Positions 1-64,000 of a stretch of 64,000 nt of DNA are shown one piece after another. This stretch comes from an uncultured Bdellovibrionales bacterium. Lineage in GTDB: Bacteria; Myxococcota; XYA12-FULL-58-9; JALHOP01. Under the pieces are notes generated by a model. The model saw nothing but the letters and a program-made list of their open reading frames with translations. It did not search any database and was not told the origin of the DNA. Both the position numbers and the translations under genes were made by a program. How positions within the stretch are numbered: the stretch's first letter is position 1; the number at the start of each line of letters is the position of its first letter. The stretch covers positions 285,510 through 349,509 of the forward strand of contig CAZAER010000001.1 in the NCBI GenBank assembly GCA_964484195.1, given 5' to 3'.

Positions 1-508
1 ATAGGGTGAAGCCGAGCAGCGATGCGAACACCACTGCCATTTGCTGGCTCGCGGATTGCCAGCTGGTGAAGAAGCCTTCGCGTCCGGGAGGTGAGATCTC
101 CGCGAGGTAGACCGAGACCCCGCCGAGCTCGACCCCGGCGGAGAAACCCTGCAGCAGGCGTCCGCAAAGGACGAGCAATGGAGCAGCAGGGCCGATGCTC
201 GCGTAGCTCGGCACCGCGGCGACCAGCAAGGTCCCCGCCGCCATGAGCGAGAGGGTCACGAGCAGGCCTTTACGCCGACCGTGGCGATCGATGTACGCGC
301 CCAACACGATGGCGCCCAGCGGCCGCATGAGAAACCCGGCGCCGAAGACGGCCAGGGCCGCGAGGATCGATGCAATCTCGCTGTCCGCTGGAAAGTACGC
401 CGCCGCGATGTACGTCGCGAAATAGACGTAGACCATGAAGTCGTACATCTCGAGGAAGTTGCCGCTGACGACACGGAAGACGGTGCGCGCTTTGCTCTCG
501 TTACTCAT
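1..508 (-). CDS. MFS transporter, N-terminal part (gene runs off the window edge). Metabolite:H+ symporter-like (ProP/KgtP-type).
   Basis: Minus-strand translation from ATG at 508-506 reads [40 protein letters not shown]...[75 protein letters not shown]. This is the typical MFS N-terminal signature region (GRRK loop, TM helices). It is absent from the ORF track because it is edge-truncated. The in-frame stop upstream is at 572-574. Confidence 0.6.
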
Positions 509-978
509 GGGCGAGTCAGCTTGGCACAGGTCGGGAGGAAACCGACATGGCGGCACGACCGAAAACCCGGCTCAACCTATCGCTTGGAGCTTCCTATGGC
601 CTGCAACTTTGACCGCGCGTGCATCGAGAGAGAATTGAATGGCACGCTTCGGCGCTATAGCGGCGGCTCGAACAACGACTTCGCGGCGCTGCGCACCAAC
701 GTTTCGCGCGCTCGCGGCGTCGCGGTGCGGCCGTACCTCGAGCTCGCCGACATCAAGCACTTGGTGCGCGATACGCGCGAAATCAACGCCTTCCAGGACA
801 TGGTTGCGAACGGGTTCATGAGCCACTTCGACAACAAGCCGAGTGACGGCCGCATCACGCTTCCCGAATGGAATGCGAACAGCAGTCGTCGGCCTCAGGG
901 TGTGCGGGCACGCGGTCCGCAAGGGCGCTAAGTCTCGGCCTTGTCGCGGGCGCGGCGTCGTGCGACGAAGCCAGCGCC

Positions 979-2031
979 GTGCTCGATTACTATCGCTTGG
1001 TTTGGCCGCTCCTGCGCCAGCTCGATTCGGAGCGGGCGCATGGCCTCGCGGTCACGGCGCTCAAGAACCGGCTCGTGCCGATCCCCGAGCCGTTCAGTGA
1101 CGCGCGGCTCGTGACCCAGGTCTGGGGTCTCACCTTCGTGAATCCCATTGGGCTCGCGGCGGGTTTCGACAAGAATGCCGAGGTCATCGACCCGGTGCTC
1201 GAGCAGGGGTTTGGTTTCGTCGAGGTCGGAAGCGTCACGCCGAAGGCGCAGCCGGGTAATCCCAAGCCGCGCATGTTTCGTGTCCTCGAGGACCGCGGTG
1301 TCATCAACCGCTTGGGGTTCAACAACCAGGGCATCGAGCGGGTTGCGCAGCGCCTCGCGCAACGTTTGGCGGCGCCGAGCCGGATGCCCGGCATCGTCGG
1401 CTTGAATCTCGGCAAGAACAAAGACCAGCCGGACGCTATCGCGGACTACGTCGCCGGTATCGAGCGCGGGCGCGAGCTCGCGGACTACCTGGTCATCAAC
1501 GTGTCGTCTCCGAACACGCCGGGGCTTCGCGCCTTGCAGAGCCGGGATGCCCTCGCGGCGCTGGTCGCAGCAGCGCGCCAGGCCGCCGGTTCCAAGACGT
1601 TGCTGGTGAAGATTGCCCCGGACCTCGAAGGCGGAGAGCTTCGTGACATCTGTGAGGTGGTGATCGAGCACCGCATCGACGGCCTGATCTGCGGCAACAC
1701 CACGCTCTCCCGGGACGGTCTGAAGAGCGAGAATCGCAGCGAGCAGGGCGGGCTGTCCGGCGAGCCCCTGTTCCAGCGCTCGACCGAGGTCTTGAGAAGC
1801 GTCTACGCGCTCACCCAGGGCCGCCTTCCCCTCATCGGCGTCGGCGGAGTCGCCTCCGGTGAGCAGGCCTACGCCAAGATCCGAGCGGGCGCCTCCCTGG
1901 TTCAGCTCTACACGGGCCTCGTCTACGGCGGCATCGGCCTGGCGCGACGAATCGCCCAGGAACTTTCTAGGATCTTGGAAAAACAGGGACTTAGCTCGGT
2001 CGCCGAGGCCGTGGGCGCCGACCACCGCTAG
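979..2031 (+). CDS. pyrD: Dihydroorotate dehydrogenase (quinone), class 2
   Basis: In-frame GTG at 979 gives MLDYYRLVWPLLRQLDSERAH, which aligns with the E. coli PyrD N-terminus (MYYPFVRKALFQLDPERAH). Internal motifs are GLAAGFDKN, VEVGSVTP, NRLGFNN, LVINVSSPNTPGLRALQ and IGVGGV. The ORF-track ATG at 868 adds 37 poorly conserved residues, so the true start is probably 979. Confidence 0.88.
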   Translation: MLDYYRLVWPLLRQLDSERAHGLAVTALKNRLVPIPEPFSDARLVTQVWGLTFVNPIGLAAGFDKNAEVIDPVLEQGFGFVEVGSVTPKAQPGNPKPRMFRVLEDRGVINRLGFNNQGIERVAQRLAQRLAAPSRMPGIVGLNLGKNKDQPDAIADYVAGIERGRELADYLVINVSSPNTPGLRALQSRDALAALVAAARQAAGSKTLLVKIAPDLEGGELRDICEVVIEHRIDGLICGNTTLSRDGLKSENRSEQGGLSGEPLFQRSTEVLRSVYALTQGRLPLIGVGGVASGEQAYAKIRAGASLVQLYTGLVYGGIGLARRIAQELSRILEKQGLSSVAEAVGADHR

Positions 2032-2115
2032 CGCCGAGAACCAACCAGGAACTTTCTCGAGTGGGGGCCGCAGTCTATCTTGGCAGCGCCTAGATGACCG
2101 ATTACACTTTGCGTC

Positions 2116-3948
<1,833 letters not shown>

Positions 3949-4019
3949 CGCTCGGACACGCAACTTCGCGCCCCGCCTGCCGATACAGGAGACGAGACTG
4001 ACGATCCTGGGGTCGCGCT

Positions 4020-4307
4020 ATGCATCCGCTCGACTATTGGCTCACCCGTAAGGCCAAGGCTCCCAAGCAGGAGCAGGCCGGCACGACCGCGAGTTGCCTC
4101 GCCGGTGACGTTGGTTTGGCCGAGGCTCTGCAGCTGGACGGTGCCTGGTGCCACGAGGCGCGTGAGCGTGCCATCACCCTCTACGGTGAAGGGCGCTGGG
4201 AGGCGTGCATCGCTATCATTCGCGGCCTGGTCTTGCTCGGGAGCGAAAGCCCGGTCGACACCATCCTTCTCGAGCGGTGTCAGGCGCGCCTGGAACGCGG
4301 CGCATGA
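4020..4307 (+). CDS. Hypothetical small protein (95 aa), first gene of a coupled operon
   Basis: The ORF has GC3-biased codons. Its stop TGA (4305-4307) overlaps the ATG (4304-4306) of the next gene. The competing upstream extension of the next ORF back to 4205 is Arg-rich, wrong-frame-like sequence. No recognisable domain. Confidence 0.45.
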   Translation: MHPLDYWLTRKAKAPKQEQAGTTASCLAGDVGLAEALQLDGAWCHEARERAITLYGEGRWEACIAIIRGLVLLGSESPVDTILLERCQARLERGA

Positions 4308-6049
4308 TTTGGGGGACGCTCGACGCCCGCGTCTTGTCTCGCGATGTCGGCGCCATCGCGCAGGCAGTGGATTGCGCCGTACGTGCGGTGACGCGGCGGC
4401 CCGCCGATCGCTACGAAGCGGCACCCGTCGACAGCGCCAAGGCACAGCGAGAGCCTGCGCCGGCCGAGATGGAGGAGCTGCGGGCGCTTCTCGGACCCCG
4501 GCCTGACGCGAACACTGCCGTTGTCGTGACGAAAATCGTGACCGAGCTCAGCGTCGCACTCGACGCTTGGCGCGGCTTGTCACCGCTCTCGTCTACCGAC
4601 AAGCGCATCGCCGTCTTCTTCCAGCGCGGGCAGCTGGTGCGCACCGCAACCGAGGTCGAGCGCATGCTGGACGCGCTGAAGGGTACGCCGCTCGCAGCCA
4701 GCTTCCCGCGTGCTCAGCTCGACGCCATCAAGAGACGCGCCCAGGCGGACATCGATGCGATGGCGCAGCCGGTTCTCGCGCAGTCGTTCGACGATGCACT
4801 GCCGGCGAAGAGCTTGACCGCGGAGCAGGCGCTCGCGGCTTTGCCGCGGTTGTTGCCCGGGTTCGACGGGGTGGCTCGGCTCGCCGCCGCACGCCCGGCG
4901 ATCGATGACCAGCTGATCGCCTTCGCATTGCTCGCCGATCAAGCGATTCACGCTCCCGACTATGCGCGCTTGCCCCCGGGCGTGAGCCCGCAGTGTCGCG
5001 CCGCCCACCGCCGCCGCCAAGGCGACGCAGCGCAGTCGCTCGAGCTGCGTTTTGCCAACTACGAGCGTCGTGAGCATTGCGTGGCGACCCTGAGGTCGGT
5101 GCTCGGGCGCGTGGCGCGCGCCGGCGACCCGGCCGCTGCGCTCGCGGCCGCGCTGCCGAACGAAATGCTGCGTCAATGCGGAATTGCCGCGAGCGAGGCG
5201 ACCGCATGGAGACCGACGACCGCGGGCATCTTGCACCTGTTGCGCTGCGAGGGTCTCACACCGTTGCGAGGCCTGTGGGCTTACCGCGGCCGGATGAGCG
5301 CGCGTAACCCGGAGCTCAGGGCTCGCACTCTGTCCGTTTTGGCGGAGATGACGGGGGCGATGCTCGCGGGCACCTACGAGCAGTGGTTGTTCGAAGGGCG
5401 CATTCCCGACGAGCAGCTGCGCTGCCTCGATGCACGTCAGCGTCTTTTGTGGCGGACGGCGGATTCACACGCGTACGACGGCCTCACGACTCGGGAAGAG
5501 AACGGCCTCGAGCGCATGTGGGTCACCAAGATCGGCGGGCCGAGCCATGGCTTCGACCACGGGCCGGACTGCCTCTTGCCGTTCCTCGCCAATGCCTACA
5601 CCACGGCGATCTTGGTCGACGATCCCCGTCATCCGGAGAATGCTGCTGCGCGCTGCTATCTGCGGGTGCTCGAAGCGCCGGGTGGCCAGCCGGTGCTCTA
5701 CCTCGAGCCCCTGCAACGCGACTTCCCGTATCGCGAGCACTTCCCGGACCCCGAAGACAAGCTACGCGTTCATGCAGCTATCTTGAGGCACGCTGTCGCC
5801 AAAGCGGACAAGCTCGGCGTGCCGTTGGTGACCGCGGACTTCGGAGTCGAAATGGCGGCGCTTCGCACCGGCGTACCGCTCTACGAAGCGTCGAGCTATC
5901 TCGTCATGCCGGCGTCCCGTGGCATTCGCGAGGCCTCCGACACCTTGCTCAGGTTGCACGACTGGCCACAGCTCGAGACGCGAAACAGCGATCAGCTCCC
6001 CTTGCTGGTGTACGAGTCACGCTTACGCGCGGGGGAAGGCGCCACGTGA
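4304..6049 (+). CDS. Hypothetical protein (581 aa), no recognisable family
   Basis: Long Ala/Leu/Arg-rich ORF. Its start ATG overlaps the upstream stop (ATGA). Its stop TGA at 6047-6049 overlaps the GTG at 6046-6048 of the downstream gene. No Walker, HExxH, SAM or other motifs seen. Confidence 0.6.
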   Translation: MIWGTLDARVLSRDVGAIAQAVDCAVRAVTRRPADRYEAAPVDSAKAQREPAPAEMEELRALLGPRPDANTAVVVTKIVTELSVALDAWRGLSPLSSTDKRIAVFFQRGQLVRTATEVERMLDALKGTPLAASFPRAQLDAIKRRAQADIDAMAQPVLAQSFDDALPAKSLTAEQALAALPRLLPGFDGVARLAAARPAIDDQLIAFALLADQAIHAPDYARLPPGVSPQCRAAHRRRQGDAAQSLELRFANYERREHCVATLRSVLGRVARAGDPAAALAAALPNEMLRQCGIAASEATAWRPTTAGILHLLRCEGLTPLRGLWAYRGRMSARNPELRARTLSVLAEMTGAMLAGTYEQWLFEGRIPDEQLRCLDARQRLLWRTADSHAYDGLTTREENGLERMWVTKIGGPSHGFDHGPDCLLPFLANAYTTAILVDDPRHPENAAARCYLRVLEAPGGQPVLYLEPLQRDFPYREHFPDPEDKLRVHAAILRHAVAKADKLGVPLVTADFGVEMAALRTGVPLYEASSYLVMPASRGIREASDTLLRLHDWPQLETRNSDQLPLLVYESRLRAGEGAT

Positions 6050-9000
6050 ACCTCGCCGCGGTACTAGCAAAGCGCCGGGCGAGCGCGGCGGAGACGACGG
6101 GGGCACCTGCGAAGGTGCTTCTGCCGGGGCAGTTGGCACCGGCGCGGCCCGTCGACAGCTTCCTCGCCGAACGTGCCGCTGGTCCGTTGCAGACCATCAT
6201 CCGATATCTCGGCGACCCGTCCTCCGAGACGCCCGGCCGTTGCCGAGGCTTGCAGCTCTTGTGGAGCGAGGTCGGCACGCAGATGAAAGCCGTGCCCGCC
6301 GCCCGACGCGACGATGTGACGCGGCTTTGTGCCGAGAGGGTAGCGAGCCTCTGCGAGGCATTGGGACGCGACCCGTGTCTCGGAGCCGCCGTCTCGTGTC
6401 TCGTCGCCATGGTTGCTCATGCGGCGCGCAGCGATTGCTCGCGTATCGCTGAGCTCTCTGCAGCCGCCGAGCTTACCGTTGCGACCATCGCTCGCCGCTT
6501 CGTAGGCCGCACCGGCGGACACCTGGCCTTGTTCGCGCTCCGCAACATGGCCGACACGGTCCACCTGCGACGCGGCACCGACGCCGCGAGCCTTCCGGTG
6601 GCTTGGTCTGCATTGGCGGACTACACGGGAGCAGGGTTGCTCGCGGGTCCGGTCACGCAAACGGACATCAGCGGACTGACGGAGACACTGACGTGGAGCC
6701 TGGAGGGCGCGGCGGACGTGCCCACAGCGTGTGCGCAAGCAGTTGCGGAGCGACGCGATGCCTACGCGCTCGAGCTCGAGGACATCAAGGCCGCCGTGCG
6801 GCGATGCAGCAGTGACGCCCGCTACCGCGCCTTGCAAGACGCCGCGGTCATCGTGCTCGCGAGGTTTCCCGACGGGCCGTGCGACGTTTGGCGCTACGTT
6901 CGCTCGTTGGTGACCCATCTCGTGGTCGTCAAGGCGCCGCGGGCCAAGCTCGCCATCGCCGCCGAGCTGCTCGAAAAACAACAGACGCCTGCCGATGCCT
7001 TGCAGACCGCGAAGCTCCTTCGGGCGACGATCGACGGCTGGCCCGGTGGGTGGCTGCGCACCAAGACCGTGCACACGCTTCGGCAAGCTGGGGACGAATG
7101 GCCGGCGATGCTTCTGCGCATCTGCGCGCCCAGAGCAACGACCGTGCTGGCTCTCGGCGTGCTTGCCGGCATCGAGCCGTCGTCGCACCGGACCCTGCTG
7201 GTTCGCATGTTGTTGCAGGAGCGCGCCGCAAACCCCATGCTGGCTCTGTCCGCGTTCGCGGACGCGCGCGCAAGCATGCGATGTCTGGACGTGCTGGACG
7301 ATGAGCAATTGGAACGCTTCGCGGAGCGCCTCGTCGAGCTGGTCGCGGTGTTGCCGGCAGACCATGCGCGTGAAGCGGGCGAGGTCGCCTACGGTCGCAT
7401 TGGCCAACCTCGCATCAACAACGCGGGTGACACGCGTAGCACCTGTCGGGCGCTGGTCGACCAGATCCCCGGCGTGCGCCTCGCCCCTCTCTTGCTGCCG
7501 ACGGCGCAGGGCGCCGTCGGCGTTTTCGATGTGCGTCAGGGAGAGCGGCAACACGCCCCGGTCCCGCTCCTGCGCTCGCTGCTGGCGGGTGCCGTCGATG
7601 TCGCTGGATTGACGGAGAGCGGTAAGGAACGCCTGGCCCGTTTGCTCATGGCGGTGGCTCTCGAGCTAGCGAGCCTGGACCGCGACCCGAGCGTATTCGC
7701 AACCCTCGTGCGTGACGCGCTCGGCAAAGCCTGTAGCGCCGCGAACGACGAGACACCTCTGTTACTGCGCGCGCCAGCTGCCGTCGCATCCGCGAGCGTC
7801 GAGCGCATCACCGGTTTCGCGCAAGAGCATCCGACCTTCCCGCCGGAGCTCGTGATCCCCGCGGTCGTCCACCTGGAAGCCAAGACGCTTGCCTGGCTCG
7901 CAAGAAGGATGGCCGCCTGCTCGACCAACGTGGATCGCAGGTCGCTGCGCGACTTGACCGTGGCGGCGATCCTCGCCAAGCGCACGGCCGTCCTCGACGT
8001 GCTGCGCGAACGCGATGCCGTGCAGGCCTTCGCGCTCGCCGCCGTCGTGAATCCCCTCCATCGCATCGGCAACGACGCCCAGGTGCCATGGGACGAAATC
8101 CAGAACCTGCAGACCGCGGACGGCGATGCCGGAGCCATCCTCCAGGAGCGCGAGCTGCTCGAGGCCGATGGTGACCTCGAAGAGCTGCCCGATCTGTCGG
8201 CGACGAACGCCGCGGCAGCGAACGACCTCGCGACCGCGAAGTCTGACATCAAGATCCTGACGGCGTTTCTGAAAAGAGCCTCCTCCTGGGAAGACATACC
8301 GGCCGCTACGCTCCGCCATCACTTCAACGAGGTCCTCGCGGCGTCGGGCCGCGGCGACTGGCCGGCGCGCAAATACAACGACCCAGCCATCGTTGCCGGG
8401 TCTGCTTACGCGTTGCTGTCGCCCGAGAAACAGCTGTTCTGGCGCAATGGTTTCCGCGTCGACGGTCCACCTCCGGAACGGCCGAATCTGGGCGTGCTCG
8501 CGCCGGTGGCCGCGATGGCGGAGCGACTCGCGGGTCAAGTCGGCGCTATCGCCGACGCGAAGTATGGAGCGCGCTCCCTTCGCGCCTGCAACGAGAAGCG
8601 TGCCGACCTCGTTCAGGGGCTCCGCGCCCTGACGCGCGACTCTGCCGCCTATCTCGCGGCCAGTCGCGAGGTTGCGGTCCTCACCAACGAGCTCGCTTTG
8701 CGGACCTTCGAGCGCGCGGCCGCTGGTGTCGCGACGTCCGTCGAGGCGCCGGTCATCTTGCCGAGACTCGGACCCTTGGCACGTGATGCGGCAAACGCAG
8801 CGCGAAAGCTCGGCAATGCGAGCCTGGTTACCGAGCTACGCGATTTAGCGCACGCGGTGCTCGATCTGCCGCCGCCACCACCCAGCGGTCGCATCGCCAC
8901 GGCGTATGCTTCGAGCCAGACCTCGGTGACCGCGTTCCTCACGTCGTTCCGGGTCGGCTGCATGAACCCATCCGCGAAGCACAACGCGCCCGCGCTCATC

Positions 9001-9453
9001 GAGTTCATGCTGAACCCCGACTACCAGATGGCGCTCGCGTACGACCATGACGTCGCGCAGCGCCGAGGGGTCCTGCGCCTCTTCAAAGTGGAGATGCAGG
9101 GCTATAGCGGCCCGGCGCTGTACGTCGACTCCCCGTACGCGACGGCACACGGTGTCACGCAGACACGTGAGGCCGAGGGCGCCTACATCGACCTCGTCAT
9201 CATGATGGCGAAGAACCTGGGTGTGCCTGCGTTGATGCCCGAGAGCTGGCGTCACCAGATGAACCAGGTCGCCGACGTCGAGGGGATGGCCTGCTCGTCG
9301 AAGAACGTGAAAATCTTCGTGCCCTTTGGCGTCATCGGAGTGCACCAATCGGAAGCGTTCTCGAGCTACTTCATCAAGCCCAAGCCAGGCGTCCCTCACA
9401 CAGCCAAGATCACCTTCGCTGTCACCGAGCGTAAATCGAGCGGCTTCGAATGA
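6046..9453 (+). CDS. Hypothetical large protein (1135 aa), no recognisable family
   Basis: The in-frame GTG at 6046 is preceded by GGGGGAAGG, which is SD-like at a 7 nt spacing. The earlier ATG at 5383 would overlap the upstream gene by 660 nt. There are no TM segments and no P-loop. The stop TGA at 9451-9453 overlaps the ATG at 9450 of the GluRS gene. Confidence 0.6.
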   Translation: MNLAAVLAKRRASAAETTGAPAKVLLPGQLAPARPVDSFLAERAAGPLQTIIRYLGDPSSETPGRCRGLQLLWSEVGTQMKAVPAARRDDVTRLCAERVASLCEALGRDPCLGAAVSCLVAMVAHAARSDCSRIAELSAAAELTVATIARRFVGRTGGHLALFALRNMADTVHLRRGTDAASLPVAWSALADYTGAGLLAGPVTQTDISGLTETLTWSLEGAADVPTACAQAVAERRDAYALELEDIKAAVRRCSSDARYRALQDAAVIVLARFPDGPCDVWRYVRSLVTHLVVVKAPRAKLAIAAELLEKQQTPADALQTAKLLRATIDGWPGGWLRTKTVHTLRQAGDEWPAMLLRICAPRATTVLALGVLAGIEPSSHRTLLVRMLLQERAANPMLALSAFADARASMRCLDVLDDEQLERFAERLVELVAVLPADHAREAGEVAYGRIGQPRINNAGDTRSTCRALVDQIPGVRLAPLLLPTAQGAVGVFDVRQGERQHAPVPLLRSLLAGAVDVAGLTESGKERLARLLMAVALELASLDRDPSVFATLVRDALGKACSAANDETPLLLRAPAAVASASVERITGFAQEHPTFPPELVIPAVVHLEAKTLAWLARRMAACSTNVDRRSLRDLTVAAILAKRTAVLDVLRERDAVQAFALAAVVNPLHRIGNDAQVPWDEIQNLQTADGDAGAILQERELLEADGDLEELPDLSATNAAAANDLATAKSDIKILTAFLKRASSWEDIPAATLRHHFNEVLAASGRGDWPARKYNDPAIVAGSAYALLSPEKQLFWRNGFRVDGPPPERPNLGVLAPVAAMAERLAGQVGAIADAKYGARSLRACNEKRADLVQGLRALTRDSAAYLAASREVAVLTNELALRTFERAAAGVATSVEAPVILPRLGPLARDAANAARKLGNASLVTELRDLAHAVLDLPPPPPSGRIATAYASSQTSVTAFLTSFRVGCMNPSAKHNAPALIEFMLNPDYQMALAYDHDVAQRRGVLRLFKVEMQGYSGPALYVDSPYATAHGVTQTREAEGAYIDLVIMMAKNLGVPALMPESWRHQMNQVADVEGMACSSKNVKIFVPFGVIGVHQSEAFSSYFIKPKPGVPHTAKITFAVTERKSSGFE

Positions 9454-11021
9454 TCACCTGGCTGGCAACATTGTGGCCATGGAGCGAGCAGCGGGCCGAA
9501 CGCCGAGCGAAGGTCGCGTCGGCGCAGCTCCCCGAGGGTGACGTTGCGGTGCTACGCGGCAGGGTGCAGGCAGCCATGCAACGCTCGCGGCTGACGCTGC
9601 CCGATGTCGTCGAGGCGCATGAGCCGAGTCCCGAAGTCGCGGCGCTCGCGCGTTCGCTGCGTGAGGTCGCGACGCGTGGCCGTGGCGCGGCGGAGAGCCG
9701 GCGCCCGAGCATGCCCGCCGTGGCCGCGAGCGAGCCGCCGAGCGGCGAGGTTCGCACGCGCTTTGCGCCGAGCCCCACTGGCCAGCTTCACATCGGCGGT
9801 GCTCGCACCGCGCTCATGAACTATCTCTTCGCCAAACGGCTGGGCGGTGAGTTCGTGCTGCGCATCGAAGACACCGATCTGCCGCGCTCGCGACGCACGC
9901 ATACGGCAAGCATCCTCGGCAGCCTGCGCGCCCTAGGCATCACCTGGCAGGGCGAGGTCGTGCATCAATCGCGGCGCTCCGAGCTCTACGCGCGGAAGAT
10001 CGACGTCTTGATCGATCGAGGCGCGGCGTATCGCGACGAGACCGGCGCCGTTTGGTTCAAGGTTCCCAAAGAAGGCGACGTCATCGTGCACGACCGCGTG
10101 AAGGGAAGCGTTCGCGTCTCGCTCGCGGGGGACGCCATGCGTGACTACGTGATTCAGCGGGCAGACGGCACGGCGACCTTCTTGCTCGCCAACGTCGTCG
10201 ACGACGGTGAGCAGAAGATCACCCACGTCATCCGCGGCGATGACCATCTCGCGAACGTGGTCAAACAGATCCCGTTGTTCCGCGCCCTGGGTTACCCCGT
10301 GCCCCAATTTGCGCACGTGCCGCTGATCCTCGATGAGGATGGCGAGAAGCTCTCGAAGCGCAAAGGTGCGACCGGCGTCCTCGACTTTCTCGGCGAGAGC
10401 TTCGACCCCACCATCTTGGTGAACCATCTGGCGCGTCTCGGTCTCCGCATCCGGACGGATGAGATGCTGCCGCTGGACGAGCTCGCTAAAGCGGTCGACC
10501 CGTGGGGCTTCAAGCGCGCACCTGCACGGATCGACTTGCCCAAGCTCCGCGCCCGCAATCGCGAGCAGGTCCTCCGCCTGTCGCTACCGGAGCTGGTCGA
10601 ACAGGCGGCGGCCTGCGTACCGGATCTAGCGGAACGTCTAGGACCGACCCGTTTCATCGAGCTCTGCGAGGCGACCCGCACGCGTATTTCGACGTTCGGG
10701 GAGATTGCTGCGATTGCCGCCGCCATCGAAGCGGCTCCAGCCGCGCTGACCATCGACGACACGGCAGCGGTCGCGGGGGCCCGCGACGTGATCGATCGTG
10801 TCGCCGAGTGCCTTGCGGCGCTACCCGCCGAGCAATGGAGCACGCCGCATATCGACTCTGGGTTACGCGCCATGGTGCCAGGGCGTGGTCGTCAGAGCGC
10901 ACCCAGCTGGCGTGCCTTGCGCCTGATGTTGACCGGCGACGAAGTCGGGCTCGGGGTGGCGGCGACCATGGCCTTGTTGGGCCGCGACGTGACCCTGACG
11001 CGGCTGCGGCGCGCCGTCTAG
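9450..11021 (+). CDS. gltX: Glutamate--tRNA ligase (class I GluRS) with roughly 90 aa N-terminal extension
   Basis: Contains [43 protein letters not shown] (HIGH motif) and KLSKRKG (KMSKS motif). The anticodon-binding region is present (FDPTILVNHLARLGLR...). The ATG at 9450 overlaps the upstream stop. An alternative internal ATG at 9711 (MPAVAAS...) would give a 436 aa protein. Confidence 0.8.
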   Translation: MITWLATLWPWSEQRAERRAKVASAQLPEGDVAVLRGRVQAAMQRSRLTLPDVVEAHEPSPEVAALARSLREVATRGRGAAESRRPSMPAVAASEPPSGEVRTRFAPSPTGQLHIGGARTALMNYLFAKRLGGEFVLRIEDTDLPRSRRTHTASILGSLRALGITWQGEVVHQSRRSELYARKIDVLIDRGAAYRDETGAVWFKVPKEGDVIVHDRVKGSVRVSLAGDAMRDYVIQRADGTATFLLANVVDDGEQKITHVIRGDDHLANVVKQIPLFRALGYPVPQFAHVPLILDEDGEKLSKRKGATGVLDFLGESFDPTILVNHLARLGLRIRTDEMLPLDELAKAVDPWGFKRAPARIDLPKLRARNREQVLRLSLPELVEQAAACVPDLAERLGPTRFIELCEATRTRISTFGEIAAIAAAIEAAPAALTIDDTAAVAGARDVIDRVAECLAALPAEQWSTPHIDSGLRAMVPGRGRQSAPSWRALRLMLTGDEVGLGVAATMALLGRDVTLTRLRRAV

Positions 11022-11066
11022 ACACACTTCCCGAAGCGGCGCCCAATGCGTTAAGTCGCGGGACGC

Positions 11067-12635
11067 GTGCACGACATCGTCCTCACTACCTTCAATGCCA
11101 AATACGCCCATGCATCCATGGGCCTACGGTGCCTCTTCGCCTCGCTGGGAGACCTGCAGCAGCGGACGGTCATCGACGAGGCGATCTGTGGTGACCGGCC
11201 CGTCGAAGTGGCGGAGAAGCTCCTCGCACACGGGCCCAAGATCATCGGTGTTGGCGTCTATGTGTGGAACGCCGCGGCGTCGCGCGAGCTGGTGACGTTG
11301 CTCAAGAAGATCGCTCCCGACGTGACCGTGGTGATCGGTGGACCCGAGGTGAGCCACGAGGTCGACCTGCAGCCCATCGTCGCGGCCTGCGACTATGTGG
11401 TGACGGGGGAGGGCGAAGATGCTTTCGCGAAGCTCTGCGCCGGTATTCTCTCGGGTGCGCCGCCGTCCGCAAAAACGCACAACGGCGGTCTTCCCGATCT
11501 CGCGACGCTGCCTCTGCCGTACGCCTACTACGACGACGAAGACGTCGCGCATCGGGTGGTCTACGTCGAGGCATCGCGTGGCTGTCCGTTCACCTGCGAG
11601 TTTTGCCTCTCGTCGCTCGATGAACGGGTGCGCAATGTCCCGCTCGACCGCTTGTTCCCGGAGCTCGAGAGGTTGATGTCGCGCGGGGTCGACCATTTCA
11701 AGTTCATCGACCGCACTTTCAACCTCAAGCCCGCGGTGAGCAGCTCCATCCTCGAGTTCTTCCTCGAGCGCTACCGGCCCGGGGCGTTTGTTCATTTCGA
11801 GATGGTCCCGGACCGCCTGCCCGACAGCCTCCGCACCTTGCTCGCGCGCTTTCCGGCCGGCGCCGTGCAGCTCGAGGTCGGGGTGCAGACCTTCAACGAC
11901 GAGGTCGCTGCCCGCATTGGCCGGCGCCAGGATGTCGCCAAGCTCGAGGCGAACTTCCGTTTTCTGCGCGAGCACACGGGCGTCCACGTGCACGCCGATT
12001 TGATTGCCGGCCTGCCCGGAGAAACCTTCGCCAGCTTCGCGGCCGGCTTCGACCGCTTGCTCGCGCTCGGACCGCAAGAGATCCAGGTCGGCATCCTGAA
12101 GCGCCTGCGCGGCGCACCGATCGCTCGCCACACGGAAAGCCACCGCATGGTCTACGCCGAAGAGGCGCCGTACGAGGTGCTGTCCACGGACGTCATCGAC
12201 TTCATCACCATGCAGCGCCTCAAACGCTTCGCGAAGGTTTGGGATGCAGTCGGTAATAGCGGACAGTTTCTCGAGAGCCGCGCCTTGTTGTGGGGCAGCG
12301 ATTCTCCATTCGCGGCGGTCATGCAGCTCGCCGACCGCGCCCACCGCGAGCTGGGGCGAACGCACGCCATTAGCCTGGAACGCTGGTTTTCCTTGGTCTT
12401 TGCGTTCCTCACCGAAGAGAAGGGCGTGGCGCCACGGGAGGCGGGAATTAAGTTACACGCCGACTACACCCGCTCCGGACGCAAGAAACTACGATGGCTG
12501 GCGGAGCTAGCGGACGGGGAGACACTCCGTCATGACGTTTCGAATGCTCCTGGGGAGCTAAAGCTGATCCAATCTGTGCCGCTGGAGAGTATGACGGGCT
12601 TGCCCCGACGTCAGGCGCGACATCGGAAGAGCTGA
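11067..12635 (+). CDS. B12-binding domain radical SAM protein (DUF4080-type C-terminus)
   Basis: GTG start. The N-terminal cobalamin-binding-like domain is followed by the radical SAM motif ASRGCPFTCEFC (CxxxCxxC). The overall architecture matches class B radical SAM enzymes. Confidence 0.8.
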   Translation: MHDIVLTTFNAKYAHASMGLRCLFASLGDLQQRTVIDEAICGDRPVEVAEKLLAHGPKIIGVGVYVWNAAASRELVTLLKKIAPDVTVVIGGPEVSHEVDLQPIVAACDYVVTGEGEDAFAKLCAGILSGAPPSAKTHNGGLPDLATLPLPYAYYDDEDVAHRVVYVEASRGCPFTCEFCLSSLDERVRNVPLDRLFPELERLMSRGVDHFKFIDRTFNLKPAVSSSILEFFLERYRPGAFVHFEMVPDRLPDSLRTLLARFPAGAVQLEVGVQTFNDEVAARIGRRQDVAKLEANFRFLREHTGVHVHADLIAGLPGETFASFAAGFDRLLALGPQEIQVGILKRLRGAPIARHTESHRMVYAEEAPYEVLSTDVIDFITMQRLKRFAKVWDAVGNSGQFLESRALLWGSDSPFAAVMQLADRAHRELGRTHAISLERWFSLVFAFLTEEKGVAPREAGIKLHADYTRSGRKKLRWLAELADGETLRHDVSNAPGELKLIQSVPLESMTGLPRRQARHRKS

Positions 12636-12720
12636 ATTTCAATTTTTTCCACTTTTGCGGCGGACGCATGGTACATAAGACCATTGAATCCGCAGTGAAA
12701 TCAGTGGGCCGGAATACCTA
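12636..12720 (+). promoter_or_regulatory. Locally AT-rich intergenic segment upstream of the hybrid receiver-kinase gene (candidate promoter)
   Basis: atttcaattttttccacttttgcgg...tacataagaccattgaatc stands out against a roughly 70% GC background. Confidence 0.3.
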
Positions 12721-13869
12721 ATGTTGGCAGAGCAGCGTGATCGCATCGGCCAGATTCTGGTCGTTGATGACAATCTGCAGAATCGCATGCTGGTCGAAGC
12801 GCACCTCGCGGCCGCGGGCTATGCAGTCACGCTCGCCGAGGATGGTGAGCAAGCTGTCGACATGTTTGTCCGTAACATGCCCGACGTCGTGCTGCTCGAT
12901 GTCGTAATGCCGAAGATGGACGGATTCGAGGCCTGCCGGCGGATGCGCGCCGTGCGTCACGGGGCCGAAGCCGCCATCGTGTTCCTCACGGCTCTGTCCG
13001 AGATGGGCGCTCACCAAGACGCCATGCAGGCGGGCGCCGACGACTTCCTCACCAAGCCGATCAATCGCACCGAGCTCCTGATGCGTGTGCGCTCGCTGGT
13101 GTGGATGAAGCGGCTCAAAGAAGGTCTGCGCAACGGCTACGACCTCATTCGCTCGCAGCGCGAAGCGCTCTTCGTGGCGCAGCGCCAGAAGGAAGAGACG
13201 ATCACGTACATCGTCCACGACCTGCAAAACCCGCTGGCCAGTGTGCTCGCCAACACCGAGTTCCTCATCGGCCAAGACTCGCTCTCACCCGATCTGCGCG
13301 ACGCGGGCTACGACATCCTCGAAGCCAGCCGTGCCATGCAACGCATGGTGCAGAACCTGCTCGACATCAGTCGCAGTGAAGACGGCGCCCTCGTGCCGAA
13401 TGCGCAGCCCATCGATCTCGCCGAGCTGGTGAAGACCATCGGCGTCGATATGACGTACCGGCTGAGCGAGAAGAAGCTCAAGCTCGAGACCGCGTTCGAA
13501 ACCCAAGACGCCAAAGTGAACGCCGACCCCGACTTGCTGCGGCGCTTGGTCGAGAACCTCCTCGACAACGCCTTCAAGTACTCGCCGCAAAACGGTGTCG
13601 TCGAGCTGAAAGCAAAGCTCGGTGAGGGCGACTCGGTGGAGTTCCGAGTCATCGATCACGGCATCGGCATCCCCGAAGAGATGCGCGAGCAAGTGTTCGA
13701 GAAGTACGTGCGGCTCGAGCGTGAAGCGACCCGCGGCCGCCGTGCAGGCAGAGGCCTCGGACTCGCGTTCTGTCGACTCGCGGTCGAGGTCCATGGTGGC
13801 CGGATCTGGGTCGAAGCGGCCGAGCCTACCGGTGCGGCTTTCTGTGTGCGATTACCTCGCGCGAAGTGA
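12721..13869 (+). CDS. Hybrid signal-transduction protein: N-terminal receiver domain fused to a histidine kinase (HisKA + HATPase_c)
   Basis: Receiver domain with acidic pocket and VVLLDVVMPKMDG (phospho-Asp). H-box ITYIVHDLQNPL. ATPase G-boxes (IDHGIGIP, GRGLGLA). Confidence 0.8.
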   Translation: MLAEQRDRIGQILVVDDNLQNRMLVEAHLAAAGYAVTLAEDGEQAVDMFVRNMPDVVLLDVVMPKMDGFEACRRMRAVRHGAEAAIVFLTALSEMGAHQDAMQAGADDFLTKPINRTELLMRVRSLVWMKRLKEGLRNGYDLIRSQREALFVAQRQKEETITYIVHDLQNPLASVLANTEFLIGQDSLSPDLRDAGYDILEASRAMQRMVQNLLDISRSEDGALVPNAQPIDLAELVKTIGVDMTYRLSEKKLKLETAFETQDAKVNADPDLLRRLVENLLDNAFKYSPQNGVVELKAKLGEGDSVEFRVIDHGIGIPEEMREQVFEKYVRLEREATRGRRAGRGLGLAFCRLAVEVHGGRIWVEAAEPTGAAFCVRLPRAK

Positions 13870-14576
13870 AGAAGCGCAAGCGCGTTCGCACCATCGTGCT
13901 CCTCGTCGTCGCTGGCGTCGTCGCCTTCGCAGCGGTGGACTATCTGCGCTTGCCCTCGGTCGCGAAGATTGGCGAGCTCGCGAAGACCCGTCCGAAGACC
14001 ACCGCGCTCATGGACCTGCGCAAGGAGCAGGCGGCGGCCCAGGGTAAGAAGTACGCGGCGCGCTCGTCGTGGATCTCGCTGCGCGACATCAGCGAGCACC
14101 TGGTGCACGCGGTGATCACAACCGAGGATGGCGGCTTCTTCCAGCACGAGGGCGTCGACTGGGAAGAGCTCAAGATCTCGGTGCAGCACGACCTCGAAGA
14201 AGGCGAGGCGCTGCGTGGCGCGAGCACCATCACTCAGCAGCTCGCCAAGAACCTCTATCTCAACCCGAGCCGCTCGCCGCTGCGCAAGCTGCGTGAAATG
14301 GTCATCGCCCATCGCCTGGAGGAAGCGCTCAGCAAGTCGCGCATCCTCGAGCTGTACTTGAACCTCATCGAGTGGGGCCCGGGCGTCTACGGCTGCGAGC
14401 TGGCGGCGCAAAGCGCGTTCGGGAAGTCGGCGGCGGAGCTGACCCGCGAGGAAGCTGCGGCGATGGCGGCGGTCATCGCCAGTCCGCTAAAGCACCGCGC
14501 GAGCAACATCGAGGATCGGTTCGTGGTCCGGCGCACCACGATGATCCTCGGCCGCATGGCGGGACGCGGGTGGTGA
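13866..14576 (+). CDS. mtgA: Monofunctional biosynthetic peptidoglycan transglycosylase (GT51)
   Basis: N-terminal TM anchor. GT51 motifs EDGGFFQHEGVD, GASTITQQLAKNLYL and RKLREMVIA. The GTG start overlaps the upstream stop (GTGA). Confidence 0.8.
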   Translation: MKKRKRVRTIVLLVVAGVVAFAAVDYLRLPSVAKIGELAKTRPKTTALMDLRKEQAAAQGKKYAARSSWISLRDISEHLVHAVITTEDGGFFQHEGVDWEELKISVQHDLEEGEALRGASTITQQLAKNLYLNPSRSPLRKLREMVIAHRLEEALSKSRILELYLNLIEWGPGVYGCELAAQSAFGKSAAELTREEAAAMAAVIASPLKHRASNIEDRFVVRRTTMILGRMAGRGW

Positions 14577-14623
14577 CATCTCTCCAGACTGCCTTAGCTT
14601 AGGCGGTCTCGGGAGGGGGAGCC

Positions 14624-15040
14624 ATGGTTACTCTGCTACGACAAGTGATGACGCGGGACCCGATCATTCTGCGAGCCAAGGATTCGGTGCGCTCGGCCGC
14701 GCAATGCATGCGCGACAACGACATCGGATCGGTGCTGGTGCAGGAGGACGGAAGTTACGGAATCGTCACCGACCGCGACATCGTCCTGCGTGCCGTTGCC
14801 GACGATCGCGACGCCGCGACCACCCAGCTCGGTGACATTTGCACCCACGAGCTGTGCATGATGAGCGCCGACACGTTGATCGACGATGCGGTGCAGCTCA
14901 TGCGCGAGCGCAGTGTCCGCCGCCTGGTGATCATCGAAGGCACCCAGCCCGTGGGCGTGGTGTCGCTCGGCGACCTGGCGATGGAGCGTGACCCGTCGTC
15001 GTGCCTCGCTGACATCAGCGCGGCGCCTGCGCAGCACTAG
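14624..15040 (+). CDS. CBS domain pair protein
   Basis: Two CBS repeats (DIGSVLVQEDGSYGIVTDRDIV and VRRLVIIEGTQPVGVVSLGDL). Confidence 0.7.
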   Translation: MVTLLRQVMTRDPIILRAKDSVRSAAQCMRDNDIGSVLVQEDGSYGIVTDRDIVLRAVADDRDAATTQLGDICTHELCMMSADTLIDDAVQLMRERSVRRLVIIEGTQPVGVVSLGDLAMERDPSSCLADISAAPAQH

Positions 15041-15121
15041 CTGCGCAGGCTGTGCGCTGTAGCGCGTATTACGCGGCTCCGCCGCTAGAGGGCCGCGTCC
15101 GTCGCGGCCGCCCGTTCAGCA
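15027..15121. terminator. Cluster of GC-rich hairpins between the convergent CBS gene and speA (candidate bidirectional terminator)
   Basis: Perfect palindrome CTGCGCAG-cactag-CTGCGCAG (15027-15048) spanning the CBS stop codon. CGCGTA-t-TACGCG hairpin (15063-15075). GGCCGCG-tccgt-CGCGGCC (15091-15109). No U-tract. Confidence 0.35.
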
Positions 15122-17044
15122 TTAGCCTTCTTCGAGATACGTGTAGCCCGCGAGAGCGTCCTCGAACCGTTTGCGGAAGAGGGCGGACTCCTGGAGCTCG
15201 AGCTTGCCGGTGCGCAGCGCCTGTTCGGTCAGGTCGCGCAAGCGCCGCATGAGCTCGGGCTTCTCGTACTGCACGTAGCTCAGCACCTCGGTGACGCTGT
15301 CGCCTTCGACGATCTCGACGATGCGGTAGCCGTGCTGCTGGTCGAGGGTCACGTGGATGGCGGTCGTGTCACCGAAGAGGTTGTGCAAGTCGCCCAGGAT
15401 CTCCTGGTAGGCGCCCACCAAGAACATGCCGATGTAATACGGCTGCCCGTTCGGCGGGTGCAGCTCGAGCACCTCTTTGACATCGTGCAGGTCGATGAAC
15501 TGGTCGACCTTGCCGTCGCTGTCGCAGGTGATGTCCGCCAAAACGGCGCGCCGCGTCGGTTTCTCGCGCAGGCGGTGGATTGGCATGGTGGGGAAGAGCT
15601 GCTTCACGGCCCAGTGGTCGGGGGCCGATTGGAAGACCGAGAAGTTGCAGTAGAAGGTGTCCGCCATCGCCTTCTGCAGGCCCGCGACTTCGTCGGGCAC
15701 GTGCGACGCGGCTTCTTGCACGATCTTCAGGATCTTGTCGCAGCAAGCCCAGAAATAGCGCTCGGCTTTGGCGCGGCCGGCGAGGTCGAGATAACCCAAG
15801 GTGAAGAGGCTGACCGCCTGTTCCTTGTGGTCGACCGCGTCGTGATACTGCTCGACGAAGTTCTTGCGGGTGATGTTGCGCCAGATCTCGGCGAGGTCGC
15901 GCACGCTCTCGTGGTCTTCGTCGGTGATGCTGGGCAGCTCGGTCGACGGGACGACCTCGTTGACGCCGAGGACGTTGAACACGAGCACCGCGTGGTGGGC
16001 CACGAGAGCGCGGCCCGACTCACTGACGATGTCGGGGTGCGGGATGTTGCGCTCGTCGCAAGCCGTTTGGATCTGCGCCACCACGTCGTTCGCGTACTCT
16101 TGCAAGGAGTAGTTGGTGGACGAGTGGAAGTTGGTCTGCGAGCCGTCGTAGTCGACGCCGAGGCCGCCACCGACGTCGATGTACTTCATGCTGGCGCCGA
16201 GCGCCGAGAGCTCGACGAAGATGCGCGTCGCTTCCTGTAGCGCGTCTTTGTGAGCGCGGATGGCGGTGATCTGCGAGCCGATGTGGAAGTGCAAGAGCTC
16301 GAGGCAATCGAGCATCTCGACGTCGCGTAAACGCGTCACCGCCTGCATGAGCTCCGTCGCCGACAGACCGAACTTGCTGCGGTCGCCGGTCGACTCCACC
16401 CACTTGCCGGCGCCCTTGGTCGCGAGACGCGCGCGCACACCGATGTGCGGTCGGATGCCGAGGCGCTTCGAGACGTTGATGATCATCTCGATCTCTTCGA
16501 AGCGGTCGACGACGATGATCGGATTGCGGTTGAGCTTCTGCGCGAGCAGCGCGGTCTCGATGTACTCGACGTCTTTGTAGCCGTTGCAGATGATCAACGA
16601 CTCGGCGTTGTCGAGGAGCGAGAGCACCACGAGGAGCTCGGGCTTGCTGCCGGCCTCGAGGCCCAAACCGAGCGGCGAGCCATAACGAATGAGCTCTTCG
16701 ACGACGTGACGCTGCTGGTTGACCTTGATGGGATACACACCGCGATAGCGGCCTTTGTATCCGTATTCCTTGATGGCGGTCCCGAACGAACCGAAGATCT
16801 GCTTGACGCGGTGGTCGAGGATGTCGCTGAAGCGGAGCAGCACCGGCGCGCTGTAGCCGCGCTGCTCGATGTCTTTCATCAGGTCGATGAGCGCGACGCG
16901 GAGGTTCGGGTGCTCGGTGCTCTGCAGCTGCAGATTCCCGTCATCACCGATGCTGAAGTAGCCCTGGCCCCAGGGGCGGACTTGGTAAAGCTCTGCGCTA
17001 TCGGCGACGGTCCACGGACGAAGGTCCGGCTGCGAAATTTTCAT
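15122..17044 (-). CDS. speA: Biosynthetic arginine decarboxylase (PLP-dependent, alanine-racemase fold, about 640 aa)
   Basis: Full-length colinear similarity to SpeA, including YPIKVNQQRHVVEELI, IICNGYKD, HFHIGSQ, GGGLGVDYDG and the C-terminal domain. Confidence 0.9.
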   Translation of the reverse strand: MKISQPDLRPWTVADSAELYQVRPWGQGYFSIGDDGNLQLQSTEHPNLRVALIDLMKDIEQRGYSAPVLLRFSDILDHRVKQIFGSFGTAIKEYGYKGRYRGVYPIKVNQQRHVVEELIRYGSPLGLGLEAGSKPELLVVLSLLDNAESLIICNGYKDVEYIETALLAQKLNRNPIIVVDRFEEIEMIINVSKRLGIRPHIGVRARLATKGAGKWVESTGDRSKFGLSATELMQAVTRLRDVEMLDCLELLHFHIGSQITAIRAHKDALQEATRIFVELSALGASMKYIDVGGGLGVDYDGSQTNFHSSTNYSLQEYANDVVAQIQTACDERNIPHPDIVSESGRALVAHHAVLVFNVLGVNEVVPSTELPSITDEDHESVRDLAEIWRNITRKNFVEQYHDAVDHKEQAVSLFTLGYLDLAGRAKAERYFWACCDKILKIVQEAASHVPDEVAGLQKAMADTFYCNFSVFQSAPDHWAVKQLFPTMPIHRLREKPTRRAVLADITCDSDGKVDQFIDLHDVKEVLELHPPNGQPYYIGMFLVGAYQEILGDLHNLFGDTTAIHVTLDQQHGYRIVEIVEGDSVTEVLSYVQYEKPELMRRLRDLTEQALRTGKLELQESALFRKRFEDALAGYTYLEEG

Positions 17045-17103
17045 GTTCGTGAGCGCCCGCTATCACACTGAACGCGAGTCGTCAGCAGGATAGCACGTCG
17101 TTT

Positions 17104-17616
17104 TTAGGTTCCAGGGACCAGCACGGTGTCGATGACGTGGATGACGCCGTTCGACGCCATGACGTCTGGCTGCACCACTGTCGCGTTGTTCACCTTCACG
17201 CCGGAAGAGGTGTCGATGTTGAGCGCCGGGCCGGCCATCGTCGTGGCGCTGCTCATGCCGGCGACGTCGCGCGCGCTCACGCGACCAGCGACCACGTGGT
17301 ACGCGAGGATGGTGCGCAGCTTCTCCTTGTCCTGCATGAGAGCCTGGAGCTGATCCGGTGGCAGCTTCGCGAAGGCCTCGTCGGTCGGCGCGAACACCGT
17401 GAACGGGCCCGGACCCTTGAGCGTCGACATCAGGTCGGCGGCTTTGATCGCCGAGACCAGCGTCGAGAACGCGCCGGCGCTCTCCGCGGTGTCGACGACG
17501 TCCTTCTGCGTGAGCATGTCGCCGGTGGTGCCGGCTTGCGCGGGCTCGGCGCTCTGGCCGCTGCCGCAGGCGATGAGGGAGGCGAAGGCGAGAGAGCCAA
17601 TCAGTGTCTTCAGCAT
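17104..17616 (-). CDS. Fasciclin (FAS1) domain lipoprotein
   Basis: MLKTLIGSLAFASLIACGSG is a signal peptide with lipobox. A FAS1 domain follows (FTVFAPTDEAF...LAYHVV...NGVIHVIDTVL). The ORF-track start at 17667 adds 17 unlikely residues. Confidence 0.7.
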   Translation of the reverse strand: MLKTLIGSLAFASLIACGSGQSAEPAQAGTTGDMLTQKDVVDTAESAGAFSTLVSAIKAADLMSTLKGPGPFTVFAPTDEAFAKLPPDQLQALMQDKEKLRTILAYHVVAGRVSARDVAGMSSATTMAGPALNIDTSSGVKVNNATVVQPDVMASNGVIHVIDTVLVPGT

Positions 17617-17682
17617 GGAGAGACAACTCCCCCAGAACGGCGTGCAAAGAAAGACCCCGCTCTGCAACGTTTTTGTAACAGC

Positions 17683-18804
17683 CTAGAGCGGCGTGGTGGC
17701 CCGACTCAGACGATCGACGATGGCGAGCAGCACGCCGCTCGCCTTTGGGAGGGGCTCGGCAACCAGCAACGCAGCACCGGTGCTATCGAGCAGACGAAGG
17801 GTGCGGAAGAGGTTACGCGCGGCTTCGTTCGGGTCACCGCTCGGCGACAGACTGTGAGCGAGCACGTCTCGTCCCGTGAGCTCGCGCAGACGCGTGGCGG
17901 CGCCACGTGCGTCGCCGAGCACGCAAATGAGAGCGATGGGGCCTTCGACGCCGCGCACGAGCTCCACGAGGCGGGTCGCGGCATCGTCCGCTAAAGAGGA
18001 CACGACGGTGGGCAGGCGGATGAAGCGCTTTGCTGGGGCGTAGTGGCGCTCGAGCATGCCGGGCGACGCCTGTGGCTTGAGCGCCGCGTTGGGCTTGGCG
18101 ACAGCGAGAGACTCCGAGAGGGTCGTCTCGAGGCGCTCCTGCGTGATGCTGCCCGGCCGGAGGATCAGCGGCGGATCGCCCACCGACACCACCGCGCTCT
18201 CGATGCCGACGTGTGCCGGGCCACCGTCGAGAATCAGGTCGACGCGTCCCCCTAGCTCCTCGAGCACGTGCGCCGCGGTGGTGGGGCTGATGCGTCCGAA
18301 GCGGTTGGCGCTCGGGGCCGCGAGCGGCTGCTTCACCGTGGTCAGGAGGTCTTGCGCCACAGGGTGCCCCGGGCAACGGATGGCGACGGTGTCGAGGCCG
18401 CTGGTGACGAGGTCGGGGACTTTCGGACCGCGCGGGACGACGAGCGTGAGTGGTCCGGGCCAGAAGGCCTTCGCCAACGTGTTCAAGCGCTCGCGAGCTT
18501 TGGCGGAAAGGAGGCTCGGGTCGAGGAGGCCGAGCTCGGCGAGATGGACGTCGGCATCGCCGGGTGGCGTTGGCACGTGGACGATGAGTGGGTCGAAGGT
18601 CGGCCGCTCCTTCACCGTGAAGATGGTGGCGAGCGCGACCTCGTCGAATGCGACCCCGGCGAGGCCATAGACGGTCTCGGTTGGGATGGCGACGACACGG
18701 GAGCGCAAGAGCGCCTCGGCGGCGGCCGTAAGATTCTCGGGCGTCGGCGTGAGAATGCTGGTCACGGGAGCCCCGAAGTCTACGCAAGGCCGGCCGCTTG
18801 GCAA
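17683..18804 (-). CDS. tsaC: L-threonylcarbamoyladenylate synthase (Sua5/YrdC domain plus Sua5 C-terminal domain)
   Basis: VAIPTETVYGLAG and ERPTFDPLIVHV are YrdC/Sua5 hallmarks. The 373 aa length matches the two-domain Sua5 form. The exact start is uncertain. Confidence 0.8.
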   Translation of the reverse strand: MPSGRPCVDFGAPVTSILTPTPENLTAAAEALLRSRVVAIPTETVYGLAGVAFDEVALATIFTVKERPTFDPLIVHVPTPPGDADVHLAELGLLDPSLLSAKARERLNTLAKAFWPGPLTLVVPRGPKVPDLVTSGLDTVAIRCPGHPVAQDLLTTVKQPLAAPSANRFGRISPTTAAHVLEELGGRVDLILDGGPAHVGIESAVVSVGDPPLILRPGSITQERLETTLSESLAVAKPNAALKPQASPGMLERHYAPAKRFIRLPTVVSSLADDAATRLVELVRGVEGPIALICVLGDARGAATRLRELTGRDVLAHSLSPSGDPNEAARNLFRTLRLLDSTGAALLVAEPLPKASGVLLAIVDRLSRATTPL

Positions 18805-19625
18805 GGACCTTGCGGCGCTCTAAGAGCTTTGACGTGAGTCAGGTAGCCACCATCGACGTGTTGCGCGTGGGCGAGGGGAGTCGGCCGGATTGCGTCGCGC
18901 TCGAAGGACCGCTCGCCATTCAAGTGCAGGCGCGCACCATCGCCGTGGTGATGCGGACGCCCGGGCACGACGAAGAGCTCGCGGTCGGTTTCTTGCGTGG
19001 CGAGGGAGTGGTTCGATCGAAGGCTGAGATTGCTTCCGTGCATCACTGCTCGGAGCGCGACGCCGACGATGTCGTGCGCGTGCTGCTCGCCCAAGGAAAC
19101 ACGATCGATTTCGCGGCCCTCACGCGGAACGTTTACGCGACCTCGAGCTGCGGCGTGTGCGGCAAGGCCAGCATCGAGGCGGCGATGGCGTGCGCGGCGC
19201 CTCTCACGTCTGACGTAAGGTTCGATCCGCAAATGCTCGCGAATGCCCCCGATGTGTTGCGACGCGAGCAGCAGCTGTTCGAGCTGTCCGGCGGCGTGCA
19301 CGGCGCCGCCTTGATGACGCGCGATGGGTCCGTTCTAGCGGTGCGCGAGGACGTCGGCCGACACAACGCCGTCGACAAGCTCATGGGCTGGGCGCTGCTC
19401 GCCGGCCGGGCTCTCGACGAGACCGTCCTCGTGGTCTCCGGACGGGTGGCTTTCGAGATCGTCCAGAAGGCGCTCGCGGCGCGCGTGCCCGCCGTGGTCG
19501 CAGTGTCCGCTCCGACGTCCTTGGCGGTGGACTTGGCAAGGCGCTCGGGCATGTTGCTCGCAGGGTTCGTCCGCGAGGGCCGGATGAACGTCTACGCGGG
19601 CGCGGAACGGTTGAGCGACCGTTGA
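18798..19625 (+). CDS. fdhD: Formate dehydrogenase accessory sulfurtransferase FdhD
   Basis: SSCGVCGKASIE (catalytic Cys loop) and GRHNAVDKLMG are FdhD hallmarks. The start could be the GTG near 18831 rather than 18798. Confidence 0.8.
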   Translation: MARTLRRSKSFDVSQVATIDVLRVGEGSRPDCVALEGPLAIQVQARTIAVVMRTPGHDEELAVGFLRGEGVVRSKAEIASVHHCSERDADDVVRVLLAQGNTIDFAALTRNVYATSSCGVCGKASIEAAMACAAPLTSDVRFDPQMLANAPDVLRREQQLFELSGGVHGAALMTRDGSVLAVREDVGRHNAVDKLMGWALLAGRALDETVLVVSGRVAFEIVQKALAARVPAVVAVSAPTSLAVDLARRSGMLLAGFVREGRMNVYAGAERLSDR

Positions 19626-19751
19626 GGAAGGCAGAGCGCCCGACCGTCACCCGGTCGAGTGCGTGTCTGTTCCGTCAACGGTGCCACGCAGGTAAACAAC
19701 GCGCGGTCTCGGCCAGCCGAAAAGTCTCCACCATCAATCAGGGAGATCTCC

Positions 19752-20135
19752 GTGAAGACCACCGAATACGCGACCCTCGCCGCCGCCCAGAAAGCCCAGG
19801 CCTTCGATGCCCTCATGGCGAAGACAGGTGAGCACATCGCTCGCACCGGCCAGAAGCCGAGCGTCCTGGGGCTCAACCAGGCGGACCTGCAGAGCGCCGA
19901 CCGCTATGTGACAGCGTGCATGGCGAGCGAGCTGCGGACCGTCGCCATCGGCACGATCCCCGTGCAGCTCGACGCCGCGAAGTTCTCGACCAGCATGGCC
20001 CAGCTCGGCGCGTACATGGCGACGAACGGCATCGCGAACATCACCTTCGCCGATCCCGAGAAGGCTCTCTCTGGTGGTTTCCCCGCCGGGAGCGTCATCG
20101 GTGCGGCGATCGAAGCGGCTATGAACAGCCGCTAA
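19752..20135 (+). CDS. Hypothetical protein (127 aa)
   Basis: GTG at 19752 is preceded by AGGGAG with a good spacing. The ORF-track ATG at 19659 lacks an RBS. No known motif. Confidence 0.4.
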   Translation: MKTTEYATLAAAQKAQAFDALMAKTGEHIARTGQKPSVLGLNQADLQSADRYVTACMASELRTVAIGTIPVQLDAAKFSTSMAQLGAYMATNGIANITFADPEKALSGGFPAGSVIGAAIEAAMNSR

Positions 20136-20143
20136 CACGCGCT

Positions 20144-20677
20144 TCAGCGACCCGCAGCGCGCACGTGGCTCACGCACCAGGTGCGCGCGTCGCCGTACTC
20201 GTCGTCGGGGCCGCCGTCGATGAAGTGTTGGCAAGCGTCGGCGACGTCGTCACTGCGGCCCAAGCGATCGGCCAAGCGCGCGACGCCGAAGAGCGCCGGC
20301 TTGTACGAGCCGTTGCTGAAGCGGACGGCTTCGGCGTAGGCATCGTACGCGTCGTTGATGAGCTCGCGCTTCTCGAAGAACTGCGCCAAGCGGTAGCGTG
20401 ACTCGGGGTCGATGCCGTTGTCTTCACCGGCGACGGCTCGTTGGTCGTTGCACTGGATGGCAGCGCGCAGGTTGTCGTCGCACTCTTTGCACTCGCCGTC
20501 GGCGCGGGCAGCGACGCAGGCGGTGACGGCATCGTCACAAGCGCCATGCGCAAGATACTCGCTGCACCACGCACGTGCATCGGCGCTCGACAGCTCGGTC
20601 GGCCGCGTCGGGCGTGGCGTCGCGGCAGAGCAGGCAAGCCCGGCGAGGAAAGCTGTGATGGTGCAGATGCGGGTCAC
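20144..20677 (-). CDS. Cys-rich lipoprotein, hypothetical
   Basis: MTRICTITAFLAGLACSA is a signal peptide plus lipobox. Paired Cys motifs are present (CDDAVTAC, CKECDDNLRAAIQC). Confidence 0.55.
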   Translation of the reverse strand: MTRICTITAFLAGLACSAATPRPTRPTELSSADARAWCSEYLAHGACDDAVTACVAARADGECKECDDNLRAAIQCNDQRAVAGEDNGIDPESRYRLAQFFEKRELINDAYDAYAEAVRFSNGSYKPALFGVARLADRLGRSDDVADACQHFIDGGPDDEYGDARTWCVSHVRAAGR

Positions 20678-20729
20678 GACCCGCTATCTACACCTACACG
20701 CGCACACCTGGCTACCCATCACGGGTCGA

Positions 20730-21473
20730 CTATTTCGATCCCTGCTTCGCGACAGCCGCAGCCGCAGCAGCCGCCTTCTCGGGATCCCCGAGATAGTAGT
20801 GCTTGATGGGCTTGAGCTTGGCATCCAGCTCGTAGATCAGCGGAATGCCTGTAGGAATATTGAGCTCGGTGATGGCGTCGTCGCTCACGTGGTCGAGGTG
20901 CTTGACCAGGGCGCGCAGGCTGTTGCCGTGGGCGGCGATGAGGACGCGTTGGCCCTTATGGAGCTCGGGGACGATGGCATCGCTCCAGAATGGCAGGAAG
21001 CGATCGATCGTGAGCTTCAAGGACTCCGTGCGCGGGAGCAGGGCGGCATCGACGCGTGCGTAACGTGGATCGCTGCCGGCGAAGCGCTTGTCGCCTTCGG
21101 GCAGCGGTGGCGGCGGCACGTCGAAGCTGCGGCGCCAGATCTTCACCTGGTCGGGCCCGGCCTTCTGGGCGAGCTCCACCTTGTTGAGCCCCTGGAGGTC
21201 ACCGTAGTGCCGTTCGTTCAAGCGCCAGCTCTTGTGGACCGGGATCCAGGAGAGGTCGAGCGCATCGAGGACGACGTTGCAGGTGTGGATGGCGCGCTTG
21301 AGCACCGACGTGAAGGCGACGTCGAAGGTGTAGCCCCCGTCTTTCAAGAGGCGCGCTGCCTCCGCGGCTTCGGCGCGGCCCTCATCGGAGAGCGGGACGT
21401 CGGTCCAGCCGGTAAAGCGGTTTTCGACATTCCATTGGCTCTGGCCGTGGCGCAGCAGGACGAGCTTGTGCAC
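20730..21473 (-). CDS. gpmA: 2,3-bisphosphoglycerate-dependent phosphoglycerate mutase
   Basis: GTG start yields [15 protein letters not shown] (the RHG phosphohistidine motif). A GGGAGG RBS sits 6 nt upstream. The ORF-track extension to 21581 lacks support. Confidence 0.85.
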
Positions 21474-21546
21474 GAGGTTCCTCCCTGGAAGTGCCGCACG
21501 TACGGCAACTCGTGACCTGCCCGCAAGACCGTGCGATGCAGACAGG

Positions 21547-22338
21547 GTGAAGTCTTGCGTCGTCGTCTTGCCTTGCTTCAACGAAGCCGAGCGTTTGCGG
21601 CCCTCCGAGCTCCTGCGTCTCGCCCGTCATCCGGCCATTCGTTTGATCTGCGTCGATGACGGCTCGACCGACACCACCTCGGCGATCCTCGAGGCGGTCA
21701 AGGCCAAGGCACCCGACCGCATCAGTGTCTTGCACCGTGGCGAGAACGGCGGTCGCGGCGCGGCGGTACGCGACGGCATGCGCAAAGCGCTCGCCGAAGG
21801 CGCCCACATGATCGGTTTTCTCGACGCCGACCTCGCGGCGCCGGTCGAGGAGATGATGCGCCTGCATGCCGTGCTCGCGACCAGCGACGTCGCGGCGGTG
21901 ATGGGCGCGCGGGTACGGCGTCTGGGGGCGAACATCGCGCGGACCGCGACCCGGCGTCTGCTCGGGCGGACATTCGCGAGCTTGGCCGCGCTGGCCATCG
22001 ATGTGCCGCTCTACGATACCCAATGCGGCGCCAAGCTCTTCCGCGCCAGCCCTGAGCTCGAAGCCGCGCTCGCCGAGCCATTCGTTGCCAAGTGGACCTT
22101 CGACGTCGAGCTCATCGCGCGGCTCTATCACGGCGGTCCCGGGGCCCCGGCGTTGGGCCCGGAGTCGTTCCTCGAAGTGCCGCTCGAGCACTGGCAAGAC
22201 GTCGCCGGCTCGAAGCTCACCGGGCACGATGCGCTGCGTGCCCTCGTCGACCTCGCGATCGTCGGGCTGCAAACACGGGCGCGCCGCAAGAAGGCGCCAG
22301 CTCGCGAGACGCCACGTCGTCGGTCCGCCGCCGCCTGA
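21547..22338 (+). CDS. GT2 family glycosyltransferase (polyprenyl-phosphate sugar synthase-like, DPM1/ArnC/GtrB type)
   Basis: [20 protein letters not shown] and FLDADL (DxD) motifs. GTG at 21547 avoids a divergent overlap with gpmA. The stop sits 2 nt before the gluQ ATG. Confidence 0.75.
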
Positions 22339-22340
22339 GT

Positions 22341-23264
22341 ATGGGTGTCGGTCGCTTTGCACCATCGCCGACGGGCGACGCGCACCCTGGAACGTTGCTC
22401 GCCGGATTGCTCGCTTGGCTCGACGCCAAGTCGCGTGGCGACACCGCACTCTTGCGACTCGAGGACCTCGATACGACGCGGGTGAAGTCCGCTTACACGG
22501 AGCAAATCGTGGAAGCGCTGGCATCGATCGGTTTGCGCTTCGATACCGTGGCAACGCAGAGCCTCGACAACGCCCGCCATGCGGCGGCGCTCGACACCTT
22601 GGCCGAGCGCGGTGCTCTCTACCCATGTTCGTGTCCGCGCAGCCGCATCAAGACGCTGGGTCGCAAGGCGCCCGACGGTGGATTCGCCTACGACAACGCG
22701 TGTCGTGGACGCTCGCTCCCCGCGGCCGGTTGGCGCGCCAGCAAGGAGAACGTGCGCGTGCGGCTGCCCGACGCTCCGCTCACCCTCGTCGATGAGAGCG
22801 GGCTCGATCTGTCGCAGACTCCGGCCATCGCCATGGGCGACCCAGTGGTCCTCCGCAAAGACGGAGTCGTCGCCTACCAGCTCGCGGTCGTGGTCGACGA
22901 CGCGGCCCAAGGCGTGACCCGGGTGGTGCGGGGGCGAGACATCGCGCCGAGCACCGCGACCCAGGTGATGTTGCAGCGGCTCCTCGGGTACGCGACACCG
23001 GCGTACCGCCACCACTTCCTGTTGCTCGAGCCTGATGGCGACAAGCTCGCGAAGCTCCACGGCTCGGTGGGCTTTCGCGCGTTATCGACGCGCTACGACG
23101 GTCCGGCGCTCTGCGGTTGGCTCGCGTGCGCCGCGGGTCTCGTCGAGCGCGAAGCCGCCACGACGCCCGCTGCGCTCCTGCCCGGCTTCTCCTGGGCACG
23201 GGTTCGCGCCGACGACCTTGCTGTCCGCTGGGACGGACAGCGATTAGCTCGGGATGGCGCCTGA
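22341..23264 (+). CDS. gluQ: Glutamyl-Q tRNA(Asp) synthetase (truncated GluRS paralog, about 307 aa, no anticodon-binding domain)
   Basis: [17 protein letters not shown] (HxGx class I motif), KLAKL (KMSKS-like) and the zinc-binding Cys cluster CSCPRS. The length and architecture match YadB/GluQRS. Confidence 0.8.
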
Positions 23265-24470
23265 AGCAGGGGCCCGTGGCACCAAGGTCACGAACTGACC
23301 TTTGGTCCAGCCGTACTTCCTCGCCAGAGCCTTGAACTTCTCGAGGCGCTTGGGCTCACCGGGGGTGTCGACCATGAAATTGCCGATGGCCGCGGGCATA
23401 TTGAGGAGGATCATCATGCCGCCGTCCGACGAAGCGGAATCGCCGTCGCGCCCGGCGAGAACGATGCGGTCTTCGTCGAGCTTGCGCCAGTCCATGCGCT
23501 CCTTGTTGGCATTGAGCCAGTAGTGGAACGAAAGCGGCTTGCCGGCTTGCGGACGCCTCTCCCAGGCGCTGTCGAAGACCTCGTAGGCGTGGTTCACGCC
23601 GGTCGAGATGCCGTTGGCGTCATAGATGAGGTGGGAGCCGACCGCGTTCGTTGCGTCGATCCCGAGGAGTGAGGTGACGCTCTGCGCCAGCTCTTGGTCG
23701 CCGTTCGAGACGATGACGACGTGCACGCCGGCGCGCTTCAAGGCGAGGTTGTCCTCGCGGACCCCCGGGAAGATCTTGGCGGCATAGCTCGGCGCGAAGG
23801 CTCGCACTTGCTCCGCCTTTTCGTCGCGCGTCAGGCCGATTTGCGAGGGCCAAAACGCGCCCGCCCAAAATTCCAGGAGGCCGATGCCGGGTCCGCCAGC
23901 TTCCTTGCGTTTCCACAGCTCGATGACGAGATGGCCGTTCTCGGTGCCCGAGTTGGTTGCGACCGCCGCGAATTCCTTGTCCGGGATGGCGGACGGGTCT
24001 TTCGCTTTGGTTGCGATGAGGAACTTCTTCAGGGCTTCGTTCTGCTGCGCGGTGATCTTGCCGTTGTCGGCGCGCCACTTGAAGAAGAACGTGAAGATGT
24101 CACCGGCGGCTTGGGTCTTGTCGAGGTCCTTGAGCCAGAAGACCTGGCGGCCGCAGGCCTTCTCGGCGGCGACCCACTGCCTGAAGGCGCGTGACGTGAA
24201 GTACTCGAGCCGTCGCTCCATGGTGAGACGCGTGGCGTCGACGCTGTTGCTGCCGTGGCTGCCGCCACCCATGCGGTAGAGCGCGGTGCGGGCCCGGGCC
24301 AGGGCGCGCCGGGCCGCGAGCTCGTTTGCCTCCGAGCGGGTGAGACGGACGGTGACGCGATTCCTGCCGACGTAGGCGTCGGGTTTCGCGTCCGCCTTTG
24401 GCTGCTCGGTGGCGCTGGCCGCCGTCGTGGTGATGTTGGAGTGAGCCTGATGGAGGTGCCGGACGCGCAT
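23244..24470 (-). CDS. HAD-superfamily hydrolase-like protein with about 100 aa N-terminal extension
   Basis: Putative HAD motif I WLKDLDKT (DxDxT) and a C-terminal AGRDGDSASSDGG resembling motif IV. Otherwise unassigned. Confidence 0.45.
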   Translation of the reverse strand: MRVRHLHQAHSNITTTAASATEQPKADAKPDAYVGRNRVTVRLTRSEANELAARRALARARTALYRMGGGSHGSNSVDATRLTMERRLEYFTSRAFRQWVAAEKACGRQVFWLKDLDKTQAAGDIFTFFFKWRADNGKITAQQNEALKKFLIATKAKDPSAIPDKEFAAVATNSGTENGHLVIELWKRKEAGGPGIGLLEFWAGAFWPSQIGLTRDEKAEQVRAFAPSYAAKIFPGVREDNLALKRAGVHVVIVSNGDQELAQSVTSLLGIDATNAVGSHLIYDANGISTGVNHAYEVFDSAWERRPQAGKPLSFHYWLNANKERMDWRKLDEDRIVLAGRDGDSASSDGGMMILLNMPAAIGNFMVDTPGEPKRLEKFKALARKYGWTKGQFVTLVPRAPASGAIPS

Positions 24471-24545
24471 GCCTGCCTCGTGTCGTTGAGGCAGCAGTAT
24501 CGTCAGGCAAGGCAGCGGCGAGGACGACCCGCCGCTGCCGACGTG
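24471..24545 (-). terminator. Two stem-loops between the prolyl oligopeptidase stop and the next minus-strand gene
   Basis: On the transcript strand: CAGCGGCG-ggtcgtcct-CGCCGCTG and CTGCCTC-aacgacac-GAGGCAG, directly followed by the ATG of the downstream gene. No U-tract. Could be a terminator or an attenuator. Confidence 0.3.
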
Positions 24546-26885
24546 TCACGCGACCCTCTGACCCTTGCCGCGCGCGAGATTCGCCGCGTAGGCGCTGGCG
24601 TTCATCTCATTGAGCGCGAAGGCAATTTCGTCCGCCGTCTGCTCGATGGCCTTGCCGACCGGCTTGCCGGCACCGTGACCGGTGTCGACGTCCGCGCGCA
24701 GTAGGGTCGGAGCCCGGCCCGCTTGGGCCGCTTGCAAGGCCGCGAGCAGCTTGTAGCTGTGGCTAGGCTCGACACGGTCATCGCTGGTTCCGGTCTCGAC
24801 GAGGAGGCCGGGGAAACGGACGCCAGGACGGACGTTGTGCAGCGGTGAATAAGCAAACAGGAACGGGAACTGCTTCGGGTCGCTCGAGACGCCGTATTCC
24901 GGGATCCAGCCGGGACCCCAGGTCCAACGGTGGTAGCGCAGCATGTCGTGGACGCCGACACCCACGAGGCCGGCGGCGGCGATCGAGGGATCTTGGATGA
25001 CCGTCGCTGCGACGAGCAAGCCGCCGTTCGAGGCTCCGGCCAGCGTCAGGCGCTCGGGCCGGGTATAGCGCTGCTCGACCAGATGGCGAGCGCACGCCTT
25101 GAAGTCTTCGAAGACGTTCTGCTTGCGGCCGAGTGAGCCGCCCTTGTGCCAGTTCTCGCCGAACTCGCGGCCACCGCGCAGCTGCGGCACCGCGAGGATG
25201 CCGCCCATCTCGAGCCACGCATGGAAGCGGCGCGAGTAGGTGGGCGTGACGCTATTGCGGAAACCACCGTAGGCGTACTGCAGCGTCGGCGCGTTGCCGT
25301 CGCGCGGGGTGTCGCGTCGCTGCGTGATGAACACCGGCACCATGGTGCCGTCGGTGCTCTTGAAGAAGCTCTCGGTGGTCACGTAGTCGGCGGGGTCGAC
25401 GCCGATCGGCGACGCACGGGTGATCCGCCGTTTACCCGTCTCGGTGTCGACCGCGTATTCGATCTCGGGCGTGTAGTGATTCTGGAAGGTGAACGAAACC
25501 TTCTTGCCTTCGGGGTCACCGAAGAACGCCGACACCGAACCGCGGTCGGGTAGGTCGATCGTCCGCTCGAGCGAACCCTTGTGGAAGACGCGCAACGCCG
25601 CGGTGCCGTTGTTGAGATAACGCGCGTAGATGCGCTCGCCGACCACGGTGGCACCGTCGAGGGTCATCTGCGGATCCTGCGGCAGGAGCTCGCGGACGAC
25701 CGGCTTGTCTTCCGCGATGTCGATGGCGACGAGGCGGGCGTTGGGCGCTTCGGCGTCCGTCAGCATGTAGATGACGCTGCCGCGGCCGCCGACCAAGTAA
25801 TATTCGGCGCCGTCGTTACTCTCGAGCACGGTGCGGAACGGTCCATTCATGTCGTCGATCGGCCGAACCGCGATGCGGGAGGTACCGGTGCGCATGTCGC
25901 CGCTGCTGACGATGAGCCACTTCTCGTCGTCGGAGAGCGACGGCTCGTGCAGCATGTCGGGCGCTTGGGGTGTCGCCATCAGGATGACGTCGTCGCCTTG
26001 TGGCTTGCCGACTTTGTGCAAGCGAGCGCTGTGATCGTGGACGACCTCCTGGAGCTCCTTGCCTGACTCGGGGGCCGGCAATCCGCCATAGAGGAAACCG
26101 GAGCTGTCCGGCAGCCACTCGATGCTGCTCGTCTTGGTCCAGCGGATGACCTCGGGGAGCTTCTCTCCAGTTGCCGCGTCGACGAGGTGCCACGTCGACC
26201 AGTCCGAGCCGTTGTCGTTCAAGGCGTACGCCACCTTGGTGCCGTCGGGGCTCACCGACCACGAGCTCACGTGCATGGTGGCGGTGGGGTCGAGCGCTGC
26301 CGGGTTCACCAGGCAAGTGACCTTGCCTTGTTTGTCCTTCACGAAGAGCGAGGCTTGGTGCTCGCCGCCCTTGCGCTCGGTGAAGAAGGTGAAGTCCTTC
26401 ACCTTGCGCTCGCGCGACTTCTCGCCGACGGCGAAGCTCTTCTCGAGCCACTCGGCAACCAGCTTGCGCGCTGGGAGCTTGTCGAGGTGCGTGCGGGTGA
26501 AGGCGTTCTGCTCGCCGACCCAGGTGTCGCGCTTGACGCCCGCGGTCTCGAGCCAGCGGAATGGGTCGGGCACTTTGGTGCCGTGGTAGTCGTCGACGAC
26601 GTCGCCGCGCTCGGTCTTGGGGTAGGTGCCCTCGAAGGCGACCTGCGCGCCGAGGTGCGCGAGGAGGAGCTTCTGGGCCATCGCCGCCGCGGCGCCGGCG
26701 TAGCTCGCGTTCATCAGCTGCTGCTGCTTGGCCTTCTTGCCGCGTTTCTTGCCGGGAGCTTCGACTGCGTCGAGAGGACGGGCGTCGCGCGGGGCGTCGG
26801 CTCGGTAGGGCTTGCAGAGCGCGGCGCTGGACAGAAGGGTGCGTAGACCAGGGGACAGCCCCGGTGAGCGGCGGGTGGATTGCAT
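24546..26885 (-). CDS. Prolyl oligopeptidase (S9A family serine peptidase)
   Basis: N-terminal beta-propeller region (DPFRWLE...). Catalytic domain with GASNGGLL (nucleophile Ser) plus Asp/His regions. The start is taken as the ATG at 26885, which leaves a 91 nt gap to the next gene. The ORF-track start at 27092 would overlap that gene. Confidence 0.85.
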   Translation of the reverse strand: MQSTRRSPGLSPGLRTLLSSAALCKPYRADAPRDARPLDAVEAPGKKRGKKAKQQQLMNASYAGAAAAMAQKLLLAHLGAQVAFEGTYPKTERGDVVDDYHGTKVPDPFRWLETAGVKRDTWVGEQNAFTRTHLDKLPARKLVAEWLEKSFAVGEKSRERKVKDFTFFTERKGGEHQASLFVKDKQGKVTCLVNPAALDPTATMHVSSWSVSPDGTKVAYALNDNGSDWSTWHLVDAATGEKLPEVIRWTKTSSIEWLPDSSGFLYGGLPAPESGKELQEVVHDHSARLHKVGKPQGDDVILMATPQAPDMLHEPSLSDDEKWLIVSSGDMRTGTSRIAVRPIDDMNGPFRTVLESNDGAEYYLVGGRGSVIYMLTDAEAPNARLVAIDIAEDKPVVRELLPQDPQMTLDGATVVGERIYARYLNNGTAALRVFHKGSLERTIDLPDRGSVSAFFGDPEGKKVSFTFQNHYTPEIEYAVDTETGKRRITRASPIGVDPADYVTTESFFKSTDGTMVPVFITQRRDTPRDGNAPTLQYAYGGFRNSVTPTYSRRFHAWLEMGGILAVPQLRGGREFGENWHKGGSLGRKQNVFEDFKACARHLVEQRYTRPERLTLAGASNGGLLVAATVIQDPSIAAAGLVGVGVHDMLRYHRWTWGPGWIPEYGVSSDPKQFPFLFAYSPLHNVRPGVRFPGLLVETGTSDDRVEPSHSYKLLAALQAAQAGRAPTLLRADVDTGHGAGKPVGKAIEQTADEIAFALNEMNASAYAANLARGKGQRVA

Positions 26886-26976
26886 GGCGGGCCTTGGTGG
26901 GATTTGCCCAGAACGGAAACGTCGGGCGGTCGAAGTTATCGCCGCCCGGCTCCAAGTGTTTCGCGAACGACGATCG

Positions 26977-27786
26977 CTAGCTTCGCGAGGCGGCGTACCG
27001 GGCCACATCCCCGAGGTACGAGAGGCCACGCAGCAGCGTCGCATAGGACCCGGTGGGGTCGAACGGGTCCACCGCGACGCCACCCTTGCCATCGACGACC
27101 ACGGAGGTCGCGAGGTCCTGCCACGAGCGCTTGGAAAGGTCGTAGTAGTCGGGGGCCAGCGTCTCCTGCGTGGTGAAGGCGACCGCTCCGGCCTCGGCGC
27201 GTAGCACGACCCCGCGCTGCTCCTTCATGCTCGCCACCTCGATCTCGAGATCGGCACCGCGGCTGAAGAACGAGCCGAGCTTGCCCAGGAACGGGCGAGC
27301 CGCTTTGCGTCGGGCGTCGTCCACGGTGAGCTCGCCGCTGTGCACCCGCGGTGCGAGCGGCGCCAGACGGGCGTGGTAGCGCATCGGGTCGTAGGTGCCC
27401 TCGATGATGCCATCGACGGCGCACCCCGCGACTTCGCCGGTCGCAGCGATGCCTTGGGTCGCGACGGGCAACAAGGCGGCATGGAGGCGGATGATGTCGC
27501 GCGCGCCTTCGACGATTGCATGATCGGCGATGAGCCTGTTGGCGGCGCCCGCTATGGCGGTGTGGTCGAGGCTCGGCGCCGCGATGAGCTTCGCCAGATT
27601 GGCGAGGTCGCGGGCGTAGCGTGGGCTCGCGAGGCCCGTTGCCTCGCTTGCCGGGCTGACCGCCGGAGCGGACTGCATGACGAGGGTCGCGGAGGACGCG
27701 TTCTGCGGCCGCGCGGCGGCGCCTTCGTCAGCCGTGGTCATGTGGCGCGAGGTGGTCGGGTTTGCTGGCTGAGTGGACAGGGACAT
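26977..27786 (-). CDS. Hypothetical protein (269 aa)
   Basis: ATG at 27786 is preceded by AAGGAGG at a 7 nt spacing. No recognisable domain. Confidence 0.5.
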   Translation of the reverse strand: MSLSTQPANPTTSRHMTTADEGAAARPQNASSATLVMQSAPAVSPASEATGLASPRYARDLANLAKLIAAPSLDHTAIAGAANRLIADHAIVEGARDIIRLHAALLPVATQGIAATGEVAGCAVDGIIEGTYDPMRYHARLAPLAPRVHSGELTVDDARRKAARPFLGKLGSFFSRGADLEIEVASMKEQRGVVLRAEAGAVAFTTQETLAPDYYDLSKRSWQDLATSVVVDGKGGVAVDPFDPTGSYATLLRGLSYLGDVARYAASRS

Positions 27787-27890
27787 CGAGGCCTCCTTGT
27801 AAGGTGACCTCTTATCGGCCCGCGTCTACCTCGCGAGGCGTCATCGTGATCTGCACGCCGTCATGGTCGCGACGCGGCCATGACATCGCT

Positions 27891-29000
27891 TCAGACGTTG
27901 AAGCGGAAGTGCATGACGTCGCCATCGCGGACGACGTACTCTTTGCCTTCGACGCGCATCTTGCCGGCGCTCTTCACAGCGGCTTCGGTCTTGAGCTCGA
28001 CCAGGTCTTCCCAGCGCATGACCTCGGCCTTGATGAAGCCACGCTCGAAGTCGGTGTGGATGACGCCGGCGGCGCCAGGCGCCTTGGTGCCTTCGCGAAT
28101 CGTCCAGGCGCGGGTTTCCTGAGGACCGGCCGTCAGGTAGGTGATGAGCCCGAGGACGCGATAGCCCTCGCGGATGATCTTGTGCAGACCCGGCTCGGTG
28201 AGCCCCATCGAGGAGAGATAGTCGGCGCGATCGGCGTCGGGGAGCTGTGAGACCTCGGCCTCGATGGCGGCGCTGATCGGGATGACCGGCGCGCCCTCCG
28301 CCTTGGCGAGCTCGGTGAGCTTCTGGAAGTAGGGGACGGTCTCGGGCTTGGTGACCGTGCCTTCGGCGAGATTGGCGACGTAGAGGATGGGCTTCGCGGT
28401 CAGCAGGAAGAGCTCGCGCATGAGCTTCTTGCCGTCGTCGTCGATGGCGAGGCCGCGGGCCGCGGCGCCGGTGTTCAAGTGCTTCTGCATGGCCTCGAGG
28501 CGGGCCATCTCGGCGCGGGCTTCGTCGCCCTGCTTGCCGCCGGCCTTCACCAGCTTGTTGGTGCGCTCCATGCGCTTCTCGACCGTGGCCAGGTCCGCCA
28601 AAGCGAGCTCAGTGTTGATCGTCTGGACGTCGCGGATCGGATCGATCGAGCCATCGACGTGCACGATGTTGCTGTCGTCGAAGCAACGCACCACGTGCGC
28701 TATAGCGTCCACCTGGCGGATGTGTGACAGGAACTGGTTGCCGAGGCCTTCGCCTTTCGAGGCGCCCTTTACCAGGCCGGCGATGTCGACGAACTCGAGG
28801 CTCGTGGGCACGAGCTTTTCGGACTTGTAGAGCGTCGAGAGCTTGGAGAGGCGCTCATCCGGCACCGGCACCACGCCGACGTTCGGCTCGATGGTGCAGA
28901 AGGGGAAGTTCGCGGCTTCGGCGCCAGCGGCCGAGAGGGCGTTGAAGAGGGTGGACTTGCCGACGTTGGGAAGGCCGACGATGCCGATGTTGATGGCCAC
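27891..29000 (-). CDS. ychF: Ribosome-binding ATPase YchF (Obg-family GTPase)
   Basis: Colinear with E. coli YchF throughout (GIVGLPNVGKSTLFNALS, NFPFCTIEPN, GLGNQFL, the TGS domain and the C-terminal DGDVMHFRFNV). GTG at 29000 with a GGAG RBS. The ORF-track start is 14 codons upstream. Confidence 0.9.
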   Translation of the reverse strand: MAINIGIVGLPNVGKSTLFNALSAAGAEAANFPFCTIEPNVGVVPVPDERLSKLSTLYKSEKLVPTSLEFVDIAGLVKGASKGEGLGNQFLSHIRQVDAIAHVVRCFDDSNIVHVDGSIDPIRDVQTINTELALADLATVEKRMERTNKLVKAGGKQGDEARAEMARLEAMQKHLNTGAAARGLAIDDDGKKLMRELFLLTAKPILYVANLAEGTVTKPETVPYFQKLTELAKAEGAPVIPISAAIEAEVSQLPDADRADYLSSMGLTEPGLHKIIREGYRVLGLITYLTAGPQETRAWTIREGTKAPGAAGVIHTDFERGFIKAEVMRWEDLVELKTEAAVKSAGKMRVEGKEYVVRDGDVMHFRFNV

Positions 29001-29118
29001 GGGGGTGCTCCAGAGCGAGAGGGCGCGGTATCTACTCGCCATGCCCCGACGTCAAGCGTTGACGCGGCGGCAGATCGCGCTTTGCTTAAGGAGCGTTCAC
29101 CCGAGGAGGGAAGATAAA

Positions 29119-29349
29119 ATGAAGAAGATCTCTGCACTTGTGTTCGTCGCGCTGCTTGGCGTCGCCTGTTCGAGCACGAACACCAATGTTCCGAGCCGCG
29201 GGCGGCAGTCGGACAACCCAGTCGAGCGCATCCGCGATCGCACCAACACGAATGCCTCGCCAGGCGCCAACGACGACTCGCCCATCAACAGTGTCGAGGT
29301 CGACCGAGTCAAAGACCGCACCAACACCAACGTGAGCTCGCCCAAATGA
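29119..29349 (+). CDS. Small lipoprotein (76 aa) with internal repeat
   Basis: GGAGGG RBS. MKKISALVFVALLGVACSS is a signal peptide plus lipobox. The motif RDRTNTN occurs twice (once as KDRTNTN). Confidence 0.5.
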   Translation: MKKISALVFVALLGVACSSTNTNVPSRGRQSDNPVERIRDRTNTNASPGANDDSPINSVEVDRVKDRTNTNVSSPK

Positions 29350-29435
29350 CATGATGACAGGCTGGGTTACGTGAACGGGGAGACGACGTTGCCGATAACG
29401 ATTCAGTAACGTTGTATCCGACGTTTGGAGCGACC

Positions 29436-29966
29436 ATGAGCGCCGTCCCGCCTGTCAGTCCCCGTGCCGTGGTACCGCCCGCCGGGCCGCAGACTGTCCA
29501 GCCGGATGGCGTTCCACCGCAGGGCGTTCCACCCCAGGGCGTGCCGCCGGGCGGCGTTCGCCAAGCACCGCCGACCGCGGTCGCACCGCAAGAAGACCAG
29601 TACGAGAACGTCATGGGGAAGGTCGCGGGCAGCGCCCTGACCGGCGCCTTGTTCTTCGGAGCAGGCTGCGCCATGGCCTTCTGCCCCTTCCTCGTGCCGT
29701 TCATTCTCGTTGCCGGTTGCTTCGCCGCCGCCGACTTCCTTGCCGACCTTGCCGGCTTCAGCCCGGTCAAGATGGTGAGCGGCCGATCCATCGGTGGGTG
29801 GATCGCGAGCCGGTTCAGCTCCCGACCAAGCGAGCCCGAGGGTCCGCAGGGTGTGAACCTGCGCCGTGCGCCACAGCCGCAACGCCGCCCGCCGGTGGAG
29901 GTCGAGCCTCTCGCTCCGCCGCAGCGCCGCGACGAGCCCGGCGATCCGGCACAAGCCATCTCCTAG
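29436..29966 (+). CDS. Proline-rich small membrane protein with (GVPPQ)x3 tandem repeat
   Basis: GGAG RBS 6 nt upstream of the ATG at 29436. The Pro-rich N- and C-termini flank a hydrophobic core (FFGAGCAMAFCPFLVPFILVAGCFAAADFL). Confidence 0.45.
   Translation: MSAVPPVSPRAVVPPAGPQTVQPDGVPPQGVPPQGVPPGGVRQAPPTAVAPQEDQYENVMGKVAGSALTGALFFGAGCAMAFCPFLVPFILVAGCFAAADFLADLAGFSPVKMVSGRSIGGWIASRFSSRPSEPEGPQGVNLRRAPQPQRRPPVEVEPLAPPQRRDEPGDPAQAIS
29508..29555 (+). repeat. In-frame 15 nt tandem repeat encoding (GVPPQ)x3
   Basis: ggcgttccaccgcag / ggcgttccaccccag / ggcgtgccgccgggc inside the proline-rich membrane protein gene. Confidence 0.7.
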
Positions 29967-30076
29967 GAGCGCTGCCGCTACCTTGGTACTCCCGCGCGGT
30001 CACGACGATTTCCGCAACGTCGCGGTGCGTCCGGCGATAACGTTCGTAACCACAGTTTCGATGCTGGGAGGGCTGT

Positions 30077-30427
30077 ATGCCTCAAGTTGCTCCGACTCCG
30101 CCCCGTTACGTTCAGGCCCCGCCTGCGCCACCGGCGCCGCAGCAAGAGCGTCACGGACTTGCGAACTTCCTGCAAGGCGTAGCGGGAGCGCTGCTCGGCA
30201 TCGGCATGCTGGGCCTTGGCATCGCCGGCATCGGCATCACGGCGGTGATCGCTGGCGACGCCGCCCTCGACTACTTCACCGGCCGCGGCATCATGGGGCA
30301 CTTTGCAAAGCTCATGGGCTGGGAGAGCAAGGCGAATTCGCGCTCGATGGCCGCCCAGCTGGCGGAGGCCTTCAGCCCTTCGCCTCAACGCGCCGGCTAT
30401 CAGATGCGCCCGCAGACACCTTCGTAA
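30077..30427 (+). CDS. Proline-rich small membrane protein (glycine-zipper TM), likely paralog of the upstream gene
   Basis: GGGAGGG RBS. Pro-rich N-terminus (APTPPRYVQAPPAPPAPQQ), then GALLGIGMLGLGIAGIGITAVIAG, then DAALDYFTG, which resembles AADFLADLAGF in the upstream protein. Confidence 0.45.
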   Translation: MPQVAPTPPRYVQAPPAPPAPQQERHGLANFLQGVAGALLGIGMLGLGIAGIGITAVIAGDAALDYFTGRGIMGHFAKLMGWESKANSRSMAAQLAEAFSPSPQRAGYQMRPQTPS

Positions 30428-30440
30428 GCCGCGCACCCCC

Positions 30441-30899
30441 GTGCTCCACATCGTCCTCTTCCAGCCTGAGATCCCGCAGAACACTGGGAACGTCGGGCGC
30501 TTGTGTGCCGTGACGCGCGCTCGCCTGCACCTGGTGCATCCGCTCGGGTTCGAGGTCACCGACAAACACTTGAAGCGTGCCGGTATGGACTACTGGCGCT
30601 CGCTCGACGTCCATCATCACGAAGACTGGCGGGCGTTCCGCGATAGCAGACTCGGGCCCAAGCGCCTCTGGCTCTTCACCACCAAGGCCGAGCAGACGCA
30701 CTGGGACGTTCGCTTCGAAGACGACGATGGTCTGGTGTTCGGGCGCGAAACCAGCGGTGCGCCGGATTGGCTGCACGACGAGCTCTCCGCCACGCGGGTG
30801 ACCATTCCGCGCTTCAACACCGAGATGCGCTCGCTGAACCTCTCGACCGCCGTAGGAGTCGCGGCGTACGAGGCGCTGCGTCAGCTGCATCACCCCTGA
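30441..30899 (+). CDS. trmL: tRNA (cytidine/uridine-2'-O-)-methyltransferase TrmL (SpoU-TrmD fold)
   Basis: GTG start gives VLHIVLFQPEIPQNTGNVGRLCAVT, which aligns with the E. coli TrmL N-terminus ([25 protein letters not shown]). The 152 aa length fits. Confidence 0.8.
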   Translation: MLHIVLFQPEIPQNTGNVGRLCAVTRARLHLVHPLGFEVTDKHLKRAGMDYWRSLDVHHHEDWRAFRDSRLGPKRLWLFTTKAEQTHWDVRFEDDDGLVFGRETSGAPDWLHDELSATRVTIPRFNTEMRSLNLSTAVGVAAYEALRQLHHP

Positions 30900-30979
30900 G
30901 TGTGCCGTCCTTGCACCGGCTCGAGGCCGAACGCGGACACTCTTGCCTGCGATAACGTTAGCGAATCAGGGAGCCACGC

Positions 30980-31825
30980 GTGAACGTTGCCGCTTCAGAC
31001 ACCCGCATCAGCGGCTTCACGTTCCTGCCGGAGCCCGCGCCCAAATTGCCCGCCCTGGCCACCACTCCGCCAGGCGCGCTCGCCGGCCAGCTCCATGACC
31101 GGCTCACCTCGCTCATTTGCTTTCGCGGTAAGGCTGCCTCCTCGTTCGGGTGGACGGAGCAGTACGTCAGCAAGCGTATCGACTCGTGGGTCACGCGGGG
31201 CAGTGCCGTGGCCGCCGGCGCGGTGATGGGCGGGCTACTTCTCGCCGACCCTGCGTGCACGTGGCCGCTGCTTGGCTTGCTTGCCGGTGGCGCCGCGGCG
31301 CTGGGCGCTTTCACCGCGCGCGTCGGATTCCTGCTCCACCATACGGCGGCTTCGCTCGTGTGCAGCTTTCGTCCCTTGGAGCCCGAGCAGCTCGCCTTCC
31401 TCGACGAGGTTCGGCAGACGGGGACGCCGCTCGATAAGGCGATCGCCGCGGTGTCTGCCAAGCGGTACCTCCAGAGTATCAAGCAGCGAAACGTGCGAGG
31501 AGACGCCGCGATCGGTCTGCTCGAGCAGATCGCAAAGACCGAGCTGCCGCCCGATATGATCGCCTCTGGTGTCCGCATCGTCGATGCCGTGACCCAATTC
31601 TTCGATCCGGCGACAGGCGAGCCCCTGACGGTGATCGGCGCGACGCGGGGTGAGCGCATCATCGCGCTTCTAGATAAGTTGAGTGACCCGGAGCTGCGCT
31701 CCGTCGCAGCGTACCTCGACCCGATCGTGTTCGCGGACCACGGGCGCATGTGGTGGGATTTGCCCAGCCAACAGACACAGGTCGGCGCCAAACTGTCGAT
31801 CGTGCGGCCACCCCGCGACGGGTAA
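30980..31825 (+). CDS. Hypothetical membrane protein (281 aa)
   Basis: AGGGAG RBS plus GTG. Two predicted TM helices (AVAAGAVMGGLLLA and LLGLLAGGAAALGAF). No known domain. Confidence 0.5.
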   Translation: MNVAASDTRISGFTFLPEPAPKLPALATTPPGALAGQLHDRLTSLICFRGKAASSFGWTEQYVSKRIDSWVTRGSAVAAGAVMGGLLLADPACTWPLLGLLAGGAAALGAFTARVGFLLHHTAASLVCSFRPLEPEQLAFLDEVRQTGTPLDKAIAAVSAKRYLQSIKQRNVRGDAAIGLLEQIAKTELPPDMIASGVRIVDAVTQFFDPATGEPLTVIGATRGERIIALLDKLSDPELRSVAAYLDPIVFADHGRMWWDLPSQQTQVGAKLSIVRPPRDG

Positions 31826-31975
31826 AACTCCCGACAAATCAGCGCCTTGTGCCCGTCGTTCGAAATGCACGCACGGCAGCGCTGCGCCTTTGCCTATGCC
31901 GCGCCGAGCCGTTATGGTCGACCCGTTCGAGCCCCATGCCTACGCGGCCTGCGCGCCGCCTCTTAGAGAAGGTTC

Positions 31976-35758
<3,783 letters not shown>

Positions 35759-35767
35759 GCACGTTTC

Positions 35768-36817
35768 GTGAGCACTGCCGGGCGCTACTCCGTCATCAAC
35801 GTACGTCGCGCCTGGTACGTGCTTTGCGAGTCGTCGGAGCTCCGTGACCGTCCGCTCAAGCGGGCGCTGTTCGACGTGCCGCTCGCGGTGTTTCGCGGTG
35901 CGGCTGGCGAGCCGGTGGCGCTGGTCGACCGCTGCGCTCACCGCAACGTGCCGATCTCGGGCGGGCGTGTGGTGCACGGCGAGATCGAGTGCCCCTACCA
36001 CGGCTGGCGTTTCGACCGCGAAGGCGTGTGCCGCAACGTCCCGGCGCTGCTCGACGAGAAGGGCTCCTCCAAGGCGCGCCGCGTCGCACGTTATCCCACG
36101 GTGGAGCGTCAGGGCCTGGTGTGGGCATGGGGCGATCCGGATAACGAGCCGGGCGTGGTCGAGCCCTACGTGGTGCCGCATCTCGCCGATAGCCGCTATG
36201 GCAGCGTCCGCTACAACGCGACCTTCGAGGCGACCTTGCACGCGACCGCCGAGAACATCCTCGATGTGCCGCATACGGCGTTCCTCCATCGCGGGCTTTT
36301 TCGCGGCGCCGGCAAGCGCAATGTCATCACCGCCAACCTCCGGCGTGATGCCGCGTCCGTCGAGGCGGACTACGTCGGCGAGCCGCGACCGTCTGGTCTC
36401 ATCGGCAAGCTCCTCGCGCCGCAGGGTGGCACGGTCCAGCACGTCGACCGCTTCATGCTGCCTTCCATCGCGCAAGTGGAGTACGCGCTCGGCGACAGCA
36501 GCCACGTGTTGATCACCAACCTGCTCACGCCGGTGTCGGATTTCGTGACCGCGATGTTCGCCATCGTGAGCTACAGGCTGCCGATCGGCGGCAAGCTCGT
36601 GGGGCGCATCCTCGAGCCGCTGGCGAGGCGTATCGTGCAACAGGACGCCGAAGTGCTCGCGGAGCAGACACGCAACGTCAAAGCGTTCGGCGGCGAGCGC
36701 TTCGTGTCGACGGACGTCGATCTCTTGGGGACGCACATCTTGCGGCTCCTCAAACATGCCGAGCGCGGCGAAGCACAAGAAGCCGGCGAGCTCGGCTCGG
36801 TTCGACTCGAGGTGTGA
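35768..36817 (+). CDS. Rieske [2Fe-2S] non-heme iron oxygenase (VanA/PaO-like alpha subunit; possible O- or N-demethylase)
   Basis: Rieske ligands CAHRNVPIS...CPYHGWRF. Mononuclear Fe motif ENILDVPHTAFLH. About 349 aa, similar to VanA-type class IA oxygenases. Confidence 0.8.
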   Translation: MSTAGRYSVINVRRAWYVLCESSELRDRPLKRALFDVPLAVFRGAAGEPVALVDRCAHRNVPISGGRVVHGEIECPYHGWRFDREGVCRNVPALLDEKGSSKARRVARYPTVERQGLVWAWGDPDNEPGVVEPYVVPHLADSRYGSVRYNATFEATLHATAENILDVPHTAFLHRGLFRGAGKRNVITANLRRDAASVEADYVGEPRPSGLIGKLLAPQGGTVQHVDRFMLPSIAQVEYALGDSSHVLITNLLTPVSDFVTAMFAIVSYRLPIGGKLVGRILEPLARRIVQQDAEVLAEQTRNVKAFGGERFVSTDVDLLGTHILRLLKHAERGEAQEAGELGSVRLEV

Positions 36818-36818
36818 T

Positions 36819-37568
36819 GTGCTCCATCTCGTTGACGTCGAGAAGCGCTACGACGGCGTCGTGGCGCTCGAGAAGATCTCGCTCGAGCTCGAGCGCGGAG
36901 CCTCGCTCGCCATCGTCGGCACCAGCGGCTCGGGGAAGTCGACGCTTCTCCGGCTGGTGAACGGCATCGTCTGGCCGGACAGCGGTAGCGTCCACATCGA
37001 GGGCGAGCTGCTGTCGCCGGCGAGCGCCCGGCGGCTGCGCCAGCGCATGGGCTACGTCATTCAGGACGGCGGCCTGTTTCCGCACCTCACGGCGCGCGAG
37101 AACGTCATGTTGCTGCCGCGGCACCTCGGCTGGGATACCCAGCGCATCGCCACGCGGACCAACGAGCTCGCCGAGCTCATGCGGCTCAAGCCGGAGATGC
37201 TCGACCGCTATCCGGCGCAACTCTCGGGTGGTCAGCAGCAGCGCGTCGGCCTCATGCGCGCTCTCTTCCTTTCGCCTGGTCTCTTGCTGCTCGACGAGCC
37301 GCTCGGCGCGCTCGACCCGACCACGCGCGTCACTCTGCAAGACGAGCTGCGCTCGATCTTCGACGTGGTGCGCTGCACGGTGTTGCTCGTGACCCACGAC
37401 TTCGCCGAGGCAGGGGCGCTGGCGCGCGAGATCATGGTCATGCATCGCGGCGCCGTGCAGCAGCGCGGGACGCTCACCGAGATCCTCAAGCACCCCGCGA
37501 CCGAGCGCGTCGCCGGCATGGTGCGGGCGGAGCGGCGGCGCGTCGAAGTGCTCGGAGCGGCCACGTGA
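36819..37568 (+). CDS. ABC transporter ATP-binding protein (glycine betaine/choline/proline-betaine type)
   Basis: Walker A GTSGSGKST. Signature LSGGQQQRV. Walker B LLLLDEP. H-loop. The GTG start lies 1 nt after the Rieske gene stop. Confidence 0.8.
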   Translation: MLHLVDVEKRYDGVVALEKISLELERGASLAIVGTSGSGKSTLLRLVNGIVWPDSGSVHIEGELLSPASARRLRQRMGYVIQDGGLFPHLTARENVMLLPRHLGWDTQRIATRTNELAELMRLKPEMLDRYPAQLSGGQQQRVGLMRALFLSPGLLLLDEPLGALDPTTRVTLQDELRSIFDVVRCTVLLVTHDFAEAGALAREIMVMHRGAVQQRGTLTEILKHPATERVAGMVRAERRRVEVLGAAT

Positions 37569-39001
37569 TTACGCTGGTCGTCGCGCTGGCGATGGGCGCC
37601 ACTCCGGTACGGGTCGGCTCCAAGGCGTTCACCGAGTCGGTGATCATCGGCGAGATTGCGCGCCAGACCCTCGAGGCCCACGGAGTCGTCGCGACACACC
37701 AGCGTGAGCTCGGCGGGACGGCGATTGCTTGGAAGGCGCTGCTCGGTGGCGAGATCGACGTCTATCCCGAGTACAGCGGCACCATCGTCCAGGAGCTCAT
37801 CCCGGGAGCAGGGGATCTCGAGACCGCTCTCGCCAAGCACGGCGTGGTCATCGCGGCCGACTTGGGCTTCGATGACAGCTACGGCATCGGGGTGCGACCC
37901 GAGCTCCCGGTACGCAGGATCTCCGAGCTCGCCGACGCACCAGGGCTGCGCGTCGGTCTATCGAACGAGTTCCTCGACCGTCAGGATGGCTGGCGGGGCC
38001 TCGCGCGCGTCTATGACCTCGGGGCGCTCCAGGTGCGCGGGCTGCAACACGCTTTAGCGTACAGCGCCCTCGAGCACGGAACGCTCGACGCCATCGATGT
38101 CTATACGACCGACGCCGAGATTGCGCGCATCGGCGTGCGAGTTCTCGAGGACGACAAGCACTACTTCCCGAGCTATCGCGCGCTGCTCTTGGCGCGCAGC
38201 GATCTCTCCGCCGACGCTCGCGCCGTGCTCAAGAAGCTGACCGCGACCATCGACGTCGAGCGCATGCGCAAGCTGAACGGCCGGGCCGCCATCGATCATG
38301 TGAGCGAGGATCGTGCAGCCGGCGAGCTCGTCGAGAGTGTCTTCAGCGTGATGACGCAGCAGGCGCAGCCCACGGTGTGGTCGCGCTTCTGGATGAACTT
38401 GAAGGCACACTTGGGCCTCACGGCGCTCTCTCTGTTCGCGGCGATTCTCGTGGGTGTGCCACTCGGCGTCGTGGCGGCGAAGACGCGGCGGATCGGCGGT
38501 AGCATCGTGGGGCTCACCGGCGTCTTGCAGACGGTGCCGTCGCTCGCCTTGCTGGTGTTCATGATTCCGCTCTTCGGCATCGGTTATTTGCCCGCGGTGA
38601 TGGCGCTCTTCGTCTACAGCTTGCTGCCCATCGTGCAGAACACCTACGTCGGAGTGCACGACTTGCCATTGCCACTGCACGAGTCGGCGGTGGCGTTGGG
38701 GCTTGGTCCGCTGGTGCGGACGTTTCGTATCGAGCTGCCGCTCGCCATGCCGGCCATCGTCGCGGGGGTGCGCACCTCGGCGGTCATCAACGTCGGCACC
38801 GCGACTTTGGGCGCGTTGATTGGCGCCGGTGGTTTCGGCCAGCCCATTCTGACCGGCATTCGTTTGAGCAACGTCGCGTTAGTGCTCGAAGGCGCGGTGC
38901 CGGCGGCGCTCCTCGCCATGGCGGCGCAGGGGCTACTCACGGTGGCCGAACGATGGCTGGTGCCGCGCGGGCTGCGGCTAGCGGCGGAGGCGCGCGAATG
39001 A
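37565..39001 (+). CDS. Fused ABC transporter substrate-binding domain (OpuAC-type) and permease
   Basis: N-terminal OpuBC/OpuCC-like binding domain (KAFTESVIIGEIARQ...GEIDVYPEYSGT). C-terminal permease with 5-6 TM helices and an EAA-like loop. The GTG start overlaps the upstream stop (GTGA). Confidence 0.8.
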   Translation: MITLVVALAMGATPVRVGSKAFTESVIIGEIARQTLEAHGVVATHQRELGGTAIAWKALLGGEIDVYPEYSGTIVQELIPGAGDLETALAKHGVVIAADLGFDDSYGIGVRPELPVRRISELADAPGLRVGLSNEFLDRQDGWRGLARVYDLGALQVRGLQHALAYSALEHGTLDAIDVYTTDAEIARIGVRVLEDDKHYFPSYRALLLARSDLSADARAVLKKLTATIDVERMRKLNGRAAIDHVSEDRAAGELVESVFSVMTQQAQPTVWSRFWMNLKAHLGLTALSLFAAILVGVPLGVVAAKTRRIGGSIVGLTGVLQTVPSLALLVFMIPLFGIGYLPAVMALFVYSLLPIVQNTYVGVHDLPLPLHESAVALGLGPLVRTFRIELPLAMPAIVAGVRTSAVINVGTATLGALIGAGGFGQPILTGIRLSNVALVLEGAVPAALLAMAAQGLLTVAERWLVPRGLRLAAEARE

Positions 39002-39435
39002 GAGTGGTCCTGCAGCGAGTGCGGTCGGGGTCCGTCAAAGTGGACGGGGAGATCGTCGGGAGCGTCGGTGTGGGCTACGTCGCGCTGGTCGGGATCGCCA
39101 AAGGCGACGCCGAAGCAGCCATCGACGCCATGGCGCAGAAGGTCGCGCAGCTGCGGGTGTTCTCGGACGACGCCGGCAAGATGAACCGCTCGCTCCTCGA
39201 CATCGGCGGCGGCTGCCTGGTGATCTCGCAGTTCACGCTGATTGCGGACACGACGCGCGGCCGCCGGCCGTTCTTCGGCGAGGCCGAGGCGCCGGAGCGT
39301 GCGCGCCTGATGTGCGACCGCTTCGCCGAGGCGCTACGCGGGCAGGGTGTCACGGTCGCCACCGGTCGCTTCGCCGCGGACATGCTGGTCGAGCTCGCAA
39401 ACGATGGTCCTGTCACCATCGTCCTCGACGGCTAG
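38998..39435 (+). CDS. dtd: D-aminoacyl-tRNA deacylase
   Basis: MRVVLQRV...GGCLVISQFTL (SQFTL motif) and the C-terminal GPVT motif. The ATG overlaps the permease stop (ATGA). Confidence 0.85.
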   Translation: MRVVLQRVRSGSVKVDGEIVGSVGVGYVALVGIAKGDAEAAIDAMAQKVAQLRVFSDDAGKMNRSLLDIGGGCLVISQFTLIADTTRGRRPFFGEAEAPERARLMCDRFAEALRGQGVTVATGRFAADMLVELANDGPVTIVLDG

Positions 39436-39452
39436 CCGTCCATCGCCGCGTT

Positions 39453-39827
39453 TTAGGCCTCTCCCGTGTCGCGCAGGACTTCCTTGAAGCGCGCGATGAA
39501 CTCCGCGTCGTTGCCGGTCTTGCACACATATCCGGCCACGCGTGCTTGTTTGGCGCGTGCCGCAAGCTGTGACGCCGGGATGTCGGAGTGAAAGATGATG
39601 CGGAGGCGGGCGTCGTGGTCATGGCTCTTCACCAGACCGGCCAACACCTCACCACTCAACATCGGCATGTTCAGGTTGATCAGCAGCACGTCGGGTTTCT
39701 CGTCCGCTATGGCAAACGCGGTGCCGAGCGAACGATTGCGGGTGACTACCACGTAGCCCGCGGTCTCGAGGCGCGTCTTCGCCGTCTCGGTCGCCGTGGG
39801 GTCGCTGTCGATCACGAGGACTTTCAT
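39453..39827 (-). CDS. Single-domain response regulator (CheY-like receiver)
   Basis: MKVLVIDSD...VLLINLNMP (phospho-acceptor Asp) and a conserved Lys near the C-terminus. Confidence 0.7.
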   Translation of the reverse strand: MKVLVIDSDPTATETAKTRLETAGYVVVTRNRSLGTAFAIADEKPDVLLINLNMPMLSGEVLAGLVKSHDHDARLRIIFHSDIPASQLAARAKQARVAGYVCKTGNDAEFIARFKEVLRDTGEA

Positions 39828-39944
39828 CGAGACTGCGAGTGCCCCCCTGGTCCAACACCTTACGATGACGTTGCTCGATGCGGATCGGCAGCGATGCGCT
39901 TTTCAGATTTCCAGGTCGACGGGGCTGACGAGCTTCGCGGGAGC

Positions 39945-40424
39945 TCACGCTGTCTTGGGGCGTGCGATGGCAGCGACTGTGGCCGATGCTGCGCGCACGT
40001 AGTCGTCTGGTGCGAGCAGGATTTGTGTGCCTCGGACTCCTGCGGAAATGCTGATGAGGTCGAAGAGGACCACCATCTCGTCGACGAACACCGGATAGGC
40101 TTTCTTGGCCGCGAACACGGTGACGCCGCCGCGGATGTAACCGGTGAGTGGCTGGACCTCCTTCAACGGTACGGTGTCTGCTTTGGTGTTCCCACTGGCC
40201 TTCGCCACCAACTTACGGTCGAGCTCGTAGCTCCCAGGAATGACCGCGAAGAAGATGCCGGTGACGTCACCGCGGACGACGAGGGTCTTGAACGTCGCTT
40301 CGGGAGGCATGCCGACCTTGCGGGCCACGGACTCGGCCGAGAGGTCCTCTTCGTCGACCTCGTAGGAGCGCAGAGTGTAGGCGATGCCCTTCACGTCGAG
40401 GGCTCGCATGGCATTGGTTTTCAC
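39945..40424 (-). CDS. ybaK: Cys-tRNA(Pro)/Cys-tRNA(Cys) deacylase YbaK
   Basis: [23 protein letters not shown] aligns with the E. coli YbaK N-terminus. A GTG start at 40424 overlaps the upstream stop (GTGA). TTG at 40439 and ATG at 40409 are alternative starts. Confidence 0.75.
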
Positions 40425-41785
40425 GACGTCGGCTCGCAATCGATGGCGTTCTTTGCCGAGCGGCGGCCGTTACCTTGTGGATTCACCCACACCAACACGC
40501 GGTCGACGACATCGCCAGTGAACGCCCGCGGCGGTGCGCACGCGATGCCGGGCGTCGGTAGCGCGGGTTGCGGCCGGTCGGCGCTGACGATGATGCGCAG
40601 GGGCGACGTTGGCGGAGCGGCAGTCAGGGCTCGGGCGAGCTCGTCCGCGTCCGCGTAGCGCTCGAGCGGACGGCCACCGGCGTAGAGCGCGGGGGCTTCG
40701 TAGCCGCCGACGATGAGGATGCGCTGCGCTTTTCCCGCGGTGCGCAGCGGGTCGATGATGTTGTGTTGGCCATCCGAGAGCGTGGCGATGGCGAGCGCCA
40801 CGGCGTTCAGGCCCCAGAAGGCTCTGCGTATCGCCAAGCGCGACTCGGCGAGCGCCGCGCCCAAGAGAACGAACGCGAGCGGCAAGACGGAGAAGACGAA
40901 GCGCTCCTCCTTGTGAGGAACGAGCGAATGAATCGACACGAACGCGACCAGGCTGCTGGTCGTCAGGACATCGGCGCGCGTCGCGTGCCACAACGGCTTT
41001 GCCAACCAGTAGGTGAGCGGCGGCAGGGTCAGCAAGAGGAGGAACACGAGATAGGTAAACCACGGCGCATGACCGAAGCGTGACGAGTGCTCGGCATTGA
41101 AGGCGACGTAGTCGGTGAGGGTCGCGAGGAAGCGGCCATGGGACGAGAGATCTATAAGTCCTTGCATAAGCAAGATCGCGACCCCGCCAACCGCCATCGC
41201 GGACGCGTCTTTGATGCGGCGCTCCCACAGCGCCCAACCCACCGCAGTGATCGCGATGATGCCGACCTGGAAGCGCAACATGCACGCGGCGCCGAGAAGC
41301 AGGCCCGCGACCAAGCCGCGGCGCGGGAGCCGTGTCATCGCGAGCCCCCAGACGAGCGGCGGAATCGCGGCGACCTCGATCAAGGCGCGCGTCGACAGGC
41401 GTGGCACCAGGGCCTCGCAGGCCATGAGCCATGCGGCCGCGCGGGCAGCCGGCTCACCGAATCGCGACGCCGTGAGACGGTAGACTCCGGGAATCGCGAG
41501 CAGCGACCAGAGCCCGAGCGTGACGTACACCCCGCGCACCAACCAGCTGGGGTCATCGATGCCCAACCCATGCACCCCGCGCATCACCAGCGCGAGGAAG
41601 CGACTGAAGACCACCGAGCGGATGGCGGACGCTGGAGCGGTCTCCCCGGTCATGACCTCCCGCCACGCGGGCTCCAGCGCATAGCGGTAGTCGTCGCTCG
41701 CGAAAAATCCATACCCGATGAGCGCTGCCACGAGGCGTAGCACCGCGCCGGCGAGGAGCGGCGGAAGCCAAGGCGGGTGCTTCAT
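40421..41785 (-). CDS. GT-C fold membrane glycosyltransferase (ArnT/PMT/GT87-like polyprenyl-phosphate-sugar dependent transferase)
   Basis: Multi-TM protein with an acidic first-loop motif FASDDYRYALEP typical of GT-C transferases. ATG at 41785 overlaps the upstream stop (ATGA). The ORF-track N-terminal extension to 42457 is an Arg-rich overlap with the upstream gene and is rejected. Confidence 0.6.
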   Translation of the reverse strand: MKHPPWLPPLLAGAVLRLVAALIGYGFFASDDYRYALEPAWREVMTGETAPASAIRSVVFSRFLALVMRGVHGLGIDDPSWLVRGVYVTLGLWSLLAIPGVYRLTASRFGEPAARAAAWLMACEALVPRLSTRALIEVAAIPPLVWGLAMTRLPRRGLVAGLLLGAACMLRFQVGIIAITAVGWALWERRIKDASAMAVGGVAILLMQGLIDLSSHGRFLATLTDYVAFNAEHSSRFGHAPWFTYLVFLLLLTLPPLTYWLAKPLWHATRADVLTTSSLVAFVSIHSLVPHKEERFVFSVLPLAFVLLGAALAESRLAIRRAFWGLNAVALAIATLSDGQHNIIDPLRTAGKAQRILIVGGYEAPALYAGGRPLERYADADELARALTAAPPTSPLRIIVSADRPQPALPTPGIACAPPRAFTGDVVDRVLVWVNPQGNGRRSAKNAIDCEPTS

Positions 41786-42657
41786 CGGTGAAAGGTCGGG
41801 GCGACGTCGGGAGAATCGGGAGGGCTCGCCGGTCCGGGGAAGATCTCGCGCAGGTACCCTTCGATGCCGCGCTCGTTGTTCCACTGCCTGGCCATGCCGA
41901 GCGAGACTTCCTCGAAGCGCACGCCATCGCGCCACTCGGTGGAGCGGATGTGCAGGTGACCATAGACCACGCAGGCTACCGAGAAGCGCTTGTGCCAGTG
42001 GCGGGTGCGCGTGGTGCCGCACCAAAGCGAGAAGCGCTCGATGAGGCGTAGGCGCACGATCTCGCGCACCAGCGGGAAGTGGCCCACGACGACCAGCGAC
42101 GCATCGCGACTCGCTTGGCGCAAACGTTCTTCGGTCAGCTCGCAGCGCGCCGCACACCAAGCCTGGCGGGTCGCGAACGGATCGGGACGCAGGTAAAACT
42201 CGTCGGCGCTGACCACGTTGGTCTCGGCGGCCCACTGCACCGCGTCCGCTTCGGCGACATCGTCGGGGCGAAACGAGTAATCGAAGAGCGTGAAGATCGG
42301 CGCGATGCGCACCGGTCCCTGCGTGATCCCCGTAGGGCCTGGCCACAATGGGTAGGGGTCCTCGGGCGTCAGCACGCCATAGCGGCGGGCGAGCTCGACC
42401 AGGGCCTCGTACTTCGCGACGCCTTTCAGGGGGACGTCGTTCTCGTTGGTGGACCACAGCTCGTGATTGCCGGGGGTCCAGATGACCTTGGCGAAGCGTG
42501 CGGTGAGCACCCTCCAGGCGTGCTCGACTTGCTCGAGCTTCTCGGCGACGTCACCACCGACGATCAACCAATCGTCGAGGTGAGCCGGCAACATCTCGAG
42601 CGCCGCGCGGTTAGTCGCGACGCCGAGATGTAAATCGCTGATGGCGAGGAGGCGCAC
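41782..42657 (-). CDS. Metallophosphoesterase (calcineurin-like)
   Basis: ISDLHLG, GGDV, GNHE and HFPLV metal-ligand motifs. Confidence 0.75.
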   Translation of the reverse strand: MRLLAISDLHLGVATNRAALEMLPAHLDDWLIVGGDVAEKLEQVEHAWRVLTARFAKVIWTPGNHELWSTNENDVPLKGVAKYEALVELARRYGVLTPEDPYPLWPGPTGITQGPVRIAPIFTLFDYSFRPDDVAEADAVQWAAETNVVSADEFYLRPDPFATRQAWCAARCELTEERLRQASRDASLVVVGHFPLVREIVRLRLIERFSLWCGTTRTRHWHKRFSVACVVYGHLHIRSTEWRDGVRFEEVSLGMARQWNNERGIEGYLREIFPGPASPPDSPDVAPTFHR

Positions 42658-42690
42658 CTCTCTTCAATACGCCATCGCGTCGGGCGCGGC

Positions 42691-43041
42691 CTAGTAGGCC
42701 GACTCGACCTTGAAGATCACGGGTACGCTGACGCCGTTCTCGAGCTTCACCATCGCTGGGTTGTCGCCACTCGGGAGCGTCGCCATGAGCACGCGGTACG
42801 CGTCGACCGGCGCTCCACGACCGCGCGAAGCGACGTGTGACACCGGATAGGCCTTGCCTCCGACGGTGACCGATTTCGGCGCCGACGCCCAAGGGCCGGG
42901 TAGCACCGTGAGGTGCGGGCCGTCCTTGATGACGCCGTTCGGGTCCGGGAAGAAGGTCTGGTGCACCGGAATGCTGCGAGGCTGCACAGAGACGGCGGAT
43001 TGCGCGGCGGTCGCTGCCGCGTACAAGCGCGAGATCAGCAT
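42691..43041 (-). CDS. Small secreted protein, tandem paralog A (116 aa)
   Basis: Shares SPVS.TV.GK...V.H.ASRGRG.A...Y.V....L.DG.HSA.VKLENGV.V.I...V.SA with the neighbour. N-terminal hydrophobic, signal-like segment. Confidence 0.5.
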   Translation of the reverse strand: MLISRLYAAATAAQSAVSVQPRSIPVHQTFFPDPNGVIKDGPHLTVLPGPWASAPKSVTVGGKAYPVSHVASRGRGAPVDAYRVLMATLPSGDNPAMVKLENGVSVPVIFKVESAY

Positions 43042-43083
43042 GGATTGGCTCTCAGAGAATGGTGGGTTGTCGGAACGGACGCT

Positions 43084-43422
43084 CTAGTCGTGGGCCGAGC
43101 GGACGTTGAGGACGATTTTGACCTCGACGCCGTTCTCGAGCTTCACCGTCGCGCTGTGCAGACCGTCGCGGAGACGCGGCACGGTCACGGTGTACGAGTT
43201 GAACGCCTTGCCACGGCCGCGCGACGCGGTGTGCGTCACCGCGAGGGTCTTGCCGTCGACGGTGAGTGACACCGGTGACGCCGCCCAGCCTTCGCCGAGG
43301 TTGATGGTGGTGGCGAACTTCTTGCCCGGGCCGGGCATGAGGTTCTGGTTCACGTTGATGGTACGTACAACGATGGAGGTGGCGGCAAACGCTGCAGATC
43401 CCTGCACACGCGCGGTATTCAT
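43084..43422 (-). CDS. Small secreted protein, tandem paralog B (112 aa)
   Basis: See paralog A. The conserved core is TASRGRGKAF...VKLENGVEV. Confidence 0.5.
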   Translation of the reverse strand: MNTARVQGSAAFAATSIVVRTINVNQNLMPGPGKKFATTINLGEGWAASPVSLTVDGKTLAVTHTASRGRGKAFNSYTVTVPRLRDGLHSATVKLENGVEVKIVLNVRSAHD

Positions 43423-43568
43423 GGCTCGTTACCTTGGAAAGCTGCCCTGGTGGTGGGCGAGAAAAGTTGGTGGGATTTAAAGAAACAGGAAGGAGCTACA
43501 TCGTCGCCGGATTGGCGCGTCGGGTTGCGTAAATCGAGGGTTTCGCTCGCGGAACCAGCGACGGACGA

Positions 43569-45359
43569 TCAGTGCGCAGCGGTCGCCAAAGCGGTCTGCT
43601 CTTCCGGTGACGCCACCGCGCTCGCGTTCTCGGGCAGCAGCTCGACCCAGAAGACCGACCCACGAGGGTTGCCGGCGTCGACGCCGACCTGGCCGCGCAT
43701 CGCTTCGGTGAGGTGTTTCACGATGGCAAGGCCGAGACCGGTTCCGCCCATGGCACGCGAGCGACCTTCGTCGACGCGGTAGAAGCGCTCGAAGATGCGC
43801 GTGCGGTGCCGCGGCTCGATGCCGGGGCCGTCGTCGGTGACCTCGATGCGCACACCGTCCTCGATGACCTTGGCGCGGACGACGATGGTGCCGCCGCTCG
43901 GCGTGTACTTCACGGCGTTGTCGACGAGGTTCATGAGGACCTGATCGAGGGCGCGCGGGTCCGCCAAAGCGCGCAGGGTGGCGTCACCCTCGGCGCGCAG
44001 CGAGAGCTTCTTCTGCTCGGCGGCGATGGCGACCGATTCGACGGCGCGGTCGATGGCGGTGCGCACCGCGACCGGGCCGGGCTCGAGCTTGTAGGCGCCG
44101 GCTTCGATGCGCGAGATGTCGAGGAGGTCGGCGACGAGCTGGGAGAGACGGTCGGCGCTCCGCGAAAGCGCATCGAGAAACTTCGGCGCTTGTTTCGGAT
44201 CTGCGAGGGCGCCGTCGATGAGAGTCTCGACGTTGGCGCGGATGATGCTGACCGGCGTGCGCAGCTCGTGGGAGACGTTGGCGACGAAGTCACGACGGAT
44301 GGTCTCCAGGCGGCGAAGATCGGTCACGTCGTGCAAGACGATGACGAGGCCGCCGGTGGCTCGCAGCGGCGTCGCGCGCGCCATGACGCGCTTGGGCTTG
44401 GGGCCGTGCAGCTCGAACTCGGTGCCGTGCGAGACCTTGTCTTGCGCATCTTTGACCAGCTCGATGAGCGCGGGGGCGCGGACGACCTCGACCAATGTCC
44501 GCCCGCTCGGCGGCGAGGTGAGGCGCAAGAGCGAGAGCGCTGCCTTGTTGACCAGGGTGATGCGTTCCTCGGAGTCGAGGGCGATGACCGCTTCACTCAT
44601 GCTCTCGAGGGTCGCTTCGAAGCGATTGCGCTCCTGTGCCAAAGTGCCGACGGTGCGCTCGAGCTCTTCGGCGAGCTGATTGAAGGAACCGGCGATGCCG
44701 CCGAGCTCGTCCGTGCCTTGGACGGAGAGGCGCCGCCCCGTGGGGCCCGAGAAGACGTTACGGGCGCTCTCGACCAGGTTGCGGAGGGCTCGCGACATGA
44801 GGTGCGACGCCAGGGTGCTCATGAACACCGCGACCAAAAGGCTCGCGAGCGAGGCGAACACGATCAGTCCGCGTAAGCGGCCGACGGCGCCTTCGATCTC
44901 GGCGGCTGGCATGGCGATGCGGATGACGCACGGTCCGCTTTGGCAATCGGCGCGCACCGCGACGTAGATCATCTCACGCCGCGCGGTCACCGACCGACGC
45001 TGCGCCTGACCGTTACCGTTTTCGAACGCCTCGCGAACTTCCGGGCGGTCGCCGTGATTGGCGAGAGTCTCTGGATCGAGCACCGAATCGCCGAGCACCC
45101 GTCCGTCATCGTCGATGATGGTGACGCGCGCCAAGGTTGCTTCCCCGAGCTCGCGGCTGAGGAGCTTCAAGTCGACATCCGACGGCGCGCGCTCGATGAG
45201 CATGCGCGCGGTGTTTGCCGAGGCGCGCAAGTCTTCGTCGAGCCGTGCCCGATACCAACCGCGCGTCTCGCGCTCGAGAATGATCGAGCTGGCGCCGCCG
45301 ATGAGCAGGATCAACGCGATGGAGATGCCGAACAGCTTGCCGCGGATGCCGAATTTCAA
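43569..45359 (-). CDS. Sensor histidine kinase (periplasmic sensor, HAMP, PAS, HisKA, HATPase_c; PhoR-like)
   Basis: TTG start with an SD-like GTGAGG. Two TM helices flank a periplasmic domain. H-box VANVSHELRTP. N, G1 and G2 boxes are present. Confidence 0.85.
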   Translation of the reverse strand: MKFGIRGKLFGISIALILLIGGASSIILERETRGWYRARLDEDLRASANTARMLIERAPSDVDLKLLSRELGEATLARVTIIDDDGRVLGDSVLDPETLANHGDRPEVREAFENGNGQAQRRSVTARREMIYVAVRADCQSGPCVIRIAMPAAEIEGAVGRLRGLIVFASLASLLVAVFMSTLASHLMSRALRNLVESARNVFSGPTGRRLSVQGTDELGGIAGSFNQLAEELERTVGTLAQERNRFEATLESMSEAVIALDSEERITLVNKAALSLLRLTSPPSGRTLVEVVRAPALIELVKDAQDKVSHGTEFELHGPKPKRVMARATPLRATGGLVIVLHDVTDLRRLETIRRDFVANVSHELRTPVSIIRANVETLIDGALADPKQAPKFLDALSRSADRLSQLVADLLDISRIEAGAYKLEPGPVAVRTAIDRAVESVAIAAEQKKLSLRAEGDATLRALADPRALDQVLMNLVDNAVKYTPSGGTIVVRAKVIEDGVRIEVTDDGPGIEPRHRTRIFERFYRVDEGRSRAMGGTGLGLAIVKHLTEAMRGQVGVDAGNPRGSVFWVELLPENASAVASPEEQTALATAAH

Positions 45360-45377
45360 GGCACGGGCCTCACTCGC

Positions 45378-46088
45378 TTAGTTCTCTGCCGAAACCTCAT
45401 CGGGCCGTTGTCGAAAGCGATAGCCTACACCACGGAGCGTTTCCACGTAGTGTCCGGCGATGCCCAGCTTTTCGCGCAGGCGTTTCACGTGGGTGTCGAC
45501 GGTGCGGGTCGTGACCTCCGCGTCGATTCCCCAAACGTCGGAGAGCAGAGTGTCGCGCGTCTGCACCCGACCCTTGCGGGCGAGCAGGGTGGTGAGCAGC
45601 CGGAACTCGAGGGCGGTGAGTCGGATCTCTTCTTCGCCGACCCAGACGCGGTGACCCGGCGAATCGACCCGCAGGTCGCCGAACCGTAGCTCGGTGTCCT
45701 TGGGCTCGTCGGCGGCGACACGGCGGAGGATGGCGCGCACCCGCAGCATCAGCTCACGGACGCTGAAAGGTTTGGCGACGAAGTCATCGGCCCCGACCTC
45801 GAAGCCGACGACGCGATCGATCTCGTCGTTCTTGGCGGTCAGCATGAGCACCGGGATGCCCTTGGTGCGCTCGTCGGCGCGCAGGCGGCGGCAGACTTCG
45901 GTGCCGGGCACGTCAGGGAGCATGAGGTCCAAGACCACGAGGTCGGGGAGGGGCTCTTGCCCCGCGAGGCTCAGTGCGCTCGTGCCGTTCAGCGCCGTGC
46001 GGGTCTGAAACCCCTCGCGCTGGAAGTTGTATTCGAGCGTATTGGCGAGGTCCTGCTCGTCTTCGACCACCAAAATCAGTGCCGACAT
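45378..46088 (-). CDS. OmpR/PhoB-family response regulator
   Basis: Receiver domain (LVVLDLMLPD) plus a winged-helix domain (RVDTHVKRLREKL, GVGYRF). ATG at 46088 has a GGGAGG RBS. The ORF-track extension is rejected. Confidence 0.85.
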   Translation of the reverse strand: MSALILVVEDEQDLANTLEYNFQREGFQTRTALNGTSALSLAGQEPLPDLVVLDLMLPDVPGTEVCRRLRADERTKGIPVLMLTAKNDEIDRVVGFEVGADDFVAKPFSVRELMLRVRAILRRVAADEPKDTELRFGDLRVDSPGHRVWVGEEEIRLTALEFRLLTTLLARKGRVQTRDTLLSDVWGIDAEVTTRTVDTHVKRLREKLGIAGHYVETLRGVGYRFRQRPDEVSAEN

Positions 46089-46258
46089 GCTTGCCTCCCG
46101 GAAGGCGCTTTCAGGGCTTTCCTGCGCCCCAATTGCCCGTTCGCGGTGACGCCTTTGTGACAGCGGAACAACGTCTTGGGACGCTGCGATCGTCTCTGTC
46201 ACATTGACCAGAACGTCTTATAGAGCCTTCGTACCGTTCCGGAAAGGCTCGAAGACCT

Positions 46259-46570
46259 CTATTGCCGCCGCTGAGGCATCGGGACGACGTTTCCGCCGCC
46301 GAAGTCGACCTTGGAAATGTGGCAGGAATCGGGATGCCGGATGAGCTCGGCCATCGCCGACCGTTGGTCTGCCGCGTTCAAGCCGGTGACGTTGAGGGTT
46401 CGGGTCGCTTGGTCGTAACGGACGCTCTTGGGGTCGACGTCGCCACCGCGCATGATGTCCCCGAAGTGCTTGTTGGCGTTCTGAACTGGGGTGCCAGCCC
46501 CCGGCCAGCCAGCGGTCGAGCCACCCAACGGGGCGCCCAGCTGGGCAAGCGGCTTACAGGAATCACTCAC
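46259..46570 (-). CDS. Hypothetical small protein (104 aa) immediately downstream of purA
   Basis: GGAGG RBS 5 nt upstream of a GTG start. No known domain. Confidence 0.4.
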   Translation of the reverse strand: MSDSCKPLAQLGAPLGGSTAGWPGAGTPVQNANKHFGDIMRGGDVDPKSVRYDQATRTLNVTGLNAADQRSAMAELIRHPDSCHISKVDFGGGNVVPMPQRRQ

Positions 46571-46621
46571 GGGGACCTCCAGAAACAACGCCCGATCTTA
46601 CACGATCTTGGCTCGATACGG

Positions 46622-47902
<1,281 letters not shown>

Positions 47903-49213
47903 CTACTCCCGATCCGCGATGCCGGCGCGCTCGAAGAGCGCATCGACGTGCTTGAAATAATGGTCGAGCGAGAAGGCGCGATCGACGACGTTCGCGGGGA
48001 TGGCCTTGACCGCGTCTTCGTCCGCCAAAGCGGTGCGGAAGTCTTTGGCCTGGTTTTCCCAGACGCGCATGGCGGCGCGCTGCACCGAGGCGTAGGCGAC
48101 CTGACGCTCGAGACCCGCCTCGAGCAGCACCCCGAGCACGCTTTGGCTGAACACCAAGCCGCGCGTCGAATCGAGATTCTGCTTCATGCGCTCGGGGTAA
48201 ACGCGCAACCCGTTCACCAGGTCGAGCATCTTCAAGGTCATGTAGTGCGCGAGATGGAACGCATCGGGGAAGGCCACGCGCTCGACCGAGGAGTGACTGA
48301 TGTCGCGCTCGTGCCACAAGGCGACGTCTTCGGCGCCCGCTACCATGTAGCCGCGCAGGAGGCGCGCCATACCCGCGATGCGCTCGCTGGTGATCGGATT
48401 GCGCTTGTGCGGCATCGCGGACGAGCCGGTCTGGCCCGCGGCGAACGGCTCTTCGGCTTCTCGGACCTCGGTGCGCTGCATGGCGCGGATGTCGACGGCG
48501 AAACGCTCGAGGCCGCTGCCGTAGACCGCGAGGATCGAGAAGATGAAGGCGTGGCGGTCGCGCGGCACCACCTGGGTCGCCACCGGCTCGGCGAAGAGGT
48601 CGAGGTTCTCGAGGATGCTGCGCTCGAGCGCAGGGTCGCTCTGCGAAAAGCTGCCGACCGCGCCCGACATCTTGCCGTGCGCAGCCTCCATGCGCGCGAC
48701 GCGCAGGCGCTCGAGATGGCGTTGCACCTCACTGTACCAACCAGCGAGCCGCAGGCCGAAGGTGGTCGGCTCGGCGTGGACACCGTGGGTGCGGCCGACG
48801 CAGGGCGTGAGCTTGTGCTCACGGGCACGCCGCGCAATCGCGAGACCGAGCTCTTTCACCGTGTCGACGAGCACTTCGAGTGACTCGCTGATCGCCATCG
48901 CGAGCGCGGTGTCGACGACGTCGCTCGAGGTCAAGCCGCGATGCAGGTGCCGGCGGGCAGGCTCGCCGACAATCTCGCCGAGCGCCCGCACGAAGGCGAC
49001 CACGTCGTGGTTCGTCACCTTCTCGAGCTCGCGCACGCGGTCGGCCGAGGGTGCCTTCGCCTTGTCGCGGATCGCCTGCATCTCGTCGGCGGGGACTTGG
49101 CCTCGGGCGGCCCAGGCTTCGCTGGCTGCGACCTCGACGCGGGTCCAGCGTTCCATTTGCGCGGCTTCACCCCAGATGCGACGCATGGCTTCGGTTTCGT
49201 AGCGACTGATCAT
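47903..49213 (-). CDS. purB: Adenylosuccinate lyase
   Basis: Fumarate lyase signature SSAMPHKRNP. The N-terminus matches PurB. Confidence 0.95.
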   Translation of the reverse strand: MISRYETEAMRRIWGEAAQMERWTRVEVAASEAWAARGQVPADEMQAIRDKAKAPSADRVRELEKVTNHDVVAFVRALGEIVGEPARRHLHRGLTSSDVVDTALAMAISESLEVLVDTVKELGLAIARRAREHKLTPCVGRTHGVHAEPTTFGLRLAGWYSEVQRHLERLRVARMEAAHGKMSGAVGSFSQSDPALERSILENLDLFAEPVATQVVPRDRHAFIFSILAVYGSGLERFAVDIRAMQRTEVREAEEPFAAGQTGSSAMPHKRNPITSERIAGMARLLRGYMVAGAEDVALWHERDISHSSVERVAFPDAFHLAHYMTLKMLDLVNGLRVYPERMKQNLDSTRGLVFSQSVLGVLLEAGLERQVAYASVQRAAMRVWENQAKDFRTALADEDAVKAIPANVVDRAFSLDHYFKHVDALFERAGIADRE

Positions 49214-50469
49214 GGCTCACCCTGGGCGATGTCGCGGCGGAAGTGCTTGCCGGCGAACTTCACCATGTCGACACCCTCGTAGGCGCGCGCCCGAGCTTCA
49301 CGCAGCGTCGCGGCGCTGGCGACGACCGCGGCGATTCGGCCCCCGTTGGTGACGAGCTTGTCTCCGTCGTGTTTGGTGCCGGCGTGATCGAGCCAGCGAT
49401 CCGGGGCGTCGAGGTTGCGATCGATGGTGATGGCGTCGCCCTTGCGCGGCTCCCCGGGGTAGCCCTCGGCGCTCACGACGATGGCGATGGTGGTGCGGCG
49501 ATCGACGACCAGCTTGAAGTCGGCAAGCTTGCCGGCCGCGGTCGCCTGGCAGAGTCGCGTCAGCTCACCCTTGCCGAGGCGCGGCAAGATGGCTTGCGCT
49601 TCGGGATCGCCGAGGCGCGCGTTGAACTCGAGCAGCTTGATCTCGCCGGTGGGGGCGATCATGACGCCCGCATAGAGAAAGCCGACGTAAGGCGTTTCGC
49701 GGCGCTTGAGCTCACGCACCACGGGCATGACGATCTCTTCGCGCACGTGCTGCTCACGCCGGCCGTCGATCACCGGGTTCGGGCTCACCGCGCCCATGCC
49801 GCCGGTATTCGGGCCGCGGTCGCTGTCGTTGATGCGCTTGTGGTCGCGCGCGTGCGGGAGCGCCACCAAGTGCTCGCCATCGCAGGCATAGAAGAGCGAG
49901 GCTTCGACGCCCGCGAGCCGCTCCTCGAGGACGACGGTGCGTCCAGCGTCGCCGAGGCTGCCGGCGAGATACTCGCGCGCGGCTTCGACGCAGCCTTCGC
50001 GCGTGTCAGGCAGGACGACGCCTTTGCCGGCGCAGAGTCCGTCCGCTTTGACGACCGGCAGGCCAGGCATGTCCTCCATCGCGGTCGCCAGCTCGTCGGC
50101 GCGCTTCACGATGCGGAAGGCGGGTGAATCGACTTCGGCGGCGTAGGCGATTTCGCGCATGAACGCCTTCGACCCTTCGAGCTGGGCGGCGGCGCGGCTC
50201 GGGCCGCAGCAGGGGATGTTCGCGCTCTTCAGGGCGTCGGCGAGGCCGGCGACCAGCGCCCCCTCTGGACCCGGCACGACCAGGTCGACTTTTTCCTCGC
50301 GGGCGAGAGTCACCAGGCTTTCGACGTCATCGACTCGGACGGGGATGCAGCGCGCGTGAGCGGCGATCCCTGGATTGCCCGGCGCGGCGATGAGCTCGGC
50401 GCCGTCGTTGGCGAGCGCTCTGCAGATGGCGTGCTCGCGCCCGCCTTGTCCGACGACCAGGATTTTCAC
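49210..50469 (-). CDS. purD: Phosphoribosylamine--glycine ligase
   Basis: MKILVVGQGGREHA and the ATP-grasp core. The stop overlaps the purB ATG (ATGA). Confidence 0.95.
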   Translation of the reverse strand: MKILVVGQGGREHAICRALANDGAELIAAPGNPGIAAHARCIPVRVDDVESLVTLAREEKVDLVVPGPEGALVAGLADALKSANIPCCGPSRAAAQLEGSKAFMREIAYAAEVDSPAFRIVKRADELATAMEDMPGLPVVKADGLCAGKGVVLPDTREGCVEAAREYLAGSLGDAGRTVVLEERLAGVEASLFYACDGEHLVALPHARDHKRINDSDRGPNTGGMGAVSPNPVIDGRREQHVREEIVMPVVRELKRRETPYVGFLYAGVMIAPTGEIKLLEFNARLGDPEAQAILPRLGKGELTRLCQATAAGKLADFKLVVDRRTTIAIVVSAEGYPGEPRKGDAITIDRNLDAPDRWLDHAGTKHDGDKLVTNGGRIAAVVASAATLREARARAYEGVDMVKFAGKHFRRDIAQGEP

Positions 50470-50517
50470 TGCGTCTTCTTAAGGCCAGGGCCCGTAAGGC
50501 ACAACTGACCTGGGCCG

Positions 50518-52143
50518 TTAATGTTTGAAGTGGCGCCGATTGGTGAAGACCATGGCGATCCCCGCGGCGTCACACGCCGCGATGGAGTCCGCGTCGCGCT
50601 TCGAGCCGCCCGGCTGGACGATCGCCACGATGCCCGCCTTCTGCGCGAGCTTCACGACGTCGTCGAATGGGAAAAACGCATCCGATCCGAGGAAGGCGCC
50701 CTTCGAGGCTTCGCCGGCCTTGCGCATCGCTTGCTCCATGGCGTCGACGCGGCTCATGAAGCCGGCGCCGGCCCCGAGCAAGCGGCGGCGCTTGGTGATG
50801 GAGACCGCGTTCGATTTCAGGAGCATCGCGGCACGCATGGCGAAGGCAAGCTCGTCCTGCCAGCCGGGATCGAGGGTGCGCTTGGTCACGGTTTTCCAGG
50901 TCGTCGGTAGGGCGAGGCCAGGGTCGGCAGTCTCCACCAGCATGCCGCCGCCGACGCGGTGCGCGTGCCAAGCAGGCTCCGGTGATCCGATGGGGACCTG
51001 GAAGAGGCGCAGGTCAGCCTTTTTCTCGAGCTCGGCGCGCGCGTCGGGCGCGAAGCCCGGTGCCACGATGCACTCGATGAAGAGCTTTGCGTCCTTGATA
51101 GCGGACACGGTCGCCATCTCGACGATGGTGTTGAAACCGATGATGCCGCCGAAGGCCGAGACCGGGTCGCCGGCCAACGCTTGCACGAAGGCCTCGACTT
51201 GGCTCGCTGCCTCGGCGAGGCCGCAGGGATTGGTGTGCTTGACGATGGCGCAACCCGTGCCCGCGAGCTGGAAGACGGCCCGGTAGGCCGCGTCCATGTC
51301 GAGATAGTTGTTGTAGGAGAGCTGCTTGCCGGACAGCACCGAGCCGTTGGCGACGCCGTTGCTCTCGCCGGTGGCGCGATAGAGGGCGCCGCCTTGGTGC
51401 GGGTTTTCGCCGTAGCGCAGGACTTCGACGCGGTCGAAGATGGCCAAGCGCTCGGGCAGTGGCGGCGGCGCATCGAGGTCGGGGACGCGCATCTCGCTGG
51501 TGACGAGCTTACTGTCGGCGACGTCTTTGGCGTACCACTCGGCGATGGCGAGGTCGTATTTCGCGATGACCTGGAAAGCTTTCGCGGCGAGCTCGCGACG
51601 CACGTCGGAAGGCACGAGGCCCGCCCGCGACACCAAGTCGACGACGCGGCTGTAGTCCGCGGGGTCCACCAAAACGGTCACGCCGCCGGCCTCGTTTTTG
51701 GCCGACGCGCGCACCAAGGTCGGGCCGCCGATGTCGACGTTCTCGACCATTTCGTGGCGCGGCGCGTTCCGCGCGAGCGCTTGCTCGAACGGGTAGAGGT
51801 TGCAGACGACCAGATCGATGGGCGGGTAAGCGTTGTCCTTGAGATCTTTTTCGTGCTCGGGGAGCCGGCGATCCGCGAGGATTCCGGCGTGGATCTTCGG
51901 GTGCAGCGTCTTGACGCGACCGTCGAGCACTTCTTTTGCGCCCGTGAAGTTCTCGATGCGCGTCACTTTCACGCCGGCATCTTCGATGGCCTTGGCGGTA
52001 CCGCCCGAGGCCAAGATTTCGACCTCGTGTGCGGCGAGGCCTTTGGCGAGGTCGATGAGGCCAGTCTTGTCGAACACCGACAAGAGCGCGCGGCGAACCT
52101 TGCCGGGCGCAGGTGAGAGGTTGGCGGTGGCGTCGACTCGCAT
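50518..52143 (-). CDS. purH: Bifunctional AICAR transformylase / IMP cyclohydrolase
   Basis: VRRALLSVFDKTG (MGS-like domain) plus the AICARFT domain. The true start may lie a few codons inside the listed ORF. Confidence 0.9.
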   Translation of the reverse strand: MRVDATANLSPAPGKVRRALLSVFDKTGLIDLAKGLAAHEVEILASGGTAKAIEDAGVKVTRIENFTGAKEVLDGRVKTLHPKIHAGILADRRLPEHEKDLKDNAYPPIDLVVCNLYPFEQALARNAPRHEMVENVDIGGPTLVRASAKNEAGGVTVLVDPADYSRVVDLVSRAGLVPSDVRRELAAKAFQVIAKYDLAIAEWYAKDVADSKLVTSEMRVPDLDAPPPLPERLAIFDRVEVLRYGENPHQGGALYRATGESNGVANGSVLSGKQLSYNNYLDMDAAYRAVFQLAGTGCAIVKHTNPCGLAEAASQVEAFVQALAGDPVSAFGGIIGFNTIVEMATVSAIKDAKLFIECIVAPGFAPDARAELEKKADLRLFQVPIGSPEPAWHAHRVGGGMLVETADPGLALPTTWKTVTKRTLDPGWQDELAFAMRAAMLLKSNAVSITKRRRLLGAGAGFMSRVDAMEQAMRKAGEASKGAFLGSDAFFPFDDVVKLAQKAGIVAIVQPGGSKRDADSIAACDAAGIAMVFTNRRHFKH

Positions 52144-52746
52144 CTAGCTCTCCAAGGGTTTGTTCAATCGCTCGACGAACAGGCGCACGGCGCGCGGGTA
52201 GATGACGTGCTCGACTTCGTTGAGAATGCGCTGTGCTAGGCCTTCGGGACCTTCGTCGCCGCGGACCTCGAGCGAGCCTTGCAGGATGACCGGACCGGTG
52301 TCGACGCCGCCGTCGACGAAGTGCACGGTCGCACCGACGACGCTGCGCCCGGCTTGCCATTGGCGCTCGGCGCCATGGAGGCCGGGGAACTCGGGTAGGA
52401 GCGACGGGTGGATGTTTAGGATCCGTCCGCTGAAGCGGGCGAGGAACGAGGGGCTCAAGATGCGCAGGTAGCCCGCGAGCAGCAGGTGCTCGGCGCCGAG
52501 CGTCGCCAGCAAGGCGAGCAAGGCTTCTTCGTGGGCCTCGCGTTTCATGCCCTTGCTGACCAGCACATGGCCGGGAACACCATACTCAGCGGCGCGCTCG
52601 AGGACGCCTGCGCCTTCGACGTTGGTCACGACGCCGACCACTTGGCCGCCGACGTATCCACGCTTGAATGCGCGCATCAGCGCGTCGGCGTTCGAGCCGC
52701 GGCCCGACGCCAGGATGGCAAAGCGCGGGTGGCTAGGTGCGGGCAT
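52144..52746 (-). CDS. purN: Phosphoribosylglycinamide formyltransferase
   Basis: FAILASGRGSN and the formyltransferase motifs NIHPSLLP and HFVDGGVDTGPVI. ATG at 52746 overlaps the purM 3' end by 14 nt. The ORF-track extension is rejected. Confidence 0.85.
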   Translation of the reverse strand: MPAPSHPRFAILASGRGSNADALMRAFKRGYVGGQVVGVVTNVEGAGVLERAAEYGVPGHVLVSKGMKREAHEEALLALLATLGAEHLLLAGYLRILSPSFLARFSGRILNIHPSLLPEFPGLHGAERQWQAGRSVVGATVHFVDGGVDTGPVILQGSLEVRGDEGPEGLAQRILNEVEHVIYPRAVRLFVERLNKPLES

Positions 52747-53899
52747 ACCCGAGCTCGACTCCGTGAGGCCCAGCTTGGATGGCCCCGACCTCGAGCCAAC
52801 CTTGATGCCCGGCCAGGGCCTTGGGGGTGGTGAGCGCCTGGCGCAGCTTCGCCGCGTCTTCGGGGCCAACGACGATGCAATAGCCGAGCCCCATGTTGAA
52901 GGTGCTCGCCATCTCGGTCCACGCGACGTTTCCGGTCTTCTGCACCAGGCCGAAGATTGCGGGCATGTGGTAACGCTCGGGGTCGACGACGACGCGCACT
53001 TCGTTTTTCGTGAGCTTGCCCAAGCGCCCGAGGAGGCCGCCGCCGGTGACGTGGGCGCTCGCCTTCACTTTGATTTGCTGCATGACCTCGAGCACCGGCC
53101 GCACGTAGAGGCGCGTCGGGGTCAAGAGCTCGGCGCCCAGTGTCCGCTCGAGCGCACCGATATGATCGGTGAGGCGCAGCCCGCCCATGTCGATCAGCGC
53201 TTTGCGCGCGAGCGACAGGCCGTTCGAGTGGATGCCGCTGGAGGTGAGCGCGAAGATGACGTCGCCCGCTTTCACGGAGTTTGCGTCCGGCAGCCGCGCT
53301 TCGTCGGCGATACCCACGGCGAAGCCCGCGAGATCGAAATCACCGGGTGGGTAGAGCCCGGGCATCTCCGCGGTCTCACCACCCAAGAGCACGCAACCGA
53401 CCTCGCGACAGGCATTGGCGATGCCACGCACGATGGGGGTCAGCTCAGACGCCTCGAGCTTGCCGGTCGCGATGTAGTCGAGAAAGAAAATGGGCCGCGA
53501 GCCGGAGGGCAAGAGATCGTTGACGTTCATGCCCACGAGGTCTTGGCCGAGACCCTCGTAGCTCTTCATGTCGCGCGCGACGATGAGCTTGGTACCCACG
53601 CCGTCGCAGGCGGCGGAAATGAGCGGTCGCGAGATGCCGCTGAAGTCGGGACGGAAGAGCCCCGCGTAGGCCGTGGTGTGGGGAACGACGCCGCTGTTGT
53701 GCGTCGACTTGGCGAGCGAGGCGATACCTTCGACGAAAGCATCGGCAGCGGCGATGTCGACGCCGGCGCGCTTGTACGACAGGCTGCCGCCAGCCTCGTC
53801 ACGCTCTTTGGCGCGGCTGCGGTCGTGCGGCTCTTCGGAGCCCTCGACGTGGTGCATGCCGCTCGCTTCGGGCGACATACCTTCGGGGCGCTGAGTCAT
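52733..53899 (-). CDS. purM: Phosphoribosylformylglycinamidine cyclo-ligase (AIR synthetase)
   Basis: SLSYKRAGVDI...DGVGTKL, with PurM N- and C-domains. ATG at 53899 overlaps the purF stop (ATGA). There is a 30-40 aa N-terminal extension relative to E. coli PurM. Confidence 0.9.
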   Translation of the reverse strand: MTQRPEGMSPEASGMHHVEGSEEPHDRSRAKERDEAGGSLSYKRAGVDIAAADAFVEGIASLAKSTHNSGVVPHTTAYAGLFRPDFSGISRPLISAACDGVGTKLIVARDMKSYEGLGQDLVGMNVNDLLPSGSRPIFFLDYIATGKLEASELTPIVRGIANACREVGCVLLGGETAEMPGLYPPGDFDLAGFAVGIADEARLPDANSVKAGDVIFALTSSGIHSNGLSLARKALIDMGGLRLTDHIGALERTLGAELLTPTRLYVRPVLEVMQQIKVKASAHVTGGGLLGRLGKLTKNEVRVVVDPERYHMPAIFGLVQKTGNVAWTEMASTFNMGLGYCIVVGPEDAAKLRQALTTPKALAGHQGWLEVGAIQAGPHGVELGYART

Positions 53900-55332
53900 A
53901 CGGGGTACGTCCCGGTCATGCAGCCGAAGCAGAACTCGGCGCGCTTGGTGGCGTTCTTCAAGCCATCGAGCGACAGATAGCGCAGGTTGTCGGCGCCGAC
54001 GGCTTTGCGCACGCCGTCGACGTCGGCGTGGCGGTTGATGACCAGCTCTTCGCGGTCGGGCGTGTCGATGCCGAGGTAGCAGGGCCACGAGAGTGGCGGC
54101 GAGGCGATGCGCATCCACACTTCGGCGGCGCCGGCGTCACGCACCATCTGGACGATGAGCCGCGAGGTGTTGCCGCGCACGATGGAGTCATCCATCAAGA
54201 CGACACGCTTGCCGCGCACCGCGTCTTTGATGACGGACAGCTTGAGCTTGATGCTGTGCGAGCGCGAGTCTTGGTCGGGCAAGATGAAGGTACGGCCGAC
54301 GTAGTGGCTGCGGATGATGGCTTGTTCGAGCGGAATGCCGCTCTTGCGTGCGTAGCCGATGGCGGCGGGGAAGCCAGAGTCGGGGATGGGGACGATGATG
54401 TCGGGCTTCACGGTGAGCCCGGCTGCTTGATCTTCGATGGCGAGCTGCTCGCCCATGCGCAGACGCGCCTGGTGAGCGTTCTGTCCGAAGACCTCGCTAT
54501 TGGGACGCGCGAAGTAAACCAGCTCGAAGACGCAGGGCGCCGGCGGCGCCTTCGGCAAGAGCTGCGTCGAGCGCACGCCTTCGTGCGAGATCTCGATGAG
54601 CTCACCCGGGGCGATCTCGCGCACGTATTTGGCGTCGACTGCTTCGAGGGCGCAGGTCTCGCTCGCGACCACCCAGCCGTCGCGGTGCTCGCCGAGCACC
54701 AGCGGGCGCACGCCGTAGACGTCGCGCAGCGCGTAGAGGCGGCCGTCGCACAACATGGTGAGCGAGTAAGCGCCCAACATCTTGGCGGCGGCGGAGCGCA
54801 GCGCGTCGGGGAAGGTAGCGGCCTTCGAGCGCGCCAGGAGATGGACCATCAGCTCGGTGTCCATCGAGGTGGAGAGCAGCGAGCCGCCTTCTTCGAGCTC
54901 GCGCGCCAGGGCGTCTTGATTTTTGAGGTTGCCGTTGTGCGCTACAGCGAACTGGCCGTAGGGCGTGTGGGCGGTGAACGGCTGGATGTTCTCGGCGCGG
55001 TCCATGGTGACCGTCGAGTAACGGACGTGGCCGATGGCGCGGTCGCCCGGCAGCTCTTTGGTCTTGTGGACCGGCAGGGCTTCGACCACCAGGCCGCGGC
55101 CCTTCAGGTGGTGCATCTGGCCGCTGGTCTTGCCCGAGCCGTCGGTCGCTTTCTGCGCGCCGACCGCTTGCTGCGAGAAGGTGCAGATGCCGGCGGCTTC
55201 TTGGCCGCGATGCTGCAGCGCGAAGAGAGCACGGTGTACCAGCTCGGCGGCCGCGCCACCGCGACGCCAGACCGCGACGACGCCGCAGTCTTCACCGGCT
55301 TTGCGGAATGGAACGTCGACTGCGTCGATCAC
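53896..55332 (-). CDS. purF: Amidophosphoribosyltransferase (Bacillus-type with N-terminal propeptide and C-terminal Cys cluster)
   Basis: The propeptide precedes the nucleophile (EDCGVVAV). PRTase motif VVLMDDSIVRGNT. C-terminal CFGCMTG. Confidence 0.95.
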   Translation of the reverse strand: MIDAVDVPFRKAGEDCGVVAVWRRGGAAAELVHRALFALQHRGQEAAGICTFSQQAVGAQKATDGSGKTSGQMHHLKGRGLVVEALPVHKTKELPGDRAIGHVRYSTVTMDRAENIQPFTAHTPYGQFAVAHNGNLKNQDALARELEEGGSLLSTSMDTELMVHLLARSKAATFPDALRSAAAKMLGAYSLTMLCDGRLYALRDVYGVRPLVLGEHRDGWVVASETCALEAVDAKYVREIAPGELIEISHEGVRSTQLLPKAPPAPCVFELVYFARPNSEVFGQNAHQARLRMGEQLAIEDQAAGLTVKPDIIVPIPDSGFPAAIGYARKSGIPLEQAIIRSHYVGRTFILPDQDSRSHSIKLKLSVIKDAVRGKRVVLMDDSIVRGNTSRLIVQMVRDAGAAEVWMRIASPPLSWPCYLGIDTPDREELVINRHADVDGVRKAVGADNLRYLSLDGLKNATKRAEFCFGCMTGTYPV

Positions 55333-57524
55333 GCGGCACCCCGTTCGGCCCCGCCCGAGAAGGCCTTACGTAACGCATCGACGCTAACATCTAGGACCGA
55401 CGATTCGCCGGTCTTGATGGTGAGCCGGCTGCCGCCGCTCGATCCCAGGCGCATGGCAGCGACCCCGCAGGTCTTGGCCATGGCGAGGAAAGCATCGGCG
55501 AAGCGCGGCGCGACACCCACCCAGGCGACGCCCGAGGTCTCGCCGAAGAAGTGCCAGTCGAGTCGGCCCTCGAAGACCCAGCTCAGGGTCGCGCCCATGC
55601 GGCCGCGGGCGCAGGCCTTGCCGAGCGCCGTGAGCAGACCACCGGCGCCGGCGTCTTTGGCGAAGCTCACCATGCCGCGACGGATGGCATCGACCAGGAG
55701 ATTGGCGAGGCGCTTGTCGGCCGCGAGGTCGACGCTCACCTGGCTGCCGGCGAGCTGGCCGCTGGCGATGCGACCATAGGCGGAGGTCATCGGTGTGGCG
55801 GAAGGCGTGCCACAGAGAATCAACGCCAGGTCGCCTGCGAGCTCGCCGCGCGGCACGCGGGAGACGTCATCGACTACGCCGATGGCGCCGACCATCGGCG
55901 TTGGGGGGATCGCACCGTCCGCTGTAGCGTTGTAGAGCGAGACATTGCCACCGGTGACCGGGATCTCGAGGGCCTTCAAGCCGTCGGCCAAGCCGCGAAT
56001 GGTCTCGGTGAGCTTCTTGTTCTCGACCGGATCCGACGGCGGTCCATGGTTGATGCCATCGGTAATGGCCATGATCGGCGCGCCGACGCAGGCGAGGTTG
56101 CGCGTCGCTTCGCCGAGGGCCGCGAGCGACCCCTTGTAGGGATCGACGGCGCAGAGCTCGCCGCGGCCGGTGATGGTGAGCGCGAAGCCGCGGGCCGAGC
56201 CCGGGAGCTTCATCACCGCCGCCTCGGCCTCGCCGGGACCACGCACCGTGCGGTTACCGACGGTGTGGTCATAGTGATCGTAGAGGTTCGTGAGATCGGC
56301 GATGCCGGGCTCGGAGAGCATCCGCAATAGCGGCTTGCCGAGATCTTTGGGCGGCGAGAACTCGGCGTACTCCGAGATGGCGGGGAGCGCGGGTGCCTCC
56401 GGCCAGTTGAGCTTGGGCGCGCCGTCGGCGACCAGCATCGCCGGCAGATCGACCACCACGTCGCCGTTCCACAGGGCACGGAACTGACCGCCGTCGACGA
56501 CCTTGCCGACGACTGCGGCGTGCACGCCGTAGTGCTCGAAGTGCGCGACCGCCTTGGCGGCCTTCGCGGCCTCGACCACGAAAAGGAAACGTTCTTGCGA
56601 CTCCGAGACCAGGACTTCGAAGGGTTCCATGCCGGCTTCGCGGAGGGGCACGGCGTCGAGATCGAGATCGATGCCAACGCCGCCGAGCGCCGCCATCTCG
56701 GATGCCGCGCAGGTGAGACCGCAGGCACCCATGTCTTGGCAGGCGACCATGCCGTGCTCGGGACCGAAGGAGAGGCAGGCCTCCATCAGCTTCTTGCCGG
56801 TGAATGGGTCACCGACTTGCACGTGGCTGCGCTGTTCCGTGGTGTTCTCGGCGAGCTCTTCGGAGGCGAAAGCGGCGCCGAGGATGCCGTCACGGCCGGT
56901 GGACGCTCCAGCGTACACTACGGCGTTGCCGATACCGGAAGCCTTGGCGGTGCGCATTCCGTCATGGCGGACGAGACCGGCGGCCAGCGCGTTGACCAGG
57001 GGATTGCCCTCGTAACGCGGGTCGTAGACGGTCTTGCCTCCGACGTTCGGTAGGCCGATGGCGTTACCGTAACCGGCGATGCCGGCGACCACGCCTTGGG
57101 CGATGTGGCGGCTCTTCGCGTCGTAGGGGGGACCGAAACACAGCGAGTCCATCACCAGGCAGGGCCGGGCGCCCTGGGCGATGACGTCGCGCAGGATGCC
57201 ACCGACGCCGGTCGCGGCGCCCTGATAGGGCTCGACGGCGCTGGGATGGTTGTGGGACTCGATCTTGAACGCGACGGCCCAGCCTTCGCCGACATCGACG
57301 GCGCCGGCGTGCGAGCCGGGACCCGCGAGCAGGTAAGGAGCTTCGCGCGGCATCATGCCGAGGCGGGAGCGCGAGCTCTTGTACGAGCAGTGCTCGCTCC
57401 ACATGCCGGCGAAGACGGCGAGCTCGGGCAGGCGCGGCTCACGGCCAAGTTGTTTCTCGATGTGATCGAGCTCGTGGGGCTTCAAGCCCATGGCGACGCC
57501 CTGGTTGTGCAGCTCGGGCTTCAT
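55329..57524 (-). CDS. purL: Phosphoribosylformylglycinamidine synthase subunit PurL (small PurL, 731 aa)
   Basis: MWSEHCSYKSS, the AIRS-like repeats and the correct length for the three-subunit FGAM synthase. Confidence 0.95.
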   Translation of the reverse strand: MKPELHNQGVAMGLKPHELDHIEKQLGREPRLPELAVFAGMWSEHCSYKSSRSRLGMMPREAPYLLAGPGSHAGAVDVGEGWAVAFKIESHNHPSAVEPYQGAATGVGGILRDVIAQGARPCLVMDSLCFGPPYDAKSRHIAQGVVAGIAGYGNAIGLPNVGGKTVYDPRYEGNPLVNALAAGLVRHDGMRTAKASGIGNAVVYAGASTGRDGILGAAFASEELAENTTEQRSHVQVGDPFTGKKLMEACLSFGPEHGMVACQDMGACGLTCAASEMAALGGVGIDLDLDAVPLREAGMEPFEVLVSESQERFLFVVEAAKAAKAVAHFEHYGVHAAVVGKVVDGGQFRALWNGDVVVDLPAMLVADGAPKLNWPEAPALPAISEYAEFSPPKDLGKPLLRMLSEPGIADLTNLYDHYDHTVGNRTVRGPGEAEAAVMKLPGSARGFALTITGRGELCAVDPYKGSLAALGEATRNLACVGAPIMAITDGINHGPPSDPVENKKLTETIRGLADGLKALEIPVTGGNVSLYNATADGAIPPTPMVGAIGVVDDVSRVPRGELAGDLALILCGTPSATPMTSAYGRIASGQLAGSQVSVDLAADKRLANLLVDAIRRGMVSFAKDAGAGGLLTALGKACARGRMGATLSWVFEGRLDWHFFGETSGVAWVGVAPRFADAFLAMAKTCGVAAMRLGSSGGSRLTIKTGESSVLDVSVDALRKAFSGGAERGAA

Positions 57525-58201
57525 GCGAGTCCTTGCGAGATGGCGTCACGGGCGCCTTCGAAGATGAGCGCGCCGTCGTTGCTGCCGATGTGCGGGTCGG
57601 TGGCGCGGTCGGGGTGCGGCATGACGCCGAAGACGCGGCCGCTGCTGTCGAGCATGGCGGCGGCGTTGCCGATCGATCCGTTCATGTTGCGGTCGTAGAC
57701 GAATGGCACGCTGTCCGCGATAGCGTCCCAGCCGTCGGGATGATAGTAGTTGCCTTCGCCGTGGGCCATCGGCCAGCGCAGCTTGGTGCCGCGCGGCACG
57801 CGCAAGAGCCAGGGGGACTTCTGCTTGGTCTCGCGGGCCTCGACGGTGACCCACTTGTGCTTGAAGCCCGGCGGGTTGTTGTAGGTGAGGGCGCCTGGCA
57901 AGAGGCCGGCCTCGACCAAGATCTGGAAGCCGTTGCAAACACCGATGACCAGACCACCCTTGGCCACGAACTCGGGCAGGGCGCGCATCGCCGGGGCGTA
58001 ACGGGCGAGCATGCCGGCGCGCCAGTAATCACCGTAGGAGAAGCCACCGGGCACACCGACGACCTTGGTGTCCGCTGGAGCGGTTTCGCGCGAGTCGACA
58101 TACACCGGAGCGAAGCCGGCGCGCTCGAATGATTCGGCGATATCGCGGTCGCCGTTGGACCCTGGGAAGACGATGACGGCCGCTTTCGGGCGAGCGTTCA
58201 C
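57521..58201 (-). CDS. purQ: Phosphoribosylformylglycinamidine synthase subunit PurQ (glutaminase)
   Basis: AVIVFPGSNGDRD and GVCNGFQ (catalytic Cys). The GTG start overlaps the purS stop (GTGA). Confidence 0.9.
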   Translation of the reverse strand: MNARPKAAVIVFPGSNGDRDIAESFERAGFAPVYVDSRETAPADTKVVGVPGGFSYGDYWRAGMLARYAPAMRALPEFVAKGGLVIGVCNGFQILVEAGLLPGALTYNNPPGFKHKWVTVEARETKQKSPWLLRVPRGTKLRWPMAHGEGNYYHPDGWDAIADSVPFVYDRNMNGSIGNAAAMLDSSGRVFGVMPHPDRATDPHIGSNDGALIFEGARDAISQGLA

Positions 58202-58452
58202 GTCCCCTCCACCCGAGCCGTGTAGGTCTCGAGGCTCGGGTTCACGAGCAGGCGCTTGCAGAGGTCATCGACGGTGCGCTTGGCCTCGTCGGGGCTGCGG
58301 GCCTCGACGTCCATCGACAGGTAGCGGCCCACCTGGTGGACCTTCACGCCCTTGACCTCGAGGCCTTTGACGGCGCCGTCGACGGCTTCGCCCTGCGGGT
58401 CACGCACGCCGGACTTGGGTTTGACGATGAGCTCGATCTTGAACGTCGCCAT
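58198..58452 (-). CDS. purS: Phosphoribosylformylglycinamidine synthase subunit PurS
   Basis: An 84 aa protein with MATFKIELIVKPKSGVRDPQGEAV, which is PurS-like. Confidence 0.85.
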   Translation of the reverse strand: MATFKIELIVKPKSGVRDPQGEAVDGAVKGLEVKGVKVHQVGRYLSMDVEARSPDEAKRTVDDLCKRLLVNPSLETYTARVEGT

Positions 58453-58454
58453 CG

Positions 58455-59213
58455 TTACGAAGCCTTCATGATGCGGGTGAGCCGCGCGTGCACTTCGCGG
58501 TAGCCTTCGAGCAAGTCGCCCTTGCCCTGGCGGAAGCGATCTTTGTCGAGCATCCCGGCGCCATCCATGTCGCGGAAGCGGCAGGTGTCGGGGCTGATCT
58601 CGTCGGCGAGGATGACCTTGCCGTCGGGGGTCTTGCCGAACTCGAACTTCATGTCGAAGAGGTCGATGCGCGCCTTGGTGAAGAGACCGCGGAGCTCGCC
58701 GGCGATCTGCAGCGCAAGCTTACGCAGCTCGGAGACCTCGGCCGGGGTCGCCAGCTTCAAGAGGCGAATGTGATCGTCGTTGATGATCGGGTCACCGAGA
58801 TCGTCACGCTTGTAATAGAGCTCGACGATCGGCGGGTCGCAGACGGTGCCGTCCGGAAGCCCGGTGCGTTTCTGCAACGATCCCGCGACCTGGAAGCGAA
58901 CCACGACCTCGAGCGGGAACATGGTGGCCCGCTTGACGATCAGGGTGCGCTCGTCGACCCGACGTAGATGCTGGGTCGGGACGCCCTTGCCCTCGAGGTA
59001 GGTGAACAGCATCTCGCTGATGGTGCTGTTCAGGGCGCCTTTGCCCGGAAAAACCTCGTGTTTTTGGCCATTGAACGCTGTCGCGTCGTCTTTGAAGACG
59101 ACCTCGACCTCGCGCTCAGACAGCGGGCGCATCCGCTTCGCCTTGCCTTCGTAAACCTGCACCGGCGCTCCTCTCTCGGCTCGTGGGGAACCACTCAAGA
59201 GGTGCGGGACCAT
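58455..59213 (-). CDS. purC: Phosphoribosylaminoimidazole-succinocarboxamide synthase
   Basis: VYEGKAKR and the SAICAR synthetase core. The true start may be the internal GTG (VQVYEGKAKR), 17 codons in. Confidence 0.9.
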   Translation of the reverse strand: MVPHLLSGSPRAERGAPVQVYEGKAKRMRPLSEREVEVVFKDDATAFNGQKHEVFPGKGALNSTISEMLFTYLEGKGVPTQHLRRVDERTLIVKRATMFPLEVVVRFQVAGSLQKRTGLPDGTVCDPPIVELYYKRDDLGDPIINDDHIRLLKLATPAEVSELRKLALQIAGELRGLFTKARIDLFDMKFEFGKTPDGKVILADEISPDTCRFRDMDGAGMLDKDRFRQGKGDLLEGYREVHARLTRIMKAS

Positions 59214-59318
59214 GCAGCGACACGGCGCAGAGTGTCAAGGCGGCGCGCCCATGTAGCGGCAACTTTGGATGCCCAATTCCGATATTTCCGCACATCAACC
59301 CTGAACCTGGGGATCGCC

Positions 59319-59981
59319 TTGCAGATCGTTCGCCTCCGCACTCATGCCAACCTCGACACCGTGACCTCCGCCCTGCGCTCGCTCAACAGCGAGAAGAACG
59401 TCAACACGCGGTTTGCGGTGGTGAAGGCAACGCTGGGCGAAGGCGAAGAGCGCGCCTTTCTGGTCGAGGCTCATCACCAGACGGACAAGGACGCCCATCT
59501 GCTGGCCAGCGCCGGCAAGGACAAACAAATCATCCTGTCGACCAAGGACTCCGTCGGCAATGACGTTCGTGTCACTGGTAAGGTCTATTCGCACACTCAG
59601 GCCGGCAACAGCACGGTAGCGCGCTGGCTGGGTCTCGGCGCCGCTACTGGTGTCGTCTGCGGCGGCATGATCGGCTTGGTCACGGCGGTCACGGGCACGC
59701 TGCCGATCCATGAAGCCGCTGGTCCGATCTTCAGCACCGTGTTCGGCCTCGCCGCGTTCCTCGGGGCCGTCGCCGCATTCCGAGAGATCATCATCAAGTC
59801 GGAGGGCGCCGATTGGGCCCGCGTCACCGTGGACAGCCTCAGCGAAGGCAAGCCGGTTCCCGTCGAGCTCCACGGCATCGAGCAAGCGCCGGCCACGGTC
59901 GCCGCCTTGCCTGCGCCCACCGAGTCCCCGTTCCTCATTCCTCCGGTCACCCTGCCGGTGCGCGAGAAGGTGACCGCTTGA
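59319..59981 (+). CDS. Membrane protein, tandem paralog 1, with conserved C-terminal tail LPVREKVTA
   Basis: TTG at 59319 or GTG at 59361 (no ATG is available). Soluble N-domain, two TM helices, then a Pro-rich tail ending PVTLPVREKVTA. The stop overlaps the next gene start (TTGA). Confidence 0.5.
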   Translation: MQIVRLRTHANLDTVTSALRSLNSEKNVNTRFAVVKATLGEGEERAFLVEAHHQTDKDAHLLASAGKDKQIILSTKDSVGNDVRVTGKVYSHTQAGNSTVARWLGLGAATGVVCGGMIGLVTAVTGTLPIHEAAGPIFSTVFGLAAFLGAVAAFREIIIKSEGADWARVTVDSLSEGKPVPVELHGIEQAPATVAALPAPTESPFLIPPVTLPVREKVTA

Positions 59982-60613
59982 AGATCGTGCCCTTGGCCGC
60001 GAAAGCGGATCTTGGAACCCTTGGCTCGGCGCTGCGTCATACCAAGCTGATCAGCCAGCCCGACCAGCACTTCGCTTTCGTGAAGTCCTCGGGAGAAGGC
60101 GGCGAGACCACCTACCTGGTCTCGGCAGCGAGCGGCGACAAAGACGTCGATATGCTCAAGCTCGCGGTCGCCCGCGATCAACGCATTACCTTCGCGGTCA
60201 CAGACGGCGTCGAGCCGCGCACGGTCACCGGAACCATCGCGCGCTACGTCGAGCCCGGTCGTGGGTGGGACCGGCAGATTTGGGCCGCGGCTCTCCCCAT
60301 CGCGGTGGGCGCGACCGCCGCAGCCGCGCTTTACGGGGCTCTCGAGTATCGCGACTTCGGCATGTTGCTCGCCGGCATCGTCGGCTGGGCCGTCTCTTTT
60401 CCTCTCGCTTTTCAGGCAATCGAAGCACAGCCGCTGGGTCACGACTGGGCGCGTGAGCTCGTCGAGAGCCACTATGACGGTTCGCCCGCCGAGGCGGTGG
60501 TCCAGAGACTCGACGTGACGCCCGCGCCGCTGGTTGCGCTCCCGCCTCCAACGGAAGCGCCCATGGCCATTCCCGCCGTGAGCTTGCCGGTACGGGAGAA
60601 GGTCACGGCGTAG
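59978..60613 (+). CDS. Membrane protein, tandem paralog 2, with the same C-terminal tail
   Basis: TTG at 59978 or GTG at 59987. The N-domain aligns with paralog 1 (LGTLGSALRH...FAFVK...RTVTGTI against LDTVTSALRS...FAVVK...VRVTGKV). Two TM helices. The tail ends AVSLPVREKVTA. Confidence 0.5.
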   Translation: MKIVPLAAKADLGTLGSALRHTKLISQPDQHFAFVKSSGEGGETTYLVSAASGDKDVDMLKLAVARDQRITFAVTDGVEPRTVTGTIARYVEPGRGWDRQIWAAALPIAVGATAAAALYGALEYRDFGMLLAGIVGWAVSFPLAFQAIEAQPLGHDWARELVESHYDGSPAEAVVQRLDVTPAPLVALPPPTEAPMAIPAVSLPVREKVTA

Positions 60614-60619
60614 CGTTCT

Positions 60620-60973
60620 TCAGGCGCAACCGCCTGTGCCGCAGCGGGCCACCCGCGAGCGGTTCTTCGCGATCTCCTCGAGACGCGCTCCTAGAGACCG
60701 GACGCTCTGCTGCTTCGGTCCGGAGAGGCCATCGGCACAGAGGTCCATCATCGCGGAAAAGCCTCGTAGCTCGGAGGCCTCGAGCCGGTCGGTCTGCGAG
60801 CCGTGGTGGGTGATCATGCCATCGGTGTCGATGCGGACGGCGGGCGACGAGCCGGGTCTTGGACGGCGCACGATGACGGCGTCGGGAGTCGATTCGACCT
60901 CCAGATCGGTGGGCTTGGTCGTCACCTGAATGCGGCAAGCCGCCTGCACCGTCGGGAATTGGACGTCGCTCAT
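60620..60973 (-). CDS. Hypothetical small protein (117 aa)
   Basis: ATG at 60973 with a GGAG RBS 6 nt upstream. Ends ...RCGTGGCA. The longer ORF-track N-terminus overlaps the SNF2 gene and is rejected. Confidence 0.35.
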   Translation of the reverse strand: MSDVQFPTVQAACRIQVTTKPTDLEVESTPDAVIVRRPRPGSSPAVRIDTDGMITHHGSQTDRLEASELRGFSAMMDLCADGLSGPKQQSVRSLGARLEEIAKNRSRVARCGTGGCA

Positions 60974-61062
60974 GCGTGGCTCCGGAGATGGGGGATGCGT
61001 CGTGTATCGGCTCACGCACGCCGCCAATGCCGCTTCGCGCTGTGCCTGCGCGGCACAGGGGC

Positions 61063-63876
61063 CTAGCCGATGAGCGCCAAGACCTCGTCGGGGGTGATCC
61101 GCTTGCCGATGGCGCCGCCCTCGCTCGAGAGCAGGTCTTTCGCCAGGGCCTCCTTGCTCTTGGCGAGCTCGACCACGCGCTCTTCGATCGAGCGCGCACA
61201 GACCAGCTTGTAGACCGTGACCTGTTGCTGCTGGCCAAGACGGTGGGTGCGGTCGGTCGCTTGTTGCTCGACCGCCGGGTTCCACCAGGGATCGTAGTGC
61301 ATGACGGTGTCGGCGCGCGTCAGCGTAAGGCCAGTGCCGCCGGCGCGCAGCGACACGATGATCACCGGCGGGCCAGCCGGATCTTGGAAGCCCGCGACCA
61401 CCTTGTCGCGGTTACGGGTGCCGCCGTGGAGCCAGAGTGGGTCGACGCCGAGGCGCTTGACCACGTCGATGAGCCGTTTCTGCATCTCGACGAACTGGCT
61501 GAAGACGACGATGGTGCGCGACGAGTCCAGCGCCTCGCGCATGAGCTCCTCGAAGAGCTCGAGCTTCGCGGATGGCGGCACCTTGGCGCCGGGCGGCGCC
61601 GGCAAGAGTGACGGGTCGCAGCAGATCTGCCGCAGCCGCGTGAGCGCCGCGAGAATGTCGAGATGCGCCCGCTCGATGCCGACCTGCTCGATCTTCTTCT
61701 GCACGCTCTCGCGCAGCTCGCCGGCCACGTGATCGTAAAGCGCCCGCTGCACTGGGTTCATGTCGCAACGCACCAGCGACTCGACCTTCGGTGGCAGCTC
61801 TTTGGCGACTTCGCTCTTCAACCGGCGCAGGACGAGCGGTTGCACCCGCGTCCGCAATAGCGACAGAGCATCGCCCTCGGCTCGCGAGATCGGGCGGGCG
61901 TAGCGCTTGCGGAAGGCGCGCACGCTGCCGAGGAACCCGGGGGCCAAGAAGTCGAAGATGGCCCAGAGGTCGTCGGGGCGATTCTCGACTGGAGTACCGG
62001 TCAAGGCGAGGCGCCGCTCGCTCTTGAGCCGACGGATGGCGCGCGCGTTCTGGCTGACCGCGTTCTTCGCCGACTGGGCTTCGTCCAAGATCACGTAGCG
62101 GAACGAGTGATTGGCGAGCAGCTCGGCATCACGGCGGAGGACGCCGTAGCTCGTCACCACGAGGTCGCACGTGGCGACATCGACGGCCTGGCGGGCTTTG
62201 GGCGGGCCGTGCCAAAGGACGGTCTTCAGAGTCGGCGCGAAACGCGCGGCTTCGTCGCGCCAAACGGTGACGACCGAGGTCGGCGCCACGACGAGCGACG
62301 GCTTCACGCCTTCGACCTCGCGCACCTTCAAGAGAAGGGCGAGCGCCTGCATGGTCTTTCCGAGACCCATGTCGTCGGCGAGGATGCCGGTCAGACGGTG
62401 GCGGTGCAGCATGGCGAGCCAGTCGAGGCCGCGTGCTTGGTAATCGCGCAAGACGCCATCGAGGCTTGCCGGCGGCTCGATATGCGGCGGCGCATGTGAC
62501 GAGGAGAGCTCGTCGAGCCACGACTGGGTCGCCTCGTCGGCGATGGCGAGCGAGGCCTCGTCGCCGATGGCGCGCAGGATACCGACGCACAGCGGGCTCA
62601 CGAGGGCGCGGTCGGCGGTGGCACCGAGATCTTCGAGCAAGCGCAGCGAGCGGCGGAAACGTGCCGAAGGGGCGACGAACGATCCGTCGGCGAGCTGCAC
62701 GTACTTCTTGCCGGAGGCGAGCCAGCCGAGCAGCTCTTTCATACTGACCAAGGCCTGCACCGTTTGGTCGTCGGTCTGTGCCGGCTGTGCGTCATCGCGG
62801 ACCTGCTCGATGCCGAGCCGCACGTCGATGAGGCCGCGGTCCTCGAGGAGCTGCAGGCGGGCGCGGACGTTCAGATCGCGCCGGAACACCGGCATCGTAC
62901 CGCCGCGCACCACGTCCCAGCCCGGCGGGAAGGCGTCACCCATCGGGTCCAAGACGCGCAGCGCTTGCTCGCCGCCGGCGATGAACACCAGCTCGTTCTT
63001 GTCGAAGCGAAAACCGAGCTCGCGGAGGAGCTTGCGCGCGCCTTCTTCGACCACGAGGTCGCGCTCGAGGAGCCCTTGAGCCCCGGGCTGCGTCGGCACC
63101 ACGTGGACGTTGACGGGGCGCTGGCCCTCGATGAGCACGAGCTCACCACCGTAGTCGGCTTCGATGCGCACGCGGATGACCGGCTCGGCGTCGGTCGTGG
63201 CGGAGACGATGGTGGCAATGAAGCGCCGAGGCGGCTCGCGGCGAACCGCCAGGCGAACCAGATCTTCCGCCGGGACGCCCACTTTGGTGAGCTCGCGCAC
63301 CAAGTTGTCGCGCGCCTGCGGCGATAGCTCGAAGTCGAGGACGATGGTCGGCTCACGCGCCCAGCGGGTGAGCTCCCACGGCGAAGGGGAAGCGATGGGG
63401 TAGGCGAGGTTGCCGCGCAGGAAAAACGCCTGGCTGCCCGCGAGAAGTCTGCCATCGCGGACATCGAGAATGGTGCCGTCAGGCTGCGCGAGGCCGAGCG
63501 CCGCTTGCAGCTGCGCGCCGTTGGTGGTCTCGACGCGGACGCGAACCGTGAGCTCGAAATCTGCGATCTTGAGGTTGTTGCCGTCGACGCGCGTCTGGCG
63601 CTGCACCAGCAGCGGCAGGACGCGGGCCAGCGAGGCGTCCGCGAGATGGCCGAAGGTCTGGCCAGAGCGCAGCTCGCGCACGATGGCCTGATCGAGGGCC
63701 TGGAGCTGCGGCTGCATGCGCTTGGTATCGGAGTCGGAGAGGCTTTCCCCGCCATCGATGGTCTGCGGCATGACGATGCCGCCCGACCCGCGACCCAGGA
63801 CAGTGAGGCGATATGCGAGGCGAATGGGGGTGTCGTCGCGGCGCCCTTCGCCCTGCGCCTGGCTGCTCGAAGACAT
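61063..63876 (-). CDS. SNF2-family DNA/RNA helicase with roughly 440 aa uncharacterised N-terminal region
   Basis: SNF2_N motifs LADDMGLGKT (motif I) and ILDEAQSAKN (DEAQ box). Helicase C domain (GGTGLTLTRADTVMHYDPWWNPAVEQQATDRTHRLGQ). The start is taken at the ATG at 63876 (MSSSSQAQ...). Confidence 0.85.
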   Translation of the reverse strand: MSSSSQAQGEGRRDDTPIRLAYRLTVLGRGSGGIVMPQTIDGGESLSDSDTKRMQPQLQALDQAIVRELRSGQTFGHLADASLARVLPLLVQRQTRVDGNNLKIADFELTVRVRVETTNGAQLQAALGLAQPDGTILDVRDGRLLAGSQAFFLRGNLAYPIASPSPWELTRWAREPTIVLDFELSPQARDNLVRELTKVGVPAEDLVRLAVRREPPRRFIATIVSATTDAEPVIRVRIEADYGGELVLIEGQRPVNVHVVPTQPGAQGLLERDLVVEEGARKLLRELGFRFDKNELVFIAGGEQALRVLDPMGDAFPPGWDVVRGGTMPVFRRDLNVRARLQLLEDRGLIDVRLGIEQVRDDAQPAQTDDQTVQALVSMKELLGWLASGKKYVQLADGSFVAPSARFRRSLRLLEDLGATADRALVSPLCVGILRAIGDEASLAIADEATQSWLDELSSSHAPPHIEPPASLDGVLRDYQARGLDWLAMLHRHRLTGILADDMGLGKTMQALALLLKVREVEGVKPSLVVAPTSVVTVWRDEAARFAPTLKTVLWHGPPKARQAVDVATCDLVVTSYGVLRRDAELLANHSFRYVILDEAQSAKNAVSQNARAIRRLKSERRLALTGTPVENRPDDLWAIFDFLAPGFLGSVRAFRKRYARPISRAEGDALSLLRTRVQPLVLRRLKSEVAKELPPKVESLVRCDMNPVQRALYDHVAGELRESVQKKIEQVGIERAHLDILAALTRLRQICCDPSLLPAPPGAKVPPSAKLELFEELMREALDSSRTIVVFSQFVEMQKRLIDVVKRLGVDPLWLHGGTRNRDKVVAGFQDPAGPPVIIVSLRAGGTGLTLTRADTVMHYDPWWNPAVEQQATDRTHRLGQQQQVTVYKLVCARSIEERVVELAKSKEALAKDLLSSEGGAIGKRITPDEVLALIG

Positions 63877-63961
63877 CCGGCCAAAATAACACGATACCGC
63901 CAATCTGGAAGGGGCCCGAAGACGAATTGCGTCCGACAGCCCGTACGCCTTAGAGATTCGC

Positions 63962-64000
63962 ATGGCATTGGCACTCGTGACCGGCGCAAGCCGTGGCATC
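63962..64000 (+). CDS. Short-chain dehydrogenase/reductase (SDR), first 13 codons only (runs off the window edge)
   Basis: MALALVTGASRGI is the classic SDR N-terminal TGxxxGIG cofactor motif. Confidence 0.4.
   Translation, partial: MALALVTGASRGI

Follow-up and report, generated by a model that had tools for sequence, protein, structure and literature searches.

The oxygenases that one would look for next to a betaine transporter are those of the GbcA/Stc2/CntA class, which act on quaternary amines and have general Rieske nonheme-iron chemistry in common with the oxygenase described here. The VanA class of Rieske oxygenases includes the dicamba O-demethylase DdmC, the guaiacol O-demethylase GdmA, the caffeine N-demethylases NdmA/B, and SxtT/GxtA, proteins of ~340 to 370 amino acids that carry a Rieske and a VanA_C domain. 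Among betaine importers, OpuA has its permease domain (TMD) before its binding domain (SBD), a pocket formed by a Trp prism, and an ATPase with CBS domains, and it is these domains that mediate ionic-strength gating. For the ergothioneine importer of Streptococcus pneumoniae, G244, F293, and Y337 of SpEgtUC are the specificity determinants, and Helicobacter pylori-type homologues without them still import ergothioneine at lower affinity (PMC9732360). Here, we compare these systems with a gene string encoded in the window, by which we mean the whole 64-kb stretch of DNA that was analyzed.

An earlier note had described a four-gene coupled operon at positions 35768 to 39435 of the window. Reading of the sequence confirmed the four open reading frames and their junctions (1 nt, GTGA, and ATGA), so that the coupling stands, but the string really begins farther upstream and comprises at least five genes, all on the plus strand. 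Its first member, odhA (31976 to 35758), encodes an odhA/kgd-type 2-oxoglutarate dehydrogenase of 1,260 amino acids with an E2-like acyltransferase fused to E1 (NF008907, 1,771 bits versus a cutoff of 878; Pfam domains 2-oxoacid_dh, E1_dh, Transket_pyr, and OxoGdeHyase_C). The TAA stop codon of odhA lies 9 nt 5′ of the gene for the Rieske oxygenase alpha subunit (35768 to 36817; 349 amino acids), which runs from a GTG start at 35768 to a TGA stop at 36815 to 36817. A single spacer base separates it from the gene for an ABC transporter ATPase (36819 to 37568; 249 amino acids), whose GTG start at 36819 is favored by gene calls in relatives over a longer open reading frame from the ATG at 36756. 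The ATPase stop overlaps the start of the SBD-TMD fusion gene (37565 to 39001) in the sequence GTGA (37565 to 37568), and the stop of the fusion gene overlaps the start of dtd (38998 to 39435) in the sequence ATGA (38998 to 39001). Shine-Dalgarno-like motifs can be read directly 4 to 7 nt 5′ of all three internal starts (GAGGTG at 36809 to 36814, GGAG at 37554 to 37557, and GGAGG at 38986 to 38990). The last gene was correctly named as a D-aminoacyl-tRNA deacylase gene, given that its product of 145 amino acids scores 167 bits against TIGR00256 (cutoff, 101.5) and matches Tyr_Deacylase (PF02580) over positions 1 to 144 of 144 (2.2e-51).

The same block was found in four related Myxococcota assemblies only, namely, L001 (88% Rieske identity), L087, L172 (71%), and L088, a small sample of close relatives in which all genomes are metagenome derived. 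The position of odhA is conserved in all four, and in L172 this gene overlaps the Rieske start by 4 nt. Between the Rieske and ATPase genes, L001 and L087 have a 1-nt gap and L172 has a 2-nt gap, while in L088 an M20 peptidase gene and one further gene lie between the permease gene and dtd. The 3′ end of the string is marked by a convergent, stand-alone response-regulator receiver gene on the minus strand (39453 to 39827; Response_reg, 8.1e-12), which is present in L085 and absent at that position in L001 and L087. A gene for a YbaK/EbsC-type Cys-tRNA(Pro) deacylase (39945 to 40439, minus strand; TIGR00011, 158.5 bits versus a cutoff of 153.25) is likewise convergent with dtd, and its pairing with dtd also occurs in L001, L085, L087, and L088.

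The Rieske protein contains a Rieske domain (PF00355, 7.7e-23) and a VanA_C domain (PF19112, 3.5e-12), and no other Pfam catalytic-domain family matches it at an E value of ≤10. The cluster ligands C56, H58, C75, and H78, the iron ligands H169 and H174, and D293, which is probably the third iron ligand, are the same in all 39 orthologues; H169 and H174 align with H160 and H165 of DdmC. In a Foldseek search with the AF2 model (pLDDT, 85.9), the best hit was DdmC (3gb4_A; TM score, 0.78/0.80; E value, 3e-23), followed by GxtA/SxtT, NdmA, and GdmA. A profile search of the PDB gave DdmC at 1e-34, CntA at 1e-9, and Stc2 at 4.5e-5. Since the latter two match through the Rieske domain only and the catalytic domain is VanA_C, we rejected a GbcA/Stc2/CntA-like assignment. 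Judged by its sequence and predicted fold, the protein is an enzyme of the DdmC/VanA/NdmA/SxtT class with intact cofactor ligands, in agreement with its first description as VanA-like. It shares the CxH...CxxH and DxxHxxxxH motifs with that class and matches its fold over the full length (TM score, 0.71 to 0.78), but identity is just 20 to 27%, and sequence searches align only approximately the N-terminal 180 to 215 residues. A further difference from the VanA class is that no VanB/NdmD-type reductase gene lies nearby in this locus. The absence of a reductase partner from the window, as noted earlier, was borne out: no plant-type ferredoxin Cys motif occurs among the called proteins of the 64-kb window, a reading of the translations, which together with the motif check falls short of an exhaustive HMM scan, revealed no recognizable reductase, and no reductase gene is conserved near the Rieske orthologues at the loci compared.

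The second half of the string encodes the importer. The ATPase (ABC_tran, 6.7e-36) matches the ProV model TIGR01186 at positions 5 to 234 of 363 only and therefore lacks the CBS tail, in line with the absence of a CBS match in Pfam. It had been called betaine type; it is an ABC ATPase, but its own sequence is barely more ProV-like (210 bits) than PhnT2-like (208 bits) or CysA-like (203 bits), with generic matches in the PDB, so that the label is based on the partner gene. That partner does combine, as proposed, an OpuAC-type binding domain and a permease in a single polypeptide. Behind a short N-terminal hydrophobic leader, OpuAC (PF04069, 1.9e-47) spans residues 14 to 255 and BPD_transp_1 (6.9e-20) spans residues 297 to 466, corresponding to an SBD at about 37565 to 38344 and a permease domain at about 38345 to 39001. 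The solved structures closest to the SBD are ProX of Archaeoglobus fulgidus (AfProX; 6e-30) and then EgtUC (4e-27); for the permease domain, the match is OpuABC (3e-18). The ten residues of the AfProX first shell are all kept (K13, F15, Y63, T66, F107, Y111, E145, R149, Y190, and Y214 in AfProX numbering), giving the AfProX signature KFYTFYERYY; these include the carboxylate contacts K13, T66, and R149 and the four-tyrosine box Y63, Y111, Y190, and Y214. The earlier reading of a betaine-type transporter is thus upheld by a complete AfProX-type pocket, and the SBD groups with betaine binders rather than with proteins for nonbetaine substrates.

Two such SBD-TMD fusions and two CBS-less ATPases would make up a complete type I ABC importer encoded by two genes. 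Outside the cell, its tethered SBD would capture a trimethylammonium compound that bears a carboxylate, with four tyrosines enclosing the trimethylammonium moiety and Lys/Thr/Arg contacting the carboxylate, and hand it over to the permease. Because the ATPase lacks CBS domains, osmotic gating is unlikely; uptake would probably proceed without a response to ionic strength and serve scavenging rather than osmotic rescue. While conservation of the pocket shows the predicted substrate class to be betaine, it leads us to give glycine or proline betaine a chance just short of even. The full AfProX-type pocket is present in 73 of the 79 SBD-first family members, and the SBD-first importer lies within or next to genes for ergothioneine (egt) or selenoneine (sen) biosynthesis in 14 of 80 sampled loci, with scores above the cutoffs for EgtD (356 to 399 bits; cutoff, 291), EgtB (538 to 575; 360), and SenA (512 to 529; 420). 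The members linked in this way are scattered over the importer family tree, and the egtB/egtD and senA/senB clusters contain members with a pocket identical to that of the window SBD. Owing to this uniform pocket and the repeated embedding in egt/sen operons, hercynine and ergothioneine are as plausible as glycine betaine, and we give a histidine betaine (hercynine, ergothioneine, or selenoneine) the same nearly even chance.

Outside the clade, the two halves of the string were found apart. At ~20 Rieske orthologue loci (42 to 56% identity; among 80 genome loci), no OpuAC neighbor was found, and at identities of ≤59% the Rieske gene has a radA/crcB/HAD-hydrolase context; no conserved neighbor is common to 16 Rieske orthologue loci. 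Conversely, the ATPase gene is always directly upstream of the transporter gene in 80 metagenome loci, with no Rieske gene or adjacent dtd in any of them. Of 105 conserved positions, only 4 set the Rieske protein apart from outgroup orthologues, each by a conservative change. With its active site free of clade-specific changes, the protein resembles an ordinary relocated orthologue and gives no hint of recruitment to a new substrate. These comparisons suggest that the Rieske oxygenase and dtd are unrelated neighbors of a betaine-type importer in one uncultured Myxococcota group, and the presence of odhA and dtd makes the string a mixture of unrelated housekeeping genes. As the main reading, to which we assign a probability of roughly 0.55, we therefore propose a vertically inherited, translationally coupled, clade-confined string of functionally unrelated genes. 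The order odhA-Rieske-ATPase-SBD/TMD-dtd would have been inherited vertically in one uncultured Myxococcota clade, only the ATPase and SBD-TMD genes would form a system, and dtd would be a housekeeping gene on the shared transcript. The Rieske protein would be an intact α3-type monooxygenase of the VanA/DdmC class that is served by a reductase encoded at another locus. It would belong, as an ordinary orthologue, to a stand-alone family widespread in Myxococcota, its gene would have moved beside the transporter in this clade, and its substrate would probably be other than the transported betaine. A point against this reading is that the coupling (1-nt gap and 4-nt overlaps) is kept down to ~70% protein identity, a degree of conservation that would fit selection for coexpression.

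The earlier note had favored uptake plus oxidative demethylation. Spelled out as a model, the importer would bring in a methylated compound or quaternary amine, and the adjacent Rieske enzyme would demethylate it with the help of a reductase whose gene lies at another locus, the whole being a dedicated catabolic module born in this clade. The gene identities, the coupling, and the betaine pocket on which this proposal drew all stand. The Rieske and ATPase genes lie 1 nt apart with a Shine-Dalgarno-like motif, an arrangement conserved in the four assemblies, every cofactor ligand is intact, and the closest solved relatives of the Rieske protein are demethylases or hydroxylases (DdmC, GdmA [7qwt], and NdmA/B), which makes demethylation chemistry plausible. 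The pathway itself is not supported by comparison, however, since the enzyme falls outside the class that is home to the known quaternary-amine oxygenases, its orthologues outside the clade are stand-alone genes in unrelated surroundings, the Rieske-transporter pairing has no independent origin among 160 sampled loci, the conserved positions carry no clade-specific changes, no reductase was found in the 64-kb window, and the string includes odhA and dtd as well. We consider this module unlikely. As neither a PaO-like Rieske protein nor a nonbetaine binding domain, the findings named in advance as arguing against it, was encountered, the pathway idea is weakened and not disproved, and the missing adjacency elsewhere leaves room for a shared pathway through unlinked genes. 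Somewhat less probable still is classical osmoprotectant uptake, in which an OpuA/ProU/OpuC-like pair would accumulate glycine betaine under osmotic stress. The OpuAC domain with its AfProX-identical pocket and ProV as the best NCBIfam model of the ATPase are consistent with it, but neither the ATPase nor any of its counterparts across the family (246 to 253 amino acids throughout) has a CBS tail, and the only recurrent functional neighbors of the importer family are egtD, egtB, and senAB, with no osmotic-stress genes among them.

A lipid- or sterol-modifying role unrelated to the transporter, with the Rieske protein acting as an SdmA-like C-4 sterol demethylase or a PaO/Tic55-like enzyme, appears very improbable. 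SdmA (NF052579) is the best NCBIfam model of the protein, but its 88 bits come from the N-terminal half only and are far under the cutoff of 600, so that we rejected this candidate; a Steroid_dh gene two genes from the Rieske gene in L002 and L003 is not kept in other loci. Relatives at 33 to 35% identity give sub-threshold PaO scores (21 and 12.6 bits versus a cutoff of 27), but the PaO domain (PF08417) matches neither the window protein nor its close orthologues even at an E value of ≤10, which speaks against a grouping with PaO/Tic55-like proteins.

The locus mainly warns against overreading operon structure: in a high-GC genome, tight translational coupling has brought together genes for the TCA cycle, transport, and tRNA proofreading with that of an orphan Rieske oxygenase, in a pairing without recurrence outside one clade. 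The possibly more useful by-product is the very large, uncharacterized family of "glycine betaine" importers that are SBD first and CBS-less. The chance that this family, the importer described here included, is the histidine-betaine transporter of environmental bacteria, a second and architecturally reversed counterpart of EgtUV with an AfProX-like pocket, seems to us somewhat below even; in that case, bacterial ergothioneine transport would extend far past the Firmicutes and Helicobacter EgtU type, and the family would offer a testable candidate for antioxidant exchange between environmental producers and scavengers. That both halves hold jointly, with a histidine-betaine importer and a co-operonic Rieske enzyme that oxidizes or N-demethylates the imported compound, seems to us highly improbable, although it would provide the first Rieske enzyme of hercynine/ergothioneine catabolism.

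Among known importers, OpuA of Lactococcus lactis (PDB 7AHC) and OpuC/ProU are, as here, type I importers with a tethered SBD, from which this system differs in its SBD-TMD order, its Tyr box pocket, and its lack of a CBS domain. The ergothioneine importer EgtUV/EgtU of S. pneumoniae and H. pylori (PMC9732360, PMC12922746) is likewise encoded by two genes, one of them for a permease-SBD fusion, and its SBD belongs to the same subcluster, F-III. Both have the Lys/Thr/Arg carboxylate clamp and a Glu equivalent to E375, the residue that bonds imidazole N-ε-2; the equivalents of E375 and the clamp, E145, K13, T66, and R149, are conserved here and also in AfProX and therefore do not discriminate between AfProX and EgtU. 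EgtU is TMD first, whereas the order here is reversed (OpuAC before BPD_transp_1), and the SpEgtUC determinants are replaced (G244 by Phe, F293 by Tyr, and Y337 by Phe), as in AfProX. AfProX (PDB 1SW1/1SW2), a glycine/proline betaine binder, is the best structure match, identical in its ten first-shell residues; it is a free binding protein, whereas the domain described here is fused to the permease N terminus and its binding of betaine is predicted from the sequence.

The four genes that the earlier note had described as a coupled operon were found at their positions when we read the sequence, and Pfam and NCBIfam models agreed with the domain identity of each. All lie on the + strand. The Rieske protein (Rieske and VanA_C domains) is encoded from a GTG at 35768 to a TGA at 36817 and is followed, after a single spacer base, by an ABC ATPase gene (36819-37568, GTG start at 36819; ABC_tran domain). 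The ATPase stop overlaps, in a GTGA at 37565-37568, the start of a gene (37565-39001) in which an OpuAC-type binding domain (14-255) is fused ahead of a BPD_transp_1 permease domain (297-466), and an ATGA at 38998-39001 joins the stop of this fusion gene to the start of dtd (38998-39435; Dtd model 167 bits, cut-off 101.5). SD-like motifs read from the sequence (GAGGTG, GGAG and GGAGG) lie 4-7 nt 5' of the three internal starts, each within the preceding gene, which fits translational coupling. The coupling of the four genes thus stands, but not the length of the operon: counting odhA (31976-35758, +), which ends 9 nt 5' of the Rieske GTG, it comprises at least five genes. This junction is itself nearly coupled, with the 9-nt gap of the window replaced by a 4-nt overlap in L172, the locus of a relative on a short contig. 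The odhA product is a 2-oxoglutarate dehydrogenase with E2 and E1 fused in one chain (NF008907, 1771 bits), its acyltransferase domain covering residues 103-335. This Kgd/OdhA form is familiar from actinobacteria; the present one belongs to a member of the Myxococcota. Scans of 30000-40600 found no sigma-70 promoters and terminator-like sites at chance frequency, and a whole-window scan found no Rfam RNA families.

To place the Rieske protein, we searched a profile of 39 orthologues against all PDB sequences. The top matches were DdmC (1e-34), GxtA/SxtT (2e-33 and 2e-31), NdmA (5e-31) and 7QWT (1e-29), which is the guaiacol O-demethylase GdmA (PMC12445004; also the PDB entry title); NdmB, phthalate dioxygenase, KshA and carbazole dioxygenase ranked under it. 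Overlaid along its whole length, an AlphaFold2 model (pLDDT 85.9, pTM 0.87) fits DdmC (TM 0.78/0.80) and also GxtA, NdmA and GdmA. C56, H58, C75 and H78, the cluster ligands, do not vary among the 39 orthologues, and neither does the motif D166-x2-H169-x4-H174, whose two histidines correspond in the alignment to H160 and H165, iron ligands of DdmC; we infer that the invariant D293 is the carboxylate iron ligand. CntA (1e-9) and Stc2 (4.5e-5) were matched via the Rieske domain alone, and these scores, set against that of DdmC, rule out membership in the GbcA/Stc2/CntA class, which holds the known quaternary-amine oxygenases. SdmA membership is likewise ruled out (88 bits versus a cut-off of 600), as is PaO/Tic55 membership, with no PaO-domain match even at an E value of ≤10. 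Given the PDB ranking, the full-length fold match, the invariant ligands and the exclusion of PaO and SdmA, the protein is predicted to be an intact VanA/DdmC-class alpha3 monooxygenase; among the references proposed earlier (GbcA, Stc2, CntA, VanA and PaO), scores and fold put it on the VanA/DdmC side and not with PaO. In line with the earlier statement that no reductase partner is seen in the window, a scan for a ferredoxin motif and a reading of the translations found none.

Close relatives of the Rieske protein share 94, 88, 85, 84, 77 and 71% identity with it; lower down, at 50-60%, comes a broad plateau of homologues whose annotations include Myxococcota and Binatia. Every close relative is metagenome-assembled. 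The whole block of odhA, Rieske, ATPase, fusion and dtd genes with a convergent ybaK also occurs in two Myxococcota assemblies, GCA_022842935.1 (L001) and GCA_039809465.1 (L087). In L172 (71% identity), odhA, the Rieske gene and the ATPase gene are followed by the start of a gene overlapping the ATPase stop, where the contig ends. A looser block is found in L088, a long-read contig with many frameshifts, where Rieske and ATPase fragments were confirmed by tblastn and two genes, one of them for an M20 peptidase, lie between permease and dtd. Rieske orthologues at ≤59% identity (53-59% in L002, L003, L004 and L173) are located elsewhere; radA, crcB and a gene for a HAD hydrolase of the Cof type (Hydrolase_3) are their typical neighbors. 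L002 and L003 also have a Steroid_dh/DUF1295 gene two genes from the Rieske gene; neither neighborhood explains the Rieske substrate.

We also scanned one genome per species, where about 20 of the 80 best-scoring loci (not a random sample) encode orthologues at 42-56% identity. No OpuAC domain lies within 10 kb in any of these ∼20, and dtd is near the Rieske gene in only one, L018. In this Polyangiaceae locus (4845-7033), genes for a Rieske protein, a DUF420 membrane protein and dtd are codirectional, with no transporter; an ancestral Rieske-dtd link based on it was set aside as a single case at 42% identity. Clustering of ORFs around 16 orthologue loci, called from codon-position GC as suits high-GC DNA, yielded no neighbor common to three or more loci.

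These distributions bear on the pathway proposed in the earlier note, in which an imported quaternary amine is demethylated by the adjacent Rieske enzyme. The nearest characterized relatives of the Rieske enzyme are indeed demethylases and the genes are tightly coupled, but the pairing does not recur independently outside this Myxococcota clade, the Rieske protein remains an unaltered orthologue within a family that otherwise stands alone, and in L088 dtd has already come away from the permease. Window clade proteins differ at only 4 of the 105 positions that are ≥90% conserved in outgroup orthologues (V40A, L41V, L53V and L63I, all conservative), and nothing in these sequences suggests that a new substrate was gained on the move beside the transporter. 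We therefore consider the pathway unlikely: the coupling and the betaine signature of the proposal hold, whereas the Rieske enzyme is probably not a pathway partner. The same three observations argue that the Rieske gene, odhA and dtd would be unrelated genes that share a transcript within the window clade.

Past its 3' end, dtd faces two convergent genes, one for a response regulator and one for a ybaK/EbsC-type Cys-tRNA(Pro) deacylase (39945-40439, -), which brings two stand-alone tRNA proofreading deacylases together within 1 kb. L001, L085, L087 and L088 have the same pairing, but what lies between the two differs (a response regulator, a 243-aa protein of no recognized family, or nothing). 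Elsewhere in the window, a long codirectional string at 45378-59213 (-) comprises, from reading translations alone, a phoB-like regulator, purA, purB, purD, purH, purN, purM, purF, purL, purQ, purS and purC, and a 1356-aa ORF at 5383-9453 (+) showed no family that we recognized and has a codon-position GC (0.72/0.54/0.74) flatter than that of its neighbors.

Among solved structures, the binding domain best matches ProX of Archaeoglobus fulgidus (AfProX; 6e-30), a glycine/proline betaine binder, followed by EgtUC (4e-27), the binding domain of the ergothioneine importer EgtU. The window protein retains every AfProX ligand contact unchanged (K13, F15, Y63, T66, F107, Y111, E145, R149, Y190 and Y214), which, together with the OpuAC-permease fusion, bears out the betaine signature assigned earlier. 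From these conserved residues, the ATPase and the fusion protein are predicted to form a self-sufficient importer of a carboxylate-bearing trimethylammonium compound. The ATPase is an ABC ATPase as described, but its own sequence hardly marks it as betaine type (ProV-like 210, PhnT2-like 208 and CysA-like 203 bits), and its PDB matches are generic nucleotide-binding domains that carry no specificity information. At 249 aa, it is without the CBS tail that ProV-type ATPases carry; CBS domains are the basis of osmotic gating in OpuA, and their absence argues against classical osmotic gating here. Ahead of the binding domain, the leader (37565-37610, MITLVVALAMGAT) has ∼13 hydrophobic residues and no positive n-region, while, in a comparison with homologues P0121-P0127, other family members have leaders of 20-30 residues, some with Arg/Lys; export in the window clade may depend on a signal or anchor that is unusually short.

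Homologues with the binding domain first form a very large family: 7,996 of 8,000 scored candidates match at E ≤ 1e-10, PF04069 precedes PF00528 in all 120 members listed, and their partner ATPases all have 246-253 aa. We found nothing in the literature on this fusion. Two of three distant members, hand-picked solely for long contigs, lie beside histidine-betaine biosynthesis genes. Among 80 further metagenome loci (the best-scoring subset, not random), 14 have an EgtD gene in the flank, which in 8 of these begins ≤160 nt 3' of the permease gene, and 10 of the 80 carry EgtB or SenA. NCBIfam equivalogs support these assignments (EgtD 356-399 bits, cut-off 290.9; EgtB 538-575, cut-off 360; SenA 512-529, cut-off 420), and a SenB-EgtD fusion was also seen. 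The linked loci are L089, L091, L093, L101, L102, L104, L124, L131, L135, L137, L139, L146, L148, L149, L152 and L171; in L101, L131 and L152, the transporter genes are flanked by egtB on one side and egtD on the other. Unbiased neighbor clustering returned EgtD as the sole recurrent functional neighbor besides the ATPase. Linked members are scattered over the family tree (neighbor-joining, no support values), and the ten-residue signature KFYTFYERYY is identical in 73 of 79 members, among them all linked members and the window protein. The window itself contains no egtB, egtD or senA. An association of betaine-type transporters with egt/sen clusters was not found in the literature, including the EgtU papers and a selenoneine preprint that notes a selenate transporter as its sole transporter, and nothing was found on a Rieske enzyme in ergothioneine degradation.

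The importer's exact substrate would about equally be glycine/proline betaine, as the pocket indicates, or hercynine, ergothioneine or selenoneine, as the family's gene neighborhood indicates. The ergothioneine specificity of Streptococcus pneumoniae EgtUC rests on Gly, Phe and Tyr at the positions of F15, Y63 and F107 (PMC9732360), and these determinants are absent from the window binding domain. The EgtUC mutants G244F and F293Y still bind ergothioneine (∼5 and ∼0.5 micromolar), and homologues without the determinants, such as the H. pylori type, retain ergothioneine import at lower affinity (PMC9732360).

Follow-up and report, generated by a model that had tools for sequence, protein, structure and literature searches.

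Two adjacent open reading frames (ORFs), here called A and B, lie on the minus strand of the 64,000-nt stretch of DNA that was analysed (the window), between a two-component system and genes for a metallophosphoesterase, a GT-C glycosyltransferase and a YbaK-type deacylase (Table 1). The coordinates and lengths of the two ORFs are exactly those given in the initial annotation, and the flanking genes are as stated there, with Pfam domains in agreement. A and B are the only two copies of their family within the window. Their paralogy is well above chance level (BLASTP, 41% identity across 99 residues, E 1e-22), which bears out the tandem paralogous pair recognised earlier.

Table 1. Genes and non-coding features at the A–B locus (window positions).
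Feature	Position	Strand	Description
ORF A	43084-43422	minus	112 aa; residues 1-16 predicted disordered N-terminal tail (MNTARVQGSAAFAA), residues 20-110 predicted Ig-like sandwich
ORF B	42691-43041	minus	116 aa; paralogue of A, identical predicted seven-strand topology
Kinase	43569-45359	minus	sCache-like, HAMP, PAS, HisKA, HATPase (Pfam); upstream of A
OmpR-family regulator	45378-46088	minus	Pfam; upstream of kinase
Metallophosphoesterase (Metallophos)	41782-42657	minus	starts 33 nt past ORF B
GT22 / GT-C glycosyltransferase (Glyco_transf_22)	40421-41785	minus	
YbaK-type deacylase (tRNA_edit)	39945-40439	minus	
Conserved non-coding block	43466-43536	minus	GATTYACGCAAC ... CGACGACGATTGTAGCTCCTTCCTGTTTCTC ... 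AATCCCACCAAC; in the 146-nt kinase–A spacer
AACCCACCAT motif	43059-43068	minus	in the 42-nt A–B spacer, upstream of B
AATCCCACCA motif	43468-43477	minus	upstream of A

Among NCBIfam models, the kinase is matched best by PnpS, WalK and PhoR, and the regulator by PhoB, in each case with a score under the curated cut-off (TIGR02966 PhoR, 299.7 vs. 334.2; PnpS, 351 vs. 400; TIGR02154 PhoB, 243.7 vs. 296.2). With a domain architecture that fits PhoR/PhoB and scores under the equivalog cut-offs, "PhoR-like" seems a fair label for the kinase. Between the response-regulator gene and purA lies an ORF of 109 aa (46259-46588, minus strand) that matches nothing in Pfam or NCBIfam; small unannotated genes are found at the same position in the related loci L001 (103 aa) and L007 (128 aa), but the gene in L005 (143 aa) is on the opposite strand. 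On the other side of the pair, the longest local frame, at 40421-42457 (minus strand, 678 aa), crosses the phosphoesterase gene in another frame. GT22 as called in related loci has 454 aa, and its first 4 nt overlap the end of the phosphoesterase gene, so raw ORF length is misleading in such GC-rich DNA.

Coding status and distribution of the family

Many long spurious ORFs arise here from the high-GC DNA (window G+C ~66%), and neither A nor B has a strong Shine-Dalgarno sequence at its start, as might be expected of chance open frames that are not genes. Against this, in-frame GC3 is 85% in A and 84% in B, similar to the kinase and phosphoesterase genes. Orthologues occur in several lineages and have dN/dS (Nei-Gojobori) of 0.20–0.48 for A and 0.14–0.24 for B, and the predicted folds of the two proteins are confident and mutually consistent. 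The probability that the frames are spurious is next to nil, this view being effectively refuted by dN/dS and the predicted folds. A and B are real genes under purifying selection. Maintenance of both copies by selection had been proposed from synonymous divergence between the paralogues; it is supported by the dN/dS between orthologues (0.14–0.48), which is a better basis.

The stop-to-stop frames leave little room 5' of the ATG codons (2 codons in A; 14 codons, none of them a start, in B), so that the N-termini are as read and longer forms are impossible. A and B share a reading frame in the window, where one TAG and 13 codons separate them, and they are also in-frame in L005 (10001-10714). 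A fusion of A and B by stop-codon read-through was rejected, the frame being common to the window and L005 and not to L007.

Both proteins diverge quickly. Between the window and L005 or L007, A and B are 69–72% identical, and the neighbouring proteins reach 97–98% (regulator), 92–94% (kinase), 84–90% (phosphoesterase), 79% (GT22), 87% (YbaK) and 96% (PurA). A and B are the fastest-evolving genes of the region 39945-47899, though their dN/dS stays below 0.5.

Pfam and NCBIfam gave no matches to A or B even at E up to 10. Comparison of 22 aligned members with Pfam, NCBIfam, PHROGs and PADLOC yielded a scatter of matches, none of them better than E 0.016, and nothing usable was obtained in a sequence profile search of PDB chains (best E 0.085). 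The curated libraries and the PDB profile search being empty, the pair belongs to no family that could be named from them, in agreement with the initial annotation.

A word-indexed search of 5.8 billion clusters returned eight A-type clusters at 69–100% identity and six B-type clusters, an exhaustive phmmer search of 1.84 billion representatives gave 17 matches, about half of them artefacts, and a search with the 22-member profile added three further members. The genuine family comprises ~25 clusters, mostly of stand-alone proteins of 105–115 aa; in two longer members, P0029 (184 aa) and P0022 (269 aa), the domain is C-terminal. All named members are entered as "hypothetical protein [Myxococcota bacterium]". 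A single locus, in a Myxococcota MAG, was found among 185,579 species-representative genomes, and no match was found in JGI metagenomes (two scans) or viral contigs (one scan). P0013 (B-type) and P0026 come from one MAG, and hence such genomes carry a third, dispersed paralogue. The family is very small, uncurated and confined to uncultured Myxococcota.

The artefacts among the phmmer matches concern likeness to known repeats. The matches include giant repeat proteins (P0015, P0016, P0023–P0025, and P0027) with E-values down to 1e-18, and in some of the giant matches, including P0016, P0023, and P0027, Pfam identifies Flg_new, Ig, PKD, and fn3 repeats. The Listeria-Bacteroides repeat (PF09479, Flg_new) thus appears similar in the single-sequence search, with whole-protein E-values to 1e-18. 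On rescoring, the giant proteins give 5–17 bits per repeat and per-domain E-values (i-E-values) far above 1, and all but one of the matches are lost with the family profile. No repeat unit is individually significant, and the likeness, which arises by summation over T/V/G-rich beta repeats, is an artefact and does not reflect homology. The possibility that A and B are fragments of a larger known domain family was rejected, because the E-values of the giant proteins are sums of insignificant repeats.

Predicted fold and conserved positions

AlphaFold2 models were built for both proteins from a 21-sequence family alignment (A, pLDDT 78.6 and pTM 0.63; B, pLDDT 81.2 and pTM 0.66). Strands are placed at residues 20-27, 37-41, 50-55, 58-67, 74-82, 87-95, and 100-110 of A, the same seven are present in B, and the first 15–16 residues of both models have pLDDT below 50. 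According to these models, A and B are each a stand-alone Ig-like beta-sandwich of ~95 residues and seven strands, preceded by a disordered tail of ~16–20 residues. The models have the two sheets and about seven antiparallel strands of Ig-like/E-set domains and superpose on known Ig-like domains.

The modelled sandwiches appear to have no close structural relative. Closest are stand-alone bacterial Ig-like/TIG/E-set domains, for example the C-terminal domain of MtxA (4z29) and the IPT/TIG domains 2cxk and 3mqi, and also the Ig-like domains of SGBP-B (6e57) and internalin-like lmo2027 (5kzs). The S-R-G-R-G and N-G motifs, together with the Ser/Thr kinase beside one subfamily, prompted a comparison with FHA domains, which are similar in being small beta-sandwiches with Gly-Arg and Asn-Gly loop motifs.

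Archaeal pilins (8q30, 6w8u, 6w8x, and 8fjs) are among the weak structural matches. Donor-strand exchange is the mode of assembly of chaperone-usher pilins and archaeal thread/Aap pili, and the disordered tail before the Ig-like domain, which is conserved in A, could in principle complete the sandwich of a next subunit in a filament. However, the predicted sandwich is already complete at seven strands, with no evident gap, an export signal is absent, and usher, chaperone or pilus genes do not occur in any examined locus. Filament subunits of this kind are therefore very improbable.

The truly conserved columns of the family alignment are R-x-I-x-V...P, L...W...P, G-K-x-Y-x-V, G, and V-x-L-x-N-G-x-x-V-x-V...V. 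In A numbering, P30, L42, W46, P50, G57, K58, V62, G87, V93, L95, N97, G98, V101, and V107 are invariant or near-invariant, the invariant positions being glycines and prolines of turns, a single tryptophan, and valines or leucines of the core. His, Asp, Glu and Cys form no conserved constellation in the alignment, so nothing suggests catalysis or metal binding.

A conserved HxASRGRG core, which the pair was first thought to share, is not supported by the wider family. This segment is the variable hairpin loop between strands 4 and 5, and it is absent in half of the A orthologues and in all distant members. A shorter unrelated loop (e.g., LPTARG) replaces it in the A orthologues P0005–P0008, and both the length and the sequence of the loop vary in distant members. 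The SRGRG loop is common to all B-type proteins and one A clade. Between A and B, synonymous differences are found in three of the six identical-residue codons of the loop (gene-wide pS 0.38), and recent gene conversion between A and B as the source of the loop was rejected, as this fraction is near the gene-wide value. The SRGRG loop is probably the ancestral form, which gave way to another loop in one A clade. HxASRGRG is unsuitable as a family signature.

The two proteins also differ outside this loop. The A tail, MNTARVQGSAAFAA, is near-invariant across A orthologues though it is predicted to be disordered, which points to a linear interaction motif. The B tail is Ala-rich and poorly conserved beyond MLISR, and the strand 1-2 loop is longer in B (GVIKDGPH).

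N-termini and export

Both proteins had been described as small and secreted, with hydrophobic, signal-like N-termini, and Sec export to the periplasm or the exterior would have some features in its favour. The pair evolves quickly compared with its neighbours, a gene for a GT-C enzyme with a periplasm-facing active site lies nearby, and A-type N-termini have R5 followed by ~12 uncharged residues. In a Kyte-Doolittle (KD) scan of the N-termini of 23 members, based on the best eight-residue mean, A scores 2.2 (A-type range 1.9–2.5, borderline for a signal peptide; patch AAFAATSIVV). The rest of the evidence stands against signal peptides. B scores 1.35 (B-type range 0.96–1.48) and distant or other non-A-type members at most 1.8, and the longest strictly hydrophobic run in B-type and distant members is 3–6 residues, which leaves all of these without a hydrophobic core. 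The hydrophobic patch of A runs directly into strand 1, and the stretch from the uncharged patch to the start of strand 1 (R20/R22) contains no AxA-type (small-x-small) site; this arginine is the domain boundary, as set from the C-terminal-domain members P0022 and P0029. In these two proteins the domain follows 85–170 hydrophilic, helical-looking residues with no signal.

Twin-arginine motifs are absent from A and B, which have a single Arg at position 5, and lipoboxes are absent likewise, neither protein containing any cysteine. Signal-like N-termini in both proteins are thus not upheld: B has no h-region, the A patch merges into strand 1, and an upstream extension is impossible. Sec, Tat and lipoprotein signals are all missing by sequence features, a strong indication that the term "secreted" is unsupported, and Sec export of both proteins is unlikely. 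The pair should not be labelled secreted in annotation.

Gene order, possible regulation and role

The order regulator-kinase-A-B-metallophosphoesterase-GT22-YbaK, all on one strand, is found in the window's own genome (L001), L005, and L007; L013 contains A, B, and the beginning of a third gene. Distant members occur singly, in neighbourhoods that are unrelated and lack such a two-component system (L008, L009/L010, L011, L014, and L015). Co-occurrence of the pair with the two-component system, raised in the initial annotation, is therefore found in close relatives (kinase 92–94% identical), and does not extend to distant members, which are located elsewhere. As the lineages sharing the order are very close (regulator 97–98% identical), the synteny has little functional or independent weight. 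The only recurring neighbour among distant members is a Ser/Thr protein kinase, which is tail-to-tail with the P0026/P0033 subfamily (L011 1-2642 and L015 168-1520; kinases 55% identical).

Within the spacer that separates A from the kinase gene, ~65 nt form a block that is near-invariant across four lineages, and the surrounding spacer varies, with indels including one of 20 nt. The block has no match in Rfam, no sigma-70 consensus and no covariation-supported RNA structure; an RNA element was rejected for want of an Rfam match and of covariation support. The region 43466-43536 may be regarded as a candidate promoter or regulator-binding region for A–B. Its 12-nt first part, GATTYACGCAAC, has six matches in the window with up to two mismatches (7.5 expected), the sole exact copy being that upstream of A.

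A second, shorter motif is present in both spacers. AAYCCCACCA has seven matches in the window with up to one mismatch (2.6 expected), three of them exact, including the copy upstream of A, AATCCCACCA. The copy upstream of B, AACCCACCAT, does not fit AAYCCCACCA within one mismatch and was found by alignment; in L013 the motif upstream of A reads AACCCACCAT, as does the copy upstream of B. The occurrence of a CCCACCA-containing motif upstream of both genes suggests that the 5' leader was duplicated along with the gene. A promoter scan of the cluster found none, and a terminator scan found only one terminator-like site, inside the kinase gene, and none between A, B, and the phosphoesterase gene. 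It is a reasonable inference that A–B have their own promoter or regulator site, with possible read-through downstream.

These features could mean that A and B serve the adjacent PhoBR-like system as a regulated output or accessory, induced for example together with the metallophosphoesterase on phosphate limitation, the conserved block being the site of the regulator. Identical order from the response regulator to the phosphoesterase gene in the window (L001), L005, and L007, PnpS/PhoR and PhoB as the best models, a spacer block kept in four lineages, and the lack of a detected terminator along the cluster are all compatible with such a role. On the other hand, the order may be simply inherited among lineages as close as these, distant family members are located away from any such system, the PhoR and PhoB scores are below the curated cut-offs, no Pho-box or promoter consensus is recognisable, and GATTYACGCAAC, from the first half of the block, is no more frequent in the window than expected. 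A regulated output of this type is a possible but doubtful reading.

In the account preferred here, A and B are copies of a duplicated Ig-like module that would serve in binding or as an adaptor, not as an enzyme; they are probably located in the cytoplasm, may act as an A–B pair, and would be expressed from the conserved region that follows the PhoBR-like system. The functional part of this account has about an even chance of being correct, and confidence is much higher in its core, namely that A and B are real genes with an Ig-like fold forming an orphan family. Binding or adaptor activity, as distinct from enzymatic activity, would follow from the fold together with the lack of catalytic residues. 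The proteins would most probably be cytoplasmic and may form a hetero-pair. Its putative contact surfaces would be the strand 4-5 loop, which is variable, and the N-terminal tail of A, which is conserved. A–B would probably be transcribed from the conserved stretch that follows the kinase gene, and the transcript may read on into the phosphoesterase-GT22-YbaK genes.

Two points fit a cytoplasmic adaptor less well. One is the weak uncharged patch of A-type proteins (AAFAATSIVV). The other is the combination of fast evolution and a hypervariable loop, a pattern that typifies proteins which are exposed or involved in conflict more than it does adaptors of the cytoplasm. If A and B were rapidly evolving conflict proteins, for instance orphan immunity proteins or anti-toxin-like ones, this would account for their being small, tandemly duplicated, lineage-restricted and devoid of an export signal, and it would agree with divergence faster than in all neighbours, the variable loop, and the extremely narrow family. 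However, toxin, secretion-system or mobile-element genes do not adjoin the family in any examined locus, PADLOC and PHROGs are empty and no viral contig matches, the pair keeps a stable position between housekeeping-like genes, and dN/dS is well under 1. A conflict role is accordingly quite improbable. Sec-secreted proteins, a Pho-type output, immunity-like proteins, and donor-strand filaments are all weaker explanations than the binding module.

A more specific version of the binding module can be conceived, in which A and B would be a Myxococcota-specific, rapidly evolving Ig-like hetero-pair working with the PhoR-like kinase or with the phosphoesterase and GT-C enzymes, the A tail, MNTARVQGSAAFAA, serving as a docking or non-classical export peptide. 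This is speculative and distinctly unlikely; if true, it would make the pair a small accessory module of a new type, with a role in envelope or phosphate signalling. The subfamily adjacent to Ser/Thr kinases (L011 and L015) would suit a general theme of kinase-associated Ig modules.

A and B thus represent a sequence family that is new and very narrowly distributed and whose fold is very common. The finding raises no long-standing question and points to no new mechanism, its practical result being the correction of the secreted and HxASRGRG labels. Provided that the models hold, the family could deserve a DUF-type entry and would be another orphan sequence family on the ubiquitous Ig-like sandwich, found in few uncultured Myxococcota lineages, and a small example of a duplicated, fast-evolving module next to a conserved signalling and envelope gene cluster.

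Follow-up and report, generated by a model that had tools for sequence, protein, structure and literature searches.

Two adjacent genes, A and B, lie on the plus strand of the window, by which we mean the whole 64-kb stretch of DNA analysed here. Gene A (59319-59981) encodes a protein of 220 amino acids and gene B (59978-60613) one of 211 amino acids; A terminates with TGA and B with TAG, and at their junction (gcTTGAag) the TTG start of B overlaps the stop codon of A. BLASTP aligns the two proteins end to end (34% identity, E 8e-19). Together with the coordinates, this alignment bears out the proposal of an earlier sequence-only reading that A and B are tandem paralogues joined by a TTGA overlap. 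The same reading had observed that neither gene has an ATG start, which is correct: both start with TTG. Three related loci (L001, L003 and L017) keep this start in their A orthologues, and L017 keeps it in its B orthologue too. A ribosome-binding-like GGGGA precedes gene A (59309-59313), and a Shine-Dalgarno-like GAGAAGGTG is embedded in the codons cgc gag aag gtg at the end of A, 6-7 nt before the TTG of B; in L017 the REKV codons of A likewise spell GAGAAGGTG just ahead of the B start. The GC content of B by codon position is 0.70/0.50/0.79.

Protein A starts with a predicted alpha+beta domain (aa 1-94, 59319-59600), followed by two predicted transmembrane helices (TM1, about aa 98-126, 59610-59696; TM2, about aa 136-160, 59724-59798), a DWAR motif (aa 165-168, 59811-59822), a predicted beta-hairpin (aa 175-189, 59841-59885) and a proline-rich C-terminal arm, PATVAALPAPTESPFLIPPVT, which together with the terminal tail LPVREKVTA (59952-59978) spans 59889-59978. 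B has the same layout, including the DWAR motif, the proline-rich arm and the tail; its helices are predicted at about 60266-60343 (TM1) and 60356-60412 (TM2), and its tail (60584-60610) is the same peptide as that of A, with six of the nine codons differing synonymously. The two helices per protein expected from the sequence-only reading are found in the hydropathy profiles of both A and B, and the AlphaFold model agrees. This model has a mean pLDDT of 68 (N-domain, 70-82; post-TM2 hairpin, 71-81; tail, below 50), and since the alignments behind it hold only 5 and 12 sequences, it is of medium confidence only. The N-domain of roughly 95 residues has the predicted strand/helix order b-a-b-b-a-b-b, and the post-TM2 beta-hairpin probably joins it.

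A and B belong to a previously undescribed family, without a Pfam or NCBIfam entry, that is very rare (9 clusters among 1.84 billion proteins) and whose members, wherever they could be traced to an organism, come from uncultured Myxococcota. No Pfam match recurred across 12 members at E values up to 10 (the best single-member E values being 0.04-0.1), the best NCBIfam match of A was SLATT_2 (E 0.11, 12 bits against a cut-off of 40), PADLOC and PHROGs gave no match for the family, and neither a sequence-profile match nor a fold match was found in the PDB. A profile search of genome contigs returned solely the already known MAG, and a metagenome profile search with a 6-sequence alignment returned one already known contig only. 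All members share one layout: an alpha+beta N-domain, a Gly/Ala-rich two-helix hairpin, a DWA motif, a proline-rich arm of the form ALPxPxExP..IPP and about ten variable last residues. The most conserved columns across the family are L19, G87, D165, A167, L197 and P200, plus P198 and P208; L197, P198, P200 and P208 of the arm are among the 12 most conserved. At the variable end, the two proteins of a second tandem pair (locus L008) terminate in VKQTVRV and VKQPVAVGR, and the unlinked paralogues P0003 and P0012 of MAG bin.157 bear unrelated tails.

The helices consist of 30-50% Gly+Ala and contain many small-xxx-small motifs. Summed over 12 members, the N-side flank has 27 Lys and Arg residues, the loop 4 and the C-side flank 19, and by this positive-inside distribution both the N-domain and the tail are predicted to be cytoplasmic, on either end of an inner-membrane hairpin. 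The topology prediction called for by the sequence-only reading thus yields two helices with both ends predicted inside. There is no signal peptide, the N-terminus being a polar alpha+beta domain without a hydrophobic leader.

On its 5' side gene A faces purC (SAICAR synthase; 58455-59162, minus strand), the first gene of a minus-strand purine biosynthesis cluster. The pair had been described as lying immediately upstream of purC; it does lie on the 5' side of that gene, but the two are transcribed divergently, hence the pair is not in an operon with purC. The intergenic region between them (59163-59318) is strongly conserved DNA, in which an alignment of the window with L001, L003 and L017 shows long invariant blocks and, between these, a variable spacer of fixed length. 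Its plus strand carries GCAAC (59259-59263) and, after a 16-nt spacer, CGATAT (59280-59285), an arrangement that resembles ECF-sigma promoters and is a candidate promoter of this type. A consensus scan found no sigma-70 promoters, and no intrinsic terminators were found at the locus; Rfam gave no meaningful match to an RNA element or riboswitch around it.

Downstream of the pair, ORF C (60620-60973, minus strand, 117 aa) is convergent with B. It looks coding (GC by codon position 0.65/0.55/0.81) and was also called as a gene on an independent contig. Searches against Pfam, NCBIfam, PADLOC and PHROG gave no match for it. The orthologous loci L001 and L003 lack both ORF C and B, and tblastn found no copy of ORF C in the other loci. 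Beyond it, a convergent SNF2-family helicase gene (61063-63876, minus strand, the upper coordinate being inferred from the 937-aa product called in relatives) bounds the locus in all relatives. A mobile-element origin found no support, as tblastn matched A to no plasmid and B to no phage. The conserved neighbours, purC and the SNF2 helicase gene, offer no functional hint, and there is no glycosyltransferase gene beside the pair in the window.

Orthologues of A (P0002, 78% identity; P0003, 69%; P0004, 64%) occupy the same site between purC and the SNF2 gene, and gene A evolves with a dN/dS of about 0.16-0.37 against its orthologues. The relevant locus for B is L017, a 1.7-kb contig from a relative, in which orthologues of A and then of B stand in succession and overlap by TTGA just as they do in the window. 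The A orthologue ends in REKVGV; the B orthologue (1345-1734, truncated where the contig stops) matches B at 74.6% identity over 130 aa. The pair is therefore ancestral and not a recent local duplication, and the lineage-specific duplication against which the sequence-only reading had set its proposal does not account for a pair that recurs in L017. Comparison of B with this orthologue (dN 0.157, dS 0.718, dN/dS about 0.22) also led us to reject B as a decaying duplicate. The relatives L001 and L003 keep A, with its tail peptide, and have lost B; the retention of A without B implies that a heteromer with B is not obligatory. The second tandem pair of the family, at L008, is independent of the first and consists of P0006 and P0011, 2 nt apart. 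The genome to which the window belongs may have a third paralogue in another member, P0010: contigs with P0010 share sequencing runs with contigs carrying A, which is no more than suggestive, and tetranucleotide similarity speaks neither for nor against it.

The identical C-terminal nonapeptide, which ends the two proteins as SLPVREKVTA and TLPVREKVTA, had been recognised from the sequence alone and is confirmed. The identities between A and B, counted per 20 aligned columns, are 11, 5, 9, 4, 4, 3, 0, 5, 8, 5 and 14, and 19 of the last 25 residues are identical (binomial P 8e-6 at 32% background identity, uncorrected, for a segment picked after inspection). The DNA does not follow the protein: just 4 of these 19 residues use the same codon in both genes and 15 use different ones, and third-position identity is 28% in the tail vs 41-44% elsewhere. 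By the Nei-Gojobori method pN is 0.19 and pS 0.83 (saturated) in the tail, compared with a pN of 0.48 and a pS of 0.59 in the rest of A and B. At synonymous sites A has diverged further from B than from any of its own orthologues. So many identical residues with so few shared codons imply purifying selection on the peptide, not gene conversion. What selection has kept in the tail is thus the peptide and not its coding sequence, as had been argued from the synonymous differences between the two nonapeptides, and the codon comparison makes the case stronger than was claimed.

Among the orthologues of the A/B clade LPVR[ED]KV is invariant and the last two residues vary (TA, NA, GV). The exact tail is specific to this clade. 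A six-frame search of the 64-kb window gave no further REKVTA or LPVREKV, and no other ORF bears the tail in about 170 kb of the window and related loci. It is the clade-specific end of a family-wide proline-rich arm, not a stand-alone tag. In neighbour-joining trees B joins the A clade (81%) only with the tail columns included, and P0011 joins P0006 (81%) likewise only with the tail columns included; outside the window, evidence that the tails of one genome vary together is weak, given those of L008 and of MAG bin.157.

We propose, tentatively and at slightly less than an even chance, that A and B are translationally coupled subunits of a membrane hetero-oligomer, the tails of which dock to a common site. 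The TTGA overlap and the Shine-Dalgarno-like sequence within the tail codons of A would couple the translation of B to that of A, and the two proteins, made together, may assemble through their small-residue-rich helices. On the cytoplasmic face each subunit would then present a flexible proline-rich arm ending in a short basic/valine motif, and the tail would be a short linear docking motif that fits one and the same binding site. The fact that the last 9-25 residues were kept while the rest fell to about 30% identity and synonymous sites became saturated argues for such a motif. The docking site could be provided by a shared cytoplasmic or membrane partner, or by a conserved groove on the N-domain of the family itself.

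This last option borders on another reading, in which the tail has a structural role within a subunit or between subunits. The arm would fold back on the N-domain of its own or an adjacent subunit, and its conservation would reflect how the complex is built rather than an outside partner. The C-terminal segment and the N-domain are predicted to share one face of the membrane, the post-TM2 hairpin pairs with confident strands in the model, conservation of the ALPxP arm extends over the whole family, and no conserved third gene accompanies the family across contexts in the loci examined. However, the N-domains of A and B are about 30% identical and their tails are identical, which would limit the receiving surface to the few residues that the two domains share; moreover, the tail has low confidence in the model and is not docked there. 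We regard a purely structural tail as unlikely, though with some claim to be considered.

The tail might instead determine stability, as a degron for a cytoplasmic or membrane AAA+ protease (such as ClpXP, FtsH or Lon), so that both subunits would turn over together unless assembled. A predicted cytoplasmic C-terminus, unstructured in the model (pLDDT <50 over residues 205-220 of A) and ending in small or non-polar residues, would suit such a role, as would the weak TTG starts, the conservation of which in both genes suggests tightly limited expression; PgaD, which is degraded when unassembled (PMC8461298), provides a precedent. Yet the end residues, which matter most in C-terminal degrons, are precisely those least conserved here (TA, NA, GV), and the core that is conserved, LPVR[ED]KV, carries charges and stops short of the C-terminus, which makes this role distinctly improbable.

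The sequence-only reading had offered two functions for the tail, a recognition or sorting tag and a partner-binding peptide. Of these, partner binding stands as the most economical reading of a peptide conserved as protein and not as DNA, and the sorting tag does not hold up. A C-terminal sorting or processing signal, addressed to a dedicated sorting enzyme or protease of the sortase, exosortase or MYXO-CTERM type, could explain why the same nonapeptide is kept by selection at the extreme C-terminus of two proteins, and the Myxococcota do use lineage-specific C-terminal sorting signals. Against it, the tail is predicted to be cytoplasmic on proteins without a signal peptide, nothing follows LPVREKVTA (neither a hydrophobic helix nor a basic cluster), orthologues differ in their last two residues, the tail is on no other ORF of the window or of the approximately 170 kb of loci, and the search for a cognate sorting enzyme that the earlier reading had suggested found no such gene near the pair. 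A sorting signal is consequently very improbable, and the tail points to a shared docking site rather than to a sorting tag. Least credible of all is that the identity is a by-product of DNA-level processes, namely recent gene conversion, the ribosome-binding site of B lying within A, or chance: a tandem repeat arrangement favours conversion and the REKV codons of A do spell GAGAAGGTG before the B start, also in L017, but the peptide persists in B, which has no gene downstream, and in the A orthologues of L001 and L003, where B is missing; a chance origin is excluded (about 1e-5), and the codon comparison (15 of 19 identical residues with different codons, pS 0.83) rules out each of the three as sole cause.

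If the tails of A and B dock to a common site, the neighbourhoods of their paralogues offer a hint as to the partner. P0006/P0011, P0008 and P0010 follow EpsV-like and EpsU-like genes on the same strand at a distance of 70-110 bp, the EpsU-like gene encoding a membrane GT2 glycosyltransferase with a QxxRW motif (here QRKRW). Type IV pilus motility and development in Myxococcus depend on the exopolysaccharide genes epsV and epsU. These two genes are the sole recurrent neighbours of the other family members; the three eps-linked loci are orthologous, and so amount to roughly a single independent association. The gene of this family lies precisely where the two eps sub-clusters meet, a junction that is variable in Myxococcus (PMC7484181). 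Both points weigh against the hint. Since epsV and epsU are the only recurrent neighbours, and EpsU is a membrane GT2 enzyme, our leading guess is that the family might supply, by analogy with PgaD, a small accessory or regulatory subunit of envelope polysaccharide machinery. A more elaborate version, speculative and doubtful, would make the family a new, Myxococcota-specific class of heteromeric membrane adaptor, in which co-evolving C-terminal docking peptides of the paralogous subunits recruit or gate a component of the EpsV/EpsU exopolysaccharide machinery; the tail would then be a lineage-specific address common to the subunits of a given complex, and the adaptor a functional analogue of PgaD with an unrelated sequence.

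Should the docking proposal be right, A and B would provide a clean natural example of a short linear motif kept identical in two paralogues beyond the lifetime of the synonymous signal, and the tail would mark a specific protein-protein contact in an uncharacterised membrane complex. Nothing indicates a new mechanism, and the pair is a modest curiosity; as the family is very rare and all members with a traced organism are from uncultured Myxococcota, its practical reach is narrow.

Among known systems, the sorting signals recognised by sortase (LPXTG) and exosortase (PEP-CTERM), and those of the MYXO-CTERM type, resemble the A/B tail in being short conserved C-terminal motifs present on more than one protein per genome. 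Those signals comprise the motif, a hydrophobic helix and a basic cluster, and are carried by exported signal-peptide proteins, many per genome. In contrast, the protein stops with the A/B tail, the predicted location of the tail is cytoplasmic, and in the window and about 170 kb of loci only two paralogues bear it.

The unstructured proline-rich arm, with conservation confined to a short peptide, is reminiscent of class II PDZ ligands (hydrophobic-x-hydrophobic-COOH) and of proline-rich ligands of the SH3/WW type. Proteins of the A/B clade end in V-x-A or V-x-V (VTA, VNA, VGV); other members of the family end in GR, TR, SE or RR, thus a rule based on the free carboxyl end fails across the family.

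As a gene pair, A and B recall the paired SMR genes (EbrAB, YdgEF), which are likewise adjacent paralogous genes for small membrane proteins, often overlapping, and are read as obligate partners. SMR pairs have four helices and opposite Lys/Arg biases and form antiparallel dimers. A and B, unlike these, have the same predicted orientation of Lys/Arg bias, large soluble parts and no Pfam match.

The comparison most relevant to the guessed function is that with PgaD/IcaD. PgaD is a small membrane partner, without known homologues, on which a GT2 synthase depends (PMC8461298), whereas EpsU belongs to a Wzx/Wzy-dependent and not to a synthase-dependent pathway (PMC7484181). Nothing in the PDB resembles the A/B family in sequence or fold, the family has, unlike PgaD/IcaD, a 95-residue N-terminal domain and a proline-rich arm, and A and B themselves stand between purC and the SNF2 helicase gene rather than after a GT2 gene. 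What the A/B family shares with PgaD/IcaD is a small inner-membrane two-helix hairpin, seen in A and B by hydropathy and in the AlphaFold model, together with a C-terminal part on the cytoplasmic side (predicted for A and B) and the lack of detectable homologues in other families. PgaD/IcaD are encoded directly after a membrane GT2 gene, and P0006/P0011, P0008 and P0010 likewise follow the gene for the EpsU-like GT2 enzyme.

Genes A (59319-59981, + strand, 220 AAs) and B (59978-60613, + strand, 211 AAs) encode membrane proteins that align from end to end with 34% identity (E 8e-19), and the start codon of B overlaps the stop codon of A at the junction gcTTGAag. The sequence-only reading of the two as tandem paralogues joined by a TTGA overlap, neither having an ATG start, is confirmed: both start with TTG. 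The pair had also been placed immediately upstream of purC (58455-59162, - strand), which it indeed adjoins; purC, however, lies on the opposite strand and is transcribed divergently. A long run of purine genes (purA, purB and others, through purL, purQ, purS and purC; 46625-59162, - strand) adjoins the locus. The downstream neighbours are ORF C (60620-60973, - strand), convergent with and 3' of B, and a SNF2 helicase gene. ORF C, of 117 AAs, is coding-like (GC3 0.81), contains four cysteines, ends in ..RCGTGGCA and has no family match. The window also includes a two-component system (43572-46217) and an S9 prolyl oligopeptidase gene (24549-27224).

Identity between A and B is unevenly distributed (11, 5, 9, 4, 4, 3, 0, 5, 8, 5 and 14 per 20 aligned columns). 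The tails agree at 19 of their last 25 positions, including all of the final nine (LPVREKVTA); at a background identity of 32% the probability of this is about 8e-6, which rules out chance. Only 4 of these 19 residues share a codon, and third-position identity is 28% in the tail against 41-44% elsewhere. Nei-Gojobori counting gives pN 0.19 and pS 0.83 (saturated) for the tail, and pN 0.48 and pS 0.59 for the rest. Selection acting on the peptide has thus preserved the tail, as had been proposed from the codon differences, and gene conversion is ruled out by the differing codons and the pS of 0.83. The shared tail is genuine and has firm statistical support. For B, the REKV codons of A (GAGAAGGTG) double as a Shine-Dalgarno-like sequence, as they do in L017 (a short contig of a relative); this overlap was rejected as the cause of conservation, because the B tail and the A orthologues that lack B retain the peptide.

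The A orthologues P0002, P0003 and P0004 (78%, 69% and 64% identity, respectively) occupy the same purC-SNF2 slot. B and ORF C are both absent from the P0002 locus (L003) and from that of P0003 (L001, from a Myxococcota MAG). On L017 the most divergent A orthologue, P0004, is followed by a B orthologue with the same TTGA overlap (ggcgtTTGAagatc), which shares 74.6% identity with B over 130 residues up to the contig end (dN 0.157, dS 0.718), compared to 64.8% between A and its orthologue over the same stretch. B is thus under purifying selection. At synonymous sites A and B have diverged further from each other than A has from any of its orthologues, so the duplication is older than the A clade; together with the L017 pair, this refutes the lineage-specific duplication that had been named as the alternative. 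From these comparisons, A and B are an ancestral pair, apparently co-translated, and B was lost once or twice in relatives. In L003, 121 bp (4365-4485) separate the A orthologue from the SNF2 gene, and no B remnant is detectable there; this spacer carries a perfect inverted repeat, CATAACCCGC...GCGGGTTATG, possibly a terminator or REP-like element. The rare TTG start is kept in four of four A orthologues and two of two B orthologues (window, L001, L003, L017), while other family members start with GTG (3) or ATG (4), which suggests selection for weak translation initiation in the A/B clade.

Between purC and A (59163-59318), DNA conservation with L001, L003 and L017 exceeds that of synonymous sites in the flanking genes. 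On the + strand, 59259-59285 consists of GCAAC, a 16-nt spacer and CGATAT, about 35 nt upstream of a GGGGA ribosome-binding site and the TTG start; we take this to resemble the AAC/CGT pattern of ECF-sigma promoters. Further conserved blocks at 59170-59245 are probably part of the minus-strand purC leader. Neither Rfam nor a sigma-70 scan found anything in this region.

Only nine clusters emerged from a profile search across 1.84 billion representative proteins, and a 5.8-billion-protein index held four relatives for A and, for B, only B itself. No match was found in Pfam, NCBIfam, PADLOC, PHROGs or PDB sequences, nor in plasmids or phages. This is a very small orphan family, and all members traced to an organism belong to Myxococcota. 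The layout is common to all members (211-247 AAs). An N-terminal domain of roughly 95 residues is followed by two hydrophobic, Gly/Ala-rich helices with a short, almost uncharged loop between them and, directly behind the second of these, a D-W-A motif. A strand-rich segment then precedes the proline-rich arm ([AS]LPxPxExP..IPP), and the final 10 or so residues are variable, usually including a basic residue and a valine. The best-conserved columns are L19, G87, D165, A167, L197 and P200, followed by A33, A51, L61, L62, P198 and P208; since arm residues are among them, the proline-rich arm is one of the family's defining features. The exact REKVTA ending is confined to the A/B clade, where the last two residues still vary (TA, NA, GV).

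The AlphaFold model, built from a 12-sequence alignment (mean pLDDT 68), shows an alpha+beta domain at residues 1-94 (order b-a-b-b-a-b-b, pLDDT 70-82), a long hairpin of helices (98-126 and 136-174), a beta-hairpin at 175-189 (pLDDT 71-81), and an arm and tail that are unstructured (pLDDT below 50 from residue 205). Fold searches returned generic helical hairpins or non-significant matches only. Over the 12 members, Lys+Arg residues number 27 in the N-side flank, 4 in the loop and 19 in the C-side flank, which predicts that both protein ends are cytoplasmic and fits a C-terminal hairpin packed on the N-terminal domain. Gly+Ala make up 30-50% of the helices, in which small-xxx-small motifs are numerous; such small-residue-rich helices are typical of helix-helix packing in oligomers.

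Family members occupy four orthologous contexts, the first being the purC-SNF2 slot (A clade, with or without B). In the second, on the opposite strand of the rpoA-rplQ gap, P0012 (L007 8001-8642; GCA_022842935.1, JALHOP010000004.1; GC by codon position 0.72/0.56/0.78, coding-like) breaks up a normally unbroken string of ribosomal protein and rpoA genes; it comes from the same MAG as P0003. In the third, two conserved small genes flank P0007 and P0009: one for a highly charged protein of 88-101 AAs, 74% identical across the two loci (L009 1700-1966, L012 185-490), the other for a protein of 76-77 AAs whose N-terminus, ..FAGCLG.., is lipoprotein-like (L010 2780-3013, L012 1284-1514). They are followed by a Ser/Thr kinase gene. 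In the fourth, members lie directly 3' of, and co-directional with, epsV and epsU homologues inside a Wzx/Wzy-type exopolysaccharide cluster: P0010 (L013/L014), P0008 (L011) and the tandem pair P0006 and P0011, 2 nt apart (L008). The GT2 protein has a QRKRW motif and reaches 450 bits with the NCBIfam EpsU model; the co-polymerase reaches 254 bits with the EpsV model, and neither score attains its equivalog cut-off. The family changes much faster than the genes beside it: P0008 and P0010 have 41% identity against 85% and 86% for the adjacent EpsU-like and EpsV-like proteins (L011, L013). P0010 may be a third paralogue of the window's organism, because its contigs and the A-bearing contigs come from the same sequencing runs; tetranucleotide similarity is non-discriminating. 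Two things limit the eps link: the three eps loci are mutual orthologues, and the position corresponds to the junction of the two eps sub-clusters, where Myxococcus xanthus has unrelated genes (PMC7484181).

In a neighbour-joining tree of all columns, B groups with the A clade and P0011 with its tandem partner P0006 (81% bootstrap each); both groupings vanish in a tree that leaves out the columns starting at residue 190 of A. Tails matched within a pair would fit this result, a pattern that is thin outside the window: the L008 tails are VKQTVRV and VKQPVAVGR, and the unlinked paralogues of MAG bin.157 (P0003 and P0012) have unrelated tails.

We tentatively propose, at somewhat less than even odds, that A and B are subunits of the same inner-membrane hetero-oligomer and that their translation is coupled. 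Each would expose an alpha+beta domain and a flexible proline-rich arm on the cytoplasmic side, and the terminal motif of the arm would dock to a single common site, which would be why the tail is identical in both paralogues. Rather than on a third protein, the site may lie in a conserved groove on the family's own N-domain, a reading we consider about half as probable. That the tail is a degron is doubtful, as the variable last residues (TA, NA, GV) fit it poorly. A sorting signal, the tag suggested by the sequence-only reading, is not supported and is very unlikely, as both ends are predicted to be cytoplasmic and the same residues vary. A DNA-level cause is hardly credible given the few shared codons and the peptide kept in B and in A orthologues without B. 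Under the docking proposal, the A/B tail offers a specific, testable candidate contact motif. The docking site may lie on a third protein, our leading guess being envelope polysaccharide machinery. PgaD, on which the GT2 synthase PgaC depends, is a small membrane partner without known homologues (PMC8461298), and A and B could be its analogues as small membrane proteins serving as partners of a polysaccharide GT2.
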